This document shows, one piece after another, positions 1 to 64,000 of a stretch of DNA of 64,000 nt. Under the pieces are notes generated by a model. It searched no databases and was not told the DNA's origin. It saw only the letters and a program-made list of their open reading frames with translations. Positions within the stretch are counted from its first letter, which is position 1; every line of letters starts with the position of its first letter. A program made the position numbers and the translations under genes. The stretch comes from Escherichia phage OSYSP: the sequence record MF402939, one strand, 5' to 3'.

Positions 1-159
1 ATGTGGGAAGACTGTCCAATACTTCTTGCGGTTGTTCTTCACACGTTGCCGATGGTGACGTCTTAATGCTCGATCCACACATTTCTCCTAAAACTTGAGA
101 GATAAATGGAGTTTGCTCGACTACCTTGCGTAGCTGGGAGAAATCGTACCCAAACCCCA

Positions 160-528
160 TTATATCGCCTGAGTAAATGTACGACTAATAACGTCGTTCT
201 GTTGTTCACGCGTCAATGCGTTAAATCGAACAGCATAGCCAGAGACACGGATGGTCAACTGAGGATATTTTTCAGGATGTTTCTGTGCATCCAAAAGCTG
301 ATCACGGCTTAACACATTGACATTTAGGTGCTGACCACCCTCGACTTGAGGAACCACTTCCACATCTACAATGCGAAAGGCCTCAGAGTCAAAGTGAGGT
401 GTGATACCTTCTAGATCTTCAACTAGAACTTTCTGTTTAAGTTCACCATCTTTAGAATATAGTTGAATGATCTGATTGTTATGAACAATGTTAATTACGC
501 CAGACTTAAGACTTTGATATGCTTTCAT
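160..528 (-). CDS. GrcA/YfiD-like autonomous glycyl-radical cofactor protein
   Basis: 122-aa ORF; C-terminal half carries the glycyl-radical domain signature [11 protein letters not shown]...[20 protein letters not shown]...TFT as in E. coli GrcA and pyruvate formate-lyase C-terminus; GGGAGA just upstream of ATG. Confidence 0.8.
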
Positions 529-898
529 TAGATCTCCCTGATGTTAGAATTTGGCTCAGCTTTTTGTTAACCCAGAAGCAAGATAAAAACTGGAAGGCAG
601 GCTTGCTTATTATCTAATCACTAGATACTGTTGGGGGTGCTAGCATTCCGGTGAGATTGATGGTCTCGATTAGATAAATAAGCACTGGAACTTTGATTTT
701 AACGTTGCGATCTTCCAGGTCTGTTGCAACTACGTGATTGCTCACGCTAAGACAATGGCTATCTAAAGTCTTAGCTTCTACATTTATACTCCTGGGTAGC
801 ATGGAGTTGCAGTCTACTTCCTGCTGTCACGCCCGGCCATTTATAGAATGTGGACTCTCTTCTCAGCAGGATCTGGTACAATGACCTGATCCTCTGTT

Positions 899-974
899 TG
901 GTAGTTAGTAGTGGATTTGAACCACTGTAGTCGCTCCGTATGAAGGAGGTGCATAACCGCTCTGCCAACTAACT
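899..974 (-). tRNA. tRNA, anticodon CAT (Met or Ile2)
   Basis: Cloverleaf folded by eye: acceptor AGTTAGT/ACTAACT, T-arm AGTGG-TTCAAAT-CCACT, anticodon loop TTCATAC, encoded CCA. Confidence 0.55.
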
Positions 975-980
975 ATAATT

Positions 981-1056
981 TGGTACTCCGACTTGGGATC
1001 GAACCAAGATTTGACGATTATCGGTCGCCTGTTCTAACCTGTTGAACTATCAGAGC
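981..1056 (-). tRNA. tRNA-Ile (anticodon GAT)
   Basis: Acceptor GCTCTGA/TCGGAGT (two G-U pairs), D-arm GTTC..GAAC, anticodon arm GGCGA-CCGATAA-TCGTC, T-arm CTTGG-TTCGATC-CCAAG, CCA encoded; position 33 is C. Confidence 0.55.
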
Positions 1057-1057
1057 A

Positions 1058-1351
1058 TTACATCATTTCATCTAAGTAAGAGGTATACTGGTATTTAGCT
1101 TCCCCAGTTTTATCTACTTCGACTTCTGTTCTAGGTACTTTTCGTACCAGACCATGAATCATTTTGTACTGAATAGCCTTAGATGGTTCGTGATCTTTTG
1201 GAAATACTTGTTTAACCGTTACTACTTTGAATCCTTCACGAGGAGTTAGCACAACAACTTGATCACCTTCTTTAATTTTCCAGGACTCAGGAAATTCGTA
1301 AGTGTAGCGTTGACCACCAGTTTGGAACACGACAGAAAGATAACGTTTCAT
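1058..1351 (-). CDS. hypothetical protein (97 aa)
   Basis: ORF track; AAGGGA Shine-Dalgarno upstream; sits between tRNA genes, downstream of a consensus promoter. Confidence 0.6.
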   Translation of the reverse strand: MKRYLSVVFQTGGQRYTYEFPESWKIKEGDQVVVLTPREGFKVVTVKQVFPKDHEPSKAIQYKMIHGLVRKVPRTEVEVDKTGEAKYQYTSYLDEMM

Positions 1352-1381
1352 TTGGTTTCCCTTTCATTAATTTATATAAAT

Positions 1382-1410
1382 ATTATAACAAGAAATAAGA
1401 GAGAAGGCAA
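1382..1410 (-). promoter_or_regulatory. sigma70-type early promoter (TTGCCT-17-TATAAT)
   Basis: Read on minus strand; AT-rich upstream region; member of the repeated promoter family in this window. Confidence 0.6.
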
Positions 1411-1425
1411 ATGAATTTTTAAATT

Positions 1426-1500
1426 TGGTGCTCCCACCAGGAATCGAACCCGGTTCAGATGCTTACAAGGCAACTGCATCGCCAGCAATGCTTTAGGAGC
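1426..1500 (-). tRNA. tRNA-Thr (anticodon TGT)
   Basis: Acceptor GCTCCTA/TGGGAGC, anticodon loop CTTGTAA, T-arm CCGGG-TTCGATT-CCTGG, CCA encoded. Confidence 0.6.
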
Positions 1501-1667
1501 AATAAACCCGTTATTTCAACGGGATTTCTTTTTCAAATATAGGGGACTTATCAGACATTACTGTCATAGCCAACTGCTGTAGAAATTCGAATGAGAGTTT
1601 TAAACGTTCTTCTCCTAACTCAACCTCAACGCACTTCATTCGTTTATCTACTTTTAGCTTTAGATTA

Positions 1668-1889
1668 TCAGCCATCTTCGGATTCTCTTTGCTCAGCTAT
1701 TGCTAGCCAGTCTGGTAAAAGAAACTTCGTACGAAATTCTTCATATGTTTCTTCTGGATGAAAGCTATAGCCTTGTTTTTCATCATTTAATAAAACCGAA
1801 CCATCTTCTTGCTCATAAGCTCGGTATGTTTCACCAATAATTAAAACTCGTCTATTAGGATTTTTATTACGAAACTCAAAAACGTCCAT
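1668..1889 (-). CDS. hypothetical protein (73 aa)
   Basis: ORF track; AAGGA SD upstream. Confidence 0.55.
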   Translation of the reverse strand: MDVFEFRNKNPNRRVLIIGETYRAYEQEDGSVLLNDEKQGYSFHPEETYEEFRTKFLLPDWLAIAEQRESEDG

Positions 1890-1904
1890 AACGTTTCCTT
1901 AAAT

Positions 1905-1979
1905 TGGTGCGGGATACGAGAGTCGAACTCGTGTCTACTGGTTGGAAGCCAGTTATTCTAGCCACTGAACTAATCACGC
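1905..1979 (-). tRNA. tRNA-Gly (anticodon TCC)
   Basis: Anticodon arm ACTGG-CTTCCAA-CCAGT, D-arm GTTC-AGTGGCTA-GAAT, CCA encoded; one acceptor mismatch. Confidence 0.6.
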
Positions 1980-1985
1980 ATAAAT

Positions 1986-2061
1986 TGGCTGGAGAAGGAG
2001 GAATCGAACCTACCATTAACGGAGTCAAAGGCCGTTGTGCTAACCATTACACTACTCTCCA
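1986..2061 (-). tRNA. tRNA-Gln (anticodon TTG)
   Basis: Acceptor starts U1 (TGGAGAG/TTCTCCA) with discriminator G as in bacterial tRNA-Gln; anticodon loop CTTTGAC; CCA encoded. Confidence 0.6.
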
Positions 2062-2067
2062 AGTATT

Positions 2068-2143
2068 TGGCTGGGATGCCACGGATCGAACGTGGGACCT
2101 TCGGAGTCAGAGGCCGACGATCTGCCAATTGATCTACATCCCA
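2068..2143 (-). tRNA. tRNA-Gln (anticodon CTG)
   Basis: Acceptor TGGGATG/CATCCCA, anticodon loop CTCTGAC, T-arm CCACG-TTCGATC-CGTGG, discriminator G, CCA encoded. Confidence 0.6.
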
Positions 2144-2156
2144 ATAATTCTTTACT

Positions 2157-2351
2157 CTACGGAAATAGAGTAACTGGCTCAGGTTCTTCAAGGCGCTTAC
2201 CTTCATGATCTACTCGAATGACTCCGCATCCTTCGCAAACCACAACTGCACCATAACCTTCTTTGACTTCGGCTTCTGTAATCAGACCAGCTAAGTCACC
2301 AGTATCTTTACCCCACATATCAATGGAGCATTGTTTGCAGAAATCAGCCAT
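2157..2351 (-). CDS. small zinc-ribbon-like protein (64 aa, CxxC...CxxC)
   Basis: ORF track; two CxxC pairs; AGGA upstream. Confidence 0.55.
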   Translation of the reverse strand: MADFCKQCSIDMWGKDTGDLAGLITEAEVKEGYGAVVVCEGCGVIRVDHEGKRLEEPEPVTLFP

Positions 2352-2376
2352 ATTTTATTTCCTATTTAAGTTAATT

Positions 2377-2453
2377 TGGGGTGGCTAGTGGAATTCGAAT
2401 CCACATAGGCCTGATTCACAATCAGGATCATTAACCAATTATGATATAGCCAC
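2377..2453 (-). tRNA. tRNA-His (anticodon GTG)
   Basis: Acceptor GTGGCTA/TAGCCAC, anticodon arm CCTGA-TTGTGAA-TCAGG, T-arm GTGGA-TTCGAAT-TCCAC, discriminator C, CCA encoded. Confidence 0.7.
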
Positions 2454-2820
2454 AATTGAAAACTCGCAGGGTTAGCGAAACCATCCTCAATTAGCATGTT
2501 CTAGAATACTAATCAAGTTATCTCCTATTGCACGCAGCTCAAGACGAGTACGAATTTTCAATTGTGGCGGCTCTCAGAAACTCTTCTATTCTAGCCTCAG
2601 AAGCTTACCCCCGAACGCATGTCGGGAAAGTCTTTCCAAGCGCATCAAATAGCACCGTTACACTTTGAGCCATTGATGTATCAAGGAATAGAAGGACTTG
2701 AACCTTCATGAGTTAGACCATTTAACTCAACCGCTTTTAAGGTATATTTCTAGGAGTGGATGTTCCTAGTAAACCTATTGGGCAGTCCCGTCTACCAATT
2801 CCGGCATATTCCAAGAATTT

Positions 2821-3003
2821 TTATAAACCAGCGGAAGCCTCATTTAAAGCATCAACAATAGCCTGTTGTTGAGTCCATCCTCTACCAGTAGAATTAACGT
2901 GTGGAAGATATACTTCCCAATAACCGTCTTCTAGTAAGGTTATTTGTGCACTAAACTCTGTGCCATCAGTTAGTGTAACCTTCACAGTTTTCGTTAAAGA
3001 CAT
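2821..3003 (-). CDS. hypothetical protein (60 aa)
   Basis: ORF track only; weak SD. Confidence 0.4.
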   Translation of the reverse strand: MSLTKTVKVTLTDGTEFSAQITLLEDGYWEVYLPHVNSTGRGWTQQQAIVDALNEASAGL

Positions 3004-3019
3004 ATATTACCCTATAAGT

Positions 3020-3109
3020 TGGCAGAAGATAATGGAGTCGAACCATCACCGTATCACTACAGCGGGCTGGTTTTCAAGACCAGTTACGTACCACTACGTC
3101 CTATCTTCT
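3020..3109 (-). tRNA. tRNA-Ser (anticodon TGA), type II
   Basis: Acceptor AGAAGAT/ATCTTCT, anticodon arm CTGGT-CTTGAAA-ACCAG, long variable arm, CCA encoded. Confidence 0.6.
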
Positions 3110-3122
3110 AGTATTTATTATA

Positions 3123-3470
3123 CTAATAGTCACTCGTACTAGTGAAGTTTTCTACTTTTCCACAGATTTTACAAGTCCTACGATGATAATAGGTAATTTT
3201 TACTTTAGACCAGCCATCGTGATCATTACCTAGGTTTTCTGTTACTCCCCAAGTATGAGAACACTCATTTTCAATTTGCTTAGTAAGAGCGTTATAGCGA
3301 GTATAAAACTCCTCCTGAGCAATAGCAAATTCTTTCTGTAGTTTATCACGAGCAATAATAGCACGTTCCAGATATGTTAAATCAGGCATTCCAGCTTTTT
3401 CAGCTGCATCTATAATCTTATCTTCATCTAAAGATGCTAAAAACTCTAGAGCTTTATCTTTTGCTAGCAT
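3123..3470 (-). CDS. hypothetical protein (115 aa) with C-terminal zinc-ribbon-like motif
   Basis: ORF track; GAGGT SD; C-terminal C..H...CKICG. Confidence 0.6.
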   Translation of the reverse strand: MLAKDKALEFLASLDEDKIIDAAEKAGMPDLTYLERAIIARDKLQKEFAIAQEEFYTRYNALTKQIENECSHTWGVTENLGNDHDGWSKVKITYYHRRTCKICGKVENFTSTSDY

Positions 3471-3489
3471 TATTATTACCTCAATTGTT

Positions 3490-3580
3490 TGGCGGAAGAG
3501 GAGAGATTTGAACTCTCAAGCCGTTTTACCAGTCAGCCACTTTCCAAGCGGTTTTCGTCGCCAATTCGATTTGCTCTTCC
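3490..3580 (-). tRNA. tRNA-Ser (anticodon GGA), type II
   Basis: Acceptor GGAAGAG/CTCTTCC, T-arm GAGAG-TTCAAAT-CTCTC, anticodon loop TTGGAAA with 4-bp stem, long variable arm, CCA encoded. Confidence 0.5.
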
Positions 3581-3692
3581 AATAATAAGATGATGCCTCT
3601 ATCACACCAGGCAGTTACGCCTCGCTGGGATTCGAACCCATTAAAACAGCTCAACCGAGATAGTAGGTTTAATTTACTCTGACCATCAAATT

Positions 3693-3769
3693 TGGTGCGT
3701 GACAAGGGATTCGAACCCTCAAAACCCGACTTCTAAGGACGGTATGTATGCCAATTCCATCAATCACGC
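3693..3769 (-). tRNA. tRNA, anticodon TAG (Leu CUA reader?) with short variable arm
   Basis: Acceptor GCGTGAT/GTCACGC, anticodon arm CCGTC-CTTAGAA-GTCGG, T-arm GAGGG-TTCGAAT-CCCTT, discriminator A, CCA encoded; 77 nt, not the type II length expected for Leu. Confidence 0.45.
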
Positions 3770-3774
3770 GTATT

Positions 3775-3853
3775 TGGTGGAGGATAACGAATTCGAATCG
3801 TTCTGATGTCCTCGGTGCAAGCGAGGTGTCCACCCCTAGCAGACCCATCCCCC
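3775..3853 (-). tRNA. tRNA-Ala (anticodon TGC)
   Basis: Acceptor GGGGGAT/ATCCTCC with G3-U70 pair (Ala identity), anticodon arm CCTCG-CTTGCAC-CGAGG, T-arm AACGA-TTCGAAT-TCGTT, CCA encoded. Confidence 0.65.
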
Positions 3854-4092
3854 AAATTCTTTAGTTTACTAAGGCTATTAGCTCGGCGTAACTACAGCAC
3901 CTTCGCTTCGAGCGGAAGGAACCGCGTCATCTCGCAAACCCGATACACTATTCAGTTGCCGTTGAATCTAGTGGACTAATCTAGAACTTCTCCCGAATCG
4001 TAGGGATCGTGCTTTTTGGCAGCCAGTCCTAGGTCGAGCTAATACCTTAGTGAACTATGATGGGGATTTCTCCCCTATCAATTAATATAAAT

Positions 4093-4121
4093 ATTATAAC
4101 AAGAAATTAAGCATTAAGCAA
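4093..4121 (-). promoter_or_regulatory. sigma70-type promoter (TTGCTT-17-TATAAT) driving leftward transcription into ORF-free region 3854-4092
   Basis: Consensus hexamers with 17-nt spacer on minus strand; overlaps stop of CDS 4114-4473. Confidence 0.6.
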
Positions 4122-4473
4122 GTACATTTTTGCAGATTTCTTGTAGTTCCTTTACATCACGAACGTAAAGGTAGTCTGAACTTCCAGAGTGCATACTTTG
4201 CATAAACACACCCTCATCTGGCGCAGCATCCTTCAAAGTAATTCCTAACCAAAAAGCGGCAAAACGAGGTGTTACCTCACCTTGACTTGCCTTGAATACA
4301 TCGGCTTCTGTGATCTCCTGACCAGTAGAAAGTCCCATATACGGTACGTTCAGATCAATATCTTTGTAGAATTCAGCTAGGTCTTGTTCGAAGTCCCAAC
4401 CTTTAGAGATAGCGAACTCTATTGTTACATGACCGAAATAGCCTTGAACCTTGCTTGATAATTGCATTTGCAA
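4114..4473 (-). CDS. hypothetical protein (119 aa)
   Basis: ORF track; AAGGA SD. Confidence 0.6.
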   Translation of the reverse strand: MQMQLSSKVQGYFGHVTIEFAISKGWDFEQDLAEFYKDIDLNVPYMGLSTGQEITEADVFKASQGEVTPRFAAFWLGITLKDAAPDEGVFMQSMHSGSSDYLYVRDVKELQEICKNVLA

Positions 4474-4492
4474 TTCCTTATTTTGAGTTAAT

Positions 4493-4566
4493 TGGTACTC
4501 GGTGATAGAATCGAACTATCGCAACCGCCGTGTAAAGACGGGGTTCTCCCATTAAACTAACCGAGC
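4493..4566 (-). tRNA. tRNA-Val (anticodon TAC)
   Basis: Acceptor GCTCGGT/ACCGAGT, anticodon arm CCGTC-TTTACAC-GGCGG, T-arm GATAG-TTCGATT-CTATC, CCA encoded. Confidence 0.6.
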
Positions 4567-4699
4567 AAAAGATTTGCTACTAAAAATGCTTCGAACAGAA
4601 ATTCACAAAATCCCGCTAAAAACATACCTATTGTAAAATCGGCAGAAAATACATAGGAATCTTTTATTTTCTGCTTCATTAAGTAAAACCAGATAGTCA

Positions 4700-5017
4700 T
4701 TAAAATCTCTCCATTCTAAAGCCAATGAAGTAAGGTGCATTACACGGAACATGCTTAAGATCTTTAAGGGTAATTTTACGTCCTAAGCGTCGTTCCATAC
4801 AAGTGAAACATAGAACAATATCTTTGGGCTGCTCTTTTCTTATCTGATCCCAGACCCAATCTTCAACCATACACATTTCATGGTATTGTTCACAGTCTCG
4901 ACAATAATGACACTGATGTTCTGGTACTTTTTGATTTTTAATACACAGTTCAGTAAAGCGTTTTCCGGCTCTGCCAGACATTTCTGATATTGTTTCTAGA
5001 ACTTTGTTAATATTCAT
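4700..5017 (-). CDS. cysteine/histidine-rich hypothetical protein (105 aa)
   Basis: ORF track; AAGGA SD; multiple CxxC/HxxC motifs. Confidence 0.6.
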   Translation of the reverse strand: MNINKVLETISEMSGRAGKRFTELCIKNQKVPEHQCHYCRDCEQYHEMCMVEDWVWDQIRKEQPKDIVLCFTCMERRLGRKITLKDLKHVPCNAPYFIGFRMERF

Positions 5018-5034
5018 AACAAATTCCTTTAAAT

Positions 5035-5113
5035 TGGTAGATCGCCTGGGACTCGAACCCAGAACCTTCCGATTAAAAGTCGGATGCTACTAAACCTATT
5101 GAGCTAGCGATCT
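5035..5113 (-). tRNA. tRNA-Lys (anticodon TTT)
   Basis: Acceptor AGATCGC/GCGATCT, anticodon arm TCCGA-CTTTTAA-TCGGA, T-arm CTGGG-TTCGAGT-CCCAG, CCA encoded. Confidence 0.6.
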
Positions 5114-5114
5114 A

Positions 5115-5282
5115 TTAATAACCATTGTATACTTCTTTAATAGAGTGAACTTTCAAGTAAGGGTGATTAGTACTAAACTCTACCATTACTTCATCCCAAT
5201 TTTTACCATAATGAGCAAGTAAGGATTTTGATGTATTCTTACCTAAACGTTTGTCACTTACTACTAATCGAAATACTTTCAT
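5115..5282 (-). CDS. small hypothetical protein (55 aa)
   Basis: Not in ORF track (under 60 aa); ATG preceded by GAGGA at 7-nt spacing; fills gap between two tRNAs. Confidence 0.4.
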   Translation of the reverse strand: MKVFRLVVSDKRLGKNTSKSLLAHYGKNWDEVMVEFSTNHPYLKVHSIKEVYNGY

Positions 5283-5302
5283 TTCGAAATCCTCTATTAA
5301 AG

Positions 5303-5380
5303 TGGAAGCGGGTGCAGGAATCGAACCTACCTCTTTCTAGCTTATGAGACTAGCGATCTCTACCAGAGATCTAACCCGCA
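5303..5380 (-). tRNA. tRNA, anticodon CAT (Met or Ile2)
   Basis: Anticodon arm CTAGT-CTCATAA-GCTAG, T-arm GTAGG-TTCGATT-CCTGC, CCA encoded; position 1-72 is T-T. Confidence 0.55.
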
Positions 5381-5386
5381 ATTGTT

Positions 5387-5464
5387 TGGTCTCCGTGGGA
5401 GGATTTGAACCCCCGACCCTATCGCCCCAAACGAAACGCTCTGGCCAAACTGAGCTACACGGAG
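5387..5464 (-). tRNA. tRNA-Pro (anticodon TGG)
   Basis: Acceptor CTCCGTG/CACGGAG, D-arm GCTC..GAGC, anticodon loop TTTGGGG, T-arm GGGGG-TTCAAAT-CCTCC, CCA encoded. Confidence 0.55.
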
Positions 5465-5468
5465 AATA

Positions 5469-5627
5469 TTATTTCTTTAACCACAGCAAAGATAAGCCCA
5501 GCATACTAAAACCGCTAACTAATCCGATACATTTTTCTTCTATAGTAAGAGTATCTAGATTAAATGCTGTTATAGCTATTGGCATACACCATAATGCCAT
5601 AAAAACTTGAGCTATCTTGTGTTTCAT
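5469..5627 (-). CDS. small hydrophobic peptide (52 aa, likely membrane)
   Basis: Not in ORF track; ATG with AAGGA SD immediately downstream of promoter 5660-5688; translation MKHKIAQVFMALWCMPIAITAF... is hydrophobic. Confidence 0.4.
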   Translation of the reverse strand: MKHKIAQVFMALWCMPIAITAFNLDTLTIEEKCIGLVSGFSMLGLSLLWLKK

Positions 5628-5659
5628 TTTGCTTTCCTTCTCTTCACTTTATAAAATAT

Positions 5660-5688
5660 ATTATACAGAGAATTAAGCAGAATAGCAA
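5660..5688 (-). promoter_or_regulatory. sigma70-type early promoter (TTGCTA-17-TATAAT)
   Basis: Consensus hexamers on minus strand with AT-rich upstream element. Confidence 0.65.
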
Positions 5689-5999
5689 ATGAATTTTTAA
5701 TAAATTTACTTATTGTGTAGGCCACCTGGAGGCTATGAACCCCACGGCTGACAAAGAAGTTTGCGAGACCTCTCTTAAATGCCAGAATAGACCCGCCTAT
5801 CTATCGGAACCTACTCAATAAGTAAACTTTCGTTTACTTACGCCCCGTTAGAGGGACTTTAGCGACTAGAACCGGCCGGAAACTTTATCGCCTTGTTTAT
5901 TAAGAAGTCCGTTCTCTAGGAAGCAGAAATCTAAATTTGGTGGAGTTTGGGAGACTACGTGTTACTTCCTCTGTCCGAAGTAGGACAGTGCTTAACCGT

Positions 6000-6191
6000 T
6001 TAGCTGAACCCCTTTAAATATTTATACGTTTTATCTAACAACTCTTGTTTAGAGATTATACCATCACGATATTCAGTAATAAAATTATCTATGTTGGAGT
6101 CCTTTGATACAACGTTATCAGATAGCTCTGTGAATTTATTTGCTAAAAGATCTAATTCTTTGTAATTCACAAAACCTCCAGAATATGTCAT
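6000..6191 (-). CDS. hypothetical protein (63 aa)
   Basis: ORF track; no clear SD. Confidence 0.35.
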   Translation of the reverse strand: MTYSGGFVNYKELDLLANKFTELSDNVVSKDSNIDNFITEYRDGIISKQELLDKTYKYLKGFS

Positions 6192-6431
6192 TCTAGTCAG
6201 GACTTGAACCTGCTATCACTTGTGCGGACTTACGAGAACCATTCTTTCACTCGAATCGAACGAGCTTCTGCCCTAGCCAAGCTGGTTTCCCCATCAACCA
6301 CGCTAGAATGTTTGATTGTTTTCAGTGCAAGAGTCCGAGTCTTGGACACGACCGCTTCGCAAATACATAGGCAGCTTATCATGAGTCGGCACTTCCGAAT
6401 TGCTAGCTCCGTGTTCTGCACTGAAATTTTG

Positions 6432-6779
6432 TTAATTTAATAGTAAAGTACGATCTACTTCACCATTAATTGTTCGGCATTCTTCTGGGATTGCCGGTGT
6501 AGTCTTATATTCCCACCATTCAGAACCATCATATTCACCACGTTCTAACCAAGTTCCATCGGTAAACCATACGTTACCATAAAGCAATTGTCCGCCGAAA
6601 CCAGAATCATATTTAAAGTCTAGATTATCTAGAAAATCTTCAATATCTTTTTCTGTATAACCTACGGGTAATACCCAAACTTCTTTATCCCCATAATAAC
6701 CGAATTCTATCTTAATACACTTAACTTCAGAATTAGTATTCTTTAGGGCAAGTAACAATTCTTCTTTAGCATTAATCAT
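6432..6779 (-). CDS. hypothetical protein (115 aa)
   Basis: ORF track; weak SD. Confidence 0.55.
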   Translation of the reverse strand: MINAKEELLLALKNTNSEVKCIKIEFGYYGDKEVWVLPVGYTEKDIEDFLDNLDFKYDSGFGGQLLYGNVWFTDGTWLERGEYDGSEWWEYKTTPAIPEECRTINGEVDRTLLLN

Positions 6780-6805
6780 AGCGTATTTCTCGTGCTAGTT
6801 TAGTT

Positions 6806-6882
6806 TGGCGCGACCGATGGGATTCGAACCCACATTCTCTCCCGTGACAGGGGAGTACCATTACCAAGCCAGCCCCGGTCGC
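6806..6882 (-). tRNA. tRNA-Asp (anticodon GTC)
   Basis: Acceptor GCGACCG/CGGTCGC, anticodon arm CTCCC-CTGTCAC-GGGAG, T-arm GTGGG-TTCGAAT-CCCAT, discriminator G, CCA encoded. Confidence 0.7.
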
Positions 6883-6891
6883 ATAATTCAT

Positions 6892-7077
6892 TTACTCAGC
6901 TTTGAGTTTTTCAATAGCTGCATTAAGTTCCTTAAGAAACTCTTTTCGTACATTAAGACGATTAAGACTTACTAGTATATCATGTTTAAGTTCTTCGATG
7001 TATTTCTTCTCAACTTCAATATTGTTGATAGTGCTATCACGATGAACTTCTAGCTGTGCAATTACATTCTTGGACAT
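6892..7077 (-). CDS. hypothetical protein (61 aa, predicted coiled coil)
   Basis: ORF track; GAGGA SD. Confidence 0.5.
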   Translation of the reverse strand: MSKNVIAQLEVHRDSTINNIEVEKKYIEELKHDILVSLNRLNVRKEFLKELNAAIEKLKAE

Positions 7078-7104
7078 GCTTGTTTCCTCAGTTATTAATG
7101 AAAA

Positions 7105-7177
7105 TGGTATCTGTGGCTGAATTCGATGTCAGCAATGATAGCTGGTTGGCTACCGGTTTACTTAACTCTACACAGAA
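7105..7177 (-). tRNA. tRNA-like element, non-canonical (possible TCA-containing anticodon loop)
   Basis: 3' CACAGAT-A-CCA pairs with 5' TTCTGTG; stem CAGC/GCTG flanks loop TATCATT; D-arm and T-loop are atypical. Confidence 0.3.
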
Positions 7178-7179
7178 TT

Positions 7180-7262
7180 TGGCGGGCCGTGTAGGATTCG
7201 AACCTACGTTGTCTTTCGACATGGATTAACAGTCCACCGCCAAACCGCTTGGCTAACGACCC
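7180..7262 (-). tRNA. tRNA, anticodon GTT (Asn-type anticodon arm) with extended variable hairpin
   Basis: Acceptor GGGTCGT/ACGGCCC, D-arm GCCA-AGCGGTT-TGGC, anticodon arm GTGGA-CTGTTAA-TCCAT, 13-nt variable hairpin GTCGAAAGAC, T-arm GTAGG-TTCGAAT-CCTAC, CCA encoded. Confidence 0.55.
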
Positions 7263-7269
7263 TAAAATT

Positions 7270-7345
7270 TGGACGACCGCATGAGATTTGAACTCACATA
7301 AAAAGGATTTGCAATCCTTCGCCTAAGCCATTCAGCCAACGGTCG
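7270..7345 (-). tRNA. tRNA-Cys (anticodon GCA)
   Basis: Acceptor CGACCGT/GCGGTCG, anticodon arm AAGGA-TTGCAAA-TCCTT, T-arm GTGAG-TTCAAAT-CTCAT, CCA encoded. Confidence 0.65.
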
Positions 7346-7523
7346 ATTTATCTTGTTTTTCGAGATCTTCAAATTCTAAATCATTGAAGTTCCCTAGAGT
7401 ACGTGTATAGAACCCGTCTCCTGAGTCATAGCCTGATTTAGCACAATCACACATTTTAAATTCACGAAGATGTGTGAAGACATGTTCAGAACCACAACAC
7501 TTAAATATAACTAATCGTTTCAT
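7332..7523 (-). CDS. hypothetical Cys-containing protein (63 aa)
   Basis: ORF track; start overlaps stop of upstream ORF; last codons overlap the 5' end of tRNA-Cys. Confidence 0.45.
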   Translation of the reverse strand: MKRLVIFKCCGSEHVFTHLREFKMCDCAKSGYDSGDGFYTRTLGNFNDLEFEDLEKQDKSTVG

Positions 7524-7760
7524 TTACTCTCCAGTAGGATTATCTAAGGTATACTGAGTAGCTACTCCAGCTACATCTAGCAGACTTCCCATATTCCTAA
7601 TAACTCTAGAGATTGCGTCACCTTCGGCAGTTTCTGTAAACACCTTAAGTCTTAAGAAATCGCCACCACCATCCATACCAGAGAAAATATTTAGTAAGCG
7701 AAGCATTACCAACTTACGTTCATTCAATTCTTGTTCTGTCATGTTGCTTCTCCAGTTCAA
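7524..7760 (-). CDS. hypothetical protein (78 aa)
   Basis: ORF track; GGAGA SD. Confidence 0.6.
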   Translation of the reverse strand: MNWRSNMTEQELNERKLVMLRLLNIFSGMDGGGDFLRLKVFTETAEGDAISRVIRNMGSLLDVAGVATQYTLDNPTGE

Positions 7761-7792
7761 TTTATGTAATTATTATATAGAACTTTTGGAAA

Positions 7793-8065
7793 CTAAGCAA
7801 CTACATTTTTTAAGAATTTGATGCCTTTCTTTTTCTTCTTATATTTCCACGTTAATGGATTTTGTCGATTATGAACGCTTGAGATCTTTGTCTCGTCAAA
7901 GTTCTTCAATATCATGTAATCACAGGATAATTGTTCTAGTGGAATGTGATCACCGTCAAAAGCGTATACATAAGGCTGTTGACTAGCACGATAATGATAG
8001 ACTTTGTTAATTCTACGTTTCAGCGACTTATCCGCGCAGTAAATAAAGAAGTTTTCAGGATGCAT
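7793..8065 (-). CDS. hypothetical protein (about 90 aa)
   Basis: ORF track ORF 7793-8080 trimmed to internal ATG (MHPENFF...) that has AGGAG at 6-nt spacing; the first ATG abuts the tRNA 3' end. Confidence 0.5.
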   Translation of the reverse strand: MHPENFFIYCADKSLKRRINKVYHYRASQQPYVYAFDGDHIPLEQLSCDYMILKNFDETKISSVHNRQNPLTWKYKKKKKGIKFLKNVVA

Positions 8066-8082
8066 CAGCATCTCCTTCAATT

Positions 8083-8157
8083 TGGTGCACCCTGTTCGAA
8101 TTGAACGAACCTCTCAAGCTCTTCAGGCAAGCGCTAATCCATCTCAGCTAAAGGTGC
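8083..8157 (-). tRNA. tRNA, probable anticodon GAA (Phe?), weak anticodon stem
   Basis: Acceptor GCACCTT/AGGGTGC, T-arm GTTCG-TTCAATT-CGAAC, loop CTGAAGA at standard positions 32-38 but stem has two T-T mismatches; CCA encoded. Confidence 0.4.
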
Positions 8158-8163
8158 AAATTT

Positions 8164-8234
8164 TGGCAGGGGTAAAGGTATTCGAAACCTTTTCATGGGT
8201 TTTGGAGGCCCATTTGCAACCTATGCGTACCCCA
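8164..8234 (-). tRNA. tRNA-Trp (anticodon CCA), compact D-arm
   Basis: T-arm AAGGT-TTCGAAT-ACCTT, anticodon arm TGGGC-CTCCAAA-ACCCA, 3' TACCCCT-G-CCA; T1-T72 mismatch. Confidence 0.45.
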
Positions 8235-8243
8235 ATTGTTAAT

Positions 8244-8318
8244 TGGCACACCCACGGAGAATTGAACTCCGATTCTCAGATTGAAATCCTGATGTCCTAG
8301 CCATTAGACGATAGGTGC
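8244..8318 (-). tRNA. tRNA-Glu (anticodon TTC)
   Basis: Acceptor GCACCTA/TGGGTGT (G-U pairs), anticodon arm TCAGG-ATTTCAA-TCTGA, T-arm CGGAG-TTCAATT-CTCCG, CCA encoded. Confidence 0.6.
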
Positions 8319-8326
8319 ATTAAATT

Positions 8327-8414
8327 TGGTGGGCGTTAATGGAGTCGAACCACTCGAGTCGCAATGACCAGGGATTTACAATCCCCTCCGCTACCACTTA
8401 CGGAATAAACGCCC
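8327..8414 (-). tRNA. tRNA-Tyr (anticodon GTA), type II
   Basis: Acceptor GGGCGTT/AACGCCC, anticodon arm GGGGA-TTGTAAA-TCCCT, long variable arm, T-arm TGG-TTCGACT-CCA, CCA encoded. Confidence 0.7.
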
Positions 8415-8542
8415 ATATTTAGAAGCATTCAAATACTTGTTTAAACACTTTTAAATATGTTTCCAAATTAGATAACTATTATATCAAGTTTTAAGGCACT
8501 GAGCAAGTCAGATTTTGAAGAACTTGCTCAGTGCTGTATTAG

Positions 8543-8818
8543 TTAGTCGAACTTAGGAGTGACAATTAAAGAGAATGGGAGTTCGAAAACTTCTTCACCC
8601 TCATTACTAACAGTAACTACACGACCTTTAAGTTCAGACATTGAAATATCAATATCAGCTTTTGCATCTGGAGCCATTCCAGCTTCAACACATTTAGCTT
8701 TAACTTCCGGAAGGAGTTCTACATCGTAGAAATAAAGCCATTCAATCTCACCTTCCCAGCCTTCCCAGGATTTACAGATTGCACTTTCAATACCAGTTGC
8801 TATAACACGATTTTGCAT
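8543..8818 (-). CDS. hypothetical protein (91 aa)
   Basis: ORF track; AGGAG SD; followed on minus strand by a 13-bp-stem hairpin (about 8470-8515). Confidence 0.6.
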   Translation of the reverse strand: MQNRVIATGIESAICKSWEGWEGEIEWLYFYDVELLPEVKAKCVEAGMAPDAKADIDISMSELKGRVVTVSNEGEEVFELPFSLIVTPKFD

Positions 8819-8908
8819 TCGTTAACTCCTTCATCAATTTATATAACTATTATATCAGAAATTTAAAGTAAAAGGCAAGTACATTTTTAAAAATTCTGTT
8901 CGGAGGAG

Positions 8909-9115
8909 CTAAACTCCAGATTCTTCGGCCAAGTCTAGACTAATAAGAGTTATAGCCATAATTGCTGCACCGTGTTCTTTTTCTCCGGTGTTTTTAGCAG
9001 AGCCTATAATATCCTTAATCTGTTCGTAATAACTTTTTACTTCTTGTTCAATGCCTGCCTCGGCTATCATGCCTTTAGTCATGAATCGTTGCATGGTAAT
9101 TTCAGGATTAGCCAT
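8909..9115 (-). CDS. hypothetical protein (68 aa)
   Basis: ORF track; ATG overlaps stop of upstream small ORF (ATGGCTAA). Confidence 0.55.
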   Translation of the reverse strand: MANPEITMQRFMTKGMIAEAGIEQEVKSYYEQIKDIIGSAKNTGEKEHGAAIMAITLISLDLAEESGV

Positions 9116-9275
9116 GTTGTTTCTCCAGTTTCATTTTTAATAGTTTACAGATGAAATCAACGTCTTCATCTGTGCCTAAGTCTCTATCTTCAAGGGTCGC
9201 CTTGAAGTTTTTCGTCAATTCCATAAGGATGACTTCCCTAGAACGACGTGTTGGTGGCGGAGGAGGTCTATACAT
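9108..9275 (-). CDS. small proline-rich hypothetical protein (55 aa)
   Basis: Not in ORF track; ATG with AAGGA SD; stop overlaps next start; translation MYRPPPPPTRRSREV... Confidence 0.4.
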   Translation of the reverse strand: MYRPPPPPTRRSREVILMELTKNFKATLEDRDLGTDEDVDFICKLLKMKLEKQHG

Positions 9276-9290
9276 CTTAATTCCTTAATT

Positions 9291-9367
9291 TGGTAGGGGT
9301 GGTGGGATTCGAACCCACAAAACCTGAATTTTAAGTCCAGTACCTATGCCAATTCGATTACACCCCC
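9291..9367 (-). tRNA. tRNA, anticodon TAA (Leu UUA reader?) with short variable arm
   Basis: Acceptor GGGGGTG/CACCCCT, anticodon arm CTGGA-CTTAAAA-TTCAG, T-arm GTGGG-TTCGAAT-CCCAC, discriminator A, CCA encoded; 77 nt. Confidence 0.45.
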
Positions 9368-9474
9368 ATGTAATCAGTTTATTAGTTGATACATATTATA
9401 GCCTAAAGAAAACCCTACTACTAATCCTACGAACCAACCAATATAATAATCTTTTAATTTCACGGGTGTCAACC

Positions 9475-9654
9475 TCATTCAATATCTAGAGAAATACCAC
9501 AGGTAGGATTAATGCCTGTGCCTTTGCACGTAGGACAAACCCAGATATTACAGAATGTATCCCCTGCTTCTGCATCAGAACTTTCTCCAACTCCTAGACA
9601 GTCAGGACAGGCACATTCTTCTAGCTCTTGCTTGAGTTCTTGAAACTTAGACAT
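9475..9654 (-). CDS. small zinc-ribbon protein (59 aa, two CxxC pairs)
   Basis: Not in ORF track; ATG with AAGGA SD; translation MSKFQELKQELEECACPDCLG...CPTCKGTG. Confidence 0.45.
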   Translation of the reverse strand: MSKFQELKQELEECACPDCLGVGESSDAEAGDTFCNIWVCPTCKGTGINPTCGISLDIE

Positions 9655-9663
9655 ATAGTTTCC

Positions 9664-9852
9664 TTATTCAATTACTTTTGAGGCTTCAAGGGAGTCGATA
9701 TAGTGTACGTTTTCTACCATAATCATATAATCTGCCACTTTATCCATAGCCTGAACTTCAGAGGTAGCCCTGGCTAACCTATATCCTTTTTTATATTCAT
9801 CCGGGTATTCCCTATCTGGAATAAACACAACACAAACTAGGTATAGTTCCAC
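9664..9852 (-). CDS. hypothetical protein (62 aa)
   Basis: ORF track. Confidence 0.45.
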   Translation of the reverse strand: MELYLVCVVFIPDREYPDEYKKGYRLARATSEVQAMDKVADYMIMVENVHYIDSLEASKVIE

Positions 9853-9873
9853 TTGTAACCTCTCTAATCAAGA

Positions 9874-9951
9874 TGGTGGCTCCCCGAGGATTCGAACCTA
9901 CGTACCTTCCGGTTATGAGCCGGGTGCTCATACCATATGAGCTTGAGAACC
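9874..9951 (-). tRNA. tRNA, anticodon CAT, initiator-like anticodon arm
   Basis: Acceptor GGTTCTC/GGGAGCC, anticodon arm CCGG-CTCATAA-CCGG followed by GAAGG as in initiator tRNA; T-stem imperfect; CCA encoded. Confidence 0.45.
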
Positions 9952-9957
9952 AGAATT

Positions 9958-10046
9958 TGGCGGAAGAAGTGGGAATCGAACCCACAAGGCTATATTTCAA
10001 ACCGACAGATTAGCAATCTGCTGCAATACCGTTATGCTATTCTTCC
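9958..10046 (-). tRNA. tRNA-Ser (anticodon GCT), type II
   Basis: Acceptor GGAAGAA/TTCTTCC, anticodon arm GCAGA-TTGCTAA-TCTGT, long variable arm, T-arm GTGGG-TTCGATT-CCCAC, CCA encoded. Confidence 0.65.
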
Positions 10047-10067
10047 GAATTTATAAGATATATTATA

Positions 10068-10586
10068 TTAGAAATTTAGCTTCATAGCAAGAAAATTTTT
10101 CAAGTTTTCGGTAGACATCTCATCCACATCTACAGGAGAAACAAATCCATTTAATTGTCTAGCAAATTTTTCACCAGCAGGATCATTATCCCCAACAGCT
10201 ACCAATTTAAAAGGTAGTAATTTCAATTGCTTTAACAACGCTTTTCCTGGAGAAGAACCCAACATTGCCAGGGCTGGATAACCAGCGTTATGTAATGCTA
10301 CTGCCTTAAATACAGATTCAGCAATCAATACTACTTTTTCATCCCCAGTGAGGGTTTCTAGCCCCCATACACACTGTGTAGTAGAATAAGTAAAATATCT
10401 AGCTTCAAAGGGGCACTTACCATGACCTTTTGGAGCAGAAGGATTATACGTCTGATAGCCTCTCAACATCCCAGAGAAGTCATACAATGGGACTGTTAGC
10501 CATCCTTCCGGACTTAACCAGCAATGATACTTATCTGTATCAAACCCTCTAGATAAGAGATGTTCTGTTAGTTCATCAACAGTCAT
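10068..10586 (-). CDS. small Toprim-domain protein (about 172 aa)
   Basis: Start moved to ATG (MTVDEL...) after GAGAGAGG SD, because the first ATG of track ORF 10068-10637 lies inside the promoter; motifs IAESV...GSS...LVAVGDNDPAGEKFA match a Toprim fold. Confidence 0.6.
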   Translation of the reverse strand: MTVDELTEHLLSRGFDTDKYHCWLSPEGWLTVPLYDFSGMLRGYQTYNPSAPKGHGKCPFEARYFTYSTTQCVWGLETLTGDEKVVLIAESVFKAVALHNAGYPALAMLGSSPGKALLKQLKLLPFKLVAVGDNDPAGEKFARQLNGFVSPVDVDEMSTENLKNFLAMKLNF

Positions 10587-10616
10587 ATTAGATTCCTCTC
10601 TCAAATTTATAAATAT

Positions 10617-10645
10617 ATTATACAGAGAATTTAGCATTCAAGCAA
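10617..10645 (-). promoter_or_regulatory. sigma70-type early promoter (TTGCTT-17-TATAAT) with downstream ATAAATTTGAGAGAGG box
   Basis: Consensus hexamers and conserved downstream element on minus strand. Confidence 0.65.
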
Positions 10646-10761
10646 TTGAATTTTTTAACTTTTTAGAGGAAAATCATAGGATGCTTAAGGGTAGCAGGTA
10701 AGTGATCAGGACCGAAATTTGTGACCCCACTAAAAATCTGGGGGCAATTTTTAAAGACCCC

Positions 10762-10790
10762 TTGACATTTTCGCCGGGGTAATGTAAAGT
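10762..10790 (+). promoter_or_regulatory. sigma70-type promoter (TTGACA-17-TAAAGT) for the plus-strand low-complexity cassette
   Basis: Perfect -35 hexamer, 17-nt spacer, 4/6 -10; about 60 nt upstream of AGGAGG-ATG at 10853. Confidence 0.55.
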
Positions 10791-10852
10791 ATATGTTATG
10801 GATGAGTGATCAAAGAGACACACATTTTCTATATACTAGGAGGTGTCAAAAA

Positions 10853-11833
10853 ATGACAGAAGAAGTAGCTAAGAGTCCTGAAACCGTCGCTAGCGTAGCA
10901 GCAGAACTGCATCGTCACGAGGAATCAGATAAGAAAAAGTGGGAGAAAGTCAAAGCCTACGAGGAAAAACATCGTGAACACGATGAAGATGATGAAGAAG
11001 ATGACGATGATGAACATTGTCATAAATATGGAAAACATAAAATGCAAGAACCAGTAAACGTATTTACTAACGGCTTCCCTGGCATGGGTGCATTCCCAGC
11101 TAACGCAAGTGCTTTCGGTGGAGAAGGTATGGGTCTATTCGGAGCTATCCTAATCGGTGCTCTATTAACAGGCGGATTTGGTGGTTTTGGTGGTTTTGGT
11201 CGCGGTGCTGGCGTTGCCGCTGAAGGGACTGCTGTGGACGCGATCCTTTCTAACCAAGATACTGCAAGTATTCTAGCTGCAATCAATACTACTCGTACAG
11301 AAGCTAACCAGGGCACTGGGGCTGTTCTAAGCGCAGTAAACGGTGTGGGAGCTGCTCAAGCTGCTAGCACTCAGCAAGTTCTGACTACTGTCTACGGTAC
11401 AGGTGCTAATCTGTCAAACCAGATCTGTGCTGAAACTCGTAACGTTATTCAGGGTCAGTTCGATCTTTCTCGTCAGATGGATCAATCTTTCGCTGCTAAC
11501 CAGATAGCACGTGCTCAAGATAAGTTTGACTCTGCTCAGATTGCTTTCCAGCAGTCTATTCAGACTAACAACCAGTTCGCCGCTGTTCAGGCTCAGATGT
11601 GTGCTAACCAGAACGCTATCGAACGTCAGCTTGCTGAATGTTGCTGTGAGCTTCAGACTGCGATCGCTGGTGTAACTACTGCGCGTATTCAGGACGAACT
11701 GAATGAATGCCGTCTGCGTGAAGCAATCGCTCAAGGTAGTGGTGCAAATGGTCAGGTAATCAACCAAATCGCTGTAAGTCTTGGTGCTATCACTCAGACT
11801 CTGGCTGGTCTGCAGGCTAAACTGCCGGCTTAA
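10853..11833 (+). CDS. low-complexity protein (326 aa): acidic/His-rich N-terminus, Gly-rich hydrophobic segment, Ala/Gln/Asn-rich C-terminal domain
   Basis: Start set at ATG after AGGAGG (9-nt spacing) rather than track start 10793; segments EDDEEDDDDEHCHKYGKHK, GLFGAILIGALLTGGFGGFGGFGRGAG and CCC triplet; ctg/cgt/gct-biased codons; opposite strand to neighbours. Confidence 0.7.
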   Translation: MTEEVAKSPETVASVAAELHRHEESDKKKWEKVKAYEEKHREHDEDDEEDDDDEHCHKYGKHKMQEPVNVFTNGFPGMGAFPANASAFGGEGMGLFGAILIGALLTGGFGGFGGFGRGAGVAAEGTAVDAILSNQDTASILAAINTTRTEANQGTGAVLSAVNGVGAAQAASTQQVLTTVYGTGANLSNQICAETRNVIQGQFDLSRQMDQSFAANQIARAQDKFDSAQIAFQQSIQTNNQFAAVQAQMCANQNAIERQLAECCCELQTAIAGVTTARIQDELNECRLREAIAQGSGANGQVINQIAVSLGAITQTLAGLQAKLPA

Positions 11834-11854
11834 AATTAAGGGGAGGAGCCCATT

Positions 11855-12271
11855 ATGAGTAAATATGGTTTTGTAAACAACGGATTTAATCAACAAATGG
11901 GCTCCCAGCAGCCCGTTCCGGGTCTGGATAATCCTTACCTACAACAGTTGCAACAGCGTTTAGCAGAAGCTCAACAGATGCAGCAACAACTCCAGCAAAA
12001 CCCTGGAAGTGTGAGTCCTATGCAAATGATGCAGCAAATGAGCGGGCAGTCGCAAATGCCTCAACAAATGCAGCAACAGGTGCCTCAGCAGCAAGTTCAG
12101 CAACAAACCCAACAACCGCAGGTTTCTGCGGAAGGACAGGCAGTACTAGCCCTTTTCGAAGATTTCGCAAAGACAGAGGATGGGAAACAGCTTGTATCAC
12201 TTATGGGTAAGTTTAATAGCTTCTGCCAAAGCCAAGTTGCAAAAGCTCAAAATGGTGATAATAACTCCTAA
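11855..12271 (+). CDS. glutamine-rich low-complexity protein (138 aa)
   Basis: ORF track; AAGGGGAGGAG SD; long Q/M-rich tracts (QQMQQQLQQ...QQMQQQVPQQQVQQQTQQPQ). Confidence 0.65.
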   Translation: MSKYGFVNNGFNQQMGSQQPVPGLDNPYLQQLQQRLAEAQQMQQQLQQNPGSVSPMQMMQQMSGQSQMPQQMQQQVPQQQVQQQTQQPQVSAEGQAVLALFEDFAKTEDGKQLVSLMGKFNSFCQSQVAKAQNGDNNS

Positions 12272-12280
12272 GGAGGAATT

Positions 12281-12475
12281 ATGTGTTGCAGAAAATCTGT
12301 TTCGTGCTGCCCAATGCCTGTAGCACGTTGTTGCTCTCCAGCAATGTTTACACAAATACCGGCGTTCAATCCCTTTGCCTTTAAGCCTATTCTTATCCTG
12401 CCCCCTAGAGTAGATTTTCAGTCAAGATTGGCCTCCCGTATGGGTGGTTGCTGTAACAAGAGTATATGGTTCTAA
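12281..12475 (+). CDS. small cysteine-rich protein (64 aa; CC doublets)
   Basis: ORF track; AAGGAGG SD; MCCRKSVSCCPMPVARCCSP...GGCCNKS; followed by an intrinsic terminator. Confidence 0.55.
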   Translation: MCCRKSVSCCPMPVARCCSPAMFTQIPAFNPFAFKPILILPPRVDFQSRLASRMGGCCNKSIWF

Positions 12476-12490
12476 AGAACCAAACAATAA

Positions 12491-12526
12491 AGCCCCTAGT
12501 CGAAAGACTTAGGGGCTTTTTCTTTT
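12491..12526 (+). terminator. rho-independent terminator ending the plus-strand cassette
   Basis: Hairpin AGCCCCTAG-loop-CTAGGGGCT followed by a T-run. Confidence 0.7.
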
Positions 12527-12536
12527 GCCTTAAATA

Positions 12537-12571
12537 CAGAAAAGCCCGCGCTCTCGGAGAAAACGCGGGCT
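12537..12571 (-). terminator. rho-independent terminator after the SPFH gene
   Basis: Hairpin GCCCGCG-loop-CGCGGGC followed by TTTT on minus strand; convergent with the previous terminator. Confidence 0.6.
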
Positions 12572-12595
12572 TAGTTCGAAGATTACGTGTAACTA

Positions 12596-13543
12596 TTACT
12601 TGTTACGCATATCCATGATCATTTGACCATCATAGCCAGTGCCAACTACAGTCTGAGGTACACCACCTTGATATTTCTGAGCACGAATCATCTCAACTTC
12701 CAGTTGTTTCCAACGAATCATCTCAGGAGTAATGGTACGTTGCAGTGCGGCGTTAGCTTCAGCTTCTTTCTTAGCTGCGTACAGTTTAGCATCTGCGTCA
12801 CGTTCATTAGCAATAGCTTGGTTATTGCGAGCTTCACGATCTGCTTCTGCTTGTTTAACTTTTTGCTGTGCTTCCTGTTCAACGCGGGCAAGTTCAGCTT
12901 TCGCAGCGTTAACTTGCTCTTCACGAACTTTGGTATTCTGTACCTGTTCCATGATTACCGGTGGCAAAGTAATATCTTGAAGAAACACCTGCTTAACTGT
13001 GTAACCATATGGGCGTGCATACTCTTCAACTTCCTGTTGAATTGCAGTTTGCAATTGAGCCTGAATTTTAGCATCAAACAAATCTTGTGCTTTAGGTACA
13101 GACTTACCAAACTCACAAATAGTAGATAGTAATTTTTCAGTTACATATTTGTCTAACGCTTGATCCTGAGTACCTGCATTAATACGGTTAATCGGTGCCT
13201 TAGAACCATCAAACTGCAACATAACAGTCAGATCAACAGTGGATTTAAACTTATCCTGACTAGGAACCTGAAGTTTATCTAATTTTACAGCAATATCTTT
13301 TGTACTAAAAGTATCGAAAGATGCAAACGGGTTTACAATATGGAAACCAGGTAATACTGGATTAGGGTCTACTTTACCCAGGAATGTTTGAGTTTTAACC
13401 GTACCATCAGAAACAATAGTATATGAATTAAAAGCTAGGATTAAACCTGCTAAACCAACTACAGCACCAATACCCCAACGTTTAATAGTGCGAATTACTT
13501 TTTGCTCAGAAGTCAGTTCTTTCATATTTTTAGTATTAAACAT
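12596..13543 (-). CDS. SPFH/band-7 (HflK/HflC-like) membrane protein
   Basis: 315 aa; N-terminal hydrophobic helix (IGAVVGLAGLILAF), then SPFH-like core and long Ala/Glu/Gln-rich coiled coil; AAGGA SD. Confidence 0.6.
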   Translation of the reverse strand: MFNTKNMKELTSEQKVIRTIKRWGIGAVVGLAGLILAFNSYTIVSDGTVKTQTFLGKVDPNPVLPGFHIVNPFASFDTFSTKDIAVKLDKLQVPSQDKFKSTVDLTVMLQFDGSKAPINRINAGTQDQALDKYVTEKLLSTICEFGKSVPKAQDLFDAKIQAQLQTAIQQEVEEYARPYGYTVKQVFLQDITLPPVIMEQVQNTKVREEQVNAAKAELARVEQEAQQKVKQAEADREARNNQAIANERDADAKLYAAKKEAEANAALQRTITPEMIRWKQLEVEMIRAQKYQGGVPQTVVGTGYDGQMIMDMRNK

Positions 13544-13580
13544 ATATTTCCTTTGTTTTAGTTACAGTTAATAAAATTGA

Positions 13581-13652
13581 CCGAGGTGACAGGATTCGAA
13601 CCTGCATAAAGGAATTTAGAAGACTCCTGCCTCTCCCTTAGACTACACCCCG
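13581..13652 (-). tRNA. tRNA-Arg (anticodon TCT), CCA not encoded
   Basis: Acceptor CGGGGTG/CACCTCG, anticodon arm GGAGT-CTTCTAA-ATTCC, T-arm GCAGG-TTCGAAT-CCTGT. Confidence 0.55.
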
Positions 13653-14152
13653 TTTAAGTATTTTTAAGAACTCTCGTAAAAACTCTTAAAAATACAGACG
13701 ATACCGGGAGAGTCATAAGTCTCACTCATTAAGTATTTCAAGACAAAATACAGTAACGTCTATTATTTTCCAGTTTAAGTCAGGGTGACTTAGTGGTTAT
13801 GTCCTGCGGTATATTGAGGACTCGGTTAGGCTTGGGGTCATGACTTCCCGCCTTTTGCTGCTACTCAACAGGAGTTATCGCGAATTACCTGTGCTATTGT
13901 GCACCATTAGTGACATCTCTCATGTCAGCATTTCCCACTTTGTGGATAGCTTGAAAAACTACTCCGATATGGAGAAAGAACTTCACTATCCTAGAATACC
14001 TTCTAAAGTTCTTCTTTAGCCTGGACATAGTTAAATCGTAATAAAACTATTCAGCAGACTGGTTGGTTAGTCTGGAACCAACTACCGCGTGGTTTAGGCA
14101 GTGCGCAACTAACCTCGGAAGCTTTTACGTTAAAAGCATCAGTTATCCAGTT

Positions 14153-14230
14153 CTTACCGACCGTAGGATTCGAACCTACATCTTCCACCAGTTACGGCTT
14201 GATAATACCAATTATACTAGGACGGCAGTG
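14153..14230 (-). tRNA. tRNA-like element, non-canonical (no foldable anticodon stem)
   Basis: T-arm GTAGG-TTCGAAT-CCTAC, D-loop-like AATTGGTA, acceptor GCCGTCC/GGTCGGT with one mismatch; no anticodon arm can be formed. Confidence 0.3.
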
Positions 14231-14449
14231 TTACTACATAAGTGATTTCCACACCCCACTATTTATAAATTAGAGAAGAGTTTAGGGGAGAGGTTTCAGA
14301 CGCCTCATTTTACACGTTCTAGCCACTAACCGGGATTGCCGCCCCCTGTGTACTAGTTTTACAACTAACCCACCGACTCTATTCAATGCGCTCCGGTTGG
14401 GATTCTGCACTCAGCGTAATCGGCTCGCTGTTCCCTAATTTATGAATAT

Positions 14450-14478
14450 ATTATACAGAATTTATAAGCATTTAGCAA
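14450..14478 (-). promoter_or_regulatory. sigma70-type early promoter (TTGCTA-17-TATAAT)
   Basis: Consensus hexamers on minus strand. Confidence 0.6.
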
Positions 14479-14486
14479 ATAAATTT

Positions 14487-14930
14487 TTAATTAAATTCGC
14501 CAGCAATCTGAGCAGCAGTACCACCATCATAACGCCCGGGAAATTCTTCCTTAATCGCTTTCATCAGCATACCTTTTGTAATTCCAGGGTTTAGCTTAAC
14601 TAATTCTGCAAAGTATTTACGAATCTCAGTATCAGATAACTGAGGAGGCAGATACTCCTGCAACCACTTATTTAGAATGTATTCATACTGAGCGGACTGC
14701 AAGCTATAACTATCAAGATCTTGACCATGAAGTTTAGCTTTCATCTGGTTAATGCTTTTTAGTTGAGCTTTGAGATAAGACACAAATTGTTCAGAAGTGA
14801 TGAAATCTTTATCAATACGCTGAAGATCCCCGATTATGGTCTGATAGCTTTTAGCGACTTCTTTATCAGAACCATTAAACTTAGAATCCTGCAAAGCTCT
14901 ACGCAAAACATCTAAAATATTCTCTTCCAT
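14487..14930 (-). CDS. GatB/YqeY-domain-like protein (147 aa)
   Basis: ORF track; size and motifs (GITKGMLMKAIKEEFPGRYDGGTAAQIAGE) resemble YqeY-family proteins; start overlaps stop of upstream small ORF. Confidence 0.5.
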   Translation of the reverse strand: MEENILDVLRRALQDSKFNGSDKEVAKSYQTIIGDLQRIDKDFITSEQFVSYLKAQLKSINQMKAKLHGQDLDSYSLQSAQYEYILNKWLQEYLPPQLSDTEIRKYFAELVKLNPGITKGMLMKAIKEEFPGRYDGGTAAQIAGEFN

Positions 14931-15100
14931 TATTTCATTCCTAACGCTTGGTTAAAAGATTGTTCTGTCATAACTGCTGAGACTTTGGCGAAATCAAACT
15001 TTTTAGGGTTCGTAGTGATCTCAGCAACGTTAGAAGTTTTAACAGTTTTCGTAGTACGAAAACCGCGAGTGTTAACACCAATAATTACAACTGATTTCAT
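14930..15100 (-). CDS. small hypothetical protein (56 aa)
   Basis: Not in ORF track; ATG with GAGGA SD downstream of promoter 15132-15160; stop TAA overlaps next ATG. Confidence 0.4.
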   Translation of the reverse strand: MKSVVIIGVNTRGFRTTKTVKTSNVAEITTNPKKFDFAKVSAVMTEQSFNQALGMK

Positions 15101-15131
15101 ATTTCGCTTCCTCTCATTAATTTATGGAAGT

Positions 15132-15160
15132 ATTATACGGAAATTTAAGTATTTAAGCAA
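15132..15160 (-). promoter_or_regulatory. sigma70-type promoter (TTGCTT-17-TATAAT)
   Basis: Consensus hexamers on minus strand. Confidence 0.6.
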
Positions 15161-15168
15161 GTAAATTT

Positions 15169-15636
15169 TTAAGTTTTAGTGACAACAGGTTTATAAAACG
15201 TATGTCCCTTAATCTTAGTTGTTTTCTTAAACTTCTTTGTCCAGTAAGGTTTATCTTTACCACTATGGAAGTATAGTGCTCCATATGTAGGATCTTGTGG
15301 TAAATCAACGTAGTATATCACTCTAGCTAAATTCTTAGCGGTTTGCCAAGCCTCATCAGTTTTATCAACTTTTGGTCTCTTAGATACCCAAGAGAACTGG
15401 TTAGACTGATATACTACTTTACAGTAGGAATCTGGGAATTTACCGGAGTTTACACGGTTTTTAGTAACGTGTGCAATCGCCGTCATTCCCTTTATGCCCT
15501 CACCACGACTTTCGAAATAGATATTTTTAGCAATGCAATCTATTTCTTTTGCATCGTGCGATGCCTGACTACTAAAGCTGAAGGTAAGGGCAGCTACTAA
15601 AAGCAAAGCTGCCTTCATTCTTTTTACTCCTGCCAA
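15169..15636 (-). CDS. secreted cell-wall hydrolase, SleB/CwlJ-like domain, with signal peptide
   Basis: 155 aa; N-terminal signal peptide (MKAALLLVAALTFSFSSQA); core resembles the SleB/Hydrolase_2 family; start overlaps upstream gene. Confidence 0.55.
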   Translation of the reverse strand: MAGVKRMKAALLLVAALTFSFSSQASHDAKEIDCIAKNIYFESRGEGIKGMTAIAHVTKNRVNSGKFPDSYCKVVYQSNQFSWVSKRPKVDKTDEAWQTAKNLARVIYYVDLPQDPTYGALYFHSGKDKPYWTKKFKKTTKIKGHTFYKPVVTKT

Positions 15637-15941
15637 TCATATTCAACACGATTGGGGTTTTCTTTGTACCCTAAGTCAAGCAAATCATTACGCATATGTT
15701 GCTTAGCTACTGGGTTCGAGGTTACTAGTACCACTTTCTTTGGTCTCTGCCCAAATTCTAAGAGTAAACGAAGAATTTGATAACCTTCCATACCATCTAC
15801 AGCCAAGTCATTATCCATATAAACGAAGTGGCCTGTGGTATCAGTTTTATTCAGAAACTCTACAGCGGCTTCTGGGGTTCGAATGATAATGTCCATTCCG
15901 TGAAGATTACGCACATCATCAATCAAAATATGAAAAGTCAT
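15624..15941 (-). CDS. stand-alone receiver (CheY-like REC) domain-like protein
   Basis: 105 aa; HILIDDV...VYMDNDL...DGMEGYQILR...VVLVTSNP pattern resembles a response-regulator receiver fold; GAGG SD. Confidence 0.45.
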   Translation of the reverse strand: MTFHILIDDVRNLHGMDIIIRTPEAAVEFLNKTDTTGHFVYMDNDLAVDGMEGYQILRLLLEFGQRPKKVVLVTSNPVAKQHMRNDLLDLGYKENPNRVEYDWQE

Positions 15942-15971
15942 AATAGCCTCGTTTCATCAATTTAAAAATAT

Positions 15972-16000
15972 ATTATACAGATAACTTAATAAATTAGCAA
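15972..16000 (-). promoter_or_regulatory. sigma70-type promoter (TTGCTA-17-TATAAT)
   Basis: Consensus hexamers on minus strand upstream of the receiver/hydrolase/YqeY operon. Confidence 0.6.
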
Positions 16001-16383
16001 ATACATTTTTAAATTGTGAAACTAGTAAACCGATAAACAGCCTAGAGGCGCCACAGGCCATATCTTATGAGCCATGTACCTTTGATCTAGGGTTTGAATC
16101 ATCAACGAATACTTTGCATCTTTTAGCTTTAGAAGTTTAGAAGTTTGAGTTCTTTAAACTTTTCAGCTTTCATACTTAAATGTTGATCTTTGAAGTTGTG
16201 TCGGTAATATCAACGACGCTTTGTTCTTACGTGTCAGCTTAAAAGGCTGGTGTAATAAACATAATCTCCAATAGATTATACTTTATAGTATGGTCAGCGG
16301 TCTTATTTAACCTCGTATTTCAACCGCTGCTGCGAGGTAAGATGCTTGGGCTTTCGTCTACCGATTTACTAGCTTTTAAATTA

Positions 16384-17022
16384 TTACTCTACTTCAATAA
16401 AGGTAGAGGCGTTAGACTCGGACAGAACAAAGTCAACATTTGTTGCAAAGTCCTGGTATTCCTCGTCATGCTGCTTAATCAGCTTCTCCAGTTCCAGCGG
16501 ATCAATCAAGAATGGAGTATTCTTGAGTTCTAGCAGATTGAGCTGCATTTTAACTTCATCTTCGGAAGTTTTCTTATCGCGGGTAGCCATGCTATCCTGC
16601 AAACGCTCATATTTAGCATCAAACTGTGCTTTCTGCGTATTAAACTTAACCGTAGCGGCATGGAACTGCTTACGCATGTTAGCCAACAGCTGAGCTTTAA
16701 GCTCCATAGAACGCTTAGCTTCAATTGCTTCCGCAACAGTCATCTTACGAGAGCCAATCTCAACGATTGTTTCCGCATTGCTCTTAATCAGAGCAGCTTT
16801 GATACAATCACGCTGGGACATCATATCTAGGAGAGATTGGAAATCTGCCTTAATACGAGCAGATAGATCGTCTACTTCGATTGCAGCGCCAACTACAACC
16901 TTATTTTTATCCTTACCTTCACCAACAGCGATCAGAAGCTGTTGTTCAGTAGCTTTACGGATTTTAGCTTCCAGAGATTTGATAGTTGCCAGAGCGCGAG
17001 TTTTAGAAATACGAGTAGTCAT
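16384..17022 (-). CDS. hypothetical protein (212 aa)
   Basis: ORF track; AAGGA SD. Confidence 0.65.
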   Translation of the reverse strand: MTTRISKTRALATIKSLEAKIRKATEQQLLIAVGEGKDKNKVVVGAAIEVDDLSARIKADFQSLLDMMSQRDCIKAALIKSNAETIVEIGSRKMTVAEAIEAKRSMELKAQLLANMRKQFHAATVKFNTQKAQFDAKYERLQDSMATRDKKTSEDEVKMQLNLLELKNTPFLIDPLELEKLIKQHDEEYQDFATNVDFVLSESNASTFIEVE

Positions 17023-17075
17023 TATTTGCTTCCTTATATGAAGTTTGAGATTTGAATTTGTTTAAATTTGATCTA

Positions 17076-17258
17076 TTACAGACCAATTGCCAGCAGAGTG
17101 CGCAGAACAGTATCATTACTGTTATCAATTTTAGGATTAGCACGATTTAACAGATCAAAGATTTTCTGGATACCTGATTGACGTTCAGCCATACGACGGA
17201 TACCCAGATTACGAGTAGCTTTCTTACCATTTTTACGAACATTTTTAGATACTGGCAT
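17076..17258 (-). CDS. small basic hypothetical protein (60 aa)
   Basis: ORF track; AAGGA SD; downstream of promoter 17299-17327. Confidence 0.5.
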   Translation of the reverse strand: MPVSKNVRKNGKKATRNLGIRRMAERQSGIQKIFDLLNRANPKIDNSNDTVLRTLLAIGL

Positions 17259-17298
17259 ATTTGTTTTCCTTTTATTGTTTTCTCAAATTTATGAATAT

Positions 17299-17327
17299 AT
17301 TATACAGAATTTTGGAGCCGGAAGCAA
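17299..17327 (-). promoter_or_regulatory. sigma70-type promoter (TTGCTT-17-TATAAT)
   Basis: Consensus hexamers on minus strand. Confidence 0.6.
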
Positions 17328-17328
17328 A

Positions 17329-18030
17329 TCAAATTTTCATTTTTTCGATCATAGCTGCAACACAATAGCTTTCAACTAAGGCATCAAATGCAGGATCATG
17401 CTTAACCGGATAGATCCCATAACGAATGGTGTCCATCTTCTCCATTTTAGCTATTGCCCAGCTAATACCTTCGGTCTCTAGAGCCTTATAACTGTATCCA
17501 GCTTGCATCCAGAGATTACGAAGAGATCGAACATTACCCAAATTCCAGAATTTCCACGGAACTACCTCTTCATTGGTTCCAGCATGGAACGTGTTTGCAG
17601 AGTATATAGTCATATCAAACTCTGGGCCATTGCCATAATACAAAGCATTTTCGCCTAGAGCCAACTCCATAATATTTTGAGTCATAGAGAAGGCAGCATA
17701 GTTTGAGCCTAATTTATTAGTGCAATGATGTTTACCATTTTGGAAGGCAATCAGTTTTGGATTACGTTCCTTCATAGCTTCCATAATGTGAATAGCAGAC
17801 GGGCTATTTTTAGCTTGATCCATCCAGAATGCTAGAGTAGATGCTGTAACTTTGGCACCAGAATTAAGCTGATCCTGCACATCCAAAGTAACAAATACTA
17901 AGTCAGGGTCTTTATCAATCCCATGCATAGCCACAAAAGCGAAAGAAGGCATTGCAATATGAGTAGTACCACAATCTCCTGGAGTTCCTAGAGATTCAAT
18001 ATCTAGCATACCAAATGGTTTTACTTTCAT
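17329..18030 (-). CDS. DEDDh-type 3'-5' exonuclease-like protein
   Basis: 233 aa; MLDIESLG (Exo I D-x-E) and HDPAFDALVESY (Exo III H-x4-D) motifs; AAGGA SD. Confidence 0.5.
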   Translation of the reverse strand: MKVKPFGMLDIESLGTPGDCGTTHIAMPSFAFVAMHGIDKDPDLVFVTLDVQDQLNSGAKVTASTLAFWMDQAKNSPSAIHIMEAMKERNPKLIAFQNGKHHCTNKLGSNYAAFSMTQNIMELALGENALYYGNGPEFDMTIYSANTFHAGTNEEVVPWKFWNLGNVRSLRNLWMQAGYSYKALETEGISWAIAKMEKMDTIRYGIYPVKHDPAFDALVESYCVAAMIEKMKI

Positions 18031-18058
18031 AACTTATCCTTTATTGTGTAGAAAACTA

Positions 18059-18295
18059 TTAAAGAGCTGTCTCTTTAATAGACTCCCACTTCTTGGGGTC
18101 TTTAAAACCAGGAAGCATATCCTCACTGACATCCCAGTTCTCTTCCATAGAGAAGTCGGGCCATTCATTCCAGCTACCTTCCAGCTCTTCATAACAGGTA
18201 TCTATTACCTCATGACTAGAAAGTCGTGTATAATCCCTAGCTGACTTATGTGTGCTAGCACGGTTAAAATCATTCTTTGCTACAAAATTACGCAT
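18059..18295 (-). CDS. hypothetical acidic protein (78 aa)
   Basis: ORF track; GGAGA SD. Confidence 0.55.
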   Translation of the reverse strand: MRNFVAKNDFNRASTHKSARDYTRLSSHEVIDTCYEELEGSWNEWPDFSMEENWDVSEDMLPGFKDPKKWESIKETAL

Positions 18296-18336
18296 AGTTT
18301 CTCCAAATAAGAGGGGCTTTCGCCCCCTGATTTAAA

Positions 18337-18552
18337 TTACTTGCCCAGCAGTTTAAGGATATTTTCCATAATAGTTTGGGCAGATTTTTCACTCTTGTTG
18401 GTTTCAGCCAACTTTAAAGCGAGTTCTTCCTGCTGTTTCTGAATATCCGCAGCAATTTTTTGATCAGCCTCAATACGAGCTTGAAGCTCATCAGTGATAG
18501 TGGTAAAGGAAGCAACGATTTCAGTAACGGAACGTGGTTTCTTAGAGAACAT
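18337..18552 (-). CDS. hypothetical protein (71 aa, coiled coil)
   Basis: ORF track; AAGGA SD. Confidence 0.55.
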   Translation of the reverse strand: MFSKKPRSVTEIVASFTTITDELQARIEADQKIAADIQKQQEELALKLAETNKSEKSAQTIMENILKLLGK

Positions 18553-18616
18553 AAAAAATATCCTTGATTAGTTAGAGAATCAGTAGATTGTAGGGGCTCT
18601 CGCCCCTATTTATCTA

Positions 18617-19132
18617 TTACTTCGCTTTACGCTTGCGAGCTGGTTTAGCAGATTTACGAGCAGAATCACCCGTGAACTTAATACCTACACCGTAACACAG
18701 AGCACGAACATTATCCTTGCTATATTCTACGCCAAAGATATTTGGCTTAACAGAACCAAACTGGCCACGAGTATCACGCAGTACATCTGCCGTTGGTTTA
18801 CGCTTCTGGTTAACTGCTTTCTCATAGTCTTTCATGGCCATGCCATTACGAGAGAACAATTCAGCTCCAGCATTGAAACTCAGTGTTACTGAAACAGATT
18901 TGTGGCCATAACCCTGTACATAGGTCACAAGGCGGGCTACAGAACGAGTAGCATTCTTAGCCTTCGGCTTTTGACGAATCGGAGCCGGACGATTCAGTGC
19001 CTGTGCAGCTTGAGCATCAGTAGGGTGCTTGCGCAGGTGGCGTTCCAGACGAGCTTTGCGGTTAGCCTCAGTCTGCGGGAAAGTTTTAACTGTAGTAGCT
19101 GCTTGAGTTTTTGCGTTTTTCTGCTTAGCCAT
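18617..19132 (-). CDS. basic hypothetical protein (171 aa), possible nucleic-acid binding
   Basis: ORF track; Lys/Arg-rich termini; AAGGA SD. Confidence 0.6.
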   Translation of the reverse strand: MAKQKNAKTQAATTVKTFPQTEANRKARLERHLRKHPTDAQAAQALNRPAPIRQKPKAKNATRSVARLVTYVQGYGHKSVSVTLSFNAGAELFSRNGMAMKDYEKAVNQKRKPTADVLRDTRGQFGSVKPNIFGVEYSKDNVRALCYGVGIKFTGDSARKSAKPARKRKAK

Positions 19133-19170
19133 TATTTGTTTTCCTTTTTGTTTATCAATTTATGAAGTAT

Positions 19171-19199
19171 ATTATACGAGAATTTGAAGCGTTTAGCAA
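19171..19199 (-). promoter_or_regulatory. sigma70-type promoter (TTGCTA-17-TATAAT)
   Basis: Consensus hexamers on minus strand. Confidence 0.6.
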
Positions 19200-19207
19200 A
19201 TGAATTT

Positions 19208-19657
19208 TTAATTTATTAACTGTAATCTTCTTTTAATTTCAGACCTTACCTGCATCAAAAGAACTCCCAAAGTATTATCCCCGATGCCTCGGCAAACACC
19301 CCAATATGTATCTCCCCAGGTATTTCCTTCAATCAAAGTTGCACTTTCTGTTGCTAACAGTTTATCTCTCAAATCAGGGATTGCAAACTTTAACCGTAAA
19401 AGCTCTAGCATTACATCATCTTTTACCTTATCCCAGTCAGAGCGTAGAGTTAATTTACGTCCTCTACGTTTAGCAACTCCTGCATTCAGGGAGCGTAGTA
19501 CATGAGCTACATCATCTTTTTGGTCGGATTTTATAGCCTGAAAAGCATGTTCTACAGTATCAGCATGCCATATTTCATTTAGATATTCGAAAGTAATTGG
19601 TGATAAATAAAAGTTAGATAAGAAACTATAAGCACCTTTAAATTCAGTAATCTTCAT
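19208..19657 (-). CDS. NADAR (YbiA-like, DUF1768) domain protein
   Basis: 149 aa; matches YbiA pattern: YSFLSNFY, W..DTVEHAFQAIK, KRRGRK, LL.LKF, LLAT....LIEGN..GD.YWG...G.G.N.LG.LLM.VR. Confidence 0.75.
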   Translation of the reverse strand: MKITEFKGAYSFLSNFYLSPITFEYLNEIWHADTVEHAFQAIKSDQKDDVAHVLRSLNAGVAKRRGRKLTLRSDWDKVKDDVMLELLRLKFAIPDLRDKLLATESATLIEGNTWGDTYWGVCRGIGDNTLGVLLMQVRSEIKRRLQLIN

Positions 19658-19938
19658 TTTTTACGCCCCGCATCTTTAGCCTCTTCGGCTGTATAGATAT
19701 ACTGATAAGCCCCTTTGGAGTAGGCTGGAGCAGTACACATTTTCTTACGCTCAATCTCTTCTTGAGCTTTTCTTTCGCGTTCAGCTAATTCTTCATCCAG
19801 ATAAACTAAACGTTGTTCTGGAGGAGGTGGAAGACGTGTTTCTGGCTCACCAATATTAGCCTTTCTTATTTGACGAGGTGATTGTGCACGTTTTCTCAAC
19901 GGTTTAAATCCTAATGAATTTGAGTTATAAATTCGCAT
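19654..19938 (-). CDS. hypothetical protein (94 aa)
   Basis: ORF track; GAGGAGG SD; translationally coupled to NADAR gene (ATGA overlap). Confidence 0.6.
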   Translation of the reverse strand: MRIYNSNSLGFKPLRKRAQSPRQIRKANIGEPETRLPPPPEQRLVYLDEELAERERKAQEEIERKKMCTAPAYSKGAYQYIYTAEEAKDAGRKK

Positions 19939-20014
19939 AAAGCCCTCCTCACTTTCAATACGAATATTATACTAAATTAGAGGGCTTTAAGCAAGAAGAT
20001 TTTTAATTTATTTA

Positions 20015-20491
20015 TCACATCTCGGCCATTTCAGCTTCAGTAATAACTGTGTTACACAGTGCATCTACAGCTTCATTACCACTAATACCAGAATGTCCTT
20101 TAACCTTAATAAAGGTAGGATTAGTATTATGAAAGTTGATATACTGCTGTGTTAATTTAAATGCTTCCTGCCAAAGTTCTAGATTAAGAGGAACTTCACC
20201 ATCTGCTTTCTTCCAGCCTTTCCTTTGCCAAGAAAACATCCAACTTTCCATACCATTTTTGCAATAAGCAGAGTCAGTATAGATAACAATTGGTCTATTA
20301 TCTTTTTTAACGGACCAACGTAGAGCTTCTACAATAGCTGTGAGTTCCATCTCATTATTTGTAGTTTTAGGACTATAACCAGATTTAGAGCCTAAACGAT
20401 CGTCGTTATCATCATAGACAATAAAACCCCAAGCACCTGGGCCTGGGTTAGACTTACAAGCACCATCTGTGTAAATGTGGAAAACCGACAT
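20015..20491 (-). CDS. rnhA: ribonuclease H (RNase HI family)
   Basis: 158 aa; IYTDGAC..NPGPG, ELTAI, TDS.Y, W...W...GWK, GHSG...NE.VD motifs. Confidence 0.85.
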   Translation of the reverse strand: MSVFHIYTDGACKSNPGPGAWGFIVYDDNDDRLGSKSGYSPKTTNNEMELTAIVEALRWSVKKDNRPIVIYTDSAYCKNGMESWMFSWQRKGWKKADGEVPLNLELWQEAFKLTQQYINFHNTNPTFIKVKGHSGISGNEAVDALCNTVITEAEMAEM

Positions 20492-20691
20492 TATTTTTCA
20501 CCTTCTGTTATCTCTTTAGTTTTTGACTGGGTAGGAGGCTTGGGTTTTATAGCCTCTAACTCTCTATCCAGAAATTCCTCTATTGCTCTATCTACAAAAT
20601 AATCATATGGTAAATGATAATATTCTGATAGAGTAAGAAGTTTGAGTTCTTGCTTTTCTGTTAAATAAACTTTCTTTCTAAAGAGTCCCAT
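20491..20691 (-). CDS. hypothetical protein (66 aa)
   Basis: ORF track; GGAGA SD; coupled to rnh. Confidence 0.55.
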   Translation of the reverse strand: MGLFRKKVYLTEKQELKLLTLSEYYHLPYDYFVDRAIEEFLDRELEAIKPKPPTQSKTKEITEGEK

Positions 20692-20785
20692 ATGTGTATC
20701 TCCAATTTATAAAATATATTATATTTAAATTTCACTAAATAAGCAAATGAAATTTAAATATAATAGCCCCGAAGGGCTATTTGAG

Positions 20786-21625
20786 TTAAGAAGACATCTT
20801 AGCTTTAAGAGCTGGGTGAGGGTCGTACCCCTCTAAATGGAATGACCAAGCTGCCGTATTATTTTCTAATAAATCGTAAAGATCTACAAACTCTGGCATT
20901 ACTAGAGTTGGCAGAGGGCGTGGCTTGCGTTTTACCTGTTCTTCTACCTGTTCCATGTGGTCATTATAGATATGAGTATCACCGCCGCTAAAGATAAGAT
21001 AACGAGGTTTTAATCCTGTCAGTTTTGCTAATATATGCGTTAATAAAGCATAACTAGCAATATTGAAAGGTAAACCGAGGAAACAATCCACAGAGCGTTG
21101 TGTCCATTTAAGATCTAGGTATCCATCGTTACTTACATAGCACTGGAAGCCGTAGTGACAAGGTGGTAATGCCATTTTATCAAGTTCAGCTACGTTCCAT
21201 GCAGAAACTAGATGTCTGCGGCCATGGGGATTATTCTTGAGTCCTTCAATAAGCTCTAGAATCTGATCTCGCCCACCAAAGTTACGCCACTGTTTACCAT
21301 ATACCGGTCCTAGATTACCCTTATCATACCCCATACTTATAGCTTGGTCTTCATAATTTGGAGTCCAGATGGTCCACTGTCCTTCGTCACGCCCAAATGT
21401 GAATACACGTAGATCATGAAGATTTGTGGAACCAGACAAGAACCATAAAAGTTCTCCTACTACTGATTTCCAGGCCAGGCGTTTAGTAGTTACAGCCGGG
21501 AACCCTTCACGTAGATCGAACTTAGCATAGGAATCAAAAATTGAAACTGTGCCTGTTCCTGTACGGTCATTACGGGGTTCACCTAATAAAATTACATCTG
21601 TCAAAATTTTTAAGTATTGTTGCAT
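20786..21625 (-). CDS. thyA: thymidylate synthase
   Basis: 279 aa; ThyA signatures (LAWKSVVGELLWFLSG, active-site PPCH, FQCYV, FLGLPFNIASYALL). Confidence 0.9.
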   Translation of the reverse strand: MQQYLKILTDVILLGEPRNDRTGTGTVSIFDSYAKFDLREGFPAVTTKRLAWKSVVGELLWFLSGSTNLHDLRVFTFGRDEGQWTIWTPNYEDQAISMGYDKGNLGPVYGKQWRNFGGRDQILELIEGLKNNPHGRRHLVSAWNVAELDKMALPPCHYGFQCYVSNDGYLDLKWTQRSVDCFLGLPFNIASYALLTHILAKLTGLKPRYLIFSGGDTHIYNDHMEQVEEQVKRKPRPLPTLVMPEFVDLYDLLENNTAAWSFHLEGYDPHPALKAKMSS

Positions 21626-22158
21626 TAATAAGTAACCAATTCCTGTACAAATCGCAGGCTGTTATCACTGTTTGCGCCAACTGCATAGACTAATCGAGTG
21701 GATTCATAGTTATAATCCAGTATCATACTATCTAAGTGTATATCTGCCTCTAGCTTCTGTTCGCTAAAGATTGTAGATACAAAAGCACTTTCTATATGCC
21801 CATGTTGGTACATTTCTAGAAGAAGATTAGCTCCACCTAGAACTACTGTTTGCTGATCTTTTAGAAAAGTAGGTAATGTATCACCTATCATTGATATGGG
21901 AGTGTAAATATCATGCGTAATATCGTCTGGCAATGGACGATCAGCACGAATAAATAGGTCAGAAGCTCCAATCATACGTTCCCTAACGGCATATGGAAGA
22001 GCTAAATAAGTACCTGCCCCAATAATAATATTATCAGGATTTAGTACATCTAATTGTGAATAAAAAGCATCTAGTTCTTCTTTAAAAGAACCCCAGGGAA
22101 GTTTACCACGGAGGCCGAACTCCCCATTCGGCCCAACTGCATACATTGCTGTAATCAT
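21625..22158 (-). CDS. dihydrofolate reductase-like protein
   Basis: 177 aa; N-terminal MITAMYAVGPNGEFG...LPW pattern; sits between thyA and nrdB as in T5-like phages. Confidence 0.65.
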   Translation of the reverse strand: MITAMYAVGPNGEFGLRGKLPWGSFKEELDAFYSQLDVLNPDNIIIGAGTYLALPYAVRERMIGASDLFIRADRPLPDDITHDIYTPISMIGDTLPTFLKDQQTVVLGGANLLLEMYQHGHIESAFVSTIFSEQKLEADIHLDSMILDYNYESTRLVYAVGANSDNSLRFVQELVTY

Positions 22159-23300
22159 AGGAAATCTCCAAATTCATTGCCCAGATCTTTCAGAGTATCA
22201 GTAGAGGTCTCAGTTACCTGACCTACACGGTAGGCTGCACCAATCTGGATTTCTTGTGGAGCAGGCTGTAGGGAAGTAGTATCCAACCAGTTCATGATCC
22301 ACGGAATAGGGTTTTTGGTGATTACTGGTAAGTGATTAGGCCATTCTACACCAATGTGCATAAATGCATTACGCCCCACAAAGTACAAGTATTCTTCTAG
22401 AAGTTCTGCATTCAAACCAATCAGACTACGACCTTTGAAAATGAAATGACCCCATTCAATTTCAGTTTTCAGAGTTTTCAGAAGCTGTGCTGGTGCTTTA
22501 GCCACTGCTTCATCTACCAGATCTTTGTCAAACTGCTGGAACATAATCTGGATGATTGTTTTAGACATCTGCGTGTGAAGGGCCTCATCCTTAGCAATCA
22601 ACTGCAGATTTTTAGCAATACCTTGCAGGATATCGTTCTCTGCTAACGCAAAGGTACATGCAAAGGATGCGTAGAATTGCATTGCTTCTAGACCGTAGAT
22701 TGCAAAATAAGCATCTAACAGTTTAGCCTGAGTTTCACGCTTAACTTCAGGGAACTCAGTTTCTGGGTATGTATTGTCACCACGATGATCACGTACTGCG
22801 ATGAAATACTGACCTAACTGATACAGTTCATCGAACAGTTCAACAGAATCTGCGATACGTGCGAATGCTTCTTGGTTTTTGGTTACAGAATCAATAAATT
22901 CTGCTGGATCAGTCAGCACATTACGAATAATATTGCTATAGGCACGGCTATGCAGGTCTTCGAAGTAGCTCCACTGCTTTAGCATTCCTTCCAATTCTGG
23001 ACGACTTACAAGTGGCATAATAGCTGCTTCAGGAGCACGACTGATAAAGGAATCTGTTTGGGTCTGCCATGCTAAGTTCAGGAGTGTAATTTCCTGAATT
23101 TCACGTGGGAGGTTAGGCCATTGTTTCTTATCTGCTTCCAGACTGATTTCAGTTTCAGTCCAAAATTGAGAGCGTTGCAGAAGTGCCAGACGCTCTAATT
23201 CTGGATGTGCTACACGCACATAATCTGCGATACCTAGAGAATCGCCCAGGAAAAGATCAGCGTTAGTATGATCCCAATTCAGGTTTAGTAAAGTAGTCAT
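22155..23300 (-). CDS. nrdB: ribonucleotide reductase class Ia beta subunit
   Basis: 381 aa; ferritin-like di-iron radical protein pattern; directly downstream of nrdA. Confidence 0.8.
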   Translation of the reverse strand: MTTLLNLNWDHTNADLFLGDSLGIADYVRVAHPELERLALLQRSQFWTETEISLEADKKQWPNLPREIQEITLLNLAWQTQTDSFISRAPEAAIMPLVSRPELEGMLKQWSYFEDLHSRAYSNIIRNVLTDPAEFIDSVTKNQEAFARIADSVELFDELYQLGQYFIAVRDHRGDNTYPETEFPEVKRETQAKLLDAYFAIYGLEAMQFYASFACTFALAENDILQGIAKNLQLIAKDEALHTQMSKTIIQIMFQQFDKDLVDEAVAKAPAQLLKTLKTEIEWGHFIFKGRSLIGLNAELLEEYLYFVGRNAFMHIGVEWPNHLPVITKNPIPWIMNWLDTTSLQPAPQEIQIGAAYRVGQVTETSTDTLKDLGNEFGDFL

Positions 23301-23407
23301 TGATTTTCCTCTTTCTCACTATTTCAGGAATATTATAGCAAATCAGGTAGCGATTAGCAAGTAAAATTTCAAAGAAAAAGGAGACCCGAAGATCTCCTTG
23401 TTTTTTA

Positions 23408-25738
23408 TTATAGCTGGCAACCACCAGAAGCACAACCCGCTGCTTCTTCTCCAGCACCTCCACCATTTGCGGTATTGAAGTTAGCATAATACCAAGTTTT
23501 CCACCCATACTTAACAGCAGTCATGAAATCACGAACTACTACTGGGCCAGGAATAATTTCATTCTCAAACTTGGTGTAGTCATAGTACATATTCGTGCTG
23601 ATAGACTGACTGAAGAATTTCTGCATAGTTGCTACCCATTTGATCCACTCGATACGATCTACATCATAAGCCAATTTATAGCTCATTAACGTTTCCCAAT
23701 CGGTTGCACCTGGAGCAATTGCAATTACTTTATTTACTGCACTACCTTTGATAGATACAATCTTACGAGGTGGTTCGATAGAGTTAGTAACACCTAACAG
23801 AACAGAAGAACTTTCTCCCGGCATCTGAGCAGTCAGAACAGAGTTACGCATACCATATTTCAGAATATCTGCACGCAGAGACTCCCAATCCATTTCTAGA
23901 CCTACGGATACCAGTTCATCAACAGTTTTCTTGTACGTGTCGATTACCAGAATTCCTTTAGATGGTTTAGTACGATCAAACCACTCACATGCGCCCTGTT
24001 CTTTAGCCAGGCGTACGGAGGCTTTATGCAGGAAGTAAGATAGTTTTTCAGCCTCACGGTGGATCCAGTTACGAGCTTCAATACCTTCGTAAGCCAGACC
24101 TTCTGCTGCCATTGCACCTGCTGCGTTCATTAGTCCAATACCAACATTACGACGTTTCTTAGCTGTATATTCCATAGTTGGGAACGGATAATCCTGAATT
24201 TCAATAATTGTATCAACGAATTTCAGAAGGATATAGCAAGTTTTTTCCCACTCAGCCAGAGATTCCATGCGCCCAAGTACAACACCACCTAAGTTACACA
24301 GAGATACTTCACCAATATCCTCCGGCTTCATTTGATCAAGCTGCTCTTTTGTCTTGTACAGCTCTGTAATGTGATGGAACGGGCGTGTAGGCTGAGTAAT
24401 CTCAACACAAAGGTTTGTCATACGGATCGGATCAAGGAAGTTACCGTGACGATTAGATTCCCCGATGTGATGAGCATACATACGTCCTGTTTCCATTCGG
24501 ATACGTAGCCAAGTATCTAGGATTTCTTTTGCAGAGACTTTAGGAGCTGCTGGAACTGTTTTTCCTTCGTGGTCGATCTTTGTAAGAGATGCCACACGTT
24601 TCTCCGCTGCCACGTAGGTTTCTTCAAATTTGGCCTCGTCATCACTATAAAACGCTTCATGAACTTCTGGAGCATAGAAGTATGACATTAGCGTAATATC
24701 TTCGTTTTTAAGATAACGTTTTAACAAAAGATTGTTAAAGCTCAGAGAATAATCCATCTTATCGATTTTATTCTCATCTGTAGCACGTTGTTGCTTAACC
24801 TGCATCAATTGAATGATTTCAGGGTCGAAGTACGGATAAGACACTGTGGCAGAACCACCACGAGTTTGCTGGGTATTGGCCTTTACTGAGCGGTCAATGT
24901 GTCGATAATATGGCAGTTTTCCGGAATGCGGGAATGCCCCATTTCGCACCGGATCAGCAATTGATCGGCTTTCAAGATGATACCCGATTCCCGCCCTGGC
25001 TGCGACCATTTTGAAGACGATGTGCTCGGCGGTGTCGATTGAATCCAACGTGTCAGTGGAATCCACGAGGCAGCAACTAGCAAATCCACGGTCACTAGAG
25101 CGCAGACCAACCAGTGGCGGCGTAGGAACGTTGATTTTGTGGAGTGACATTGCGTTGTAGAGGTCGATTGCATCTAGAATTGTCCAGTTAGGTTGAGATA
25201 GCATCGCCATTGCCATACCCATGTAGGCAAACTGCGGAGTTTCATAAATTTCACCAGTGGCTATGTTACGACGGGAATACTTATCAAAGAACTGCTTCAG
25301 TCCACCACTAGTAAAAAGTCGGTCACGATCATGGTCGATAACCTGATTCAGAGCTTCAAATTGCTCATCGGTAATCCATGCACTCATGTCTTCCCATGCA
25401 CCTACGCTAACCATATGGTCATGGAAGAAGCGTAGAGAAGGTGGTTCGAAAGAGTCATAAAGGCGCTTACGCATTTGCGCAAGACGTAATTCCTTTGCTG
25501 GCACATCGTATGCTGGATTATCTTTAATAAGACTTTCAGCAGCTTTAATTAATGCATCCATCAGAGTGTCGGAATCTACAACCCCTTTAGGCAGAGTTTT
25601 TTGAGCAGCCATAGTAATGGCTGACCAACTTACATCAACTGTTTTGCAACCATACTCTGCCCAACCATTGAGTTTTTCAGGAGCAAAGTCTTCTACAGTA
25701 CCGTCACGTTTAATTACTTTTTCAATGCGATGGCTCAT
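23408..25738 (-). CDS. nrdA: ribonucleotide reductase class Ia alpha subunit
   Basis: Start set at ATG (MSHRIEKVIKRDG, ATP-cone) with AAGGA SD; the longer track ORF (to 25843) would start upstream of the apparent promoter; C-terminal Cys pair. Confidence 0.85.
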   Translation of the reverse strand: MSHRIEKVIKRDGTVEDFAPEKLNGWAEYGCKTVDVSWSAITMAAQKTLPKGVVDSDTLMDALIKAAESLIKDNPAYDVPAKELRLAQMRKRLYDSFEPPSLRFFHDHMVSVGAWEDMSAWITDEQFEALNQVIDHDRDRLFTSGGLKQFFDKYSRRNIATGEIYETPQFAYMGMAMAMLSQPNWTILDAIDLYNAMSLHKINVPTPPLVGLRSSDRGFASCCLVDSTDTLDSIDTAEHIVFKMVAARAGIGYHLESRSIADPVRNGAFPHSGKLPYYRHIDRSVKANTQQTRGGSATVSYPYFDPEIIQLMQVKQQRATDENKIDKMDYSLSFNNLLLKRYLKNEDITLMSYFYAPEVHEAFYSDDEAKFEETYVAAEKRVASLTKIDHEGKTVPAAPKVSAKEILDTWLRIRMETGRMYAHHIGESNRHGNFLDPIRMTNLCVEITQPTRPFHHITELYKTKEQLDQMKPEDIGEVSLCNLGGVVLGRMESLAEWEKTCYILLKFVDTIIEIQDYPFPTMEYTAKKRRNVGIGLMNAAGAMAAEGLAYEGIEARNWIHREAEKLSYFLHKASVRLAKEQGACEWFDRTKPSKGILVIDTYKKTVDELVSVGLEMDWESLRADILKYGMRNSVLTAQMPGESSSVLLGVTNSIEPPRKIVSIKGSAVNKVIAIAPGATDWETLMSYKLAYDVDRIEWIKWVATMQKFFSQSISTNMYYDYTKFENEIIPGPVVVRDFMTAVKYGWKTWYYANFNTANGGGAGEEAAGCASGGCQL

Positions 25739-25820
25739 TTGGCTTTCCTTTTTATAGTTATCAGGATTTAGGAAATAGTTTACTTTATTCTCAGTCATTT
25801 GGCAAATAAAATTTTCTGAT

Positions 25821-25856
25821 AGAAAAGGCCCGAGTATTTTCATACCCAGGCCTTAT
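25821..25856 (-). terminator. rho-independent terminator upstream of nrdA
   Basis: 10-bp stem (two G-U) plus T-run on minus strand after stop of CDS 25860-26102. Confidence 0.45.
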
Positions 25857-25859
25857 GTA

Positions 25860-26102
25860 TTACCAGTCTAGCTTTTTAGCTTGTTCAATTACTTTAGCTC
25901 TAGCTACTTCTTTTAATAGAATATCTATGGAAGTGCTTAGCTCATTATAGTTGAACGGTTTATTCGGATTTGAGGTTACAATTTTCCACGCTAGGGTAGT
26001 CTTAGGACTTTCTTCCCCTTCCTTACGTGTAATCATATTAGCAGCACTCAGTGAAGTACGATGTATTTTAGTTTTACGGTGTAGGTGTACGACGTTTCCC
26101 AT
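25860..26102 (-). CDS. hypothetical protein (80 aa)
   Basis: Track ORF 25860-26171 trimmed to ATG located 1 nt after phoH stop. Confidence 0.5.
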   Translation of the reverse strand: MGNVVHLHRKTKIHRTSLSAANMITRKEGEESPKTTLAWKIVTSNPNKPFNYNELSTSIDILLKEVARAKVIEQAKKLDW

Positions 26103-26103
26103 A

Positions 26104-26865
26104 TTACACCTTCCCCATGTCTTTAAAAATATCGTAGAATGCTTTAGACTCAGCAGAACGAACGTTATCAATCAATTCGATCATTGAGAATGGAGCATTT
26201 TCATATTTCTCATAAACTTCCATAAGAAGTGCTAGACCTGAGTCACCTTTAATGTCTTTCTGAGCTATATCTCCGCAGATAATTAAACGGCAGTCTTGTC
26301 CCACACGAGTTAGGAGACAAACCATTGCCTCAACGGAAATATTCTGAGCTTCATCGACAATTACATAGGAGTTGTTGAAAGTTCTGCCACGAGCATGTTC
26401 TATAGCCAAAAATTTAATTTTCTGACGTTCGACATATCCCTTATAGGCATGATCACCGATGGCCCATTTCATACCATCAGCTATTGGCTCCAACCAAGGC
26501 TCTAGCTTTTCTGCTAGATCACCAGGAAGCATACCAAGAGACTTACCTAGAGGTTCATTAGGACGTACGAGAATCACTTGCTCAATATCTGAGTGAATGT
26601 CTACGAGTTCCTGAGCTGCAAGAACGGACGGGATAAAGGTTTTACCGGTACCTGGCTCACCGATGCCCACAGTCACTGTGTTGTTCTTGATCATATTGAT
26701 ATATGATTTTTGCTCTCGGTTTTTACCTACTAGGGATTTAGCAACTGGGTTAGCGTAATCATTAGAAAAATCAGCCTGAATTACGTTATTCTCATATTTG
26801 TTGCCACGCTTTCTTGAACCATTGCGGTTCTCTCTTTTTTGACGTGCTTTTCCCATAAATAACAC
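26104..26865 (-). CDS. phoH: PhoH-like ATPase
   Basis: 253 aa; Walker A GEPGTGKT and PhoH-like core; AGGAG SD. Confidence 0.85.
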   Translation of the reverse strand: MLFMGKARQKRENRNGSRKRGNKYENNVIQADFSNDYANPVAKSLVGKNREQKSYINMIKNNTVTVGIGEPGTGKTFIPSVLAAQELVDIHSDIEQVILVRPNEPLGKSLGMLPGDLAEKLEPWLEPIADGMKWAIGDHAYKGYVERQKIKFLAIEHARGRTFNNSYVIVDEAQNISVEAMVCLLTRVGQDCRLIICGDIAQKDIKGDSGLALLMEVYEKYENAPFSMIELIDNVRSAESKAFYDIFKDMGKV

Positions 26866-26929
26866 TCCTATAGTGTACTTCGCTAACAGAGGATCAACAA
26901 AAAGATCTTGTTTATCAACTTACAAATAT

Positions 26930-26958
26930 ATTATACCAGTATATGCAGTAAAAAGCAA
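26930..26958 (-). promoter_or_regulatory. sigma70-type early promoter (TTGCTT-17-TATAAT) for phoH-nrd operon
   Basis: Perfect hexamers on minus strand; divergent control region 26866-27226 also holds promoters near 27004-27032 (+) and 27060-27090 (-). Confidence 0.7.
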
Positions 26959-27168
26959 CTACAATTTTAAATAAGCCTATGATATTGCATTTAAATAAAA
27001 AATTTGCTTGCTTTTAATGGGAAATGTATGATATTAGATAATCATTTTATATCGCGTACATAGGCGCGTGATTATACTATTTTAAGTACAAAATAGCAAA
27101 TAAATTTTTTAACAATTTGCTAACCTTTTAGCACAGATCAAAATACAATATCTAAGAGAAAAATTATA

Positions 27169-27198
27169 TTGACATTTGCCCTTGAATAAGCTATAATA
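27169..27198 (+). promoter_or_regulatory. sigma70 promoter (TTGACA-18-TATAAT) for nrdD
   Basis: Perfect -35 and -10 hexamers. Confidence 0.7.
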
Positions 27199-27226
27199 GT
27201 AGTCTTAGTTAGAGAAGGAGAGTATA

Positions 27227-29101
27227 ATGAATCGCAATGATGAACTAAAATACAAGGAAATGCAGTCCTTGATTAGAAACTGCAAAGAAATTATTGAGGG
27301 TTCTGCTGATGAAGAGCTTCTCTTTAATAATGCGAATAAACCCTCTGAGCGTTTCCCTACACAAAGGGATATGCTTGCAGGGGAATTGAGTAAATATCTG
27401 ATTCTAGAAGAAATGCCAATTCAGATTCGAAATGCTCATATGATTGGTGATATTCACTTTCATGATGCTGATTACGCTGCTTTAGGCATGACTAACTGTT
27501 GTCTAGTAGCCCTGGAAGATATGTTGAAAAATGGTATGAAAGTTGGTAATGCTGAAATTAGCACTCCAAATTCTATTACTACTGCGGCTGCTATTACAGC
27601 TCAGATTATCACACAGGTTAGCTCCCATCAGTATGGTGGTACTTCTGTAGACCGATTAGATGAAGTATTGGCTCCTTATGTTCGTAAGTCTTACGATAAG
27701 AATCATGCGTTTGCAAAACGTTGGACTAAGGACGAAGCCAAAGCATCAGTAATGGCTACGGAGATGACTGAAAAAGAAGTCTATGATGCTTGTCAGGGTC
27801 TAGAGTATGAAATCAATACGATGTTCAACTCTAATGGTCAGAGTCCATTTATTACCTTTGGTTTTGGTCTAGGAACTTCTTGGGAATCACGTCTAGTACA
27901 GAAAGCAATACTGAAAGTACGTATGGATGGCCTAGGCATCAATAAACGTACAGCTATCTTTCCTAAACTGGTGTTTGTTCTGCGCGATGGCGTAAATATG
28001 AAGCCAGGAGATGTTAATTATGACATCAAGAAGTTAGCTATGAAATGTACTGCTGAACGTATGTATCCAGACTATATCAGCTATGATAAGGTTGTGGAAG
28101 TTACTGGTGACTATAAAGTTTCTATGGGCTGCCGTTCATTCCTAGCTGCTGCAGAAGATGGTGAAACTGCCGGTCGTAATAACTTAGGTGTTGTTTCTGT
28201 AAACTTGCCTAGAATTGCTATCGAAGCTGAAGGGAATATTGATCTATTCTTTGATTTGCTTGAGTTACGTGTGGATACAGCGTTAAAAGCATTGGAGTGG
28301 AGGGTTGATCGCTTAAAATACATTCAAGCTAAAGCCGCACCCATCCTCTATATGTCAGGAGCCTTTGGATTACGCTTAGGGCCTGATGAGTATGTATTCG
28401 ATCATTTCTATAACCGTGCTTCTGTATCTCTGGGGTATATTGGTTGCCATGAAATGCTACAGTTCATGTTTGGCAAAGATGTAGATACAATGTCAGATAC
28501 CTGTATTAAGTTTGTACAACGTGTTCTACAGTATATGCGGGATAGAGTGGATCAGAAGAAGGAAGAGACTCAGTTAGGCTATAGTCTGTATGCTACACCA
28601 TCTGAATCCTTATGTGATCGTTTCTGTCGTTTAGATCGTGAATATTTTCCAGAGCATGAAGATATTCTTGGTAAAGGTTACTACACTAACTCACACCACC
28701 TCGATGTGGAGCGTAAGGTTGCTCCAAACGTGAAGTTTGACTATGAATCTAATTTTACTCCAATTGCATCTGGTGGGTGTATTTCCTACGTGGAATTACC
28801 AGACATGAAACGATTCCCAGATGCACTGGAATGGGTTATTAACTATGCTGCTAGTAAGGTTCATTACTTCGGTATTAATACTCCAGTGGATTCCTGTGGT
28901 AAATGTGGATTCTTAGGTGAAACAGTAGCATCCGAAGATGGATTCAAGTGCCCTATCTGTGGTAATCATGACCCTGAAACTCTTGAAGTAACTCGTCGAG
29001 TTTGTGGGTATCTTGGAAATCCAGGCGCTCGTCCATTTAACCCAGGCAAACAACATGAGGTTATGGGCAGGGTGAAACATCAGGATATTCGAGCTAAATA
29101 A
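27227..29101 (+). CDS. nrdD: anaerobic ribonucleoside-triphosphate reductase (class III)
   Basis: 624 aa; C-terminal glycyl-radical motif RVCGYLG and preceding Cys cluster (CGKCGF...CPICG); AAGGAGAG SD. Confidence 0.85.
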   Translation: MNRNDELKYKEMQSLIRNCKEIIEGSADEELLFNNANKPSERFPTQRDMLAGELSKYLILEEMPIQIRNAHMIGDIHFHDADYAALGMTNCCLVALEDMLKNGMKVGNAEISTPNSITTAAAITAQIITQVSSHQYGGTSVDRLDEVLAPYVRKSYDKNHAFAKRWTKDEAKASVMATEMTEKEVYDACQGLEYEINTMFNSNGQSPFITFGFGLGTSWESRLVQKAILKVRMDGLGINKRTAIFPKLVFVLRDGVNMKPGDVNYDIKKLAMKCTAERMYPDYISYDKVVEVTGDYKVSMGCRSFLAAAEDGETAGRNNLGVVSVNLPRIAIEAEGNIDLFFDLLELRVDTALKALEWRVDRLKYIQAKAAPILYMSGAFGLRLGPDEYVFDHFYNRASVSLGYIGCHEMLQFMFGKDVDTMSDTCIKFVQRVLQYMRDRVDQKKEETQLGYSLYATPSESLCDRFCRLDREYFPEHEDILGKGYYTNSHHLDVERKVAPNVKFDYESNFTPIASGGCISYVELPDMKRFPDALEWVINYAASKVHYFGINTPVDSCGKCGFLGETVASEDGFKCPICGNHDPETLEVTRRVCGYLGNPGARPFNPGKQHEVMGRVKHQDIRAK

Positions 29102-29108
29102 GCTAATC

Positions 29109-29142
29109 AGCCAGGTTGCTAGTCGACCTGGCTTTTATTTTA
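29109..29142 (+). terminator. rho-independent terminator after nrdD
   Basis: 8-bp stem AGCCAGGT/ACCTGGCT followed by TTTTATTTTATTT. Confidence 0.65.
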
Positions 29143-29143
29143 T

Positions 29144-29172
29144 TTGCTTTCAGCTAAAAATTTATGTATAAT
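29144..29172 (+). promoter_or_regulatory. sigma70 promoter (TTGCTT-17-TATAAT) with downstream ATAAATTTGAGGGGAG box
   Basis: Consensus hexamers. Confidence 0.65.
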
Positions 29173-29200
29173 AGATTTATAAATTTGAGGGGAGAAAGAT

Positions 29201-29482
29201 ATGAGCGAATTGCTTCCGAAAGTAGATGTTTCTCATCTTGGAGAGCCTAGTGAAGAACGTAAGGCTCTTGATTGGTTGGGTGGATTTGATTATCGTCGTG
29301 TTGTTGCAACATGGAATGATAAGAAAGTTAAGAAGTTTCGGGTACATTATGTAGGTAAAGACAAGTGGCTCTGGATTGATTATGAAGAATCGAAGGGGTC
29401 TACTAAGGCTGTGAAAATTTATTGTATGTATGGGTATTATTATGCTCACTGTGACAAGAATGAATTTACAGTACAGAACTAA
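29201..29482 (+). CDS. hypothetical protein (93 aa)
   Basis: ORF track; GAGGGGAG SD. Confidence 0.6.
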   Translation: MSELLPKVDVSHLGEPSEERKALDWLGGFDYRRVVATWNDKKVKKFRVHYVGKDKWLWIDYEESKGSTKAVKIYCMYGYYYAHCDKNEFTVQN

Positions 29483-29491
29483 GGAACAAGA

Positions 29492-29698
29492 ATGAAAAAC
29501 GTAAAACACCTTAAATATCGCTTAATTTACAACGGACGTATGGAAACAGAAGATCTGGCCCAATTAGCTATTAATTCTAATGAGGTTACAGTGCGTGCAC
29601 TGGCAATTGAAAAGTTGCGTGCTTCTTATGAAAGTCGTATTATGGAATTAGAGGAGAAACTTTATGGCATTCTCGAAGCCGATGCTACCCGGCAGTGA
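29492..29698 (+). CDS. hypothetical protein (68 aa)
   Basis: ORF track; AAGGA SD. Confidence 0.5.
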   Translation: MKNVKHLKYRLIYNGRMETEDLAQLAINSNEVTVRALAIEKLRASYESRIMELEEKLYGILEADATRQ

Positions 29699-29885
29699 TT
29701 TAAACACCGCTTTGGAAAACGCACTAATGCAGCACTGGGAAACTGGTTATAAGGATGGTGTTGAATCCTGCGCTACTATGCTAGAAGTTATTGCTAGTAC
29801 CTTAGTGGAGAAAGGTAATAAAGAATTGGCTGAGCTATTAGACAGTATTGGGCAAAACTTTAGAGAACAGGTGAAAAATGCGTAG
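29664..29885 (+). CDS. hypothetical protein (73 aa)
   Basis: ORF track; GAGGAG SD; overlaps previous ORF by 35 nt. Confidence 0.45.
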   Translation: MAFSKPMLPGSDLNTALENALMQHWETGYKDGVESCATMLEVIASTLVEKGNKELAELLDSIGQNFREQVKNA

Positions 29886-30702
29886 ATTAATTATTATCAG
29901 TGGTGCAGGTTTGAGTGTTGAAAGCGGTGTACGAGCCTTCCGTACTGATACTGCTAGTGGTAAAGCATTGTGGGATGATTATGATTTAGAAGAGGTATGT
30001 AGTATTCATGCCTTTCGTGGTAACTTTTATCATAAAACCCATATGTTTTACAACAAGCGACGTGAAGAGCTAAAAACTGTTGAGCCTAACCTTGCGCATC
30101 TTCGTATTGGTGAGTGGTATAAGAAATATCCGGGTCAAGTAGTAAATTTGACTACTAACGTTGATGACCTTATTGAGCGTGCTGGTGTTCCCCATAATGA
30201 TATTCTCCACATTCATGGATACTTAAAGGAGGTTGTTGTAGCTGATAGCTACAATAGTAGTAATAAACGAATTATTGATGTTGGGTATAACTCTATTGAT
30301 CCGGATGATTATAAATGGGTTAAACCTAATGTAATCTTCTTTGGGGAGCATGCTCCAGCGTACGCAGAAATGTACAATATTTTTGATGGTATTACCAGTC
30401 AAGATATGGTCGTTGTAGTTGGTTGCTCTAACCAAGTAATTAACTTCTACTGGGAATTATTCCCTGTTCTTAACCGTACTGCTGCGAAACTTATGGTGGT
30501 TAACTACTACGATAGTGCCCTAGCGGCAGAACCAGGTTATCAAGGTATGACTCGTAGTGAGATGTACCAGTTGGAAGAACGCGGTATCCCCTACTGGAGT
30601 AAAGGTGCGGTAGATGCTTTCAGTGATCCTGGTTTTATTGCTCGTGTAGAAGCTCATCTAGAGGGTAGACCTTATATGCCGGGAAAACAGATATGTCCAT
30701 AG
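29878..30702 (+). CDS. Sir2 (sirtuin)-like NAD-binding protein
   Basis: 274 aa; N-terminal IISGAGLSVESGVRAFR matches the sirtuin GAGxS..SGIP.FR NAD-binding motif; TTNVDDL and HIHG motifs; no zinc-binding Cys pairs seen. Confidence 0.6.
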   Translation: MRRLIIISGAGLSVESGVRAFRTDTASGKALWDDYDLEEVCSIHAFRGNFYHKTHMFYNKRREELKTVEPNLAHLRIGEWYKKYPGQVVNLTTNVDDLIERAGVPHNDILHIHGYLKEVVVADSYNSSNKRIIDVGYNSIDPDDYKWVKPNVIFFGEHAPAYAEMYNIFDGITSQDMVVVVGCSNQVINFYWELFPVLNRTAAKLMVVNYYDSALAAEPGYQGMTRSEMYQLEERGIPYWSKGAVDAFSDPGFIARVEAHLEGRPYMPGKQICP

Positions 30703-30875
30703 TTAAATCTGTGTATACACATCCAGATGATATATTTGTATGGGCGGATGGTAGTTGGTGCTATCGATGTGAGTTATGGGAAATGGACTATAAATCTGAT
30801 GACTATGGTGTCATATATGTTGATACGGTTGAGTATGATACGTTCTTAGAAAGGGACAAAAATGGAAATAAGTAA
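30693..30875 (+). CDS. hypothetical protein (60 aa)
   Basis: ORF track; overlaps both neighbours by a few nt. Confidence 0.4.
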   Translation: MSIVKSVYTHPDDIFVWADGSWCYRCELWEMDYKSDDYGVIYVDTVEYDTFLERDKNGNK

Positions 30876-31368
30876 TACTCCAATTATTTTTCTAGATATT
30901 GATGGGGTGCTCAACTCGAGCATCTCCCATCACCATGCACCTGATGATGAAAAGATTTTCTTTGGAAGTGACTGGGTTTTTAAACCGCTTCTCAAGGCTT
31001 TTCAGGACTTTATTCGTCCTTCCCCAATAATGATTGTTGGGGTATCTTCATGGTTCTCTGTCAGGAATGAGATGGAGAACGTTCAGATTATGACCGGATT
31101 AGATCTTATCGATCGTTTTCTTGGTACAACGGATTTTACTGGTGGTGGGCTATCTAGGGGTAATTCTGTTCTTCGCTTCGTTGAAAAACACAAGCTCAAA
31201 CATTGGTGTGTGCTGGATGATGCTGGTGCTATGATGTATCAGTATCCAACGGTTATAGTCAATGGTAGAACTGGAATAAATCTTCAAGATTTAAGAGCTG
31301 TTAGCTATATGTTAGAATTTAGTCCAGATCTTGAAATGTGTAAAGCCCTACAACAATTTAAGGTGTAA
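30862..31368 (+). CDS. HAD-superfamily phosphatase-like protein (possible deoxynucleotide monophosphatase)
   Basis: 168 aa; N-terminal FLDIDGVL motif (DxDx(T/V) nucleophile) typical of HAD hydrolases. Confidence 0.55.
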   Translation: MEISNTPIIFLDIDGVLNSSISHHHAPDDEKIFFGSDWVFKPLLKAFQDFIRPSPIMIVGVSSWFSVRNEMENVQIMTGLDLIDRFLGTTDFTGGGLSRGNSVLRFVEKHKLKHWCVLDDAGAMMYQYPTVIVNGRTGINLQDLRAVSYMLEFSPDLEMCKALQQFKV

Positions 31369-31370
31369 AT

Positions 31371-31799
31371 ATGTTCAATAATGTATTCTCTAAAGAGGCT
31401 AACCCGATATTGGTTAATTTTTGGCGTACTCTTCCAGCCAACCTGTACAATGAGGCTATTAATGCTCTGAAAATATGGTGTGAGAATAATGAAATCTCCT
31501 TTGCTTTTAAAGGCGAGATTGAGGAGGCTCCCTGTATTGGTTTAATTGTGCAGGTGGAGGATGGTCTTGAAGAGATTGTCGGCTGGAAAGAGTTGGATGA
31601 AATGGGCTTGGTTTTTGCGTTAAACTATAAGCTATTTATGCCCAATAAACACCGTATTGTTGTTAACTATAAAACCAATGAATCTCCTGGTTTTCAAGTT
31701 AATGAACGGTATGGTTGGTCTTACTCACCAGAAGAAGTAAATGATGGTATCCAAAAACTTCGTCGTTTTGGTTATCAAATTCCGGGTTTAACCGCCTAA
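31371..31799 (+). CDS. hypothetical protein, paralog A (142 aa)
   Basis: ORF track; AAGGTG SD; shares PCIG...W.ELD.MGL..ALN..LF.P motif with next ORF. Confidence 0.6.
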   Translation: MFNNVFSKEANPILVNFWRTLPANLYNEAINALKIWCENNEISFAFKGEIEEAPCIGLIVQVEDGLEEIVGWKELDEMGLVFALNYKLFMPNKHRIVVNYKTNESPGFQVNERYGWSYSPEEVNDGIQKLRRFGYQIPGLTA

Positions 31800-31808
31800 G
31801 GGGGCACA

Positions 31809-32207
31809 ATGGAACAAGTATATTGGCGTCAGATTGATCCTAGTTTGGTGAAGCGTGCGGAGAAGCTGCTACAACGTTGGTTGGGGGTAAGACAAGCCTC
31901 CTTCACTTTTCCGGAGCAGCAAATAGACGATCCCTGTATTGGTGTTTTCCTATCAGGCTACGCTAGGGAATGGGAATGGGAATTGGATTGGAATGAGTTG
32001 TCTGCTATGGGTTTAATTGTTGCCCTAAATTTCTCTTTGTTCCATCCACGTGGTTTGGCTATATGTCGTATGCCTGATGATGGTTGTTCACCCCATCTTT
32101 TACAGGTGGAAGATGATATTTGGGAGTACACTCCAGATATTCTCAAAGAAGCTAAAGAACAGTTAAACCATGTTGGGATCTATGTTCCAGGCTTGAATGA
32201 TGAATGA
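31809..32207 (+). CDS. hypothetical protein, paralog B (132 aa)
   Basis: ORF track; AAGGGGG SD; similar to preceding ORF. Confidence 0.6.
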   Translation: MEQVYWRQIDPSLVKRAEKLLQRWLGVRQASFTFPEQQIDDPCIGVFLSGYAREWEWELDWNELSAMGLIVALNFSLFHPRGLAICRMPDDGCSPHLLQVEDDIWEYTPDILKEAKEQLNHVGIYVPGLNDE

Positions 32208-32231
32208 TTTTTATTAGCTGAACTCTGATTA

Positions 32232-32256
32232 CCGAGTCATTTTGGCTCGGTTTTAT
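32232..32256 (+). terminator. possible intrinsic terminator
   Basis: CCGAG-loop-CTCGG hairpin followed by TTTTAT. Confidence 0.35.
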
Positions 32257-32298
32257 CCGTACTCAAGACCAATGATAGCACCATCCGGAAAATTTTAC

Positions 32299-32327
32299 TT
32301 GCAGGATGCCCAAAATCTTGATATAAT
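32299..32327 (+). promoter_or_regulatory. sigma70 promoter (TTGCAG-17-TATAAT, extended -10 TGATATAAT)
   Basis: Hexamers read directly; followed by about 500 nt of ORF-free leader. Confidence 0.6.
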
Positions 32328-32826
32328 ATTTATATTGAATTGAGAGACATTAGTAAAAATTGATTTTGCTAATTTTTCTTGTTTACAATCCGCGATACGG
32401 AACAGTTAGGCTGCCCCATTAAGGGTTGTTTTAACTGTTACGTGTTAGTTTTTAAACAAATAATTAATAGAATACTTAGCGATCTGCGTCCCGTAGGAAC
32501 CCTGGTAAGGCCTCGAAGCAACCTAGATAGAGGTGGTTGTGAAGTGAGACGGGAGGAGTGAAAAACTCCGAGACGTGATTCTGTAAGTTATATTGCATCT
32601 AGTATGAGCTAGTATATGAAGCATTAGGTGAGCAAATCTGGCTTAGCGGCCATCCTCAAGGATTTGTGCGGTATAGCAAAGCAGCAGCGCAGCGTGAAAG
32701 TGGAAGTTGCCACCCCACTTCAGTATTTGCGATTAATTTGTTGAGAAATTGACAGTAACAGTTGTTCTATTCTTTCTGAATAGTCCTAAAGAAAACTTAT
32801 TTCATTTCCAATACAGGAGTATTGTT

Positions 32827-35616
32827 GTGTTTTCAATCCTACAAGGTCATGCAGGATTTCATCGCGATTTAGCCACAGGCAATTGGCGAGAAGTTAAGGC
32901 AGAAGATTATCTTTTTGCTAAAAGATTTTCCTCAAAGCATCCTGAAGGTAAACCAGCTTCAATGCCCTTCAAGTTTGATGTAATTGACGAAGTTGATCCT
33001 CAAACCCTAGTAGAAATGCTTCCTCTTATGAGACGTTTAACGTCTGATCCTCATATCGTTGCGGTACGAGGTAGATGTCTTGCACCTAAAAATAATGTGC
33101 GACGTAAGAAGGGCAACTTTAATGTATCTAATCCAAGTCATATAATCGCAATGGATGTGGATGGTATTGTAGATACAGGAGGTTGTAACAAGTTTGATCT
33201 TGTTGGCATGGCGCGTCATATTATTAGGATGTTGAATAGTATTAGTGAGGATATGTTTCCTCTTGATGCAGGGTTTATTGCTCATGCATCGTCTTCGGCT
33301 GGACTAAAACCAGGTATCCGAATGCATTTAATACTAGAATCTAATGTTAAAGTTACACAGGGTCAGATCAAGTTCTTATTTACATCTATCAACGAAAGTA
33401 GTAGACAAAAGTATGGTTTTGATATTGCCGACTTAGCTTATTACTCTTCAGTACAGCTCCACTATTTTGCAGATCCTTTATTTATTGATGGTATAGTTGA
33501 TCCGTTTAAAGCGGAGGATGCTTCACGTCTGGTATTTGTTAAGGGTTCTAAAGTAAATTTACCTAATAATCTAGTTGACTATGAAACAACTAGAGGGGAG
33601 TTTAAAGAGGAATTCTACTCTTTACTCGATCAAATTAAAGGTAAAAAAGCTGCCTCTGATAAAGTAGAAGAAACCATCAGCGAGTTAGAGGAAGCTGAGG
33701 ATGGTGTATATCTACGTATTATTCCTAAACTCTATCACCGAGCACTAGAGGATGGTGTAGATTTTGGTTGGCTAGAGAAGGAGATCCGCCCAGCTTTATC
33801 TGAGTATATTGCAACTAAAGATAATAGTCGTAATATTCAGGATTATTTTAATAACGGTCGAAAACAGGCTCTGAAAGCATTTGTTAATAATTCTAAACGT
33901 GATATACCTGATGTTTTAAAAGGTATTCCACTTAAAAAGCTAGAAACTAACTCTCTAGAAACAGATAATTTCTTGAAATTAAACACTGTGCCACCAGAAG
34001 GTTATATGACTTTTGTAAAAGCAAGTCTAGGTACAGGTAAAACCACGGCGGTTGTGCGTTGGTTAGATTCAGGAGTTATTAAAGGTAATTTCTTAGCAAT
34101 TACCAATACTAGGGCACTGGTGTCTTCAAATGCCAAGAAATTTAGTGCAGGACAATATGATAAGTCTGTAGATATGCTTAATTTTAAGCGTGGTGCTATT
34201 GACCGTATGTCCACAACTATCCACTCTTTACATAAGTTTAAGAGTTTTATTGGTCAAATTGATGCAATCTTTATCGATGAATGTGATGCAGTAATGAATG
34301 ACCTATTATTCGCCCCGGTTGTTAAGCAACGTCGTGAGTGTATTCAGGTTCTTCGTGATATTCTTGCAACTGCAAAAATCATTATACTATCCGATGGTGA
34401 TATTAGTGCGGAAACAATTGAAGCATATGGTTCTTTGATTGAGTTCGATAAACCAGTTGCATTCTATAATCATCACCGTAAGATGCTGTCAAAAGCCCAC
34501 GCTTATGAGTTTCCAGATGAATCCAGTATTTGGGTTGCACTTCAGACTTCTCTAGAGATGGGGGAGAAATCTATTCTAGTATCTGATTGTGGCCCTGATG
34601 AGCTGAATGAGAAGGGTATGGCACTGCGTCGTAACACGGGTGCGTTAGTTAAGGAAATCCATTCAAACTCTACCTCAGATGTGGATATTCGACGTATTCT
34701 GGATTATACAACTAATGAGCTAATTGATCAACAAATTGATTGCTTATTATGTAGTCCATCCGTAACGAGCGGTGTTGACTTCAACTATTTTGATAACGTA
34801 TTCGTTATTACTAGAACCAGTAATCAAGCGCCAAACATGCGTTTTCAAGCAATCAGGCGCGACCGTGGTGCTCAGAATATCTATTATTTTATTGATAAAT
34901 CCACTAGTGGGTTCTCTGCAGGTTCTGAACAATATAATATTGATGAAGGTTGGCTGGAGTTAGCACAGCAATTATACGCACGTCGTAGAGAGCTGGAATC
35001 TAGAAACTATACTAGTACCTTACGGTATTACTTGCTTGATCAGGGTGCAACTATTGATATTTTCAGCGAAAGCTGGGGAACTATTGAAGGTGCTGGTAAA
35101 GAATATACAGAAGAGCGAATCAAAGCTATTCTGCATTCAACTCCAGATTATTGTGCCCCACGTCATGCAGATGCATATGAAGCTAAACTACTTCTTGTTC
35201 GCTATTATCATCTTGAGTCTATTAAAGATGTAACAGTTGAGCATGTTGAACAATATATCAAAGATAAACCGAATGATCGAGCTGCATTCTTCCATAAGAT
35301 GCACGAGATGTTCTGGGAAGATATTAAAAAGTGTTCAAATGTGACCATTAAACCATTCATAGAGGCTCTGAAAGGTAAGAAGAAAGACTTCTTCCTTAAA
35401 ACAGGTCAGAGTGCTAACCCAAAATATGCTAGAATGTATCTTGGTATGATGGGTATTGGTAAGGATATGAACACTGAAAATATCGTAGACTGGTATAGAA
35501 CCTATTGTAAAATCGAGTGTATGCCAATTCCATATAAGTTCATGACTGACGAGGAAAAACATATGCACGATGAAGCAATGTCAGAGCTAGGTGCTAGAAA
35601 TGACAGTGAAGAATAA
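32827..35616 (+). CDS. large DExD-box NTPase/helicase-like protein (putative replication origin-binding type)
   Basis: Walker A LGTGKTT, Walker B IFIDECD, downstream CSPSVTSGVDF; start tentatively GTG at 32827 after AGGAG (track start is ATG 32749). Confidence 0.7.
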   Translation: MFSILQGHAGFHRDLATGNWREVKAEDYLFAKRFSSKHPEGKPASMPFKFDVIDEVDPQTLVEMLPLMRRLTSDPHIVAVRGRCLAPKNNVRRKKGNFNVSNPSHIIAMDVDGIVDTGGCNKFDLVGMARHIIRMLNSISEDMFPLDAGFIAHASSSAGLKPGIRMHLILESNVKVTQGQIKFLFTSINESSRQKYGFDIADLAYYSSVQLHYFADPLFIDGIVDPFKAEDASRLVFVKGSKVNLPNNLVDYETTRGEFKEEFYSLLDQIKGKKAASDKVEETISELEEAEDGVYLRIIPKLYHRALEDGVDFGWLEKEIRPALSEYIATKDNSRNIQDYFNNGRKQALKAFVNNSKRDIPDVLKGIPLKKLETNSLETDNFLKLNTVPPEGYMTFVKASLGTGKTTAVVRWLDSGVIKGNFLAITNTRALVSSNAKKFSAGQYDKSVDMLNFKRGAIDRMSTTIHSLHKFKSFIGQIDAIFIDECDAVMNDLLFAPVVKQRRECIQVLRDILATAKIIILSDGDISAETIEAYGSLIEFDKPVAFYNHHRKMLSKAHAYEFPDESSIWVALQTSLEMGEKSILVSDCGPDELNEKGMALRRNTGALVKEIHSNSTSDVDIRRILDYTTNELIDQQIDCLLCSPSVTSGVDFNYFDNVFVITRTSNQAPNMRFQAIRRDRGAQNIYYFIDKSTSGFSAGSEQYNIDEGWLELAQQLYARRRELESRNYTSTLRYYLLDQGATIDIFSESWGTIEGAGKEYTEERIKAILHSTPDYCAPRHADAYEAKLLLVRYYHLESIKDVTVEHVEQYIKDKPNDRAAFFHKMHEMFWEDIKKCSNVTIKPFIEALKGKKKDFFLKTGQSANPKYARMYLGMMGIGKDMNTENIVDWYRTYCKIECMPIPYKFMTDEEKHMHDEAMSELGARNDSEE

Positions 35617-35833
35617 AAAATGGGAAACAAGGAAGTTTCCAGTAAAAGAACGTAAAGTTCCTGTTTATGATACTTCGGAAAAGCTATGTAGGGTGGTACC
35701 GCACAGATTAGCTGGCATCCCTAACATATCCGAATGGTTACTTAAACAACGGAGGACTAACGTATCTCTTCGCATAGGGTTTGAGTTAGATAAAGTATAT
35801 GCTGAACTTTCTTCTTTGCTCAAAGAATCATAA
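35600..35833 (+). CDS. hypothetical basic protein (about 77 aa)
   Basis: Track ORF 35591-35833 trimmed to ATG with AGGTG SD; overlaps end of helicase gene. Confidence 0.4.
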   Translation: MTVKNKKWETRKFPVKERKVPVYDTSEKLCRVVPHRLAGIPNISEWLLKQRRTNVSLRIGFELDKVYAELSSLLKES

Positions 35834-35842
35834 AAAATTTAT

Positions 35843-35871
35843 TTGCTTTCAGGAAAATTTTTCTGTATAAT
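35843..35871 (+). promoter_or_regulatory. sigma70 promoter (TTGCTT-17-TATAAT) with ATAAATTTGAGAGAGGAG box
   Basis: Consensus hexamers. Confidence 0.65.
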
Positions 35872-35902
35872 AGATTCATAAATTTGAGAGAGGAGTTTAA
35901 AT

Positions 35903-36607
35903 ATGGCTGGTTCTCACAGAAAGAAACATATCCATGAAATCCCGGATGAAGTCTTTAAAAAAGTTATAGAGCATCTGGAGAACGGTGGTACTAAGAAAGC
36001 AGCATGTGAAATGCTAGGCGTATCATCCAATCCAACTATGGAAAGGATGATTGAAGAGTGGCAAGACCGCCAGATTCAAGTTGCCGAAATGAAGAAAAAG
36101 AAACGTGGTACACTCATTGAAGGTATTGAGTTGGCCAACGTTATTGAACAGTATCTATCTGGCGATTCTTTTGAAGAGATTGCCGATCGTAATTACCGCT
36201 CTGTAGCAATGGTTAAATCTGTTCTGGAACGCTATGGTGCTCTGCTTCGTTTGAATGATATTGTAGATCCATTGAGTCCTCCAATTATTCCTGACGATGC
36301 TGTGGCAGAAGAATTTGAGGTAGGTGAGCTTGTTTGGGTTCCTGGATACCAGTGTATCGGTGAAATCAAAAAAGCAATGGATAACCCTGTTGGTTGTTAC
36401 CGTGTATGGCTCTTATCAGAAGGCAAACAACAGAACGTTCATTATATGAATTATGAGCTGGCTTCTGTTAAACACCTGGAAAAGCTAGGGGTTGATGTAA
36501 AGTCTCTGGGGTACAAATGGTCCCGGGAAGAAGTTATCACACTGATTAACGAAGCTGTTAAGGCTGCCTTGAAACTTGATAAAGATAAAGGAAAACGCCG
36601 TGAGTAG
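35903..36607 (+). CDS. putative DNA-binding protein with helix-turn-helix motifs
   Basis: 234 aa; HTH-like GGTKKAACEMLGVSSNPTMERMI and a second sigma-region-4-like segment; GAGAGGAG SD. Confidence 0.6.
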   Translation: MAGSHRKKHIHEIPDEVFKKVIEHLENGGTKKAACEMLGVSSNPTMERMIEEWQDRQIQVAEMKKKKRGTLIEGIELANVIEQYLSGDSFEEIADRNYRSVAMVKSVLERYGALLRLNDIVDPLSPPIIPDDAVAEEFEVGELVWVPGYQCIGEIKKAMDNPVGCYRVWLLSEGKQQNVHYMNYELASVKHLEKLGVDVKSLGYKWSREEVITLINEAVKAALKLDKDKGKRRE

Positions 36608-36851
36608 ACTAACTGATTTACTTAAAGATGGGGAAGTAAAAACGCTATATCGTAGAAGCTGGGATAACGATAATTACGGCTTAGTGTTACTAACTTTAGA
36701 TGCTGACTCGGATGTAGCTACTCAACATACCTGGGTAGCCGGTAACTATCCATATAGCGAGGCTGTTTCATTAACAGTATGCGAAGCTATTGCAGATGAT
36801 TGGGAGGTTGCCAGCATCGATGATATGCGTGCTGTTGGCCTGCTGGAGTAA
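36600..36851 (+). CDS. hypothetical protein (about 83 aa)
   Basis: Track ORF 36576-36851 trimmed to GTG after AAAGGA SD; overlaps stop of upstream gene. Confidence 0.45.
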   Translation: MSRLTDLLKDGEVKTLYRRSWDNDNYGLVLLTLDADSDVATQHTWVAGNYPYSEAVSLTVCEAIADDWEVASIDDMRAVGLLE

Positions 36852-36954
36852 CTACTTAAAAATTTCAGTTGCTTAATCCTACAATTCTTGATATAATATT
36901 CTCATAGTTTGAAAGAACTATTCTGTTTAATTCTTAATTAAGGAAATATAAAAT

Positions 36955-37365
36955 ATGACTACTCCAACTCAGTGGACTGATGAACTGTTCGAAAAAATGT
37001 CTTCCGAATACGTTGCTCGTATGGAGCAATTCCCAGAGGATGAACGTCCGGGTGTTAGCATGGAAATTGTTAGCGAAATTGCCCAGGAAAATGGTGTAAC
37101 TCCGAACGGTTTTCGTATGAAGCTGACTAAAGCAGGTTTGTATATCAAGAAAGCTGCTGGTTCTACTTCTAAATCTAGCGCATCTACTGGAGAAAAAGCT
37201 TCCGGTGGTTCTCGTACCTCCAAAGCCCAAGCTCATGCTGATCTTCGTTCAGCATTCTCTGATGCTGGCTTAGCGCCAGATTTTCTGGATGATGCAATTA
37301 TCGACAAACTGACCGGTAAAGCGGCTGCTCATCTGGCAGAAGCAATCCGAGCTATCACTAAGTAA
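36955..37365 (+). CDS. hypothetical protein (136 aa) with Ser/Thr/Ala-rich linker
   Basis: ORF track; AAGGA SD; ctg/cgt/gct-biased codons. Confidence 0.65.
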   Translation: MTTPTQWTDELFEKMSSEYVARMEQFPEDERPGVSMEIVSEIAQENGVTPNGFRMKLTKAGLYIKKAAGSTSKSSASTGEKASGGSRTSKAQAHADLRSAFSDAGLAPDFLDDAIIDKLTGKAAAHLAEAIRAITK

Positions 37366-37401
37366 TTTTAGATAAATCCACCAACAAAAGGAACTATAGC
37401 T

Positions 37402-37698
37402 ATGACTAAAGCTGAAATTATTGCACAGTGCGAAAAATTTGGTGAGTTTTATCTTCATTACGAGAAACTTCGTCAGAAAGGAACCACGTATCTTCAGGGT
37501 ACAATGGAATTTGATCCGGCCCAAGATAAATATCTGGCTGAGCGTATTAAACGCGAACGTATTCGTAAAGCGAAAGATGATGAAATCCTTGTCTTCTCTC
37601 GTACTAATGATAGCTTCCGTTTTATTCCTGTCGAGAAAGTTCGTCGTGTGACTAGCCTCCAATCAGAGTTAGATCGTGCTTCTCCAGTAGGCCGATAA
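37402..37698 (+). CDS. hypothetical protein (98 aa)
   Basis: ORF track; AAAGGA SD. Confidence 0.65.
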   Translation: MTKAEIIAQCEKFGEFYLHYEKLRQKGTTYLQGTMEFDPAQDKYLAERIKRERIRKAKDDEILVFSRTNDSFRFIPVEKVRRVTSLQSELDRASPVGR

Positions 37699-37748
37699 GA
37701 AAACAATTAGCCCCTATATGGGGCTTTTTGTGTATTTGGGATATGTAA

Positions 37749-38057
37749 ATGAGCGAACAGGTAAATCAAAACTATGAAGGACACGTTGATGACCAGTCCA
37801 TCATACTTTGGGAGAAGGAGGGGGAACAAGTAAGATTAACAGTATCTGAATTTCGTGGGAATCTATACATGGGTATTCGTTACTGGCTTCTTGATATTAA
37901 TGATGAGTGGTTTCCAACGAAATCTGGCTTCTCTTTTCCTTACACCCTAGAAACAACATCACAGCTTTTCTATGCGTTTACACAGATTCTTAGCGAATCT
38001 GAGGTTTTACATGAAGTACAGAAACGAGCTGAAGAACTCAAAGCCAAGAATGCCTAG
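37749..38057 (+). CDS. hypothetical protein (102 aa)
   Basis: ORF track; followed by terminator. Confidence 0.6.
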   Translation: MSEQVNQNYEGHVDDQSIILWEKEGEQVRLTVSEFRGNLYMGIRYWLLDINDEWFPTKSGFSFPYTLETTSQLFYAFTQILSESEVLHEVQKRAEELKAKNA

Positions 38058-38073
38058 TTCTTGGCTTTTTCTT
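38042..38073 (+). terminator. rho-independent terminator
   Basis: 9-bp stem AGCCAAGAA/TTCTTGGCT plus TTTTTCTTT. Confidence 0.65.
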
Positions 38074-38084
38074 TATAAATGTAT

Positions 38085-38113
38085 TTGCTTTCAACTCAGT
38101 TTTGTTATATAAT
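38085..38113 (+). promoter_or_regulatory. sigma70 promoter (TTGCTT-17-TATAAT)
   Basis: Consensus hexamers. Confidence 0.65.
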
Positions 38114-38144
38114 ATTTATATAAATTAATGAGAGATATAAATAA

Positions 38145-39116
38145 ATGACTAATGTAAAAGAATTTATTAAACGCTGTCAAGAAGCATATTATCAAGGCAT
38201 GTCTTTAATCTCTGATGAGGAGTATGATCGCCTGGTAAAACGCTTCCCGTTAGAGGAAGAGATCGGGCCTAAGGGTGATATTCCACATCTATATCGTATG
38301 TATTCTTTACAGAAAGTTTACTATAACCGTGGAGATAAACCACCATTCAATCCTTTAGGTCAGGTGGAAACCGATAAGTTAGATGGTTGTGCAATTTCTC
38401 TGCTATATATTAATGGCGAATTTGTTCAAGCACTAACTCGTGGTAATGGTATTCTGGGGAATGATGTCACAAGCAACGTAAGATTGCTGAACATTCCTAA
38501 AAAGATTTCCCAAAAAGTACCTACTCAAATCACTGGTGAAGTTCTAATTACAAAAGAAGTAGAAAATAAACGTAACTTTGCCTCTGGTGCTATTAACCTC
38601 AAAGATAGCGATGCTTTCGTACAACGCATTGGAGAAGGCGGTTTAATCTTTGTTGCTTATGGTATCCAGTGTTCTGCTGAATCTGTAGGTATTACAGAAG
38701 CATATTTAAAAGATATGCTTTGGCTAGAGAATGAGAACTTCTTAACAGTCGTTAATGTGCGTTCCTTTTTTAAATGGATTCCGACGGACGGTAAAGTTGT
38801 TCGTATTAATGACAACAACAAATTCTTCCGCGAAGGCTGGACTAATAAATTCCCTCGTGGAGCATTCGCTATTAAAGAGGATGAAGAAGGCGAGATTACA
38901 ACTCTTACTAAAGTTGAATGGCAGGTAGGGGCTTCTGGTAAAGTAACTCCAGTTGGTTATTTCGAACCGGTAATTATTGATGATGCTACGATTGTTAAAG
39001 CGACTCTTAATAACGTTGATTATATTAACTCTCTCGATCTAGAGATCGGTTGCCAGATTCGAGTGATTCGTGCTGGTGGTGTAATCCCGTGCATAGTAGA
39101 GCGAGTATATGATTAA
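38145..39116 (+). CDS. NAD-dependent DNA ligase, N-terminal adenylation/OB-fold part (split ligase subunit A)
   Basis: 323 aa; adenylation-lysine motif KLDGCA and LigA-like N-terminal pattern; ends before Zn-finger/HhH/BRCT modules. Confidence 0.7.
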   Translation: MTNVKEFIKRCQEAYYQGMSLISDEEYDRLVKRFPLEEEIGPKGDIPHLYRMYSLQKVYYNRGDKPPFNPLGQVETDKLDGCAISLLYINGEFVQALTRGNGILGNDVTSNVRLLNIPKKISQKVPTQITGEVLITKEVENKRNFASGAINLKDSDAFVQRIGEGGLIFVAYGIQCSAESVGITEAYLKDMLWLENENFLTVVNVRSFFKWIPTDGKVVRINDNNKFFREGWTNKFPRGAFAIKEDEEGEITTLTKVEWQVGASGKVTPVGYFEPVIIDDATIVKATLNNVDYINSLDLEIGCQIRVIRAGGVIPCIVERVYD

Positions 39117-39166
39117 TACATAACCCTTTGCTACCCATCTACCATATCGGAATTATAAAGTGGTTA

Positions 39167-39195
39167 TTGACATTTTCGCCGCTTAGGTATATACT
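39167..39195 (+). promoter_or_regulatory. sigma70 promoter (TTGACA-17-TATACT) between ligase parts
   Basis: Hexamers read directly. Confidence 0.55.
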
Positions 39196-39259
39196 ATTAT
39201 CATTCAGTTGAGGGATAGAAAGTTATGGCGAGGGTAAGCAAAGTTAGTTAAAATTGTAG

Positions 39260-39289
39260 TTGCTAAATGCTTAAATACTTGCTATAATA
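39260..39289 (+). promoter_or_regulatory. sigma70 promoter (TTGCTA-18-TATAAT) between ligase parts
   Basis: Consensus hexamers. Confidence 0.6.
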
Positions 39290-39318
39290 TTTATATAAAT
39301 TGATAAGGAAGAAATTTG

Positions 39319-40095
39319 ATGAAAATCGAAATTCCAACACAATGTCCCTCTTGTGGTTCTAAGCTAGATCTTGTCAACGGACAATTATTCTGTCGTAATA
39401 AGTCCAACTGTCCAGCGCAATCAAGTAAGTTAATTGAGAACTTCTGTACAAAAATGAAGTTAAAGGGCTTTGGCCCGAAAACTATTGAAAAGCTGGAGCT
39501 GACTAAGATTTCAGAACTATTTTACCTAACCGAAGAAGATTTGGTTAGAGCCGTGGGTAGCAAGGTTGCCGCTAAGTTAATTAGCGAATTAAATACTAAA
39601 GTTCGTGGAGACATTGACTTTGGTTCAGTTCTCGGTTCTTTAGGAATCCCTCTAATTGGAGAGGTTGCAGCAAAGAAATTGTCCCAAAATTGCACCAGTT
39701 TTCAAGATGTGAGAGCTGATGGCAAAGCTGGAGAAAACTATAAAGCCTGGCTAAATTCCCCACAAGGCAAGGATGTTATCGAATTACCGTGGAAATTCTC
39801 AAATGGTATTAAGGGTGCTAAAGCTGACATCATTACTGATGGTCTAGTAGCCCAACCAAACGGAATAACGGTGTGTATTACCGGATCTTTGCAAGATTTT
39901 GCAAATCGAACGGATGCAACAAACTATTTAGAAGGTCTAGGATACACGGTTAAGAAATCCGTTACCAAAGACGTCAAATACCTAATCTGTGAGGATGAAT
40001 CGAAGCGTTCTTCCTCATCTTATAAGAAAGCCGAAACGAATGGGATAGAAATCCTGTCGATTAAAGAACTATTGGAGAAAAATAATAATGTCTAA
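39319..40095 (+). CDS. NAD-dependent DNA ligase, C-terminal part (Zn-finger, HhH, BRCT-like; split ligase subunit B)
   Basis: Start at ATG after AAGGAAG; N-terminal CPSCGS...C..KSNCP zinc finger as found after the OB-fold in LigA. Confidence 0.65.
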   Translation: MKIEIPTQCPSCGSKLDLVNGQLFCRNKSNCPAQSSKLIENFCTKMKLKGFGPKTIEKLELTKISELFYLTEEDLVRAVGSKVAAKLISELNTKVRGDIDFGSVLGSLGIPLIGEVAAKKLSQNCTSFQDVRADGKAGENYKAWLNSPQGKDVIELPWKFSNGIKGAKADIITDGLVAQPNGITVCITGSLQDFANRTDATNYLEGLGYTVKKSVTKDVKYLICEDESKRSSSSYKKAETNGIEILSIKELLEKNNNV

Positions 40096-40855
40096 ACTGA
40101 ACTGGAACGTAGAAGGTGTAACCGAGTCTCTGAAAGCAAAAGCCACTGCTCTGGGTGTTGCTGTAATCTCTCAAGAACAAGTAGCTGCTATCGCTGCTGA
40201 ACTGGCTGCTGAAACTGGCAAAGACGTTACCGCTCGCTCTGTTGGCTCTAAGCTGCGTAAAGAAGGTTTCGAAGTACAGAAAGCTAACGAAGTACAGAAA
40301 TCTCCGTGGACTCCTGAGCAGGAAGCTGAACTGGTTGATTTCCTGAACGCTCATGCTGGTCAGTATACCTATGCTGAAATCGCTGCTGCTGTAGCTGGTG
40401 GTCAATTTGGTGCTAGGCAGGTACAGGGTAAGATCCTGAGTCTGGAAATGACCGCTTCTGTTAAACCAACTGAAAAAGCAGCTGCTGTTCGTTCCTTCAC
40501 TCCTGATGAAGAAACTGATTTTGTTAATCAGGTTGTTGCTGGTGCTACTATTGAAGCTATCGCTGCTCACTTCGGTCGTAATATCAAGCAGATCCGTGGT
40601 AAAGCTCTGAGCCTGCTTCGTGAAGGTCGTATCGCTGCTATGCCGGTACAGGAAACTTCAAGTGCTAAAACTCGTGAAGATCTGCTAGAAGGTCTGGATC
40701 TGGTTAACATGACCGTTGCTGAGATCGCTGAGAAAACTGGTAAGTCTGAGCGTGGTGTTAAATCTATGTTGTCTCGTCGTGGTCTGGTTGCTAAGGACTA
40801 TGATGGTGCCGCTAAGCGTGCTAAACTGGATGCAAAAGCTGCGGCTGCTGAATAA
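40088..40855 (+). CDS. hypothetical protein (255 aa) with three internal HTH-like repeats
   Basis: ORF track; GGAGAAAAA SD; repeated segments (EIAAAV..., IEAIAAHFGRNIKQIRGKALSLLREGRI, VAEIAEKTGKSERGVKSMLSRRGLV); strongly biased codon usage. Confidence 0.7.
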   Translation: MSKLNWNVEGVTESLKAKATALGVAVISQEQVAAIAAELAAETGKDVTARSVGSKLRKEGFEVQKANEVQKSPWTPEQEAELVDFLNAHAGQYTYAEIAAAVAGGQFGARQVQGKILSLEMTASVKPTEKAAAVRSFTPDEETDFVNQVVAGATIEAIAAHFGRNIKQIRGKALSLLREGRIAAMPVQETSSAKTREDLLEGLDLVNMTVAEIAEKTGKSERGVKSMLSRRGLVAKDYDGAAKRAKLDAKAAAAE

Positions 40856-40874
40856 TCTGGTAAATTAAACCTAA

Positions 40875-40905
40875 GGGGAGGGGGCTATGCTCCTTCCCCT
40901 TTTTG
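40875..40905 (+). terminator. strong rho-independent terminator (10-bp stem, loop CTATG, TTTTT)
   Basis: GGGGAGGGGG-CTATG-CTCCTTCCCC-TTTTT; the first ATG of track ORF 40887 lies in the loop. Confidence 0.7.
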
Positions 40906-40937
40906 CATTTAGAAGGCACGAAAGCGTGCAAAGGAGA

Positions 40938-42410
40938 ATGACCTTGTTTAACGTGCAAGCTGTAGTGTTGAAGATGCTTCTAGCTTCCGAACAGAAGCAA
41001 ATAGCATTGGAAACATTCTCAAAACTGCATAAAGATCATTTTAATGACGCTTTCTCCTCAATTTACCAAGCCGTCCAGAATTATTATAAAAAATATAACA
41101 CAATGCCGTCCATTGACGCACTGATGCTTGAGGCTAATAGGAACGCCCGCCTTTCTCAAGCTCTAGTCGTTTTAGCTAACACTCAAATTCCAGAAGTTAG
41201 CATGGAACAGGCACTTGAAGTCCTAGAGGCCGAGTATACACAGGATTTATTCCTGAAGCTTCTAGAAACAGACGTGCTTCAAGATTTAACAATGCTGGAT
41301 CAGGGAGAAATTCTTAACCGAGTTGCCTCCCTTCACTTAAAATTAGAAGAGAAAGTAACGAATACTGGAAAAGTATTCAACGCAGATAATATGCGTATTT
41401 TCCAGAGAGAAGAAGATACCAAACTGAACTTAATCGCTCTTGGTATTTGTAATGAGTTCGACGCTCAAATTGGTTTAGCTCGCACAGAAACGTTACTGCT
41501 TGGTGGTTGGCGTGGTACTGGTAAATCCATTATCTGTTCAAACATACAGGTTCAGCAATATTTGAATGGGGATATTGCTCCATACTTCTCAATTGAGATG
41601 AAAGAACATGAAGTATTTAGACGTAATCTAGCCATGTTAGCTGGTGTATCAGCACTAGCAATGCGTAATAATACTCTAGAAGGTGCAGCTCTGTTGAGAT
41701 TAGCCAGAACTAGAGCTAGGATGTTTAACGGTGGTGAAGAGCTCTTCGATAACTTCGTTAAACAGTATACAATGGCTAAGATGAGTGATTTCTACGACAT
41801 GGAGAGTAAGCTAATAGAAGGGTATGAGCTACATACTCCTATGATTATTGTTTATGACCCTGAGCTGTCTATTACAACAGTTGACGTAGAATTAAATAAA
41901 TTAGTTGCTAGATATGGGGATAAAGTTACAGTAGCTTTACTGGACTATATTAACCAAACCCGACTTCCAGACTCTAAAACCATTGATATGTATGACTGGA
42001 AAGAACAGATGGTTGTTAGCTCGTCTTTCAAATCTATCTGCCAGAAACATAACGTGGCTGGTGTAGCTCCTTACCAGATTGATCAAGATGGTAGAACACG
42101 TATGTCAAAAGGGATTCTTGATTCCGCAGACATGGCTGCTAATCTTAATGCTGCAAAAGCTGATAATGGTCAAGGTGCTATTATGTTTGACTTCGTTAAG
42201 ACTCGTTCTTCTGATAGCGTGAAGTTTATGCCTAAAATGAACTGGGAAACCCTGCGGATGGATAACACTACCAACCTAGCAATGGAAGATATATCTCAAA
42301 TGGAAGCTGAGTTCGTTATCCCTATTGAGAAGGATAAGCCGGCTCAATCTAAACGTGCTAAGAAAGACAAAGCTGAAAATTCAACAGGTGAACAGGCCAG
42401 CGATATATGA
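40938..42410 (+). CDS. DnaB-like replicative helicase
   Basis: Walker A GGWRGTGKS and RecA-like core; start uncertain (ATG 40938 after AAAGGAGA, or ATG 40887 inside the terminator hairpin). Confidence 0.7.
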   Translation: MTLFNVQAVVLKMLLASEQKQIALETFSKLHKDHFNDAFSSIYQAVQNYYKKYNTMPSIDALMLEANRNARLSQALVVLANTQIPEVSMEQALEVLEAEYTQDLFLKLLETDVLQDLTMLDQGEILNRVASLHLKLEEKVTNTGKVFNADNMRIFQREEDTKLNLIALGICNEFDAQIGLARTETLLLGGWRGTGKSIICSNIQVQQYLNGDIAPYFSIEMKEHEVFRRNLAMLAGVSALAMRNNTLEGAALLRLARTRARMFNGGEELFDNFVKQYTMAKMSDFYDMESKLIEGYELHTPMIIVYDPELSITTVDVELNKLVARYGDKVTVALLDYINQTRLPDSKTIDMYDWKEQMVVSSSFKSICQKHNVAGVAPYQIDQDGRTRMSKGILDSADMAANLNAAKADNGQGAIMFDFVKTRSSDSVKFMPKMNWETLRMDNTTNLAMEDISQMEAEFVIPIEKDKPAQSKRAKKDKAENSTGEQASDI

Positions 42411-43297
42411 GTAGAATAACAGAACTACTTGATCTGAAAGGCATTGAATATAAAGACACAGGTGGGGACATCCTCATCTGTTGTCTCAATCCAGATCATG
42501 ACGATAAACACCCAAGTTTGCGTATTGACCCTGAAACAGGTATTATGCACTGCTTGAGTTGTGGCTTCGGTAAAGGTATACCGAGCATTTACCATTATTT
42601 TAATGAGACTCAGTACCGACAGTCCCCAAGGCTATCGCAAGTACGTAAAAAGATTTCAGAGATTAGGAATGGATCAACGAATCTTGCAATTCCTGAATCT
42701 GCTTACCTTTTCGAAGGTGATTTCCGAGGTATAAGTTCTAAGACCTTGAAGAAATATTTTGCTTTCCAACACCAAGCAGACTGGGAAGGCAGAATTGTAT
42801 TCCCAATCACAGATGCTGTTGGACGCAATATCCTATTTTTGGGTCGTTCTATAAACAGTTCTGCCCCTCCTAAATACTTAGTAAAACCAAAACAAGTTTC
42901 ACCGCCAATTTTTCCTGTACGATATAATACTCCAGTCCTTATTCTAGTTGAAGGCATCTTTGATATGCTGAACCTAGAGGATAATGGTATAGACTATGCT
43001 TCTTGCTGCTTTGGTACACATCAGTTTACTTCGGATAACATTGCAGATAAGTTCAGTCCTTATATTATCGCCGGTGTAAAAGTTGTTGTTATCTTACTAG
43101 ATAATGATGCTTCTGGTAATAAAGCTGCCCAGGCTCTAGCAAAATTAATTCGTACAAAAACACGTTTAACACCTGTAGTTGCTAACTTCTTACTTCCAGA
43201 GGGTAAGGATCCTGGTGATTTAAATAAAGAAGAAGTCGATACGTTAGCAAAACGTATTGAAATTTTAGTTGCTGAATCACTTAAAGATTTGGTATAA
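42407..43297 (+). CDS. DnaG-like DNA primase (zinc-binding plus Toprim)
   Basis: 296 aa; zinc motif CCLNPDHDDKHPS...HCLSCGFGKG; Toprim motifs ILVEGIFDML and LLDNDASGNKAAQ; ATGA overlap with helicase. Confidence 0.8.
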   Translation: MSRITELLDLKGIEYKDTGGDILICCLNPDHDDKHPSLRIDPETGIMHCLSCGFGKGIPSIYHYFNETQYRQSPRLSQVRKKISEIRNGSTNLAIPESAYLFEGDFRGISSKTLKKYFAFQHQADWEGRIVFPITDAVGRNILFLGRSINSSAPPKYLVKPKQVSPPIFPVRYNTPVLILVEGIFDMLNLEDNGIDYASCCFGTHQFTSDNIADKFSPYIIAGVKVVVILLDNDASGNKAAQALAKLIRTKTRLTPVVANFLLPEGKDPGDLNKEEVDTLAKRIEILVAESLKDLV

Positions 43298-43359
43298 TAT
43301 ATTGGTAAGTTAGAGAAGAAACACTGAAGTTATACTTACTTACCAAGAGGAGATTAAAT

Positions 43360-45927
43360 TTGAAAATCGCAGTAGTTGATAAAGCTCTAAATAACACTCG
43401 TTACGATAAACATTTCCAGCTATACGGCGAGGAAGTTGATGTATTCCATATGTGTAACGAGAAGTTGTCCGGTCGTTTGCTCAAAAAGCATATTACTATC
43501 GGGACTCCGGAAAACCCATTTGACCCGAATGATTATGATTTTGTTATACTGGTAGGTGCCGAACCTTTTCTGTACTTTGCAGGTAAGAAAGGTATTGGTG
43601 ATTATACCGGTAAACGTGTAGAGTATAATGGATATGCTAACTGGATTGCTAGTATCAGCCCAGCCCAGTTACACTTTAAACCTGAAATGAAACCAGTTTT
43701 TGATGCAACAGTAGAGAATATCCACGATATTATCAATGGTCGTGAGAAGATTGCAAAAGCTGGTGATTACCGTCCTATTACTGACCCTGACGAGGCAGAA
43801 GAATATATCAAGATGGTGTATAATATGGTTATCGGACCTGTCGCATTCGACTCCGAAACCTCAGCACTATACTGTCGAGATGGTTATCTGCTTGGTGTTT
43901 CTATATCTCACCAAGAGTATCAGGGTGTATATATTGATTCTGATTGTCTCACAGAGGTTGCAGTATATTATCTCCAGAAAATTCTAGATAGTGAAAACCA
44001 CACTATTGTTTTTCACAACTTGAAGTTTGATATGCACTTTTATAAGTACCATCTGGGACTTACTTTTGATAAAGCACATAAAGAACGCAGGCTCCATGAT
44101 ACCATGTTGCAGCACTATGTTCTAGATGAACGTCGTGGTACTCATGGCTTGAAATCTCTAGCAATGAAGTATACCGATATGGGTGACTATGACTTCGAAC
44201 TAGATAAGTTCAAAGATGATTACTGCAAAGCACATAAAATCAAGAAAGAAGATTTCACCTATGATTTAATTCCATTTGATATTATGTGGCCGTATGCTGC
44301 GAAAGATACAGATGCTACTATACGTTTGCACAACTTCTTTTTACCAAAAATTGAGAAGAATGAAAAACTTTGCAGTCTGTACTATGATGTTTTGATGCCT
44401 GGTTGCGTATTCTTGCAACGTGTTGAGGATCGTGGAGTACCTATCTCTATTGATCGTTTGAAAGAAGCTCAGTATCAATTGACCCATAATTTGAATAAAG
44501 CCCGTGAGAAACTGTACACTTATCCAGAAGTTAAACAGCTAGAACAAGGTCAGAATGAAGCATTTAACCCGAACTCTGTTAAGCAACTTCGTGTTCTTCT
44601 GTTCGATTATGTTGGTTTGACTCCAACTGGTAAGTTAACAGATACGGGTGCAGATTCTACAAACGCAGAAGCTCTGAATGAGTTGGCAACCCAGCATCCT
44701 ATTGCTAAAACTCTTCTAGAGATTCGTAAGCTGACTAAGCTGATCTCTACTTATGTTGAGAAGATTCTACTGAGTATTGATGCAGATGGTTGCATTCGTA
44801 CTGGTTTCCATGAACATATGACTACTTCTGGTCGTCTGAGTTCTTCTGGTAAACTGAACCTGCAACAGCTACCTCGTGATGAATCTATTATTAAGGGTTG
44901 TGTAGTTGCACCACCTGGATACCGTGTAATCGCGTGGGACTTAACAACTGCGGAAGTTTACTATGCTGCTGTTCTATCTGGTGATAGAAATATGCAACAA
45001 GTATTTATCAACATGAGAAATGAACCCGATAAATACCCTGACTTCCACTCTAACATCGCCCACATGGTATTTAAATTGCAATGTGAACCTCGTGATGTTA
45101 AGAAGCTGTTCCCAGCTCTACGTCAGGCAGCTAAGGCAATTACCTTTGGTATTTTGTATGGTTCTGGCCCGGCTAAAGTAGCACATTCTGTTAACGAAGC
45201 ATTGCTAGAGCAAGCAGCCAAAACTGGTGAACCGTTTGTTGAATGTACTGTTGCAGATGCTAAAGAGTACATTGAGACTTACTTTAGTCAATTCCCACAG
45301 CTTAAGCGTTGGATTGATAAGTGCCACGATCAGATCAAGAATCATGGGTTTATCTATAGTCACTTTGGTCGTAAACGTCGTCTGCATAATATCCATTCCG
45401 AAGACCGTGGCGTTCAGGGTGAAGAAATTCGTTCTGGATTTAACGCAATCATTCAGTCTGCTTCTTCTGATAGTCTCCTTTTAGGTGCTGTAGATGCAGA
45501 TAATGAGATCATTTCTCTTGGCTTAGAACAAGAGATGAAGATTGTTATGCTGGTTCATGACTCCGTAGTTGCTATTGTTCGCGAGGATTTGATCGACCAG
45601 TACAATGAAATCCTGATTCGTAATATTCAGAAAGACCGTGGTATCAGTATTCCTGGCTGTCCTATTGGTATTGATTCAGATTCTGAAGCTGGAGGTTCTC
45701 GTGACTATTCTTGTGGTAAGATGAAGAAACAGCATCCATCAATTGCTTGTATTGATGATGACGAATATACTCGTTACGTTAAAGAAATGCTACTTGATGC
45801 AGATTTCGAGTATAAGAAATTAGCTGCAATGGATAAAGAACATCCAGACCACAGCAAGTACAAGGATGATAAGTTTATTGCTGTATGTAAAGATCTGGAT
45901 AACGTGAAAAGGATTCTCGGTGCTTAA
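43360..45927 (+). CDS. family A DNA polymerase with 3'-5' exonuclease domain
   Basis: 855 aa; TTG start after GAGGAG; exo motifs FDSETSALY and HNLKFDMHF; pol motifs RQAAKAITFGILYGSGPAKVA and VHDSVV. Confidence 0.85.
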   Translation: MKIAVVDKALNNTRYDKHFQLYGEEVDVFHMCNEKLSGRLLKKHITIGTPENPFDPNDYDFVILVGAEPFLYFAGKKGIGDYTGKRVEYNGYANWIASISPAQLHFKPEMKPVFDATVENIHDIINGREKIAKAGDYRPITDPDEAEEYIKMVYNMVIGPVAFDSETSALYCRDGYLLGVSISHQEYQGVYIDSDCLTEVAVYYLQKILDSENHTIVFHNLKFDMHFYKYHLGLTFDKAHKERRLHDTMLQHYVLDERRGTHGLKSLAMKYTDMGDYDFELDKFKDDYCKAHKIKKEDFTYDLIPFDIMWPYAAKDTDATIRLHNFFLPKIEKNEKLCSLYYDVLMPGCVFLQRVEDRGVPISIDRLKEAQYQLTHNLNKAREKLYTYPEVKQLEQGQNEAFNPNSVKQLRVLLFDYVGLTPTGKLTDTGADSTNAEALNELATQHPIAKTLLEIRKLTKLISTYVEKILLSIDADGCIRTGFHEHMTTSGRLSSSGKLNLQQLPRDESIIKGCVVAPPGYRVIAWDLTTAEVYYAAVLSGDRNMQQVFINMRNEPDKYPDFHSNIAHMVFKLQCEPRDVKKLFPALRQAAKAITFGILYGSGPAKVAHSVNEALLEQAAKTGEPFVECTVADAKEYIETYFSQFPQLKRWIDKCHDQIKNHGFIYSHFGRKRRLHNIHSEDRGVQGEEIRSGFNAIIQSASSDSLLLGAVDADNEIISLGLEQEMKIVMLVHDSVVAIVREDLIDQYNEILIRNIQKDRGISIPGCPIGIDSDSEAGGSRDYSCGKMKKQHPSIACIDDDEYTRYVKEMLLDADFEYKKLAAMDKEHPDHSKYKDDKFIAVCKDLDNVKRILGA

Positions 45928-46417
45928 TTTCAAATTGCCCGTCTATGCGTTACGGGCGTTTGTATCAATTGAGCAAGAAGGTGATTATTCCGTAATTACA
46001 ACAAGGTATAATAAATATGTGCTAGATAACAGGAAGTTGCCTGGCACGTTTTCTCAACGTAGGCTTATTCTATTTGAGAAACGGAAAGAATTACCATACA
46101 AGCTCTACCCTATTAGAGGTAGAATATCAATGTTGTCTCAATTAGTTGGGTCAAAGCGTAGCCAATTTATAGATTCTGATGGAAATCTTATTAACTGGAA
46201 GAAAACTACGTTCTATGATGTTGTCACCTCTAAAGTTTTGCATTCAGCTAGAATTTATAATGGAAAATACCAATGCTATGTGGCTAAAGTCCCTTATCCA
46301 TTTGTATTATCCTATGTTCCAGCTTATATAAGCTATATTCTGGTAAATAATAGCCATGTTATTTATCAAGTCCATCAAGAGGAGCCTGAAATTCCTAGAC
46401 TTAGAATAAAATTATGA
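45920..46417 (+). CDS. hypothetical protein (165 aa)
   Basis: ORF track; GTG start after AAAGGA; overlaps polymerase stop; AT-rich codon usage unlike neighbours. Confidence 0.5.
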   Translation: MLNFKLPVYALRAFVSIEQEGDYSVITTRYNKYVLDNRKLPGTFSQRRLILFEKRKELPYKLYPIRGRISMLSQLVGSKRSQFIDSDGNLINWKKTTFYDVVTSKVLHSARIYNGKYQCYVAKVPYPFVLSYVPAYISYILVNNSHVIYQVHQEEPEIPRLRIKL

Positions 46418-47766
46418 AGGTTGTTATATCTAATAAAGCCTATTTCAAGCCCGATGATGAACTTTGGGATTATTGTAGTAAGCAAACCACTTATCACATA
46501 GAGACAATGACTAGTAAATACCCTATTATGTATAAGAATAGTGGTGTTGTTGCCAAAGAGATTAAGTGGATTCCTATTACGCGTCTGGACTTACTAGATG
46601 CTAAAGGAGTAAAATACGAATTAGTCGATAAACGTACATTAGCTCCGGTAGACATACCAAAACCTAAGTTCAAATTGCGCGAAGAAGATCAACTTCCAAT
46701 ATACGAAGAGTGCGATGATACCTGTATTATTAATGGTAAGCCTGGATTTGGTAAAACTATCCTAGCCCTTGCACTTGCGTATAAATTTGGTCAGAAAACT
46801 TTGGTAATCTGTACGAATACATCCATTCGTGAAATGTGGGCGGCAGAAGTTCGTAAATGGTTTGGGTTTGAACCAGGCATCATAGGTTCTGGGAAATACA
46901 ATATTGATCCACCAATTGTAGTCAGTAATATTCAAACAGTGAATAAACACGCGAATAATCTTTCTAAAGTATTCGGTACTGTTATAGTTGATGAAGTTCA
47001 CCATTGTGTGGCTACAACTTTCACTAACTTCCTAGAAATATCATGTGCTCGCTATAAAATTGGACTATCCGGTACACTAAAACGAAAAGATGGTTTACAA
47101 GTTATGTTCAAAGATTTCTTTGGATATAAGATATTTAGCCCGCCGGTTAATAATACTGTTGCACCTACAATCCATAGGTACTCCGTGCCTGTTGAGCTAT
47201 CAGGAAACCAAAACGTGCCGTGGGCATTACGTGCTAACGATGTGTATAATCATCCTGAATATCGAGAGACTATTATAAACCTAGCACATTTATATGTGAA
47301 TATGGGACATAAAGTACTCATTGTAAGTGATAGAACAGAGTTAATCCAAACAGTACTAGAAGCACTATCTCAGAGAGGAGTCACAACCTATGAGATTATT
47401 GGCGCAACTCACTTAGATGACCGATTAAAAATTCAGGAAGATATAGCAAAAGGTGGGCCTTGTGTGCTTGCAGCAGCTCAAAGTATCTTCTCTGAGGGTA
47501 TTTCCCTTAATGAGCTATCTTGTTTAATAATGGGAAGCCTTATTAATAATGAATCTCTCATTGAACAGCTTGCAGGCCGTGTTCAACGTATTGTCGATGG
47601 TAAACTCGACCCTATTGTTGTAGATCTAATTATGAAAGGTGGCACTGGACTAAGACAGGCTTCTGGACGTATGGCAGTATATCGTAACAACGGGTGGAAA
47701 ACTATTACTATGACTCCGGAGAAAGCAGTTCAATTAGCTAAAATTGCATTTGGCAACAGCTCATAA
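46414..47766 (+). CDS. SF2 (SNF2/DEAD-like) helicase
   Basis: 450 aa; Walker A GKPGFGKT, Walker B VDEVHH, C-terminal helicase motifs; ATGA overlap. Confidence 0.8.
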   Translation: MKVVISNKAYFKPDDELWDYCSKQTTYHIETMTSKYPIMYKNSGVVAKEIKWIPITRLDLLDAKGVKYELVDKRTLAPVDIPKPKFKLREEDQLPIYEECDDTCIINGKPGFGKTILALALAYKFGQKTLVICTNTSIREMWAAEVRKWFGFEPGIIGSGKYNIDPPIVVSNIQTVNKHANNLSKVFGTVIVDEVHHCVATTFTNFLEISCARYKIGLSGTLKRKDGLQVMFKDFFGYKIFSPPVNNTVAPTIHRYSVPVELSGNQNVPWALRANDVYNHPEYRETIINLAHLYVNMGHKVLIVSDRTELIQTVLEALSQRGVTTYEIIGATHLDDRLKIQEDIAKGGPCVLAAAQSIFSEGISLNELSCLIMGSLINNESLIEQLAGRVQRIVDGKLDPIVVDLIMKGGTGLRQASGRMAVYRNNGWKTITMTPEKAVQLAKIAFGNSS

Positions 47767-47778
47767 ATGATGTATAAT
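47749..47778 (+). promoter_or_regulatory. sigma70 promoter (TTGGCA-18-TATAAT)
   Basis: Hexamers at end of helicase gene; downstream ATAAATTTGAGAGAGAG box. Confidence 0.5.
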
Positions 47779-47851
47779 ATATACATAAATTTGAGAGAGA
47801 GAAAGTTTCGGATTGATAAGAAAGTCCGAAGCAGAAAAATAAAAATTTTAG

Positions 47852-47881
47852 TTGCTAAATTCTCTCGAAATCTAGTATAAT
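47852..47881 (+). promoter_or_regulatory. sigma70 promoter (TTGCTA-18-TATAAT)
   Basis: Consensus hexamers; downstream ATAAATTCGAGGAG box. Confidence 0.6.
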
Positions 47882-47988
47882 ATATACATAAATTCGAGGA
47901 GAAAACAAAAATTAAATTCTTCGATTATGAAAAGCTATACTTACTAGCTAGAGGAAATTCCGACCTAATTATTAAGCTATTCAAAAGA

Positions 47989-48273
47989 ATGCTTACGGAG
48001 CCTGATGCTCACCAATTATTGGTCGGTTCCTCATTCATTTTGAATGAATCAACAATAGTTGATAATCCAAATAAATTGTCTAATAGACAACTGGCAGAAT
48101 ATCTAGGAATTTTAAGTCTACGAAATTATGCCGAATACAAGTTTACAAACGATCCTAGTTTGGACATACAATATGTTCCAGTATGGATACCACGTTTAGT
48201 AATCGACACTAACCCACTAATCGCAATTAACAAATCGAAATTAATCTTTAAAGAGGAAATAAAATATGGCTAA
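47989..48273 (+). CDS. hypothetical protein (94 aa), doubtful
   Basis: ORF track only; no SD; overlaps start of next gene. Confidence 0.25.
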   Translation: MLTEPDAHQLLVGSSFILNESTIVDNPNKLSNRQLAEYLGILSLRNYAEYKFTNDPSLDIQYVPVWIPRLVIDTNPLIAINKSKLIFKEEIKYG

Positions 48274-49039
48274 GTCTTGGGGCGAAACTACTGGCGGTTC
48301 TAACGATAAAATCGAATTCCTGAAGTTCAACAACGGTATCACTCGTGTTCGTATCGTTTCTGGTGTTCTTCCACGTTATGTCTATTGGCTGACTAATAAA
48401 GAGGGTAGCGTAGCTCCTTTCGAATGTCTCCGTTTTAACCGTGACAAAGAGAGTTTTGTTCGTGGTAAAGCTGATCCGGTTCATGAGATGGGCTTCTTTG
48501 AGAAAGAGCTGGATAAAGATGGTAATCGCGTTCCGCTGAAACCGAAGAAAAACTATATCGCTTTTGTTATCGACCGTTCTGATAACAAACTGAAAGTAAT
48601 GGAAGTCAAAGCTACTATTCTGAAAGGCATCCAGTCTATCATGAAGCAGTTGAATCTGGCAACTCCGTTTGATATTGATATTTCTATCGAGAAAAAAGGT
48701 AAAGGTTTCGATACTGAGTATGATGTACAGCAGATTGCTGCTATGCAGTTCCAGATTAAGCTGCAAGATCCTAACAGTGCAGAATCTAAGCAATATGCTG
48801 CGGATGTAGATCTGATTGGTGAAGCTATGTGTGACGAAGATGGCGACATCATTAAGTTCGAAAAAGTTCCTTCTCTGGAACAAACTTATCCGGTTCCTAC
48901 CTATGAAGAGCAGAAAGAAGCAATTCAAGCCTTCATGGAAGGTCGTGAGAATAAAGATGATGATGCCAAGTCTGGTAACAGCACTGCTGGTTCCCAGAAA
49001 GGTATTGATCACGAAGCTGCAAGCGATCTGGATGACTAA
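48266..49039 (+). CDS. putative ssDNA-binding protein (acidic C-terminal tail)
   Basis: 257 aa; strong SD AAAGAGGAAA; highly biased codons; acidic C-terminus ...HEAASDLDD typical of phage SSBs; function inferred. Confidence 0.7.
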   Translation: MAKSWGETTGGSNDKIEFLKFNNGITRVRIVSGVLPRYVYWLTNKEGSVAPFECLRFNRDKESFVRGKADPVHEMGFFEKELDKDGNRVPLKPKKNYIAFVIDRSDNKLKVMEVKATILKGIQSIMKQLNLATPFDIDISIEKKGKGFDTEYDVQQIAAMQFQIKLQDPNSAESKQYAADVDLIGEAMCDEDGDIIKFEKVPSLEQTYPVPTYEEQKEAIQAFMEGRENKDDDAKSGNSTAGSQKGIDHEAASDLDD

Positions 49040-49046
49040 TAAATAG

Positions 49047-49070
49047 AGGGGCTTCGGCCCCTTTCTTTTT
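49047..49070 (+). terminator. rho-independent terminator
   Basis: AGGGGC-TTCG-GCCCCT hairpin followed by TTCTTTTT. Confidence 0.7.
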
Positions 49071-49075
49071 AACCA

Positions 49076-50053
49076 ATGAGAATATTATTTAGTGCTGATC
49101 ATCATATCAAACTAGGACAGGATAAAGTTCCAAAGGAATGGCAGAAGCGTCGCTTCCTGATGCTAGGAGAACGGTTAAATGATATATTCCATAATCATAA
49201 CTGTGATCTTCATATTGCTGGTGGTGATATACTTGATGTTGCCGACCCGTCGTCAGAAGAAATAGAACTGCTTGAACAGTTCATGTCAAGACTTGACCAT
49301 CCAGGCAAAATCTTTACTGGAAATCATGAAATGTTAACTAAAACCATTTCGTGTCTATATCATTATGCGGGGGTTATTAATAAAGTAACTAGTGGGAAGT
49401 GGGAAGTAATTACCAAACCATATCGTTCCCCTGAATTTGATATTGTTCCGTATGATGAAATCCATAAGTCTAAGTGGAAACCATCTGAATCAAAACTATG
49501 TTTCACGCATGTTCGTGGTGAAATCCCTCCACATGTAAAACCAGAAATTGATCTAACTAAGTACAACTGTTATGATACTGTAATTGCTGGCGATTTACAT
49601 TCTTATACTAATAGCCAGACTATCGGATCTACTAGACTCCTCTACCCAGGGTCTCCATTAACTACATCGTTCCATAGAGAACGCACAAAAGGTACAAATG
49701 GTTGCTTTATCATTGATACCGACACATTAAAAGTAGAATGGATTGAACTAGGTGATTTACCACAACTGATCCGTAAAACAATCGGAGCAGGTGAAGAGAT
49801 GGAACCTAGTGATTATGATCGTGTAGTCTACGAAGTTACTGGTGACGTTGTTCAATTAAAGTCTATCAAAGACTCTGATTTATTAGATAAGAAGATTAAC
49901 CATCGAGTTACTAAAGATGCTAAGTTAAATCTTGTTGATCTTGATATGTTGGGCGAACTTGAACTTTACTTCCGTGAAGTCGAGAAGCTATCTCAAGGCG
50001 ACATTGATAGAATCTTGGCTAGAGCTGCGAAATATGTCAAAGATTACAATTAA
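49076..50053 (+). CDS. SbcD/Mre11-like nuclease (calcineurin-like phosphoesterase)
   Basis: 325 aa; N-terminal ILFSADHH metallophosphatase motif and later GNHE and GDLH motifs. Confidence 0.75.
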   Translation: MRILFSADHHIKLGQDKVPKEWQKRRFLMLGERLNDIFHNHNCDLHIAGGDILDVADPSSEEIELLEQFMSRLDHPGKIFTGNHEMLTKTISCLYHYAGVINKVTSGKWEVITKPYRSPEFDIVPYDEIHKSKWKPSESKLCFTHVRGEIPPHVKPEIDLTKYNCYDTVIAGDLHSYTNSQTIGSTRLLYPGSPLTTSFHRERTKGTNGCFIIDTDTLKVEWIELGDLPQLIRKTIGAGEEMEPSDYDRVVYEVTGDVVQLKSIKDSDLLDKKINHRVTKDAKLNLVDLDMLGELELYFREVEKLSQGDIDRILARAAKYVKDYN

Positions 50054-51872
50054 GACACTAAAATTTAGTAACGTTATGTCTTACGGTAAGGACATCGTAA
50101 TTCATTTCGATAAGAATCCAGTTACTCAACTAATCGGTGGCAATGGGCTAGGGAAATCTACTATCGCCACGGTTATAGAAGAGCTGTTCTATAATAAGAA
50201 CTCACGTGGTATTAAGAAAGATGCTCTGTTCTCTTGGTCTTCTCCGAAAAAAGAGTATGATATGCACGCTTACTTCTCAAAAGATGAAGATGAGTATGAA
50301 TTGCATAAAGTAGTTAAATCAACTGCTAAGGTTACACTCATTAAGAATGGAGAAGATATTAGTGGGCATACGGCAACCCAAACATATAAGATGATTGAAG
50401 AAATTATGGGGGGTGACTTTCAAACATTCACCAAACTGATTTATCAATCAGTGGGTTCTAATCTAGACTTCCTAAAAGCAACAGATGCAACACGTAAGGC
50501 TTTTCTTGTTAACTTGTTCAATCAAGAGCAATACAAAGAAATGTCAGAAACTATTAAGGCTGACCGTAAAGAAATAGCAAATACCTTAAATAATTTGCAG
50601 GGCCAGATGGCTGTAATTACGAAAATCCTTAATGGAAAAAATAATCTAGGAACTTTGCAGGAACCTGTAGAGGTGCCGGAGTTTGATGAAGAGCCATTAG
50701 CACAAGAACTTACTGAATCGAAAATTAAGGCGGCATTAGCCAAGTCTCAAGAGGCTAATATTACTAAGTTGCGTAATTTGGACAAAGCTGTACAAGTTGC
50801 CGAACAATCTTTCGAACCTTTCAAAAATTTGCCCGCGCCCACCGACCAAAGTGAAGAGATCTCGAGTGTTACGCGTGACCTAACGATTGTGACCTCACGT
50901 GCGAGCGAAGTTAAGAAACGTTATCAGAAGTTCAAGCAAGAGGCTTCAAATACTGAATGCCCTACTTGCGGTACTCATCTGGATACAACTGCTGCCCAAA
51001 AAGCAATGGATATGGCTAGAACAGAATATGATCCTCTGTTCAAAGAGAAGCAATCTCTTGAAGCTAAGCTAGAACAGTTGAAGAAAGAACAACTTGAGTA
51101 CGTTGCGTATACTAGAGCAAAGGATGCTTTGGATAAAGCGGTGGTAGCTAGAGACGAGTTCAAAAATTCAATGAGTGATGCTTCTTTTGAAGAACTCAAT
51201 GTGCAAATCCTACAGGTGCAAATCCGACAATTAGAACAGGAAATCGCTGATGGCCGCTCTAAGGTTGCAATTGCCAAAGAGCATAATGCAAATGTCGAAT
51301 TAGCCAACGCAAAATATAAAGCGAAACTAGAACAGATTGAGAAAGCTGAAGCAGAAATGTCTGAGATTACTTCCAAACTTGATGGAGTAGCCGAAGCTGT
51401 AGCTGATCTTGATATTCTAATTGCTGCTTTGAAAAATCTGGTGGGATATAAACTAGAGCATAGTGTGAAAGTATTCGAAGAATTAATTAATAAATACCTT
51501 TCTATTATGACTGGAGGTAAATTCGCACTTGGATTTGAACTTGATGAAACGAAGTTACAAGTAGTAATCTTCAATGATGGAAATCGTACCAGTATGGAGA
51601 ACTGCTCTACTGGTCAGCAAAGTAGAATTAATCTAGCAACCCTGTTAGCTATTCGTATGCTGTTAACATCTATTAGTAAAGTTAATATTAATCTTCTATT
51701 CCTTGATGAAGTAATTAGCTTTATTGATACGAAAGGACTTGATACTCTCGTTGAACTATTAAATGAGGAAGAAAGTCTAAATTCTATCATTGTTTCTCAT
51801 GGGCATACGCATCCATTAGCTCATAAGATTACTGTCAAAAAAGATGCAGAAGGATTTTCCTACTTAGAATAA
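50034..51872 (+). CDS. SbcC/Rad50-like ATPase
   Basis: Start at ATG (MSKITIKTLKF...) overlapping sbcD-like stop; Walker A GGNGLGKST; long coiled coil; C-terminal LLFLDEVISFID (Walker B/D-loop). Confidence 0.75.
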   Translation: MSKITIKTLKFSNVMSYGKDIVIHFDKNPVTQLIGGNGLGKSTIATVIEELFYNKNSRGIKKDALFSWSSPKKEYDMHAYFSKDEDEYELHKVVKSTAKVTLIKNGEDISGHTATQTYKMIEEIMGGDFQTFTKLIYQSVGSNLDFLKATDATRKAFLVNLFNQEQYKEMSETIKADRKEIANTLNNLQGQMAVITKILNGKNNLGTLQEPVEVPEFDEEPLAQELTESKIKAALAKSQEANITKLRNLDKAVQVAEQSFEPFKNLPAPTDQSEEISSVTRDLTIVTSRASEVKKRYQKFKQEASNTECPTCGTHLDTTAAQKAMDMARTEYDPLFKEKQSLEAKLEQLKKEQLEYVAYTRAKDALDKAVVARDEFKNSMSDASFEELNVQILQVQIRQLEQEIADGRSKVAIAKEHNANVELANAKYKAKLEQIEKAEAEMSEITSKLDGVAEAVADLDILIAALKNLVGYKLEHSVKVFEELINKYLSIMTGGKFALGFELDETKLQVVIFNDGNRTSMENCSTGQQSRINLATLLAIRMLLTSISKVNINLLFLDEVISFIDTKGLDTLVELLNEEESLNSIIVSHGHTHPLAHKITVKKDAEGFSYLE

Positions 51873-51875
51873 AAC

Positions 51876-52358
51876 ATGGCTGTAGATAGTAGAGAGAAAG
51901 GTAAACGTGGTGAATATCAGGTAAGGGATATTCTACGTGAGCGTACAGGTCTTGAGTGGGAACGTGTTCCTGGCTCTGGTGCTTTTGGCCAGAGCCACGG
52001 ACTGAAGGGTGACATCTACCTTCCACCACAAAGCGGACACATTAGTAAATACTGCTTCGAAGTTAAGTGGTATAAAGATGATAATATATCAAGTAATTTA
52101 TTTAATGTTGGTGAATCCACTCTAGAGAAGTGGTGGCAGCAGTGCTCACGTGAAGGTGAGCAGATGAACTCCAAACCTGCATTAATATTCAAAAAAGACA
52201 GAGGACAGTGGTTAATAGCTTTGGATAGCTCAGACCCGATGGTTGACAACTTAATGAGTCGTACCCATATGGTGTTAAATAAGAAAGGCATGGAAATCGT
52301 AATCGGTTTATTTGAGCCGTGGCTACATAATGCATCTGTTGAGGACTTAATTAAATAA
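51876..52358 (+). CDS. PD-(D/E)XK nuclease-like protein (Holliday-junction-resolvase-like)
   Basis: 160 aa; GEYQVRDIL...GSGAFG...GDIYLP...FEVK pattern resembles archaeal Hjc-type nucleases. Confidence 0.55.
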   Translation: MAVDSREKGKRGEYQVRDILRERTGLEWERVPGSGAFGQSHGLKGDIYLPPQSGHISKYCFEVKWYKDDNISSNLFNVGESTLEKWWQQCSREGEQMNSKPALIFKKDRGQWLIALDSSDPMVDNLMSRTHMVLNKKGMEIVIGLFEPWLHNASVEDLIK

Positions 52359-53233
52359 TGAGTAAATCCTGGGGAAAATTTATTGAAGAAGAGGAAGCTG
52401 AAATGGCTTCCCGTCGTAACCTAATGATTGTCGATGGAACTAACTTAGGCTTTCGCTTCAAACATAACAACAGTAAAAAACCATTTGCCTCAAGTTATGT
52501 TTCCACTATTCAATCTTTAGCAAAATCCTACTCCGCAAGAACTACGATTGTTCTAGGTGATAAGGGGAAATCTGTATTTCGTCTAGAACATCTACCAGAG
52601 TATAAAGGTAATCGTGATGAAAAGTATGCACAACGTACAGAAGAAGAGAAAGCACTGGATGAACAGTTCTTTGAGTATTTGAAAGATGCTTTCGAGTTGT
52701 GTGAAACTACATTCCCAACTTTTACCATTCGTGGTGTAGAAGCAGATGATATGGCAGCTTATATTGTTAAACTCATCGGGCATCTTTATGATCACGTTTG
52801 GTTGATTTCTACCGATGGTGACTGGGATACGTTATTAACGGATAAAGTTTCTCGATTTTCTTTTACTACACGTCGTGAGTATCATCTTCGTGATATGTAT
52901 GAACATCATAATGTTGATGATGTTGAGCAGTTTATCTCCCTGAAAGCAATTATGGGTGATCTAGGGGATAATATTCGCGGCGTTGAAGGTATTGGGGCAA
53001 AACGCGGATATAATATTATTCGTGAGTTTGGTAACGTACTAGATATTATTGATCAGCTTCCACTGCCTGGAAAACAGAAATATATACAGAATCTGAATGC
53101 ATCGGAAGAACTGCTTTTCCGAAACTTGATTCTGGTTGATTTACCGACGTATTGTGTAGATGCTATTGCTGCCGCAGGGCAAGATGTATTAGATAAATTT
53201 ACAAAAGATATTTTGGAGATTGCAGGACAATGA
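52358..53233 (+). CDS. flap endonuclease / 5'-3' exonuclease (T5 D15-like)
   Basis: 291 aa; N-terminal LMIVDGTNLGFRF and downstream EADDMAAY, TDGDWD, GVEGIGAKRG motifs of the FEN family. Confidence 0.85.
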   Translation: MSKSWGKFIEEEEAEMASRRNLMIVDGTNLGFRFKHNNSKKPFASSYVSTIQSLAKSYSARTTIVLGDKGKSVFRLEHLPEYKGNRDEKYAQRTEEEKALDEQFFEYLKDAFELCETTFPTFTIRGVEADDMAAYIVKLIGHLYDHVWLISTDGDWDTLLTDKVSRFSFTTRREYHLRDMYEHHNVDDVEQFISLKAIMGDLGDNIRGVEGIGAKRGYNIIREFGNVLDIIDQLPLPGKQKYIQNLNASEELLFRNLILVDLPTYCVDAIAAAGQDVLDKFTKDILEIAGQ

Positions 53234-53676
53234 TTAAAATTAAATTAACTCACCCAGATTGTATGCCTAAGATTGGTTCCGAAGATGCCGCAGGTATGGA
53301 TCTGCGAGCATTCTTTGGTACTAACCCTGCCGCAGATTTACGTGCTATTGCACCAGGCAAATCCTTAATGATTGACACCGGTGTCGCGGTGTCAATTCCG
53401 CGAGGCTGGTTCGGTTTGGTGGTTCCTCGTAGCTCTTTAGGTAAGCGCCATTTGATGATTGCAAACACCGCAGGGGTGATCGACTCAGACTATCGTGGTA
53501 CTATTAAGATGAACCTCTATAATTACGGTTCTGAAATGCAAACTCTGGAGAATTTCGAGAGACTTTGTCAGCTAGTAGTGCTACCACACTATTCAACTCG
53601 TAATTTTGAAATAGTTGACGAACTAGAGGAGACTATTCGTGGAGAAGGTGGATTTGGAAGCTCAGGAAGCAAATAA
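53230..53676 (+). CDS. dut: dUTPase
   Basis: 148 aa; motifs AAGMDLRA, PRSSLG, GVIDSDYRG, C-terminal GGFGSSG. Confidence 0.85.
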   Translation: MIKIKLTHPDCMPKIGSEDAAGMDLRAFFGTNPAADLRAIAPGKSLMIDTGVAVSIPRGWFGLVVPRSSLGKRHLMIANTAGVIDSDYRGTIKMNLYNYGSEMQTLENFERLCQLVVLPHYSTRNFEIVDELEETIRGEGGFGSSGSK

Positions 53677-53896
53677 TTTTACTGATCCTAATATGGTAGG
53701 TATTGATACTAATATGTCGGCTTATCAGATTAAAACTGAACCAGAAAAGTATGTACTGAAAACAGACAAAGAAGGTAATGTTACTTTCTGGGATCCTGAA
53801 GGTTTTGTGGAGCTTTGTACTAATAGTGACAACGAGCATTTAAAAATACTATTAACCATTTATAATCTTGGTATTATAGAAGGTTGTAGAAGCTAG
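53639..53896 (+). CDS. hypothetical protein (85 aa), start uncertain
   Basis: ORF track; GTG start overlapping dut; no convincing SD. Confidence 0.3.
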   Translation: MEKVDLEAQEANNFTDPNMVGIDTNMSAYQIKTEPEKYVLKTDKEGNVTFWDPEGFVELCTNSDNEHLKILLTIYNLGIIEGCRS

Positions 53897-53902
53897 TTAT
53901 AG

Positions 53903-53940
53903 AAAAACCCCAGCGGATTTTGTCCGCTGGGGTTTCTTTT
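53903..53940. terminator. bidirectional rho-independent terminator between convergent early and tail modules
   Basis: CCCCAGCGGA-loop-TCCGCTGGGG hairpin flanked by A-run on the left and T-run on the right. Confidence 0.75.
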
Positions 53941-53953
53941 TACTATGTATACA

Positions 53954-56863
53954 TTATGAGTTATCTGGCTTAATGAGCTCACTCACAAGTTTTTTCAGTT
54001 CGGTTAATTCTTGCTCAAGTTTGTTAACTTTATCAGCTTGATAACGAAATGCACAAGCTAAATCCGCCATAATTACGTTATTATCAAGAGCTAATGTATC
54101 GTCCGCTTTATCAACAACAATTTGACGGTCTACATATTCTTCACCTTCTTCATTAACACCTATAACATCTGCAAAAATATCCCCGCCAGGAATTAATTTT
54201 ACATATTCCGGGTCTATTTTTAGTAGGTCTTGGGCTATTAAACCAAATCGCTGGATGTTGCTTCCATTGTATTTAAACATTGTAGGCAGCCACTGCATAA
54301 CGCGATCATAGCTTTCTTTTCCATCTGTATAAATTATATCATGCTTTAAATCTCTGTCAGAGTTGGCGGCCTTTTGAAAAATGAAATTTCCACTTGATGA
54401 CCATGTAGTTATATCGTTTGATGCTGGCTGAAACTGGAAGTTACAGAAAAAATTGCCATCACCACGAAGCCTTAACGAGCAAAAAGGCCAAGCATTATTT
54501 CCCTGTGGGATAAGACCCCAAGTTGCACGAATTGGATAACCACCAGTTGATTGTGTACCCCATGAAAGTCCAGGCGCCCATCCACCATCATTGTTAGGAA
54601 TAATCTCGCCCCAAACAAGAGCATTACCCCAATAGTTAGGATCATCCCAGCCCATTTGTTGGGTTTTGCCAGTGTATTGGGCGGAATGAGTTCTGCCGTC
54701 AGGGTAAAACTTGTGCATATAGGCCTGTATCCCTGCTTGATACAATTCTATTCCAAAAGATTCAATGTGTGTGTCGCCTCTTCTGATTAAACCAGCGATA
54801 GCGTAATCGTCATACCAATTGTAACGACTTACACCAGTCCATGTGTTTATGGGTGGATTCATGGTTGAAAATAGTTGTGACGCATTGCGTTCATTCCCGT
54901 CTGCATAAATACCAGCCCCCGGAGCTAATGAGATTGATTTTGCTCCTGAAAAAGTACCATTTTCATTAAATTGATAATAGTGAAACAAGTTATTATGAAA
55001 CACACCTATTGTATGTTTTCCTACGCCTACTTGAGTTTCGAAATAAGACTGAGAAGAACCAATATCCTCGCCTTGTGTGTTCTTTAATTTTGAATGGTAT
55101 ATACCTGCGTTTGCAGTATTTGCATTTTCCGTTTCATTTTCAACATTAAGGCTTAGAAATTTTGGTGCATGTTTTTCGCCAAGTCCTATATTGTTTCTAA
55201 TACCATTCGCATCCTTAGCACCCGTACCACCAAATTGAATACCTAGTGGTAGCCATTGATTGGTTGTAGCATCATAAACGCCCCAATGATCCCCACCATC
55301 TGGAATGGTTAGATACTTGTTTTTATTTGGGGAATATAAAACTGTTTCACCAGAAGTCTGAAACAGCCTATCAACTCCTAAATTATATCTAGCACCTTCA
55401 AGTGTATCCGCTCCAGTACCACCAGCAATAATTGATAATGGAAGAGATTCCCATGAGATACCATCACCATTTATGTTTTTCTGGAGTACAATAAGCCCAT
55501 CATCTCGCATAACAAATCTATATAATCTATTATGCGAGTATAAAAAAGTATGAACCCCATCCTGCACAAGTGAGTCTATAAGGAGCGTCTGACGAGAAGC
55601 ATTAATATCCGACAGATCTGAAAGATTATTTTCTTTTAGTAACGATTTACCAATAATACCTTCAGCTTTTCCAGCAGCCACTTCTGCACGTCCAGCGTCG
55701 GTAGATGCGCTTTGTGCGCTACTAGCAGCATTACTAGCTTGTTGCCCGGCCTCAACAGCACTGTTACCCGCTTGTGTAGCGGAAATAGCAGCGGCGTCTT
55801 TTAGCACGGTAGTTTCGGACACAGCGGCATCCTTAATTGCTTGCGTCTCGCTTACTGCACTATCCTTAATAGTCTGTGTGTCAGACTTTAATTTTTCAAC
55901 ATCTGCTTTTAAAGCTGTTGTTTCACCTACAGCGGCATCCTTAATTGCTTGCGTCTCGCTTACTGCACTATCCTTAATAGTCTGTGTGTCAGACTTTAAT
56001 TTTTCAACATCTGCTTTTAAAGCTGTTGTTTCACCTACAGCGCTATCTTTAATTAGTTGAGTATCTGATTTTAGTTGCTCAACATCTGATTTTAAGCCTT
56101 GAATAGTGGTTACTGACTGACTAGCTGAGGTTGCAGAACTAGCTGCGTTAGTCTCACTATCTTTGGCTTTAGTCTCACTAGTTTTAGCATTTGTTTCACT
56201 AGTTTTAGCATTTGTTTCAGAGGTTTTTGCAGCAGACGCTGATGTAGCAGCTTGTGTAGAGAATGTTTCCGCCTCATTCCTAAAACCACTGGAATCCGCA
56301 GCGGAAGCGGCAGCATTAGTCTCACTGATTTTTGCTTTATCTTCACTAATTTTTGCAACAGCAGCAGATGCAGCAGCATTAGTCTCACTGATTTTTGCTT
56401 TATCTTCACTAGCCTTTGCATTAATTTCGCTAGTTTTAGCTTTATCTTCACTAGCCTTTGCATTAATTTCGCTAGTTTTAGCTTTATCTTCACTAGTCTT
56501 TGCATTAGTTTCGGATATTTTAGCTGCTGCAGCGGATTCTGCAGACTTATTGGCTGACGTTGCGGACTGAGTAGCAGAAGTAGCTGATTGGGTAGCCGAT
56601 GCTTCAGAAGCTTCCGCGGAAATCGCAGCTTCCTGTTCAGAATTCTTAGCATTAAGCTCTGAAGTCTTAGCAGCTATTTCAGAATCTTTTGCAGCCGCAG
56701 CAGATTTAGCAGTGGCCTCTATAGAAGATACTAACTCATTAGCAGTAATAGAGCTAATAGAATTTCCAAGAGTTACTGTGTATCTAGGAAATTTACTAGC
56801 AGTAGCTTTAGTATCATCAATATTTAATATTTGTTGTACAATAATCTTAGTAGTTATTGCCAT
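53954..56863 (-). CDS. L-shaped tail-fibre-like protein with repeat array and C-terminal intramolecular chaperone (peptidase S74-like) domain
   Basis: 969 aa; N-terminal Ala/Ser/Glu-rich tandem repeats; C-terminal ...DLKHDIIY...LIAQDL...DLACAFRYQ block resembles auto-cleaving chaperone domains of phage fibres. Confidence 0.75.
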   Translation of the reverse strand: MAITTKIIVQQILNIDDTKATASKFPRYTVTLGNSISSITANELVSSIEATAKSAAAAKDSEIAAKTSELNAKNSEQEAAISAEASEASATQSATSATQSATSANKSAESAAAAKISETNAKTSEDKAKTSEINAKASEDKAKTSEINAKASEDKAKISETNAAASAAVAKISEDKAKISETNAAASAADSSGFRNEAETFSTQAATSASAAKTSETNAKTSETNAKTSETKAKDSETNAASSATSASQSVTTIQGLKSDVEQLKSDTQLIKDSAVGETTALKADVEKLKSDTQTIKDSAVSETQAIKDAAVGETTALKADVEKLKSDTQTIKDSAVSETQAIKDAAVSETTVLKDAAAISATQAGNSAVEAGQQASNAASSAQSASTDAGRAEVAAGKAEGIIGKSLLKENNLSDLSDINASRQTLLIDSLVQDGVHTFLYSHNRLYRFVMRDDGLIVLQKNINGDGISWESLPLSIIAGGTGADTLEGARYNLGVDRLFQTSGETVLYSPNKNKYLTIPDGGDHWGVYDATTNQWLPLGIQFGGTGAKDANGIRNNIGLGEKHAPKFLSLNVENETENANTANAGIYHSKLKNTQGEDIGSSQSYFETQVGVGKHTIGVFHNNLFHYYQFNENGTFSGAKSISLAPGAGIYADGNERNASQLFSTMNPPINTWTGVSRYNWYDDYAIAGLIRRGDTHIESFGIELYQAGIQAYMHKFYPDGRTHSAQYTGKTQQMGWDDPNYWGNALVWGEIIPNNDGGWAPGLSWGTQSTGGYPIRATWGLIPQGNNAWPFCSLRLRGDGNFFCNFQFQPASNDITTWSSSGNFIFQKAANSDRDLKHDIIYTDGKESYDRVMQWLPTMFKYNGSNIQRFGLIAQDLLKIDPEYVKLIPGGDIFADVIGVNEEGEEYVDRQIVVDKADDTLALDNNVIMADLACAFRYQADKVNKLEQELTELKKLVSELIKPDNS
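55821..56096. repeat. tandem 108-bp repeat (about 2.5 copies, 36-aa units) inside tail fibre gene
   Basis: Two identical copies (55821-55928, 55929-56036) plus a diverged third copy. Confidence 0.8.
56174..56215. repeat. tandem 21-bp repeat inside tail fibre gene
   Basis: TCACTAGTTTTAGCATTTGTT x2, then partial copy. Confidence 0.7.
56399..56524. repeat. tandem 42-bp repeat (3 copies, 14-aa units) inside tail fibre gene
   Basis: Two identical 42-bp units (56399-56440, 56441-56482) plus a diverged third. Confidence 0.8.
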
Positions 56864-57285
56864 TATCTAGTTACCCCATCACTGATAAATACTTTACCCT
56901 CCATTATACGAAAAGAACTAATAGCTGATCCTATGACGTCTCGTGTCATAATTATATCATAGTATCCTGCAAAACGTTGGCGAGGGTTATACTTATCTCT
57001 CTCTTTGGTAGCTTTTTCGCCAATATTATCTACTGCCTCTACAGGTAAACTTATAGCTATAGCACCTTGAGCAGCATCAGTAATTTTAGTAGTAAAAGAT
57101 GCCAAAGTTTCCGCATTCTCATCAAGCCCGGCCTTTATAGTACCCCTTAGGGAATACCCTGTTAAGTTAACAGGGGTATTTGTAGGTGGATAAGTACTAT
57201 CATCAACATCTAAGAATTGCATCATTAGACCATAAGGTACTTTCTCATCTATCACTAAGTCTATAACTCTATTTTCAGTACTCAT
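56863..57285 (-). CDS. tail collar-like protein (140 aa; same length and position as T5 p132)
   Basis: ORF track; ATGA overlap with fibre gene; assignment by size and synteny only. Confidence 0.5.
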
Positions 57286-57291
57286 TATTTA

Positions 57292-59364
57292 TTACCTTAT
57301 ATGGATATACCCACTATTTAGGTCTATCTTCATCTTGTAGTATGCCTCAGGATTTCCTGATAACGCAGCGTTCCTATCATAAATGATGTTAACACCGATC
57401 TGAGATAAGAAAGCATTTCCTGCTACAATTTTATCTGCCGTCACCGTCCCGTTAACAATCATGTTTCCGTGGAGAACCATTGCAGGGTTAACCCAACCAG
57501 ACCCGTTCCATTGCCTTGTAAATGCTGATTGTGGGGCATTACTGTTAAATTCAGTTAATACATCATATTTAACTGGAGGAGAACCGAAGTTACTTTGAAA
57601 GAAGGAATTAGCTTGTCCATCATCCCAACCACCTAAACCTGCTATACCTACAGAGTACATCCCAGGACCACGTTGTCCATCATGCCCTATAGTACCTTCA
57701 GTACCACTCCACTGAACCACATCTGACCAGCTAGTACCCTCTAATAACCTATTAGTAACTGGATCAAGTGTACCCGTAGTCGCATAGATATTTTGTGTCA
57801 TATCTGTACGGTTAGGTGGAGTTTTTGACCAACCAGGAGGTGGATAATCTTGTTCTAGTGGTTTAGCAGGTAGAGATGTTGCTAACTTATAAACAAATAC
57901 TGTCTGTTTACCTTGTAAACCAGTTTCAATATCTACGTCACCATTTGGTGTCCCAATTACTACACCACTAGAGATACGCAAGGTAGTACCATCATAACGT
58001 ATCCATTGTGTAGCGTTACCAATGTCTAATTTAGCTTTGGCAGAGGTATTATCCATACCCATCCAAATACCGGAGTTATTATCCCCCCAAGATTTACCTT
58101 GAGTGTAAATTGCTGGGTTATCCTTACCAGATAAGTTAGTCATAATAAAGTTCGCAGCATTAATATCTCTAGTAATTACTTTACCATCAACGTTAACAAC
58201 ACGGTTTATAGGGTCGAAAGAAATAGGTGCTTTTCCTTCTTCATCCAGTAGACCAATGTTAATAGCACCAGTAGCTGCGTCGATTAAGAATGTCTGTCTC
58301 CAGATTTCTCCATCTTTCATGCTACCCTTAATAAAGGCATAATTAACGTCAATACCTGTCTCATTGACAAAGCTATTGTCTAGAGGAGTATCTTCATTCA
58401 ATATAAATGTTACAGGAGCTGATTCTGTTATATCTTGCTTATTTGGTCCCCAGGCAATTGATGATACCTTAAAAGTATGCTCAACTTTCCATGGGAATGA
58501 TATAATCGTTGCAGCTCTAGCAGCCCCAACGTTTATCTTTTGAGCTTTATCCCAGCCAGTCTTAGCGTATTCTTCAGAGTTTATATAAGTAACCAGAAAT
58601 TCACGGACATTAGCACCCGCACCACGTTCCCAGTCCCACTCTATTCTGACATCATATCGTTCCTTACCATCTGCAATTCGTGCAGCTTTAAAGGCAATGT
58701 TAGTAGGTGCAGTAGGTGGTACAAAATTATAAGCTACAGTGAAAACGCTAGGATATTCATAATAACCAGATGAGTCAACTGTAACACCATCTGGCATCGT
58801 AACTTGACCAGATATTCTGATCTTATAGTCGCCAACGGGAACACCACCAAATTTGATAGTAGGTCCCAGCGCGCCTATATAGTATTTAACCCATTCACTA
58901 TCTTCTGATGCAGTACTTTTTAATTCAATAGTGCAGTAACTAGCTTCACCAGTAGTCTCTACAACAACTATTGGAGCACCAACACCAACGTCAACGGGTT
59001 CTGATTCAGATCTTGCTGCAGTAATTATTGGCTTTTCCTTTGTTCTAAAGTTAGTTTCATTAGAGAGGTTTATACCAATTTTTGCATTTAAAAGTTCTGA
59101 GTCGATAATTGAATCATAGAAAGCCCCCTGAACCTGGTAGGTGGTTGAGGGGGTTAAATTATTAATCATTACGAAGAAAGTATCTATACCGGTATAATCA
59201 CGTCTATCTATACTTTCTCCTATTTTTAACCAAAAAGATCTACCAATAACATCATAATCAGTATAAATGGAGTGCTGGACATAAGCCAAAGTATATCCAG
59301 TCATTATACTATTTAAGACCATTTTGGCTGGTGCATTATTTGAAATCATTAAATGGATGCCCAC
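57292..59364 (-). CDS. baseplate/central-fibre protein (T5 pb4-like by size and position)
   Basis: 690-aa ORF between hub and collar genes; assignment by synteny. Confidence 0.6.
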   Translation of the reverse strand: MGIHLMISNNAPAKMVLNSIMTGYTLAYVQHSIYTDYDVIGRSFWLKIGESIDRRDYTGIDTFFVMINNLTPSTTYQVQGAFYDSIIDSELLNAKIGINLSNETNFRTKEKPIITAARSESEPVDVGVGAPIVVVETTGEASYCTIELKSTASEDSEWVKYYIGALGPTIKFGGVPVGDYKIRISGQVTMPDGVTVDSSGYYEYPSVFTVAYNFVPPTAPTNIAFKAARIADGKERYDVRIEWDWERGAGANVREFLVTYINSEEYAKTGWDKAQKINVGAARAATIISFPWKVEHTFKVSSIAWGPNKQDITESAPVTFILNEDTPLDNSFVNETGIDVNYAFIKGSMKDGEIWRQTFLIDAATGAINIGLLDEEGKAPISFDPINRVVNVDGKVITRDINAANFIMTNLSGKDNPAIYTQGKSWGDNNSGIWMGMDNTSAKAKLDIGNATQWIRYDGTTLRISSGVVIGTPNGDVDIETGLQGKQTVFVYKLATSLPAKPLEQDYPPPGWSKTPPNRTDMTQNIYATTGTLDPVTNRLLEGTSWSDVVQWSGTEGTIGHDGQRGPGMYSVGIAGLGGWDDGQANSFFQSNFGSPPVKYDVLTEFNSNAPQSAFTRQWNGSGWVNPAMVLHGNMIVNGTVTADKIVAGNAFLSQIGVNIIYDRNAALSGNPEAYYKMKIDLNSGYIHIR

Positions 59365-62198
59365 TCCACAGACTGTTCTCCATCATCCCCTTCTGCCCTA
59401 ATACGAAAATACAATTTTCTATTTATACCTAGAGCACCGCTGTTCTGGAGAGCAAAGTCTGCCTTATTATATGTTAATAAATAGTCATAAGTATACTGAT
59501 TTTCAATACGTACACTTCTTAACATCCTATTTTGTGAATCGTGTATTTCAAGGGTATAAAATATACTCTCTATTATATCTTCTTCAGGTATTCTATCCCA
59601 GGCTAGTTTCACATCTGGGCCAACAAACTCAGTTACATCTCCAGAAGCAGTATTAGTTACCCTAAAATTAGATACTACACTAAGGTTTTTAGCAGAGTTA
59701 AGTTCTATAGACAGAGTCACCGGGGAACTTCTTCTACCATTAATATCTACTGCCCTTATCTCAAATATAGCCAGACCTGCTGGTTCCCCAATTATTTCTT
59801 GGACCATACGTTCGTTAGGATTGGTCTCTAACTGTTGTATTATGTAAGGTTCGGCATGGCCTGAGTGCACAATAGAGTAGTAAACTACATTATTGGTTAG
59901 ACTCGGAAGCCAGGATAACTCACCATTTTTACCTATAGAGCCTACTAAACCGCCAGGAGTAGGAGTATATTTAAAGTCTCTAGGAGGAAGGACATTGTTA
60001 CTAATATCAGGAATATCATTACCGCTATTATCAACCTGCTCAGAGTTGATGAATACATCCTCTCCATACTCCTGTAAGGTAACATTTATCTTACCCTCTC
60101 TAGAGTTTTCAACCTCATCAACTAGGAAATACTTTTTGTTCCACCCGTAACGGTCATACGTGAATGCAATAGCATCATTGGGTTCAATCCCTATGAACTG
60201 GTATGGTAATGAGAAAGAAAGTGTTCTTGAGTATCTGGATTTCTTAAGTTCTCTATCCGCAAAACTTCTTGCAGTATAGTAGTTAGTAATATTAGCAAAA
60301 GATAGTTGTAATTTTTTATCTAGGTTCTTGTCCTGTTCCTTATACTTGGAATTATAGAATGTAATAGAATTAGTTTTCCAGCTAAGGGCGGGATCTACGA
60401 TAGATGCTTGAACTGAGTTGAATTTATTTCTACCAGTAGTATCTGATAGCTCCAAATCACCGTAAGTATCTAGAAAATTAATCTCTAAGGGAGTATTAGA
60501 GTATTTTTCTACAGTAACCCTATACTGACCAGATAAATTGTTAATAGCCCCACCATAGGACTCTAACAAACCTTGCACATTTTTAAATACTGATTCAGAT
60601 GTATCCAAAATAGTATTCATTTGTACTATTTGTCTATTTTCTGCTAGTGGATCAGTCCACCCAACGTATCTCCAATATGGCTGCCAAGATACCTGATAGG
60701 ATTCATCTATAATATCTAAAATAGCTGCCTCCTGTATTAATTGCTGAAGAGGGAACTGATCAATGGTAATATTAGCGCCATATCTATCAGAGGTTAAGTA
60801 ATCAAGTGTTTGCCAAATACCATTTAAACTAGTACTATTAGCAGTTACTCTACCATCAGAATGATAGACTTTTACTTTTTTACCTTGAATTTCAGCACTA
60901 ACTTCTGGAATCTCAGTCCTATTTTCATTAATAGTGAAGCGCACCACTGCGTATGCAGTATCTAGTAGCTTATATCTAGCATCCCAGTACTCCGGCCCAT
61001 TGCCATTCATATTCTGAAGGTAGAATCCACGTTCTTTAGCTATATCTACTAGTACTTCAGAGGCTGTTTGATCAGATTTTCCGTGATAAGTCCAAATCCT
61101 TATGTCACCATTTCCATCATTATACTTATACTCTTGACCATGGACGGATGGACTACTAGAAGAGGTTCCAGATGCTATCCTCTGCATTGTATCTCCTGCT
61201 ATTTTTTTAGTACCAAAGCAGGTTCTAGCGGAGCTATCATTAGCATCTACGCAGATCATAGGATTATCACCGAAGGAGAAATCAAGAAAACCATCAATCT
61301 CCCCCTCAGCAAAGGCGTATACGACATAAACTATGTTGGGATTGTGTAGTTCTGTATCAGCAAAAATAGGTATTCCAGGAATTTTTTGAACCCCATAAAC
61401 CACCGGTATGTATTTAGCAGCAAGGTTAAAATCTATATCCACTTCCTTAGTGACAGTTTCATAGTATTTTTTAAGGCTGTAGCTTCTAGATAAACCAAAT
61501 AATTTTTTCTTTGATTTTAGCTTGTATCTTTCTTCTTGAACCTGATATTTTGCTAGGATAGAGATACTTTTATTAGAGTGGAAGAAGCCGTAGTCTTCTT
61601 GATACTCTGGTCTTTTAGCACCATTAGATGGTACTAACTGTCCAGCTACAACTTCAAGCCCCCTATGGGAAGCGTCATCAGTATATCTACCATTAACTCT
61701 ATCAAAGTCATAGAATTGGTTAGAACAATTCCAGGTAATTGTAGAGGTTCCTACTCCAGAGGTACTAATGTTATCTTTAATACCCCCTCCAGTAATCCTC
61801 CCCCTAAAATATAGTAAAGGACCATTTGTATCTGGGTCTACTGGCAGAATAGAACCATCTTCAGTAATAATTGCTTGATGAATTGATACGGTTCTATCTA
61901 AGAAGGATACACCATTTTGTACTAGTTTTAGTACTTCATCCTGAGCTGTACCAGTAATAGTAAAAGATAGACTACCAATAGATAAATCTCTATTTTGTTT
62001 ATGTGAGCTAATAGACTTAACTTTACCCGCCTGGTATAAGATGCCATTATATAGTACATCCCTAAAATAATCAGTTAAATAAATAAAAGCAGTACTAGTA
62101 CCAGTAGAGCCAGGTAACTCTAGAGAAATTAGACTAGCAGTTTTTATTCTGCTATTATTTTTTAAGTAGTTTCTAGCACTATCTAGTATTTTTTTCAT
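59349..62198 (-). CDS. baseplate hub protein (T5 pb3-like; 949 aa)
   Basis: 949-aa ORF immediately downstream of Dit-like gene; same length as T5 pb3; assignment by size and synteny. Confidence 0.65.
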   Translation of the reverse strand: MKKILDSARNYLKNNSRIKTASLISLELPGSTGTSTAFIYLTDYFRDVLYNGILYQAGKVKSISSHKQNRDLSIGSLSFTITGTAQDEVLKLVQNGVSFLDRTVSIHQAIITEDGSILPVDPDTNGPLLYFRGRITGGGIKDNISTSGVGTSTITWNCSNQFYDFDRVNGRYTDDASHRGLEVVAGQLVPSNGAKRPEYQEDYGFFHSNKSISILAKYQVQEERYKLKSKKKLFGLSRSYSLKKYYETVTKEVDIDFNLAAKYIPVVYGVQKIPGIPIFADTELHNPNIVYVVYAFAEGEIDGFLDFSFGDNPMICVDANDSSARTCFGTKKIAGDTMQRIASGTSSSSPSVHGQEYKYNDGNGDIRIWTYHGKSDQTASEVLVDIAKERGFYLQNMNGNGPEYWDARYKLLDTAYAVVRFTINENRTEIPEVSAEIQGKKVKVYHSDGRVTANSTSLNGIWQTLDYLTSDRYGANITIDQFPLQQLIQEAAILDIIDESYQVSWQPYWRYVGWTDPLAENRQIVQMNTILDTSESVFKNVQGLLESYGGAINNLSGQYRVTVEKYSNTPLEINFLDTYGDLELSDTTGRNKFNSVQASIVDPALSWKTNSITFYNSKYKEQDKNLDKKLQLSFANITNYYTARSFADRELKKSRYSRTLSFSLPYQFIGIEPNDAIAFTYDRYGWNKKYFLVDEVENSREGKINVTLQEYGEDVFINSEQVDNSGNDIPDISNNVLPPRDFKYTPTPGGLVGSIGKNGELSWLPSLTNNVVYYSIVHSGHAEPYIIQQLETNPNERMVQEIIGEPAGLAIFEIRAVDINGRRSSPVTLSIELNSAKNLSVVSNFRVTNTASGDVTEFVGPDVKLAWDRIPEEDIIESIFYTLEIHDSQNRMLRSVRIENQYTYDYLLTYNKADFALQNSGALGINRKLYFRIRAEGDDGEQSVEWASI

Positions 62199-62809
62199 AA
62201 ACTTTCCCGTAAATTTAATGAGATGCCGGAATATGTTCCGTTATTATTTAATGTAGATCCGAAAGCATCACCATTCATGAGTTTTGTTCTAAACAGTATC
62301 CCATTAAATACTGGTTTTTCAGCTCCAGTAGTCGTTACAAATAAATCAGGGTATACGTTAATAGACCATGAATTACCAGATCTATTAAATGATGTTATTT
62401 TATAAACTTTTGGGTGATTGGATAATTTAAATAAATCACCTGGTTTAGGGATGCCGGTAAGAACACCTTTTGTATCCATAGTAATATTGGAACCTTTTTG
62501 TCCTGCTGGTATATTTACTAAGTTAGTATTGCCCCTAACCCTAAAAGCCTCATACTGAGGTAATATAACATCAATGTAGCCTCCTGTCCTCTTATACTCT
62601 AGAATAAAGGAATCTAGAACACTATATTCATCAGGAAACAATTCTGGGTAAGAAATATTTATACCCCAGTACTGAGCAGATACCTTAACTTCGTTAACTT
62701 TACCATTAGGTAACTCATCACGAATTACTGGGTCATTATCAATCAGGTTAACACTTTCGAATCCTAATCCTGAAAGTTCTGGATTCGTGTATGGGTCTGG
62801 TAATCTCAT
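62195..62809 (-). CDS. distal tail protein (Dit; T5 pb9-like, 204 aa)
   Basis: 204-aa ORF downstream of tape measure gene; size and position as in T5. Confidence 0.6.
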   Translation of the reverse strand: MRLPDPYTNPELSGLGFESVNLIDNDPVIRDELPNGKVNEVKVSAQYWGINISYPELFPDEYSVLDSFILEYKRTGGYIDVILPQYEAFRVRGNTNLVNIPAGQKGSNITMDTKGVLTGIPKPGDLFKLSNHPKVYKITSFNRSGNSWSINVYPDLFVTTTGAEKPVFNGILFRTKLMNGDAFGSTLNNNGTYSGISLNLRESL

Positions 62810-62918
62810 AGTTAATTTCTCCTCTTAGATACAATTATTATAATAGTATTAGAAAATTTTATCAAGAAATTTTTATTTTTCCATATAGAAAAGGAGGACT
62901 CAAAGTCCTCCTCCAGTT

Positions 62919-64000
62919 TTAAGAATTTCCTAGTGTTTTTAGGCTAGCACCATTCTCATTCAGAGCTAGTTCTACTGCATCCCTCAGAGCACCGCTATTA
63001 CTAGAGGCGAACTCTCTAAAACTAGCAGCATCCATAGCACTAATATTCAGGATGATAGGTCTTCCTGAGATTGAATTAGAGGAATTTTTTAACTCATCAT
63101 TAGGTGTAGCTTTCATAGGAATCATAGGTGTAATTACTTCTGTACCATGTTCTCCCATCTGGTAGCTAACCCCTGGGTACATATTACCACCTTCGGCACG
63201 AGGCACAAATGAATTAGCATTACCAATACCTTGATCACCACGTATATAGGATAGTTCCCCAGCGTTAGCAGACATAGATACATCAATGTTCTTCTGACGC
63301 TCTCCAAGAGTTAAATAACTAGTAGTATCCGCTCCAGAATCTGCAATACTTGACATACTAGAGGCAGAGGATGCCTGCGCTAATGCCAGAGCACCTGCTA
63401 ATCCTGCCGCTACCATCAGAGGGATAGAGAACGGGTATGGTACAGCTGTTGCTGCCTGCATAACTGCTACTGCAGTTTGGATGATAATCTGCTTCTTAGC
63501 TGCATCTTGTTGAATCTTCAGCTTTTCAGCTTCTAGCTTCTTCAATTTAGCTTTAGATGCTTCTGATTTACCATCACGTTTCTGCTCCGCTGCGATAGCT
63601 GCATCAATAGCACTAACCTGCTGACTAGTACTGTATTGAATCATAGAAGCCACAGTTTGCATACCAGAAGCAATCAAGGAAGTAGTATCTAGAGATCCCT
63701 GAGAGAACTGAATCATAGCATTAGTTAAGTTACCCATACTTTGTGCTACTGCAGTTGCTTCAGAATTTAGCTCAGATAGCTTAGAGATTGCTTGGTCATA
63801 AGAAGCCATTCTATTTTGCATATCAGCAAAATCTTTATCTTCTCCAGATAATCCCGTTGTAGGAGTGTACACAGCACCTACAGAGGATCCTACCTGTTGT
63901 TGCATTTGAGCATTACGTTGCGCCGTTAAAGCAGACATTTGAGCCCTTGTCTTAGCTATTTCAGCATTCCAGCGCATTTGCTCGTTAGCATTACCTTTGG
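62919..64000 (-). CDS. tape measure protein, C-terminal part (gene continues beyond window end)
   Basis: Open on minus strand to the window edge; Ala/Gln/Ser-rich coiled coil and Gly-rich C-terminus; first gene of the tail module. Confidence 0.65.
   Translation of the reverse strand, partial: KGNANEQMRWNAEIAKTRAQMSALTAQRNAQMQQQVGSSVGAVYTPTTGLSGEDKDFADMQNRMASYDQAISKLSELNSEATAVAQSMGNLTNAMIQFSQGSLDTTSLIASGMQTVASMIQYSTSQQVSAIDAAIAAEQKRDGKSEASKAKLKKLEAEKLKIQQDAAKKQIIIQTAVAVMQAATAVPYPFSIPLMVAAGLAGALALAQASSASSMSSIADSGADTTSYLTLGERQKNIDVSMSANAGELSYIRGDQGIGNANSFVPRAEGGNMYPGVSYQMGEHGTEVITPMIPMKATPNDELKNSSNSISGRPIILNISAMDAASFREFASSNSGALRDAVELALNENGASLKTLGNS

What the first reader, a model, noticed from the sequence alone, without database searches (positions are those of the whole stretch)
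14487..15941. Operon encoding a secreted SleB-like cell-wall hydrolase, a stand-alone receiver-like domain and a YqeY-like protein
A consensus promoter (15972-16000) precedes four overlapping minus-strand genes: a 105-aa CheY-like receiver-domain candidate, a signal-peptide-bearing SleB/CwlJ-type hydrolase, a 56-aa ORF and a GatB/YqeY-domain-like protein. A secreted muramidase distinct from a canonical endolysin, coupled to a possible phospho-acceptor domain, is an unusual combination for an early phage operon. It could act in peptidoglycan remodelling during infection or interfere with host signalling.
Basis: partly seen in the sequence, partly recalled or inferred. Interest (0 to 1): 0.55.

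Follow-up and report, generated by a model that had tools for sequence, protein, structure and literature searches.

The report
Known T5 early accessory gene block
This stretch is the already-annotated T5.084–T5.081 block of a T5-like phage: four small accessory early genes that sit side by side but show no sign of working together, so it is ordinary apart from their untested biochemistry.

Summary
The ORFs, the promoter and three of the four fold guesses are real. The window is a Tequintavirus, 99.8% identical to Escherichia phage ESCO40, and the region equals T5 genes T5.084–T5.081, present in more than 440 deposited phages. It is not one operon of four overlapping genes. A second T5 early promoter (15132–15160, T5 "P-D/E 33") splits it into cREC + hydrolase and DUF7616 + YqeY-like, and only the last pair overlaps. 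The "receiver" has a true CheY-like fold, but it belongs to cREC_REC (PF20274). This minimal Rec lacks helices α1 and α5 and the conserved lysine, and was predicted in 2021 to be a cyclic-phosphate esterase. The hydrolase is a single-domain SleB/CwlJ-type enzyme with a signal-peptide-like N-terminus and intact catalytic-groove residues. That is a common lysin domain in Gram-negative phages, and it lies far from the T5 holin/endolysin cassette. The 147-aa protein has a full YqeY fold, so it is a predicted tRNA binder and not an amidotransferase. Adjacency of cREC and hydrolase breaks down in phage My1, a metagenomic relative and Vibrio phages. A T5 CRISPRi-ART screen scored all four genes "Not Fit". 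Verdict: already known, with no evidence of functional coupling and low interest.

The parts
15972..16000 (-). T5-type early sigma-70 promoter upstream of the cREC gene (TTGCTA-17-TATAAT)
   Evidence: It aligns to the promoter annotated upstream of T5.084.
15624..15941 (-). cREC gene (T5.084 homologue), 105 aa. A minimal receiver-fold protein of family PF20274.
15169..15618 (-). Hydrolase_2 (SleB/CwlJ-type) cell-wall hydrolase gene (T5.083 homologue), 149 aa from ATG 15618. The predicted Sec signal peptide is encoded by about 15562-15618.
   Evidence: Pfam Hydrolase_2 3.8e-25. PDB SleB 4f55 3.6e-8. The N-terminal hydrophobic segment with an AXA-like site (SQA|S) is conserved in homologues of 48-59% identity. 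E36, R55, Y116 and H139 match the spacing of the B. subtilis SleB groove residues E203, R222, Y278 and H301 (PMC13556211).
15132..15160 (-). Internal T5-type early promoter (TTGCTT-17-TATAAT), equal to T5 'P-D/E 33'
14930..15100 (-). DUF7616 gene (T5.082 homologue), 56 aa, basic (pI 10.4), function unknown
   Evidence: Pfam DUF7616 2.7e-32. phrog_5077. Protein properties.
14487..14930 (-). YqeY-fold gene (T5.081 homologue), 147 aa. Start overlaps the DUF7616 stop by 1 nt.
14450..14478 (-). Third T5-type early promoter (T5 'P16-17'), driving the RNAX/tRNA-Arg region
13581..14449 (-). Non-coding RNA region downstream of the block. It holds the T5 RNAX-equivalent stable RNA, with a tRNA-like element at 14155-14226, and tRNA-Arg(TCT) at 13581-13652.
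12542..12572 (-). Strong intrinsic terminator after the SPFH/Band_7 gene (12596-13543). It is the first terminator-like site downstream of the three promoters.
   Evidence: It corresponds to T5's annotated 'efficient bidirectional terminator'.

Best explanation
**What it is.** The region is the T5.084-T5.081 segment of the early region of a T5-like phage. Host sigma-70 RNA polymerase transcribes it from tandem strong early promoters at 16000, 15160 and 14478.

**Transcription (inferred).** No terminator-like site was found before 12542-12572. Transcripts therefore probably run on through RNAX, tRNA-Arg and an SPFH membrane-protein gene.

**The four products.** They are best read as independent accessory proteins that are neighbours by inherited gene order.
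1. A cytoplasmic minimal receiver-fold protein of the cREC family. It keeps the acidic Asp pocket and carries extra family-invariant Arg/Asn residues. It most likely acts as a small phosphoesterase on 2',3'-cyclic-phosphate RNA ends or on cyclic-phosphate ADP-ribose derivatives. It is unlikely to be a phospho-acceptor for a histidine kinase.
2. A single-domain SleB/CwlJ-type peptidoglycan glycan-strand cleaving enzyme. It is exported by Sec, matures by cleavage after about residue 19, and acts in the periplasm. It is an auxiliary wall hydrolase separate from the holin-dependent L-Ala-D-Glu peptidase Lys.
3. A 56-aa basic protein of unknown role.
4. A stand-alone YqeY-fold helical protein. Like the GatB tail and the Deinococcus GlnRS appendage, it most likely binds tRNA and has no amidotransferase chemistry.

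**Shown versus inferred.** Shown: gene structure, promoters, family and fold assignments, residue conservation, breakage of the linkage in relatives. Inferred: export, every enzymatic activity, tRNA binding, read-through transcription.
For: **Identity**
- 99.8% identical to phage ESCO40. Matches in 445 phage records, 357 of them covering at least 80% of the query.
- One-to-one match with T5 annotation, including the three promoters.

**Families and folds:**

**cREC**
- An alignment of 140 family representatives shows invariant D8, D9, R11, R21, D43, D45, G53, P67, T/S74 and N76, and no conserved Lys after beta5.
- The AF2 model lacks alpha1 and alpha5.
- There is no PF00072 hit.
- The family was predicted to process cyclic phosphates (PMC7824862, PMC9503650).
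- The same genome encodes Sir2 and an HAD_SAK_2 RNA-repair phosphatase at 29878-31368.

**Hydrolase**
- Catalytic-groove residues are conserved, and C28 and C66 are invariant, which is consistent with a periplasmic disulfide.
- Signal-peptide features recur in five T5-family homologues and in an rV5-like homologue.

**Linkage is not conserved**
- In phage My1 the cREC gene lies five genes (about 2.8 kb) from the hydrolase.
- In L004 a Sequestin gene lies between cREC and the hydrolase, and an HNH gene lies between DUF7616 and the YqeY-like gene.
- Vibrio straboviruses have cREC with no Hydrolase_2 among the downstream neighbours scanned.
- In rV5-like phages the hydrolase sits beside rIIA/rIIB.

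**Dispensability:** the T5 CRISPRi-ART table scores T5.081-T5.084 'Not Fit'.
Against: - No activity of any of the four proteins has been measured, here or in the papers I could search.
- cREC chemistry is a published prediction only (PMC9503650 says so).
- SleB and CwlJ need muramic-delta-lactam (PMC13556211), which E. coli peptidoglycan is not known to contain (my own knowledge). The substrate of the phage enzyme is therefore unknown.
- No dedicated signal-peptide predictor was available.
- Within Tequintavirus the cREC stop and hydrolase start are 5 nt apart, with the RBS inside the cREC gene. Translational coupling in this lineage cannot be excluded.
- The hydrolase-YqeY-like adjacency does persist in My1.
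- The CRISPRi-ART screen had low sensitivity in T5, since even lys and nrdA scored 'Not Fit'. One supplementary sentence also lists T5.084 as 'Fit', contradicting the table.
- The simple terminator scan can miss terminators.
Confidence: 0.72

Rival explanations
1. First reader's reading. The receiver-like protein and the secreted muramidase form a functional pair in one operon. The receiver domain acts as a phospho-acceptor that regulates the hydrolase or hijacks host two-component signalling.
For: The two genes are adjacent, separated by 5 nt, and share a promoter in Tequintavirus. The acidic pocket is conserved (D8, D9, D43, T74). The fold is a receiver fold.
Against: - There is no PF00072 hit, and the conserved Lys is absent across the family.
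- Helices alpha1 and alpha5 are missing. In canonical receivers alpha1 is the kinase-docking surface and alpha5 lies on the output face (established knowledge).
- The adjacency is broken in My1 and L004 and absent in Vibrio phages.
- One protein is predicted cytoplasmic and the other periplasmic.
- The family's describers state that it is never linked to histidine kinases (PMC7824862).
Confidence: 0.04
2. The Hydrolase_2 protein is a second, Sec-exported endolysin. It contributes to or backs up host lysis alongside the canonical Lys (T5.040).
For: - PHROG phrog_938 and many records call it an endolysin.
- Catalytic residues are intact.
- A Certrevirus homologue with a signal peptide was reported toxic when expressed in E. 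coli, and a CR3 homologue was implicated in lysis (PMC7344957).
- In the T5 CRISPRi-ART screen the holin scored Fit but lys scored Not Fit. That result is compatible with redundancy.
Against: - It sits about 20 kb from the holin, endolysin and spanin genes, behind an early promoter.
- An enzyme exported early would act long before lysis unless something restrains it.
- It scored 'Not Fit' in the screen.
- The lys result may only reflect the screen's low sensitivity.
Confidence: 0.3
3. cREC and the YqeY-like protein belong to a dispersed phage tRNA-maintenance toolkit, together with Sir2, the HAD_SAK phosphatase and the phage tRNA set. The toolkit heals tRNAs cut by host anticodon nucleases. 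The hydrolase and DUF7616 are bystanders.
For: - The block abuts the RNAX/tRNA-Arg unit and the cluster of 23 tRNA genes.
- Two Vibrio straboviruses carry cREC 1.6-2.2 kb downstream of a tRNA cluster, near a DUF2828/DUF7788 protein annotated as RNA-binding.
- Sir2 and HAD_SAK_2 are present in the window.
- The YqeY fold is a known tRNA-binding module in GatB and D. radiodurans GlnRS (abstracts of PMC1865053 and PMC2811023, listed).
- The cREC-RNA repair linkage is published (PMC9503650).
Against: - No RNA ligase or polynucleotide kinase is annotated in the T5 stretches examined.
- The components are 14 kb apart.
- In My1 no tRNA gene lies within 4 kb of cREC.
- Accessory genes commonly pile up near phage tRNA clusters anyway.
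- No biochemical data exist.
Confidence: 0.25
4. cREC is an anti-defence enzyme. It destroys cyclic-phosphate or cyclic ADP-ribose-type immune signalling molecules and does not repair RNA.
For: The family's describers offer this as an alternative: cADPr or 2',3'-cyclic nucleotide processing, with fusions to Nudix (PMC7824862, PMC9503650). The gene is expressed early, scored 'Not Fit' on a laboratory host, and is mostly a stand-alone protein of about 100 aa in phages.
Against: There is no experimental support. No defence-related hits were found (PADLOC, although that library covers defence systems and not counter-defence). In T5-like phages no adjacent NAD/ADPr gene is present.
Confidence: 0.15

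Closest known systems
Bacteriophage T5 genes T5.084, T5.083, T5.082, T5.081 with promoters 'P-D/E 33' and 'P16-17' (NC_005859)
   Same: Same order, strand, lengths and promoters. The cREC protein is 96% identical and the hydrolase 97% identical.
   Different: Only point differences. The window is closer to phage ESCO40 (99.8% DNA identity).
cREC (cyclic-phosphate processing Rec) domain, Pfam PF20274 (Iyer, Aravind and colleagues 2021/2022)
   Same: Scores above the Pfam gathering cut-off and carries all family-invariant residues. It is a stand-alone phage protein of about 105 aa, like most members.
   Different: In T5-like phages it is not adjacent to an RNA ligase, Nudix, KptA or sirtuin gene. 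Sir2 and HAD_SAK lie 14 kb away. Position 47 is Ala where the family usually has Gly.
Two-component receiver domains (CheY, Spo0F; Pfam PF00072)
   Different: It has no alpha1 and no alpha5. The conserved Lys is replaced by Asn95 here and is variable across the family. It has extra invariant Arg11, Arg21, Asp45 and Asn76. There is no PF00072 match.
Bacillus SleB/CwlJ spore-cortex lytic enzymes (Pfam Hydrolase_2; PDB 4f55, 4fet)
   Same: Homologous catalytic domain. The Glu/Arg/Tyr/His groove residues are conserved at matching spacing.
   Different: It has no N-terminal peptidoglycan-binding domain and no YpeB partner. It scores 50 bits against the SleB equivalog cut-off of 236.5. It has its own signal peptide and a Cys pair that is absent from SleB. 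Its host wall is not known to contain muramic-delta-lactam (my own knowledge).
Signal-peptide Hydrolase_2 proteins of other Gram-negative phages (rV5-like bas52_0065; Certrevirus CB7_83)
   Same: Single-domain Hydrolase_2 with an N-terminal signal peptide, encoded away from a classic lysis cassette (PMC7344957).
   Different: About 41-46% identity. The neighbours differ: rIIA/rIIB in rV5-like phages and a putative holin in CB7.
YqeY proteins (B. subtilis 1ng6, C. jejuni 8xje), yeast Aim41, and the GatB tail domain
   Same: Same all-helical two-lobed fold over nearly the whole length, and about the same size (147 aa against 146-148 aa).
   Different: Only 9-15% identity. It falls just below the Pfam cut-off. 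It has no GatB catalytic domain, so the database label 'tRNA amidotransferase' is not supported. The label 'recombination-related exonuclease' has no basis in any search done here.

Membership tests
Single operon of four overlapping genes | One promoter only, with no internal promoter | tested here: not met
   An internal T5-type promoter lies at 15132-15160 and aligns to T5 'P-D/E 33'.
Single operon of four overlapping genes | Consecutive genes overlap | tested here: not met
   Only DUF7616 and the YqeY-like gene overlap (1 nt). There is a 5-nt gap after cREC and a 68-nt gap after the hydrolase.
Hydrolase_2 / SleB-CwlJ catalytic domain (PF07486) | Profile score above Pfam's gathering cut-off | tested here: met
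   88.9 bits against a cut-off of 27, E 3.8e-25.
Hydrolase_2 / SleB-CwlJ catalytic domain (PF07486) | Catalytic-groove residues (B. subtilis SleB E203, R222, Y278, H301) | tested here: met
   E36, R55, Y116 and H139 occur at matching spacing. E36, R55 and Y116 are invariant in 6 homologues, and H139 is present in 5 of 6. The mapping rests on spacing and on the HMMER alignment to 4f55, not on a superposition.
SleB orthologue (NCBIfam TIGR02869 equivalog) | Full-length match including the N-terminal peptidoglycan-binding domain | tested here: not met
   50.4 bits against a cut-off of 236.5. Only model positions 79-201 are matched.
SleB/CwlJ enzymes | Glycan-strand cleaving activity that depends on muramic-delta-lactam | not testable with these tools
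   Needs assays on purified sacculi.
Sec-exported periplasmic protein | N-terminal signal peptide: a basic n-region, a hydrophobic h-region of 10 or more residues, and small residues at -1 and -3 | tested here: met
   K2; ALLLVAALTF with mean Kyte-Doolittle 2.7; SQA|S at residues 17-19. The same layout occurs in 5 further homologues. These are manual criteria only, with no dedicated predictor.
T5 lysis cassette | Adjacent to holin and spanin genes | tested here: not met
   T5 lys, holin and spanins are T5.040, T5.041 and T5.044/045, about 20 kb from T5.083.
Two-component receiver (Response_reg, PF00072) | Receiver fold with an acidic pocket (Asp-Asp, phospho-acceptor Asp, Thr/Ser) | tested here: met
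Two-component receiver (Response_reg, PF00072) | Conserved Lys after beta5 (CheY K109) | tested here: not met
   The aligned position is N95. Positions 93-98 are variable across 140 family representatives.
Two-component receiver (Response_reg, PF00072) | Complete (beta-alpha)5 topology, including alpha1 and alpha5 | tested here: not met
   The AF2 model (pLDDT 90) has a loop in place of alpha1 and ends after a beta-hairpin, with no alpha5.
Two-component receiver (Response_reg, PF00072) | Profile match to PF00072 | tested here: not met
   No PF00072 hit at E up to 1. None was found for 10 further family members at E up to 0.01.
cREC_REC (PF20274) | Profile score above the gathering cut-off, and family signature residues | tested here: met
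   54.8 bits against a cut-off of 27. D8, D9, R11, R21, D43, D45, G53, P67, T74 and N76 are all present.
cREC_REC (PF20274) | Gene-neighbourhood link to RNA-repair or NAD/ADP-ribose enzymes | tested here: inconclusive
   No such neighbour lies within the block. Sir2 and HAD_SAK_2 sit 14 kb away in the same genome. DUF4326 follows the block in relatives L004 and L005.
cREC_REC (PF20274) | Cyclic-phosphate esterase activity | not testable with these tools
   This is a published prediction only (PMC9503650).
YqeY (PF09424) | Profile score above the gathering cut-off | tested here: not met
   25.4 bits against a cut-off of 27 for this protein. 11 of 18 relatives match at E below 0.01.
YqeY (PF09424) | YqeY fold over the full length | tested here: met
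GatB-type tRNA amidotransferase | GatB catalytic (cradle) domain | tested here: not met
   The 147-aa protein consists only of the YqeY/tail fold. No GatB catalytic-domain hit was found.
DUF7616 (PF24592) | Profile score above the gathering cut-off | tested here: met
   111 bits against a cut-off of 27, full length 1-56.

The most novel reading that the evidence does not exclude
T5-like phages may carry a dispersed RNA-end-healing and tRNA-protection toolkit that has no ligase of its own. It would comprise the cREC cyclic-phosphate esterase, the Sir2 and HAD_SAK phosphatase genes, a YqeY-fold tRNA binder and the phage tRNA/RNAX set. It would counter host anticodon nucleases, with a host ligase such as RtcB rejoining the ends. 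Alternatively, cREC could destroy cyclic-phosphate immune signals. Because T5 is easy to manipulate genetically, T5.084 would then be the first tractable model for demonstrating cREC enzymology.
Probability: 0.2. Interest if true: 0.6.

Novelty: already known. Interest (0 to 1): 0.22.

Why it matters
As framed, the finding matters little. The genes, their promoters and their family labels are already in GenBank records and in Pfam and PHROGs. The secreted-muramidase-plus-receiver pairing is best explained as inherited gene order.

The useful outcomes are corrections:
- The receiver-like protein is a cREC-family member and not a two-component receiver.
- The database labels "tRNA amidotransferase" and "recombination-related exonuclease" on the 147-aa protein are unsupported. 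It is a YqeY-fold protein.
- The "endolysin" label on T5.083 is untested.

The open questions are experimental. Nobody has measured what a cREC domain does. Nobody has shown why many Gram-negative phages export a SleB-like hydrolase from an early or non-cassette position. T5 would be a convenient system for both.

Tried and rejected
- **Paper searches.** Full-text searches for T5.081-T5.084 found nothing relevant. A search for cREC biochemistry found only the two comparative-genomics papers.
- **cREC against solved structures by sequence.** Only insignificant resolvase hits came back, so fold comparison was needed.
- **Related loci.** The search for related loci with the cREC alignment returned only near-identical T5-like contigs. 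It was no use for testing linkage. tblastn against the phage collection was used for that test.
- **Word-indexed homologue searches.** These reached only T5-family relatives. The exhaustive profile search was needed to see the cREC family.
- **Fused partner domains.** Fused cREC proteins among the top 150 representatives were scanned for informative partners. Only an HNH fusion appeared, and no Nudix.
- **PADLOC.** No hits.
- **AlphaFold-database fold search.** Not available.
- **SleB structure paper.** PMC3415495 is not held. Catalytic residues were taken from PMC13556211.
- **One unit regulated by phosphorylation.** Considered and rejected; see the rival explanations.
- **The TTG start at 15636.** Considered and rejected. 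Homologues and deposited records start at the ATG.
Full report
**1. Source and observation**

The 1.9-kb stretch around the finding is 99.8% identical to Escherichia phage vB_EcoS_ESCO40. It matches 445 deposited phage records, almost all of them T5-like Salmonella and Escherichia phages. The window also carries 23 tRNA genes. The region corresponds gene for gene to T5 genes T5.084, T5.083, T5.082 and T5.081 in RefSeq NC_005859.

The four minus-strand ORFs exist as described. The promoter match at 15972-16000 is real: TTGCTA-17-TATAAT, 10 of 12. It belongs to a promoter class that is far above chance, with 21 TTGCTW-N16-18-TATAAT sites in the window against 0.2 expected.

**2. Gene structure differs from the description**

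- The 155-aa hydrolase ORF is the mechanical TTG-start ORF. The ATG at 15618, with GGAG 8 nt upstream, gives 149 aa. Deposited records use this start, and divergent homologues begin there. With that start the hydrolase gene begins 5 nt after the cREC stop and does not overlap it.
- Between the hydrolase stop (15169) and the 56-aa ORF (15100) lies a second promoter at 15132-15160, TTGCTT-17-TATAAT. It aligns base for base with T5's annotated promoter "P-D/E 33".
- A third promoter at 14450-14478, T5 "P16-17", directly follows the YqeY-like gene. It heads the RNAX stable-RNA/tRNA-Arg region.
- Only the 56-aa and 147-aa genes overlap, through ATAATG.
- On the minus strand, no terminator-like site was found between 16000 and a strong hairpin at 12542-12572. 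That hairpin lies beyond the SPFH/Band_7 gene and equals T5's "efficient bidirectional terminator".

I infer nested, co-terminal early transcripts, not a self-contained four-gene operon.

**3. The receiver-like protein (15941-15624)**

- *Family.* Pfam places it in cREC_REC (PF20274; 1.5e-14, 54.8 bits against a cut-off of 27). There is no Response_reg hit.
- *Differences from a working two-component receiver.* The model has a short loop in place of helix alpha1 and ends without alpha5. In an alignment with CheY and Spo0F, D8/D9 match D12/D13, the D43-N-D45 motif matches the D57 region, and T74 matches T87. The invariant receiver Lys (K109) aligns with N95.
- *Family survey.* An exhaustive profile search found 430 clusters at 50% identity. 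Most are stand-alone proteins of about 100-115 aa. All ten members scanned hit cREC_REC and none hit PF00072. Aligning 139 representatives with the window protein shows near-invariant D8, D9, R11, R21, D43, D45, G53, P67, T/S74 and N76, and no conserved Lys after beta5.
- *Reading.* The extra invariant Arg and Asn residues around an acidic pocket look like an enzyme site. This is inference.
- *Published view.* The family's describers predicted a cyclic-phosphate or cyclic-ADP-ribose esterase. They report that the domain is never linked to histidine kinases, and they state that it is uncharacterised experimentally (PMC7824862, PMC9503650).
- *Viral neighbours.* The nearest structural neighbours among viral proteins carry the same label.

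**4. The hydrolase (15618-15169)**

- *Family.* It matches Hydrolase_2 at 3.8e-25 and the solved SleB catalytic domain 4f55 at 3.6e-8. It is not a SleB orthologue, scoring 50 bits against the equivalog cut-off of 236.5, with only the catalytic part matched.
- *Catalytic residues.* A 2026 study names the B. subtilis SleB groove residues E203, R222, Y278 and H301 (PMC13556211). These have the same spacing as E36, R55, Y116 and H139 here. The first three are invariant in six T5-family homologues.
- *Export.* The N-terminus (MK-AALLLVAALTFSF-SSQA|S) meets the classical signal-peptide criteria. The same layout recurs in homologues of 48-59% identity and in an rV5-like phage protein.
- *Cys pair.* C28 and C66 are invariant in the six T5-family homologues aligned and absent from SleB. 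That fits a periplasmic disulfide (inference).
- *How common this is.* By tblastn, Hydrolase_2 homologues occur in 1375 phage records. A survey of phage lysins lists Hydrolase_2 among the catalytic domains that dominate in phages of Gram-negative hosts (PMC8223927).
- *Earlier mentions.* The T5-family copy was noted in genome papers of 2012 and 2024, the latter describing it as an endolysin "far from holin" (PMC3326045, PMC11180984). A Certrevirus homologue with a signal peptide was reported toxic in E. coli (PMC7344957).
- *Relation to lysis genes.* The canonical T5 lysis genes (T5.040 lys, T5.041 holin, T5.044/045 spanins) lie about 20 kb away.

**5. The 147-aa protein (14930-14487)**

Its Pfam YqeY score is just below the cut-off (25.4 against 27). 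Several other results support the assignment:
- 11 of 18 relatives match YqeY at E below 0.01.
- A profile of the family hits B. subtilis YqeY (1ng6) at E 0.0025 over nearly the full length.

It is a whole YqeY-fold protein with no GatB catalytic domain. The database labels "tRNA amidotransferase" and "recombination-related exonuclease" are therefore unsupported. The GatB tail and the YqeY-like appendage of D. radiodurans GlnRS are described as tRNA-recognition elements (abstracts of PMC2811023 and PMC1865053, listed). tRNA binding here is inference.

**6. The 56-aa protein (15100-14930)**

It is a full-length DUF7616/phrog_5077 member and is basic, with pI 10.4. Nothing more can be said about it.

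**7. Is the combination functional?**

- Within the T5 family down to about 53% protein identity, the order cREC, hydrolase, DUF7616, YqeY-like is kept. Other genes are inserted, however: a Sequestin gene between cREC and the hydrolase, an HNH endonuclease between DUF7616 and the YqeY-like gene, and a 74-aa ORF after the hydrolase.
- In Pectobacterium phage My1, from another Demerecviridae subfamily, the cREC gene sits next to RNase H. It lies five genes (about 2.8 kb) from the hydrolase. The hydrolase is followed directly by the YqeY-like gene (39% identity), with no DUF7616.
- In Vibrio straboviruses the cREC gene lies 1.6-2.2 kb downstream of a tRNA cluster. No Hydrolase_2 was found among the downstream neighbours scanned.
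- In an rV5-like phage the signal-peptide Hydrolase_2 gene sits beside rIIA/rIIB.

The cREC-hydrolase pairing is therefore lineage-specific gene order.

**8. Experimental evidence**

A genome-wide CRISPRi-ART screen of T5 scores T5.081, T5.082, T5.083 and T5.084 as "Not Fit" in its table. The paper's list of 17 Fit genes omits them. One supplementary sentence names T5.084 among Fit unknowns, which contradicts the table. The screen was insensitive in T5, since lys and nrdA also scored Not Fit. It is weak evidence for dispensability on a laboratory host.

**9. Context bearing on cREC**

The same window encodes Sir2 (29878-30702) and an HAD_SAK_2 "Swiss Army Knife RNA repair" phosphatase (30862-31368). 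This is the sirtuin-HAD neighbourhood that the 2022 paper describes for phage SP15. No RNA ligase or polynucleotide kinase is annotated in the T5 stretches I examined. A tRNA-repair or anti-signal role for cREC is plausible but unproven.

**10. Verdict**

The feature is already known and annotated, and its biochemistry is untested. Interest is low. The main residual value is that T5.084 would be a tractable model for the first cREC enzymology.

Noticed in passing
window 14155-14226 (-), within 13653-14449: The Rfam tRNA model hits at 35.5 bits (cut-off 29) where ARAGORN calls nothing. The hit lies inside the region that T5 annotates as the 719-nt stable 'RNAX' of unknown function, downstream of promoter 14450-14478. 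Some records annotate small hypothetical ORFs here, which are probably spurious.
   Followed up: no
window 29878-32207 (+): A cluster of Sir2 (PF02146), HAD_SAK_2 (PF18143, the 'Swiss Army Knife RNA repair' phosphatase) and two DUF7415 genes. RefSeq labels T5.105 'Sir2' although it matches the HAD family. T5.107, a DUF7415 protein, is one of only 17 'Fit' genes in the T5 CRISPRi-ART screen.
   Followed up: partly
window 15942-16383: A 442-nt non-coding gap lies between the 212-aa ORF and the cREC gene, which is unusual in this densely coded genome. In metagenomic relative L004 the equivalent position holds a Sequestin (PF21825) gene.
   Followed up: no
window 16384-17022 (-): A 212-aa early-region ORF (T5.085 homologue) is annotated 'tail fiber protein' in RefSeq and other records. 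It has no Pfam hit, so the label looks like annotation noise.
   Followed up: partly
L004 6133-6435; L005 5628-5915: In more distant T5-family relatives a DUF4326 gene directly follows the YqeY-like gene. The cREC describers link this domain to NAD/ADP-ribose systems (PMC7824862). It is absent at this position in the window.
   Followed up: no
protein P0084 (273 aa); phage records H59/H60: An HNH endonuclease-cREC fusion protein occurs in some T5-like phages (HNH_3 at residues 73-107, cREC at 173-257). It probably arose from a homing-endonuclease insertion fused in frame.
   Followed up: partly
L028 5434-6870 (Vibrio phage nt-1 ORF169): Four genes downstream of the Vibrio-phage cREC lies a 478-aa DUF2828 + DUF7788 protein annotated 'RNA-binding protein', followed by an RNaseH_like protein. 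A tRNA cluster lies 1.6-2.2 kb upstream.
   Followed up: partly
window 12542-12572 (-) and 12596-13543 (-): A very strong hairpin terminator (14-bp stem, 8 G-C pairs) follows an SPFH/Band_7 membrane-protein gene that is annotated 'lipoprotein'. It is the first terminator-like site downstream of the three promoters at 16000, 15160 and 14478.
   Followed up: partly
PMC11879866 supplements (T5 screen): The supplementary note lists T5.084 and T5.090 among 'Fit' unknown genes. The fitness table and the 17-gene Fit list give both as 'Not Fit'.
   Followed up: yes

What the first reader, a model, noticed from the sequence alone, without database searches (positions are those of the whole stretch)
19208..19938. 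Phage-encoded NADAR (YbiA-like) protein: candidate reversal of DNA or RNA ADP-ribosylation
CDS 19208-19657 carries the full NADAR signature pattern. NADAR-family enzymes are reported to hydrolyse ADP-ribose from guanine bases, the modification made by DarT-type toxins of DarTG defence systems. A phage copy, translationally coupled to a 94-aa ORF, is a plausible anti-defence or NAD-salvage gene.
Basis: partly seen in the sequence, partly recalled or inferred. Interest (0 to 1): 0.65.

Follow-up and report, generated by a model that had tools for sequence, protein, structure and literature searches.

The report
Known phage anti-DarT1 NADAR enzyme (AdfN)

Summary
On the minus strand, 19208-19657 encodes a 149-aa protein that matches Pfam NADAR (E 2.7e-21, 76.9 bits, cut-off 35.1). 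Its predicted structure is confident (pLDDT 97.5) and matches E. coli YbiA and the Phytophthora NADAR-ADP-ribose crystal structure. It keeps every catalytic and ADP-ribose-contact residue (E36, K43, E110, D116, W119).

The window is a T5-like phage (Tequintavirus). The protein is 146/149 identical to bas32_0066 of phage Bas32, with the same gene order. That protein was published as AdfN^Bas32 (Johannesman et al., Nat Commun 2025). There it neutralised the DarT1 toxin and restored plaquing of three DarTG1-sensitive phages, but had no effect against DarTG2. The anti-defence reading is therefore supported, and already known.

The 94-aa ORF does overlap the NADAR start (ATGA). It is not a NADAR partner, though. 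It is the core T5 gene T5.090, found in about 540 phage records, including T5 itself, which lacks NADAR.

NADAR is an accessory gene in about 22% of close T5 relatives. It has no promoter of its own and sits between T5.090 and promoter P-H207. NAD salvage and a riboflavin housekeeping role are not supported.

Interest is low. The open points are necessity in the native phage and the range of substrates.

The parts
19208..19657 (-). NADAR-domain gene (149 aa), the orthologue of AdfN^Bas32 (bas32_0066). It is an orphan antitoxin-like guanine ADP-ribosylglycohydrolase. Catalytic and ADPr-contact residues are E36, K43, E110, D116 and W119.
   Evidence: Pfam PF08719 at E 2.7e-21. 146/149 identical to Bas32. 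Catalytic residues invariant. AF2 pLDDT 97.5. Foldseek TM 0.81 to YbiA 2b3w and 0.73 to 8bau.
19654..19938 (-). Upstream 94-aa ORF, the homologue of T5.090 (phrog_4593). It is a core T5-like gene of unknown function with a conserved C-terminal motif, ...ELAERE..AQ.EIERKK.C.APAYSKGAYQYI. It supplies the transcript and probably the ribosomes for NADAR.
   Evidence: The AF2 model is poor (pLDDT 68.9, mostly disordered, then a helix and a beta-hairpin).
19654..19657 (-). ATGA overlap: the stop of the 94-aa ORF and the start of NADAR. The same overlap is present in Bas32, KS_S14 and WP85.
   Evidence: Sequence. Annotated coordinates.
19966..19994 (-). Early promoter upstream of the 94-aa ORF (TTGCTT, 17 nt, TATAAT), followed by the Shine-Dalgarno sequence GAGGAGGG at 19950-19943. 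It is the only promoter placed to drive the two-gene unit.
   Evidence: The stretch is 100% identical to the one annotated as a promoter in T5 (AY543070 46337-46411). It falls below the threshold of the generic sigma-70 scan because only 3 of 6 bases match in the -35 hexamer.
19171..19199 (-). Promoter P-H207 (TTGCTA, 17 nt, TATAAT) of the next gene (DUF7022, the T5.089 homologue). It marks the downstream edge of the NADAR insertion.
   Evidence: Annotated as P-H 207 in T5. Identical in the window. Found by the promoter scan.
19205..19790 (-). Segment that differs from T5: about 455 bp are absent from T5 (the NADAR gene), plus the 3' third of the T5.090 homologue, where identity to T5 falls from 100% to 58%. 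The same segment is 97-100% identical to Bas32.
   Evidence: Pairwise alignment and sliding-window identity.

Best explanation
The gene encodes an AdfN-type 'orphan antitoxin': a stand-alone NADAR-fold ADP-ribosylglycohydrolase made early in infection by a T5-like phage.

Mechanism. When a host carries the DarTG1 toxin-antitoxin defence, infection releases DarT1. DarT1 uses NAD+ to attach ADP-ribose to guanine (N2) in phage DNA, and this blocks replication. The phage enzyme binds the ADP-ribose moiety; the equivalents of Phytophthora NADAR residues D130 and W133 are D116 and W119 here. It hydrolyses the N-glycosidic ribose-guanine bond using the E36/K43/E110 centre. This restores unmodified guanine, so replication can proceed.

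Expression. The gene has no promoter of its own. It is transcribed from the T5.090 early promoter and probably translated by coupling through the ATGA overlap, together with the neighbouring replication and nucleotide-metabolism genes (RNase H, ThyA, DHFR, NrdAB).

What is shown here: the ORF, the fold, the active-site residues, orthology to AdfN^Bas32, its orphan status, and its accessory status in T5-like phages.

What is shown in the literature for the 98%-identical protein: neutralisation of DarT1 toxicity, rescue of RB69, T5 and Bas25 on DarTG1 hosts, and no rescue on DarTG2.

What is inferred: the chemistry at guanine N2 for this particular clade, the early co-expression and translational coupling, and that the gene is needed by its own phage in nature.
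For: NADAR profile hit above the gathering score. The model is confident and matches only YbiA and the P. nicotianae NADAR-ADPr complex in the PDB. E36, K43, E110, D116 and W119 are invariant in 41 homologues. They map onto Pn E43, K50, E125, D130 and W133 as described in PMC11543638. The protein is 146/149 identical to bas32_0066 in the same gene order. The three differences (I42M, S105N, R144S) are not at catalytic positions. AdfN^Bas32 neutralises DarT1 without phage and restores three DarTG1-sensitive phages to full titre, but not T5 on DarTG2 (PMC11825919; preprint). T5 is DarTG1-sensitive in that paper and lacks the gene at exactly this locus. No ADP-ribosyltransferase gene is adjacent. 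Related NADARs sit next to rnh in the replication module in other Demerecviridae.
Against: No experiment was done on this exact sequence. In the text held here, the AdfN^Bas32 evidence comes from ectopic expression: toxin neutralisation and plaque rescue. I found no in-vitro assay and no knockout in a T5-like phage. Some NADARs that are active in vitro, such as YbiA and T4 gp30.3, fail to protect against DarT1 in vivo (PMC11125620), so family membership alone would not have been enough. The gene is absent from about 78% of close T5 relatives, so it is dispensable on most hosts. Early timing and translational coupling are inferred from sequence only.
Confidence: 0.88

Rival explanations
1. The main natural substrate is not DarT1-modified DNA but another ADP-ribose conjugate. 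Candidates are guanosine-ADPr on RNA, cytidine-ADPr on DNA or RNA made by pierisin/ScARP-like toxins, or soluble ADPr-derived immune signals. On this view DarT1 reversal is a side activity.
For: All NADAR families tested remove G-ADPr from RNA (PMC11833690). The 'NADAR' and YbiA families also remove C-ADPr, whereas DarG1 and T4 gp30.3 do not (PMC12945103); the window protein carries the glutamate (E110) that Schuller et al. give as the mark of the YbiA subfamily. Iyer et al. proposed soluble ADPr derivatives as the targets of phage NADARs (PMC9503650). A 61%-identical homologue sits next to a YAcAr/SLOG gene.
Against: The only phenotype demonstrated for this orthologue is strong DarT1 and DarTG1 neutralisation. 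No other ADP-ribosylating defence has been shown to restrict T5-like phages in the literature read here. Broader specificity would add to the anti-DarT1 role rather than replace it.
Confidence: 0.1
2. It is a housekeeping YbiA-type N-glycosidase that detoxifies riboflavin-biosynthesis intermediates. This is the basis of the GenBank labels 'GTP cyclohydrolase II' and 'swarming motility protein'.
For: The best PDB sequence match is E. coli YbiA (E 6.8e-15, 37% identity in the structural alignment). There is a partial hit to TIGR02464, 'riboflavin biosynthesis intermediates N-glycosidase'.
Against: The TIGR02464 score of 64.5 is below its curated cut-off of 73.7. No riboflavin genes are nearby. 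The orthologue neutralises DarT1, whereas E. coli YbiA does not. Johannesman et al. place AdfN^Bas32 outside the YbiA-like housekeeping group.
Confidence: 0.02
3. The 94-aa ORF and NADAR form a dedicated two-protein anti-defence module, for example with the small protein targeting or regulating the hydrolase.
For: The two ORFs share an ATGA overlap. NADAR lies directly beside a T5.090 homologue in two different gene orders: rnh-NADAR-T5.090 in UTK0009 and in a distant metagenomic T5-like contig, and rnh-T5.090-NADAR here.
Against: T5.090 homologues occur in about 540 phage records, but close NADAR copies in only 94. T5 has T5.090 without NADAR. In Vibrio T5-like phage VPG01 the NADAR gene lies upstream of rnh with no annotated ORF of T5.090 size next to it, although homology was not tested there. 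AdfN^Bas32 works when expressed alone. The adjacency is explained more simply by a variable-gene hotspot around rnh.
Confidence: 0.04
4. It is an NAD+ salvage or NAD-metabolism gene that counters NAD-depleting defences.
For: The family name is 'NAD and ADP-ribose associated', and some phage NADARs neighbour NadV and NadM (PMC9503650). A Sir2-family gene lies elsewhere in the window at 29878-30702.
Against: No NadV, NadM or Nudix gene is adjacent. The neighbours are RNase H, T5.090 and DUF7022. NADAR chemistry is N-glycosidic hydrolysis of ADPr conjugates, not NAD synthesis.
Confidence: 0.01

Closest known systems
AdfN^Bas32 (bas32_0066, QXV80247.1) of Escherichia phage IrisVonRoten/Bas32; Johannesman et al., Nat Commun 2025;16:1598
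   Same: 146/149 identical, with the same length, the same flanking genes (rnh, T5.090 homologue, DUF7022 gene) and the same ATGA overlap. It is an orphan NADAR with no DarT neighbour.
   Different: Three substitutions (I42M, S105N, R144S), none at a catalytic or ADPr-contact residue. The host phage differs by about 4% over 25 kb.
E. coli YbiA (PDB 2b3w), the housekeeping NADAR / riboflavin-intermediate N-glycosidase
   Same: Same fold (TM 0.81). Glutamate-type active site with equivalent E, K, E, D and W residues.
   Different: 37% identity. The window protein is below the TIGR02464 equivalog cut-off. YbiA does not protect against DarT1 in vivo, whereas the Bas32 orthologue does.
Phytophthora nicotianae NADAR (PDB 8bau, ADP-ribose complex); Schuller et al., Mol Cell 2023
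   Same: Same fold (TM 0.73). ADPr-binding and catalytic residues E43, K50, E125, D130 and W133 are conserved as E36, K43, E110, D116 and W119.
   Different: 28% identity. The Phytophthora chain is longer (189 vs 149 residues), and the window protein has one extra residue in the E110-D116 loop.
DarG1 (BC4488-type NADAR antitoxin of DarTG1, e.g. E. coli C7 NADAR)
   Same: It works like this: it reverses DarT1 guanine ADP-ribosylation and neutralises the toxin.
   Different: The window gene is not encoded next to a DarT1. Two residues before the conserved glutamate it has L108 where DarG1 has its catalytic aspartate (D171 in E. coli C7). No DarG1 chain appeared among its PDB sequence or fold matches.
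AdfN^T4 / gp30.3, the T4-type 'phage NADAR' family
   Same: Same role as an orphan anti-DarTG1 enzyme, and the same superfamily.
   Different: No pairwise similarity (BLASTP E 1.1), only a remote profile match (hhalign 80%). The T4 type has histidine in place of E110. According to Johannesman et al., AdfN^T4 also needs the T-even phage context, whereas AdfN^Bas32 acts alone.

Membership tests
NADAR superfamily (Pfam PF08719 / DUF1768) | Profile match above the curated gathering score over the whole domain | tested here: met
   76.9 bits against 35.1, E 2.7e-21, profile positions 9-163 of 163.
NADAR superfamily (Pfam PF08719 / DUF1768) | NADAR alpha+beta fold | tested here: met
   AF2 pLDDT 97.5 and pTM 0.91. 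The only significant PDB fold matches are YbiA 2b3w (TM 0.81) and NADAR 8bau (TM 0.73).
NADAR superfamily (Pfam PF08719 / DUF1768) | Conserved catalytic Glu and Lys (Pn E43/K50; E. coli C7 E88/K95), the last-strand acidic residue (Pn E125), and the ADPr contacts D130 and W133 | tested here: met
   E36, K43, E110, D116 and W119 are invariant in the 41-sequence alignment. The mapping comes from the alignments and the residue roles in PMC11543638.
NADAR superfamily (Pfam PF08719 / DUF1768) | Hydrolysis of guanine-linked ADP-ribose | not testable with these tools
   Needs biochemistry. It is implied for the 98%-identical AdfN^Bas32 by DarT1 neutralisation.
AdfN, Bas32 lineage (phage orphan anti-DarTG1 NADAR) | Orthology to the tested protein bas32_0066 | tested here: met
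   146/149 identity over the full length, with identical gene order and 97-100% DNA identity across the locus.
AdfN, Bas32 lineage (phage orphan anti-DarTG1 NADAR) | Orphan: phage-encoded with no cognate DarT toxin adjacent | tested here: met
   The neighbours are the T5.090 homologue, the DUF7022 protein and RNase H. No ART domain was found among the eight ORFs scanned between 17329 and 20691.
AdfN, Bas32 lineage (phage orphan anti-DarTG1 NADAR) | Neutralises DarT1 and restores phage growth on DarTG1 hosts, but not on DarTG2 hosts | not testable with these tools
   Shown for AdfN^Bas32 in PMC11825919 Fig. 5. Not shown for this exact sequence, nor by deletion in a T5-like phage.
T4-type phage NADAR (gp30.3 / AdfN^T4) | Sequence relatedness to gp30.3 | tested here: not met
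   BLASTP E 1.1. There is only a remote profile match, 80% probability over 93 columns.
T4-type phage NADAR (gp30.3 / AdfN^T4) | Histidine replacing the last-strand glutamate | tested here: not met
   The window protein has E110, invariant in its clade. The definition comes from PMC11125620 and PMC11543638.
DarG1 (BC4488 NADAR antitoxin) | Encoded in an operon with DarT1 | tested here: not met
   No DarT or ART gene flanks it. The closest homologues inspected are also orphan genes in phage-like contigs.
DarG1 (BC4488 NADAR antitoxin) | Catalytic aspartate two residues before the conserved glutamate (D171-x-E173 in E. coli C7) | tested here: not met
   The window reads L108-I109-E110. The correspondence rests on the statement in PMC11543638 that E173 is the superfamily-conserved glutamate. 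No direct alignment to E. coli C7 NADAR was made.
YbiA / TIGR02464 riboflavin-intermediate N-glycosidase (equivalog) | Score at or above the curated equivalog cut-off | tested here: not met
   64.5 bits against a cut-off of 73.7.
YbiA / TIGR02464 riboflavin-intermediate N-glycosidase (equivalog) | Last-strand glutamate (YbiA family in the sense of de Souza and Aravind) | tested here: met
   E110. The protein is therefore 'YbiA-like' in active-site type only.

The most novel reading that the evidence does not exclude
The T5-type AdfN carries the glutamate (E110) that marks the YbiA subfamily, rather than the aspartate of DarG1 or the histidine of T4 gp30.3. It may therefore be a broad-spectrum eraser. 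The 'NADAR' and YbiA families remove ADP-ribose from cytidine as well as guanosine, on both DNA and RNA, whereas DarG1 and T4 gp30.3 do not. If this enzyme behaves the same way, it would protect the phage against ADP-ribosylating defences beyond DarTG1, such as pierisin/ScARP-like or still undiscovered toxins.
Probability: 0.3. Interest if true: 0.4.

Novelty: already known. Interest (0 to 1): 0.15.

Why it matters
It matters little as a discovery. The gene family, the exact T5-like orthologue and its anti-DarTG1 function were published in 2025.

The practical value is in annotation. Public records of this gene are mislabelled 'GTP cyclohydrolase II', 'swarming motility protein' or 'hypothetical protein' and can be renamed AdfN (an anti-DarTG1 NADAR). 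Its presence or absence, in about 22% of close T5 relatives, is a usable predictor of which T5-like phages, including therapy candidates, should escape DarTG1-carrying E. coli and Salmonella.

The comparative points added here are modest. The gene is a promoter-less accessory gene dropped between T5.090 and P-H207. It takes three different positions around rnh across Demerecviridae. The 94-aa ORF is a core gene, not a partner.

Tried and rejected
1. A function for the 94-aa ORF. It had no hit in Pfam, NCBIfam or PADLOC and matched only phrog_4593, of unknown function. Homologues are confined to T5-like and a few other phage contigs. The AF2 model was poor (pLDDT 68.9, pTM 0.29), so no fold search was run. 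Its function stays unknown.

2. A dedicated two-gene module made of the 94-aa ORF and NADAR. Rejected on distribution.

3. Membership of the T4 gp30.3 family. Rejected.

4. YbiA equivalog. Rejected, because the score is below the cut-off.

5. DarG1. Rejected on gene context and active-site motif. PADLOC gave only a weak PDC-M42C hit and marginal Drt5 hits. NCBIfam gave a far sub-threshold hit to 'DS32_2 NADAR family anti-phage protein' (43.5 bits against 240).

6. Evidence that Bas32 or Bas33 need the gene natively. The supplements of PMC11825919 are not held. The HIDEN-SEQ preprint covers only T4 adfN.

7. A terminator or separate promoter for NADAR. None was found between 19208 and 19938. 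The only terminator-like hit in that span is on the opposite strand, inside the 94-aa ORF.

8. Two tool calls failed on input limits, and one script failed on a file name. All three were repeated successfully.

Full report
**What is there**

On the minus strand of the window, an ATG-started ORF of 149 codons occupies 19208-19657. It is preceded by a 94-codon ORF at 19654-19938. The two share the tetranucleotide ATGA, so the stop of the upstream ORF overlaps the start of the downstream one.

The genes around them, all on the minus strand, are as follows.
- Downstream: a DUF7022 protein at 18617-19132.
- Upstream: RNase H at 20015-20491, thymidylate synthase at 20786-21625, an ORF annotated as dihydrofolate reductase in Bas32 and T5 at 21625-22158, and an ORF annotated as the ribonucleotide reductase small subunit (NrdB) at 22155-23300 (annotations).

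The window also carries a cluster of 23 tRNA genes. Over 25 kb it is about 96% identical to Tequintavirus genomes such as phage IrisVonRoten (Bas32) and Salmonella phage MET_P1_179_112. The window is therefore part of a T5-like phage genome (Demerecviridae, Markadamsvirinae).

**Is it a NADAR?**

Yes.
- The 149-aa product matches Pfam NADAR (PF08719) end to end at E 2.7e-21 and 76.9 bits, against a gathering score of 35.1. It also matches phrog_1017.
- By sequence, its only structural relatives in the PDB are E. coli YbiA (2b3w, E 6.8e-15) and the Phytophthora nicotianae NADAR (8bau, E 4.8e-7).
- An AlphaFold2 model built on 41 homologues is very confident (mean pLDDT 97.5, pTM 0.91). Foldseek against the PDB returns only those same two structures as significant matches, with TM 0.81 and 0.73.
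- Schuller et al. (PMC11543638) identify E43, E125, D130 and W133 as ADP-ribose contacts in the Phytophthora complex. They identify E88, K95 and D171 as the catalytic residues of the E. coli C7 enzyme.
- The motifs TVEHAFQAIK and LIEGNTWGDTYWG place E36, K43, E110, D116 and W119 at the equivalent positions. All five are invariant in the 41-sequence alignment.

**What is already known about exactly this protein**

- The product is 146/149 identical to bas32_0066 of phage IrisVonRoten (Bas32). The upstream ORF is 93/94 identical to bas32_0065. The gene order is the same.
- Johannesman et al. (preprint PMC11257639; Nat Commun 2025;16:1598, PMC11825919) found this NADAR in Bas32 and Bas33 and named it AdfN^Bas32.
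- They showed that ectopic expression neutralises the DarT1 toxin in E. coli without any phage. It also restores plaquing of the DarTG1-sensitive phages RB69, T5 and Bas25 to full titre. It has no effect on T5 restricted by the thymidine-modifying DarTG2.
- The three residues that differ in the window (I42M, S105N, R144S in Bas32) are not catalytic.
- At least one recent GenBank record already labels the gene 'antitoxin-like enzyme, NADAR superfamily', and another 'NADAR family protein'.

**Which kind of NADAR**

- It is not the T4 gp30.3 (AdfN^T4) type. BLASTP between the two gives E 1.1, and only a remote profile match is detectable. The window protein also has glutamate where the T4 type has histidine.
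- It is not a DarG1. No DarT gene is adjacent. Two residues before the conserved glutamate, where DarG1 has its catalytic aspartate, the window protein has L108.
- It is YbiA-like in fold and active-site type, but it scores below the curated cut-off of the riboflavin-intermediate N-glycosidase equivalog TIGR02464 (64.5 against 73.7 bits). E. coli YbiA itself does not protect against DarT1 in vivo (PMC11125620).
- The nearest relatives in the large protein database are 50-60% identical. In all three cases inspected they sit in phage-like contigs and are likewise orphan genes.
- Homologues are scattered over Streptomyces, Vibrio, Stenotrophomonas, Bacillus and other phages. This agrees with the published view that phages co-opted NADARs several times.

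**The 94-aa ORF is not a partner**

- It is the homologue of T5.090 (phrog_4593). Homologues occur in 539 phage records, of which 437 are at 80% identity or more. One of them is T5 itself, where the protein is 92 aa long.
- Close NADAR copies occur in only 94 records. That is about 22% of the close T5 relatives.
- The 95 records whose T5.090 homologue is at least 95% identical to the window's form (the full-length matches listed are in this band) match the NADAR-positive set in number. The 92-aa form is the one found in T5, which lacks NADAR.
- AdfN^Bas32 works when expressed alone.
- The small protein has no database annotation. It carries a sharply conserved C-terminal motif (AERE..AQ.EIERKK...APAYSKGAYQYI) shared with slightly longer phage proteins. 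Its predicted structure is poor and largely disordered. Its function remains unknown.

**How the gene sits in the genome**

- Aligned with T5, the promoter region upstream of the 94-aa ORF and the first two-thirds of that ORF are 100% identical. The last third diverges progressively.
- About 455 bp containing NADAR are absent from T5. Identity returns to 100% within a few bases of the NADAR stop codon, at the start of the classic T5 promoter P-H207, which drives the DUF7022 gene.
- NADAR therefore has no promoter of its own. I infer that it is transcribed from the T5.090 promoter (TTGCTT, 17 nt, TATAAT at 19994-19966) and translated by coupling. This is not shown.
- The same 5-kb stretch holds two other small variable slots relative to T5, at 20503-20692 and 18343-18620. 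This is a hotspot for accessory genes in the early region.
- Elsewhere in Demerecviridae a related NADAR occupies other positions around rnh. It lies between rnh and the T5.090 homologue in Epseptimavirus UTK0009 (60% identity) and in a distant metagenomic T5-like contig (55% identity). It lies immediately upstream of rnh in Vibrio phage VPG01.
- The consistent placement in the replication and nucleotide-metabolism module fits an enzyme that must act on replicating phage DNA. That is an inference.

**Mechanism, with its status**

- Established for the family (PMC11543638 as read; PMC12945103): DarT1 transfers ADP-ribose from NAD+ to guanine in DNA, and NADARs hydrolyse that linkage. The linkage is listed as DNA-G(N2)-ADPr.
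- Shown for the 98%-identical orthologue: it neutralises DarT1 and rescues phages from DarTG1, but not from DarTG2.
- Shown here: fold, active site, orthology, orphan status and accessory status.
- Inferred: the same chemistry for this allele, early co-expression, and necessity in the native phage.
- T5 lacks the gene and is DarTG1-sensitive, which is consistent with the proposed role but only correlative.
- I found no knockout in a T5-like phage in the literature held here.

**Alternatives**

- A riboflavin housekeeping role and NAD salvage have essentially no support.
- The alternative worth keeping open is broader substrate range. All NADAR families remove G-ADPr from RNA. The 'NADAR' and YbiA families also remove cytidine-ADPr, whereas DarG1 and T4 gp30.3 do not; the window enzyme shares the glutamate that marks the YbiA subfamily.
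- Iyer et al. earlier proposed soluble ADPr-derived signals as targets of phage NADARs.
- None of this contradicts the anti-DarT1 function. It would extend it.

**Verdict**

The gene is an orthologue of an experimentally characterised anti-defence protein, so it is already known and interest is low.
- the 94-aa ORF is a core T5 gene, not a partner;
- the gene lies on the minus strand and has no promoter of its own;
- 'YbiA-like' holds for the fold, not for functional equivalence;
- NAD salvage is not supported.

Noticed in passing
window 29878-30702 (+): A 274-aa Sir2-family protein (Pfam SIR2 E 1.4e-24; phrog_2162 'Sir2 NAD-dependent deacetylase', E 6.7e-121). It is a second NAD-linked gene in the same phage, and its role was not examined.
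   Followed up: no
window 899-13652 (-): A cluster of 23 tRNA genes, all on the minus strand. Two plus-strand ORFs of unknown function lie antisense within it, at 10793-11833 (phrog_8119) and 11855-12271 (phrog_7894).
   Followed up: no
window 20503-20692 and 18343-18620: Two more small variable slots relative to T5 within 2 kb of the NADAR gene. The 66-aa ORF at 20491-20691 (phrog_17630) is absent from T5 and replaced by different sequence in Bas32. The 71-aa ORF at 18337-18552 (phrog_2380) is absent from T5 but present in Bas32. This early region is a hotspot for accessory genes.
   Followed up: partly
window 19171-19199 (-): The T5 promoter P-H207 (TTGCTA, 17 nt, TATAAT) is conserved base for base directly after the NADAR stop codon and drives the DUF7022 (T5.089) gene.
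   Followed up: yes
public records H1-H25; L003 1338-1553: Annotation errors are widespread. The NADAR gene is labelled 'GTP cyclohydrolase II', 'swarming motility protein' or 'hypothetical protein'. The 71-aa coiled-coil ORF is labelled 'tail (length) tape measure protein' or 'baseplate wedge subunit'.
   Followed up: partly
L005 2489-2938; L006 5001-5489; L011 2992-3438: Related NADAR genes take three different positions around rnh in Demerecviridae: NADAR-rnh in Vibrio phage VPG01, rnh-NADAR-T5.090 in UTK0009 and a metagenomic T5-like contig, and rnh-T5.090-NADAR in the window. This suggests either long residence with rearrangement or repeated insertion into the same module.
   Followed up: partly
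L009 4001-4826: In a 58-kb phage-like metagenomic contig, a 61%-identical NADAR overlaps a YAcAr (SLOG-type, Pfam PF10686) gene. It lies about 2 kb downstream of PTPS and GTP cyclohydrolase I genes, which belong to 7-deazaguanine synthesis. This may link guanine-modifying phages with a guanine-ADPr eraser.
   Followed up: no
window 19654-19938 (-) and homologues P0148-P0165: The T5.090 family shares an almost invariant C-terminal block (E..AERE..AQ.EIERKK...APAYSKGAYQYI) with 105-152-aa phage proteins whose N-termini are unrelated. It is a small conserved module of unknown function with no confident structure prediction.
   Followed up: partly
window 17329-18030 (-): This ORF is annotated in T5 and Bas32 as 'putative metallopeptidase', but its Pfam match is to the Rv2179c-like 3'-5' exoribonuclease domain (E 3.3e-8, above the gathering score). 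The public annotation may be wrong.
   Followed up: no
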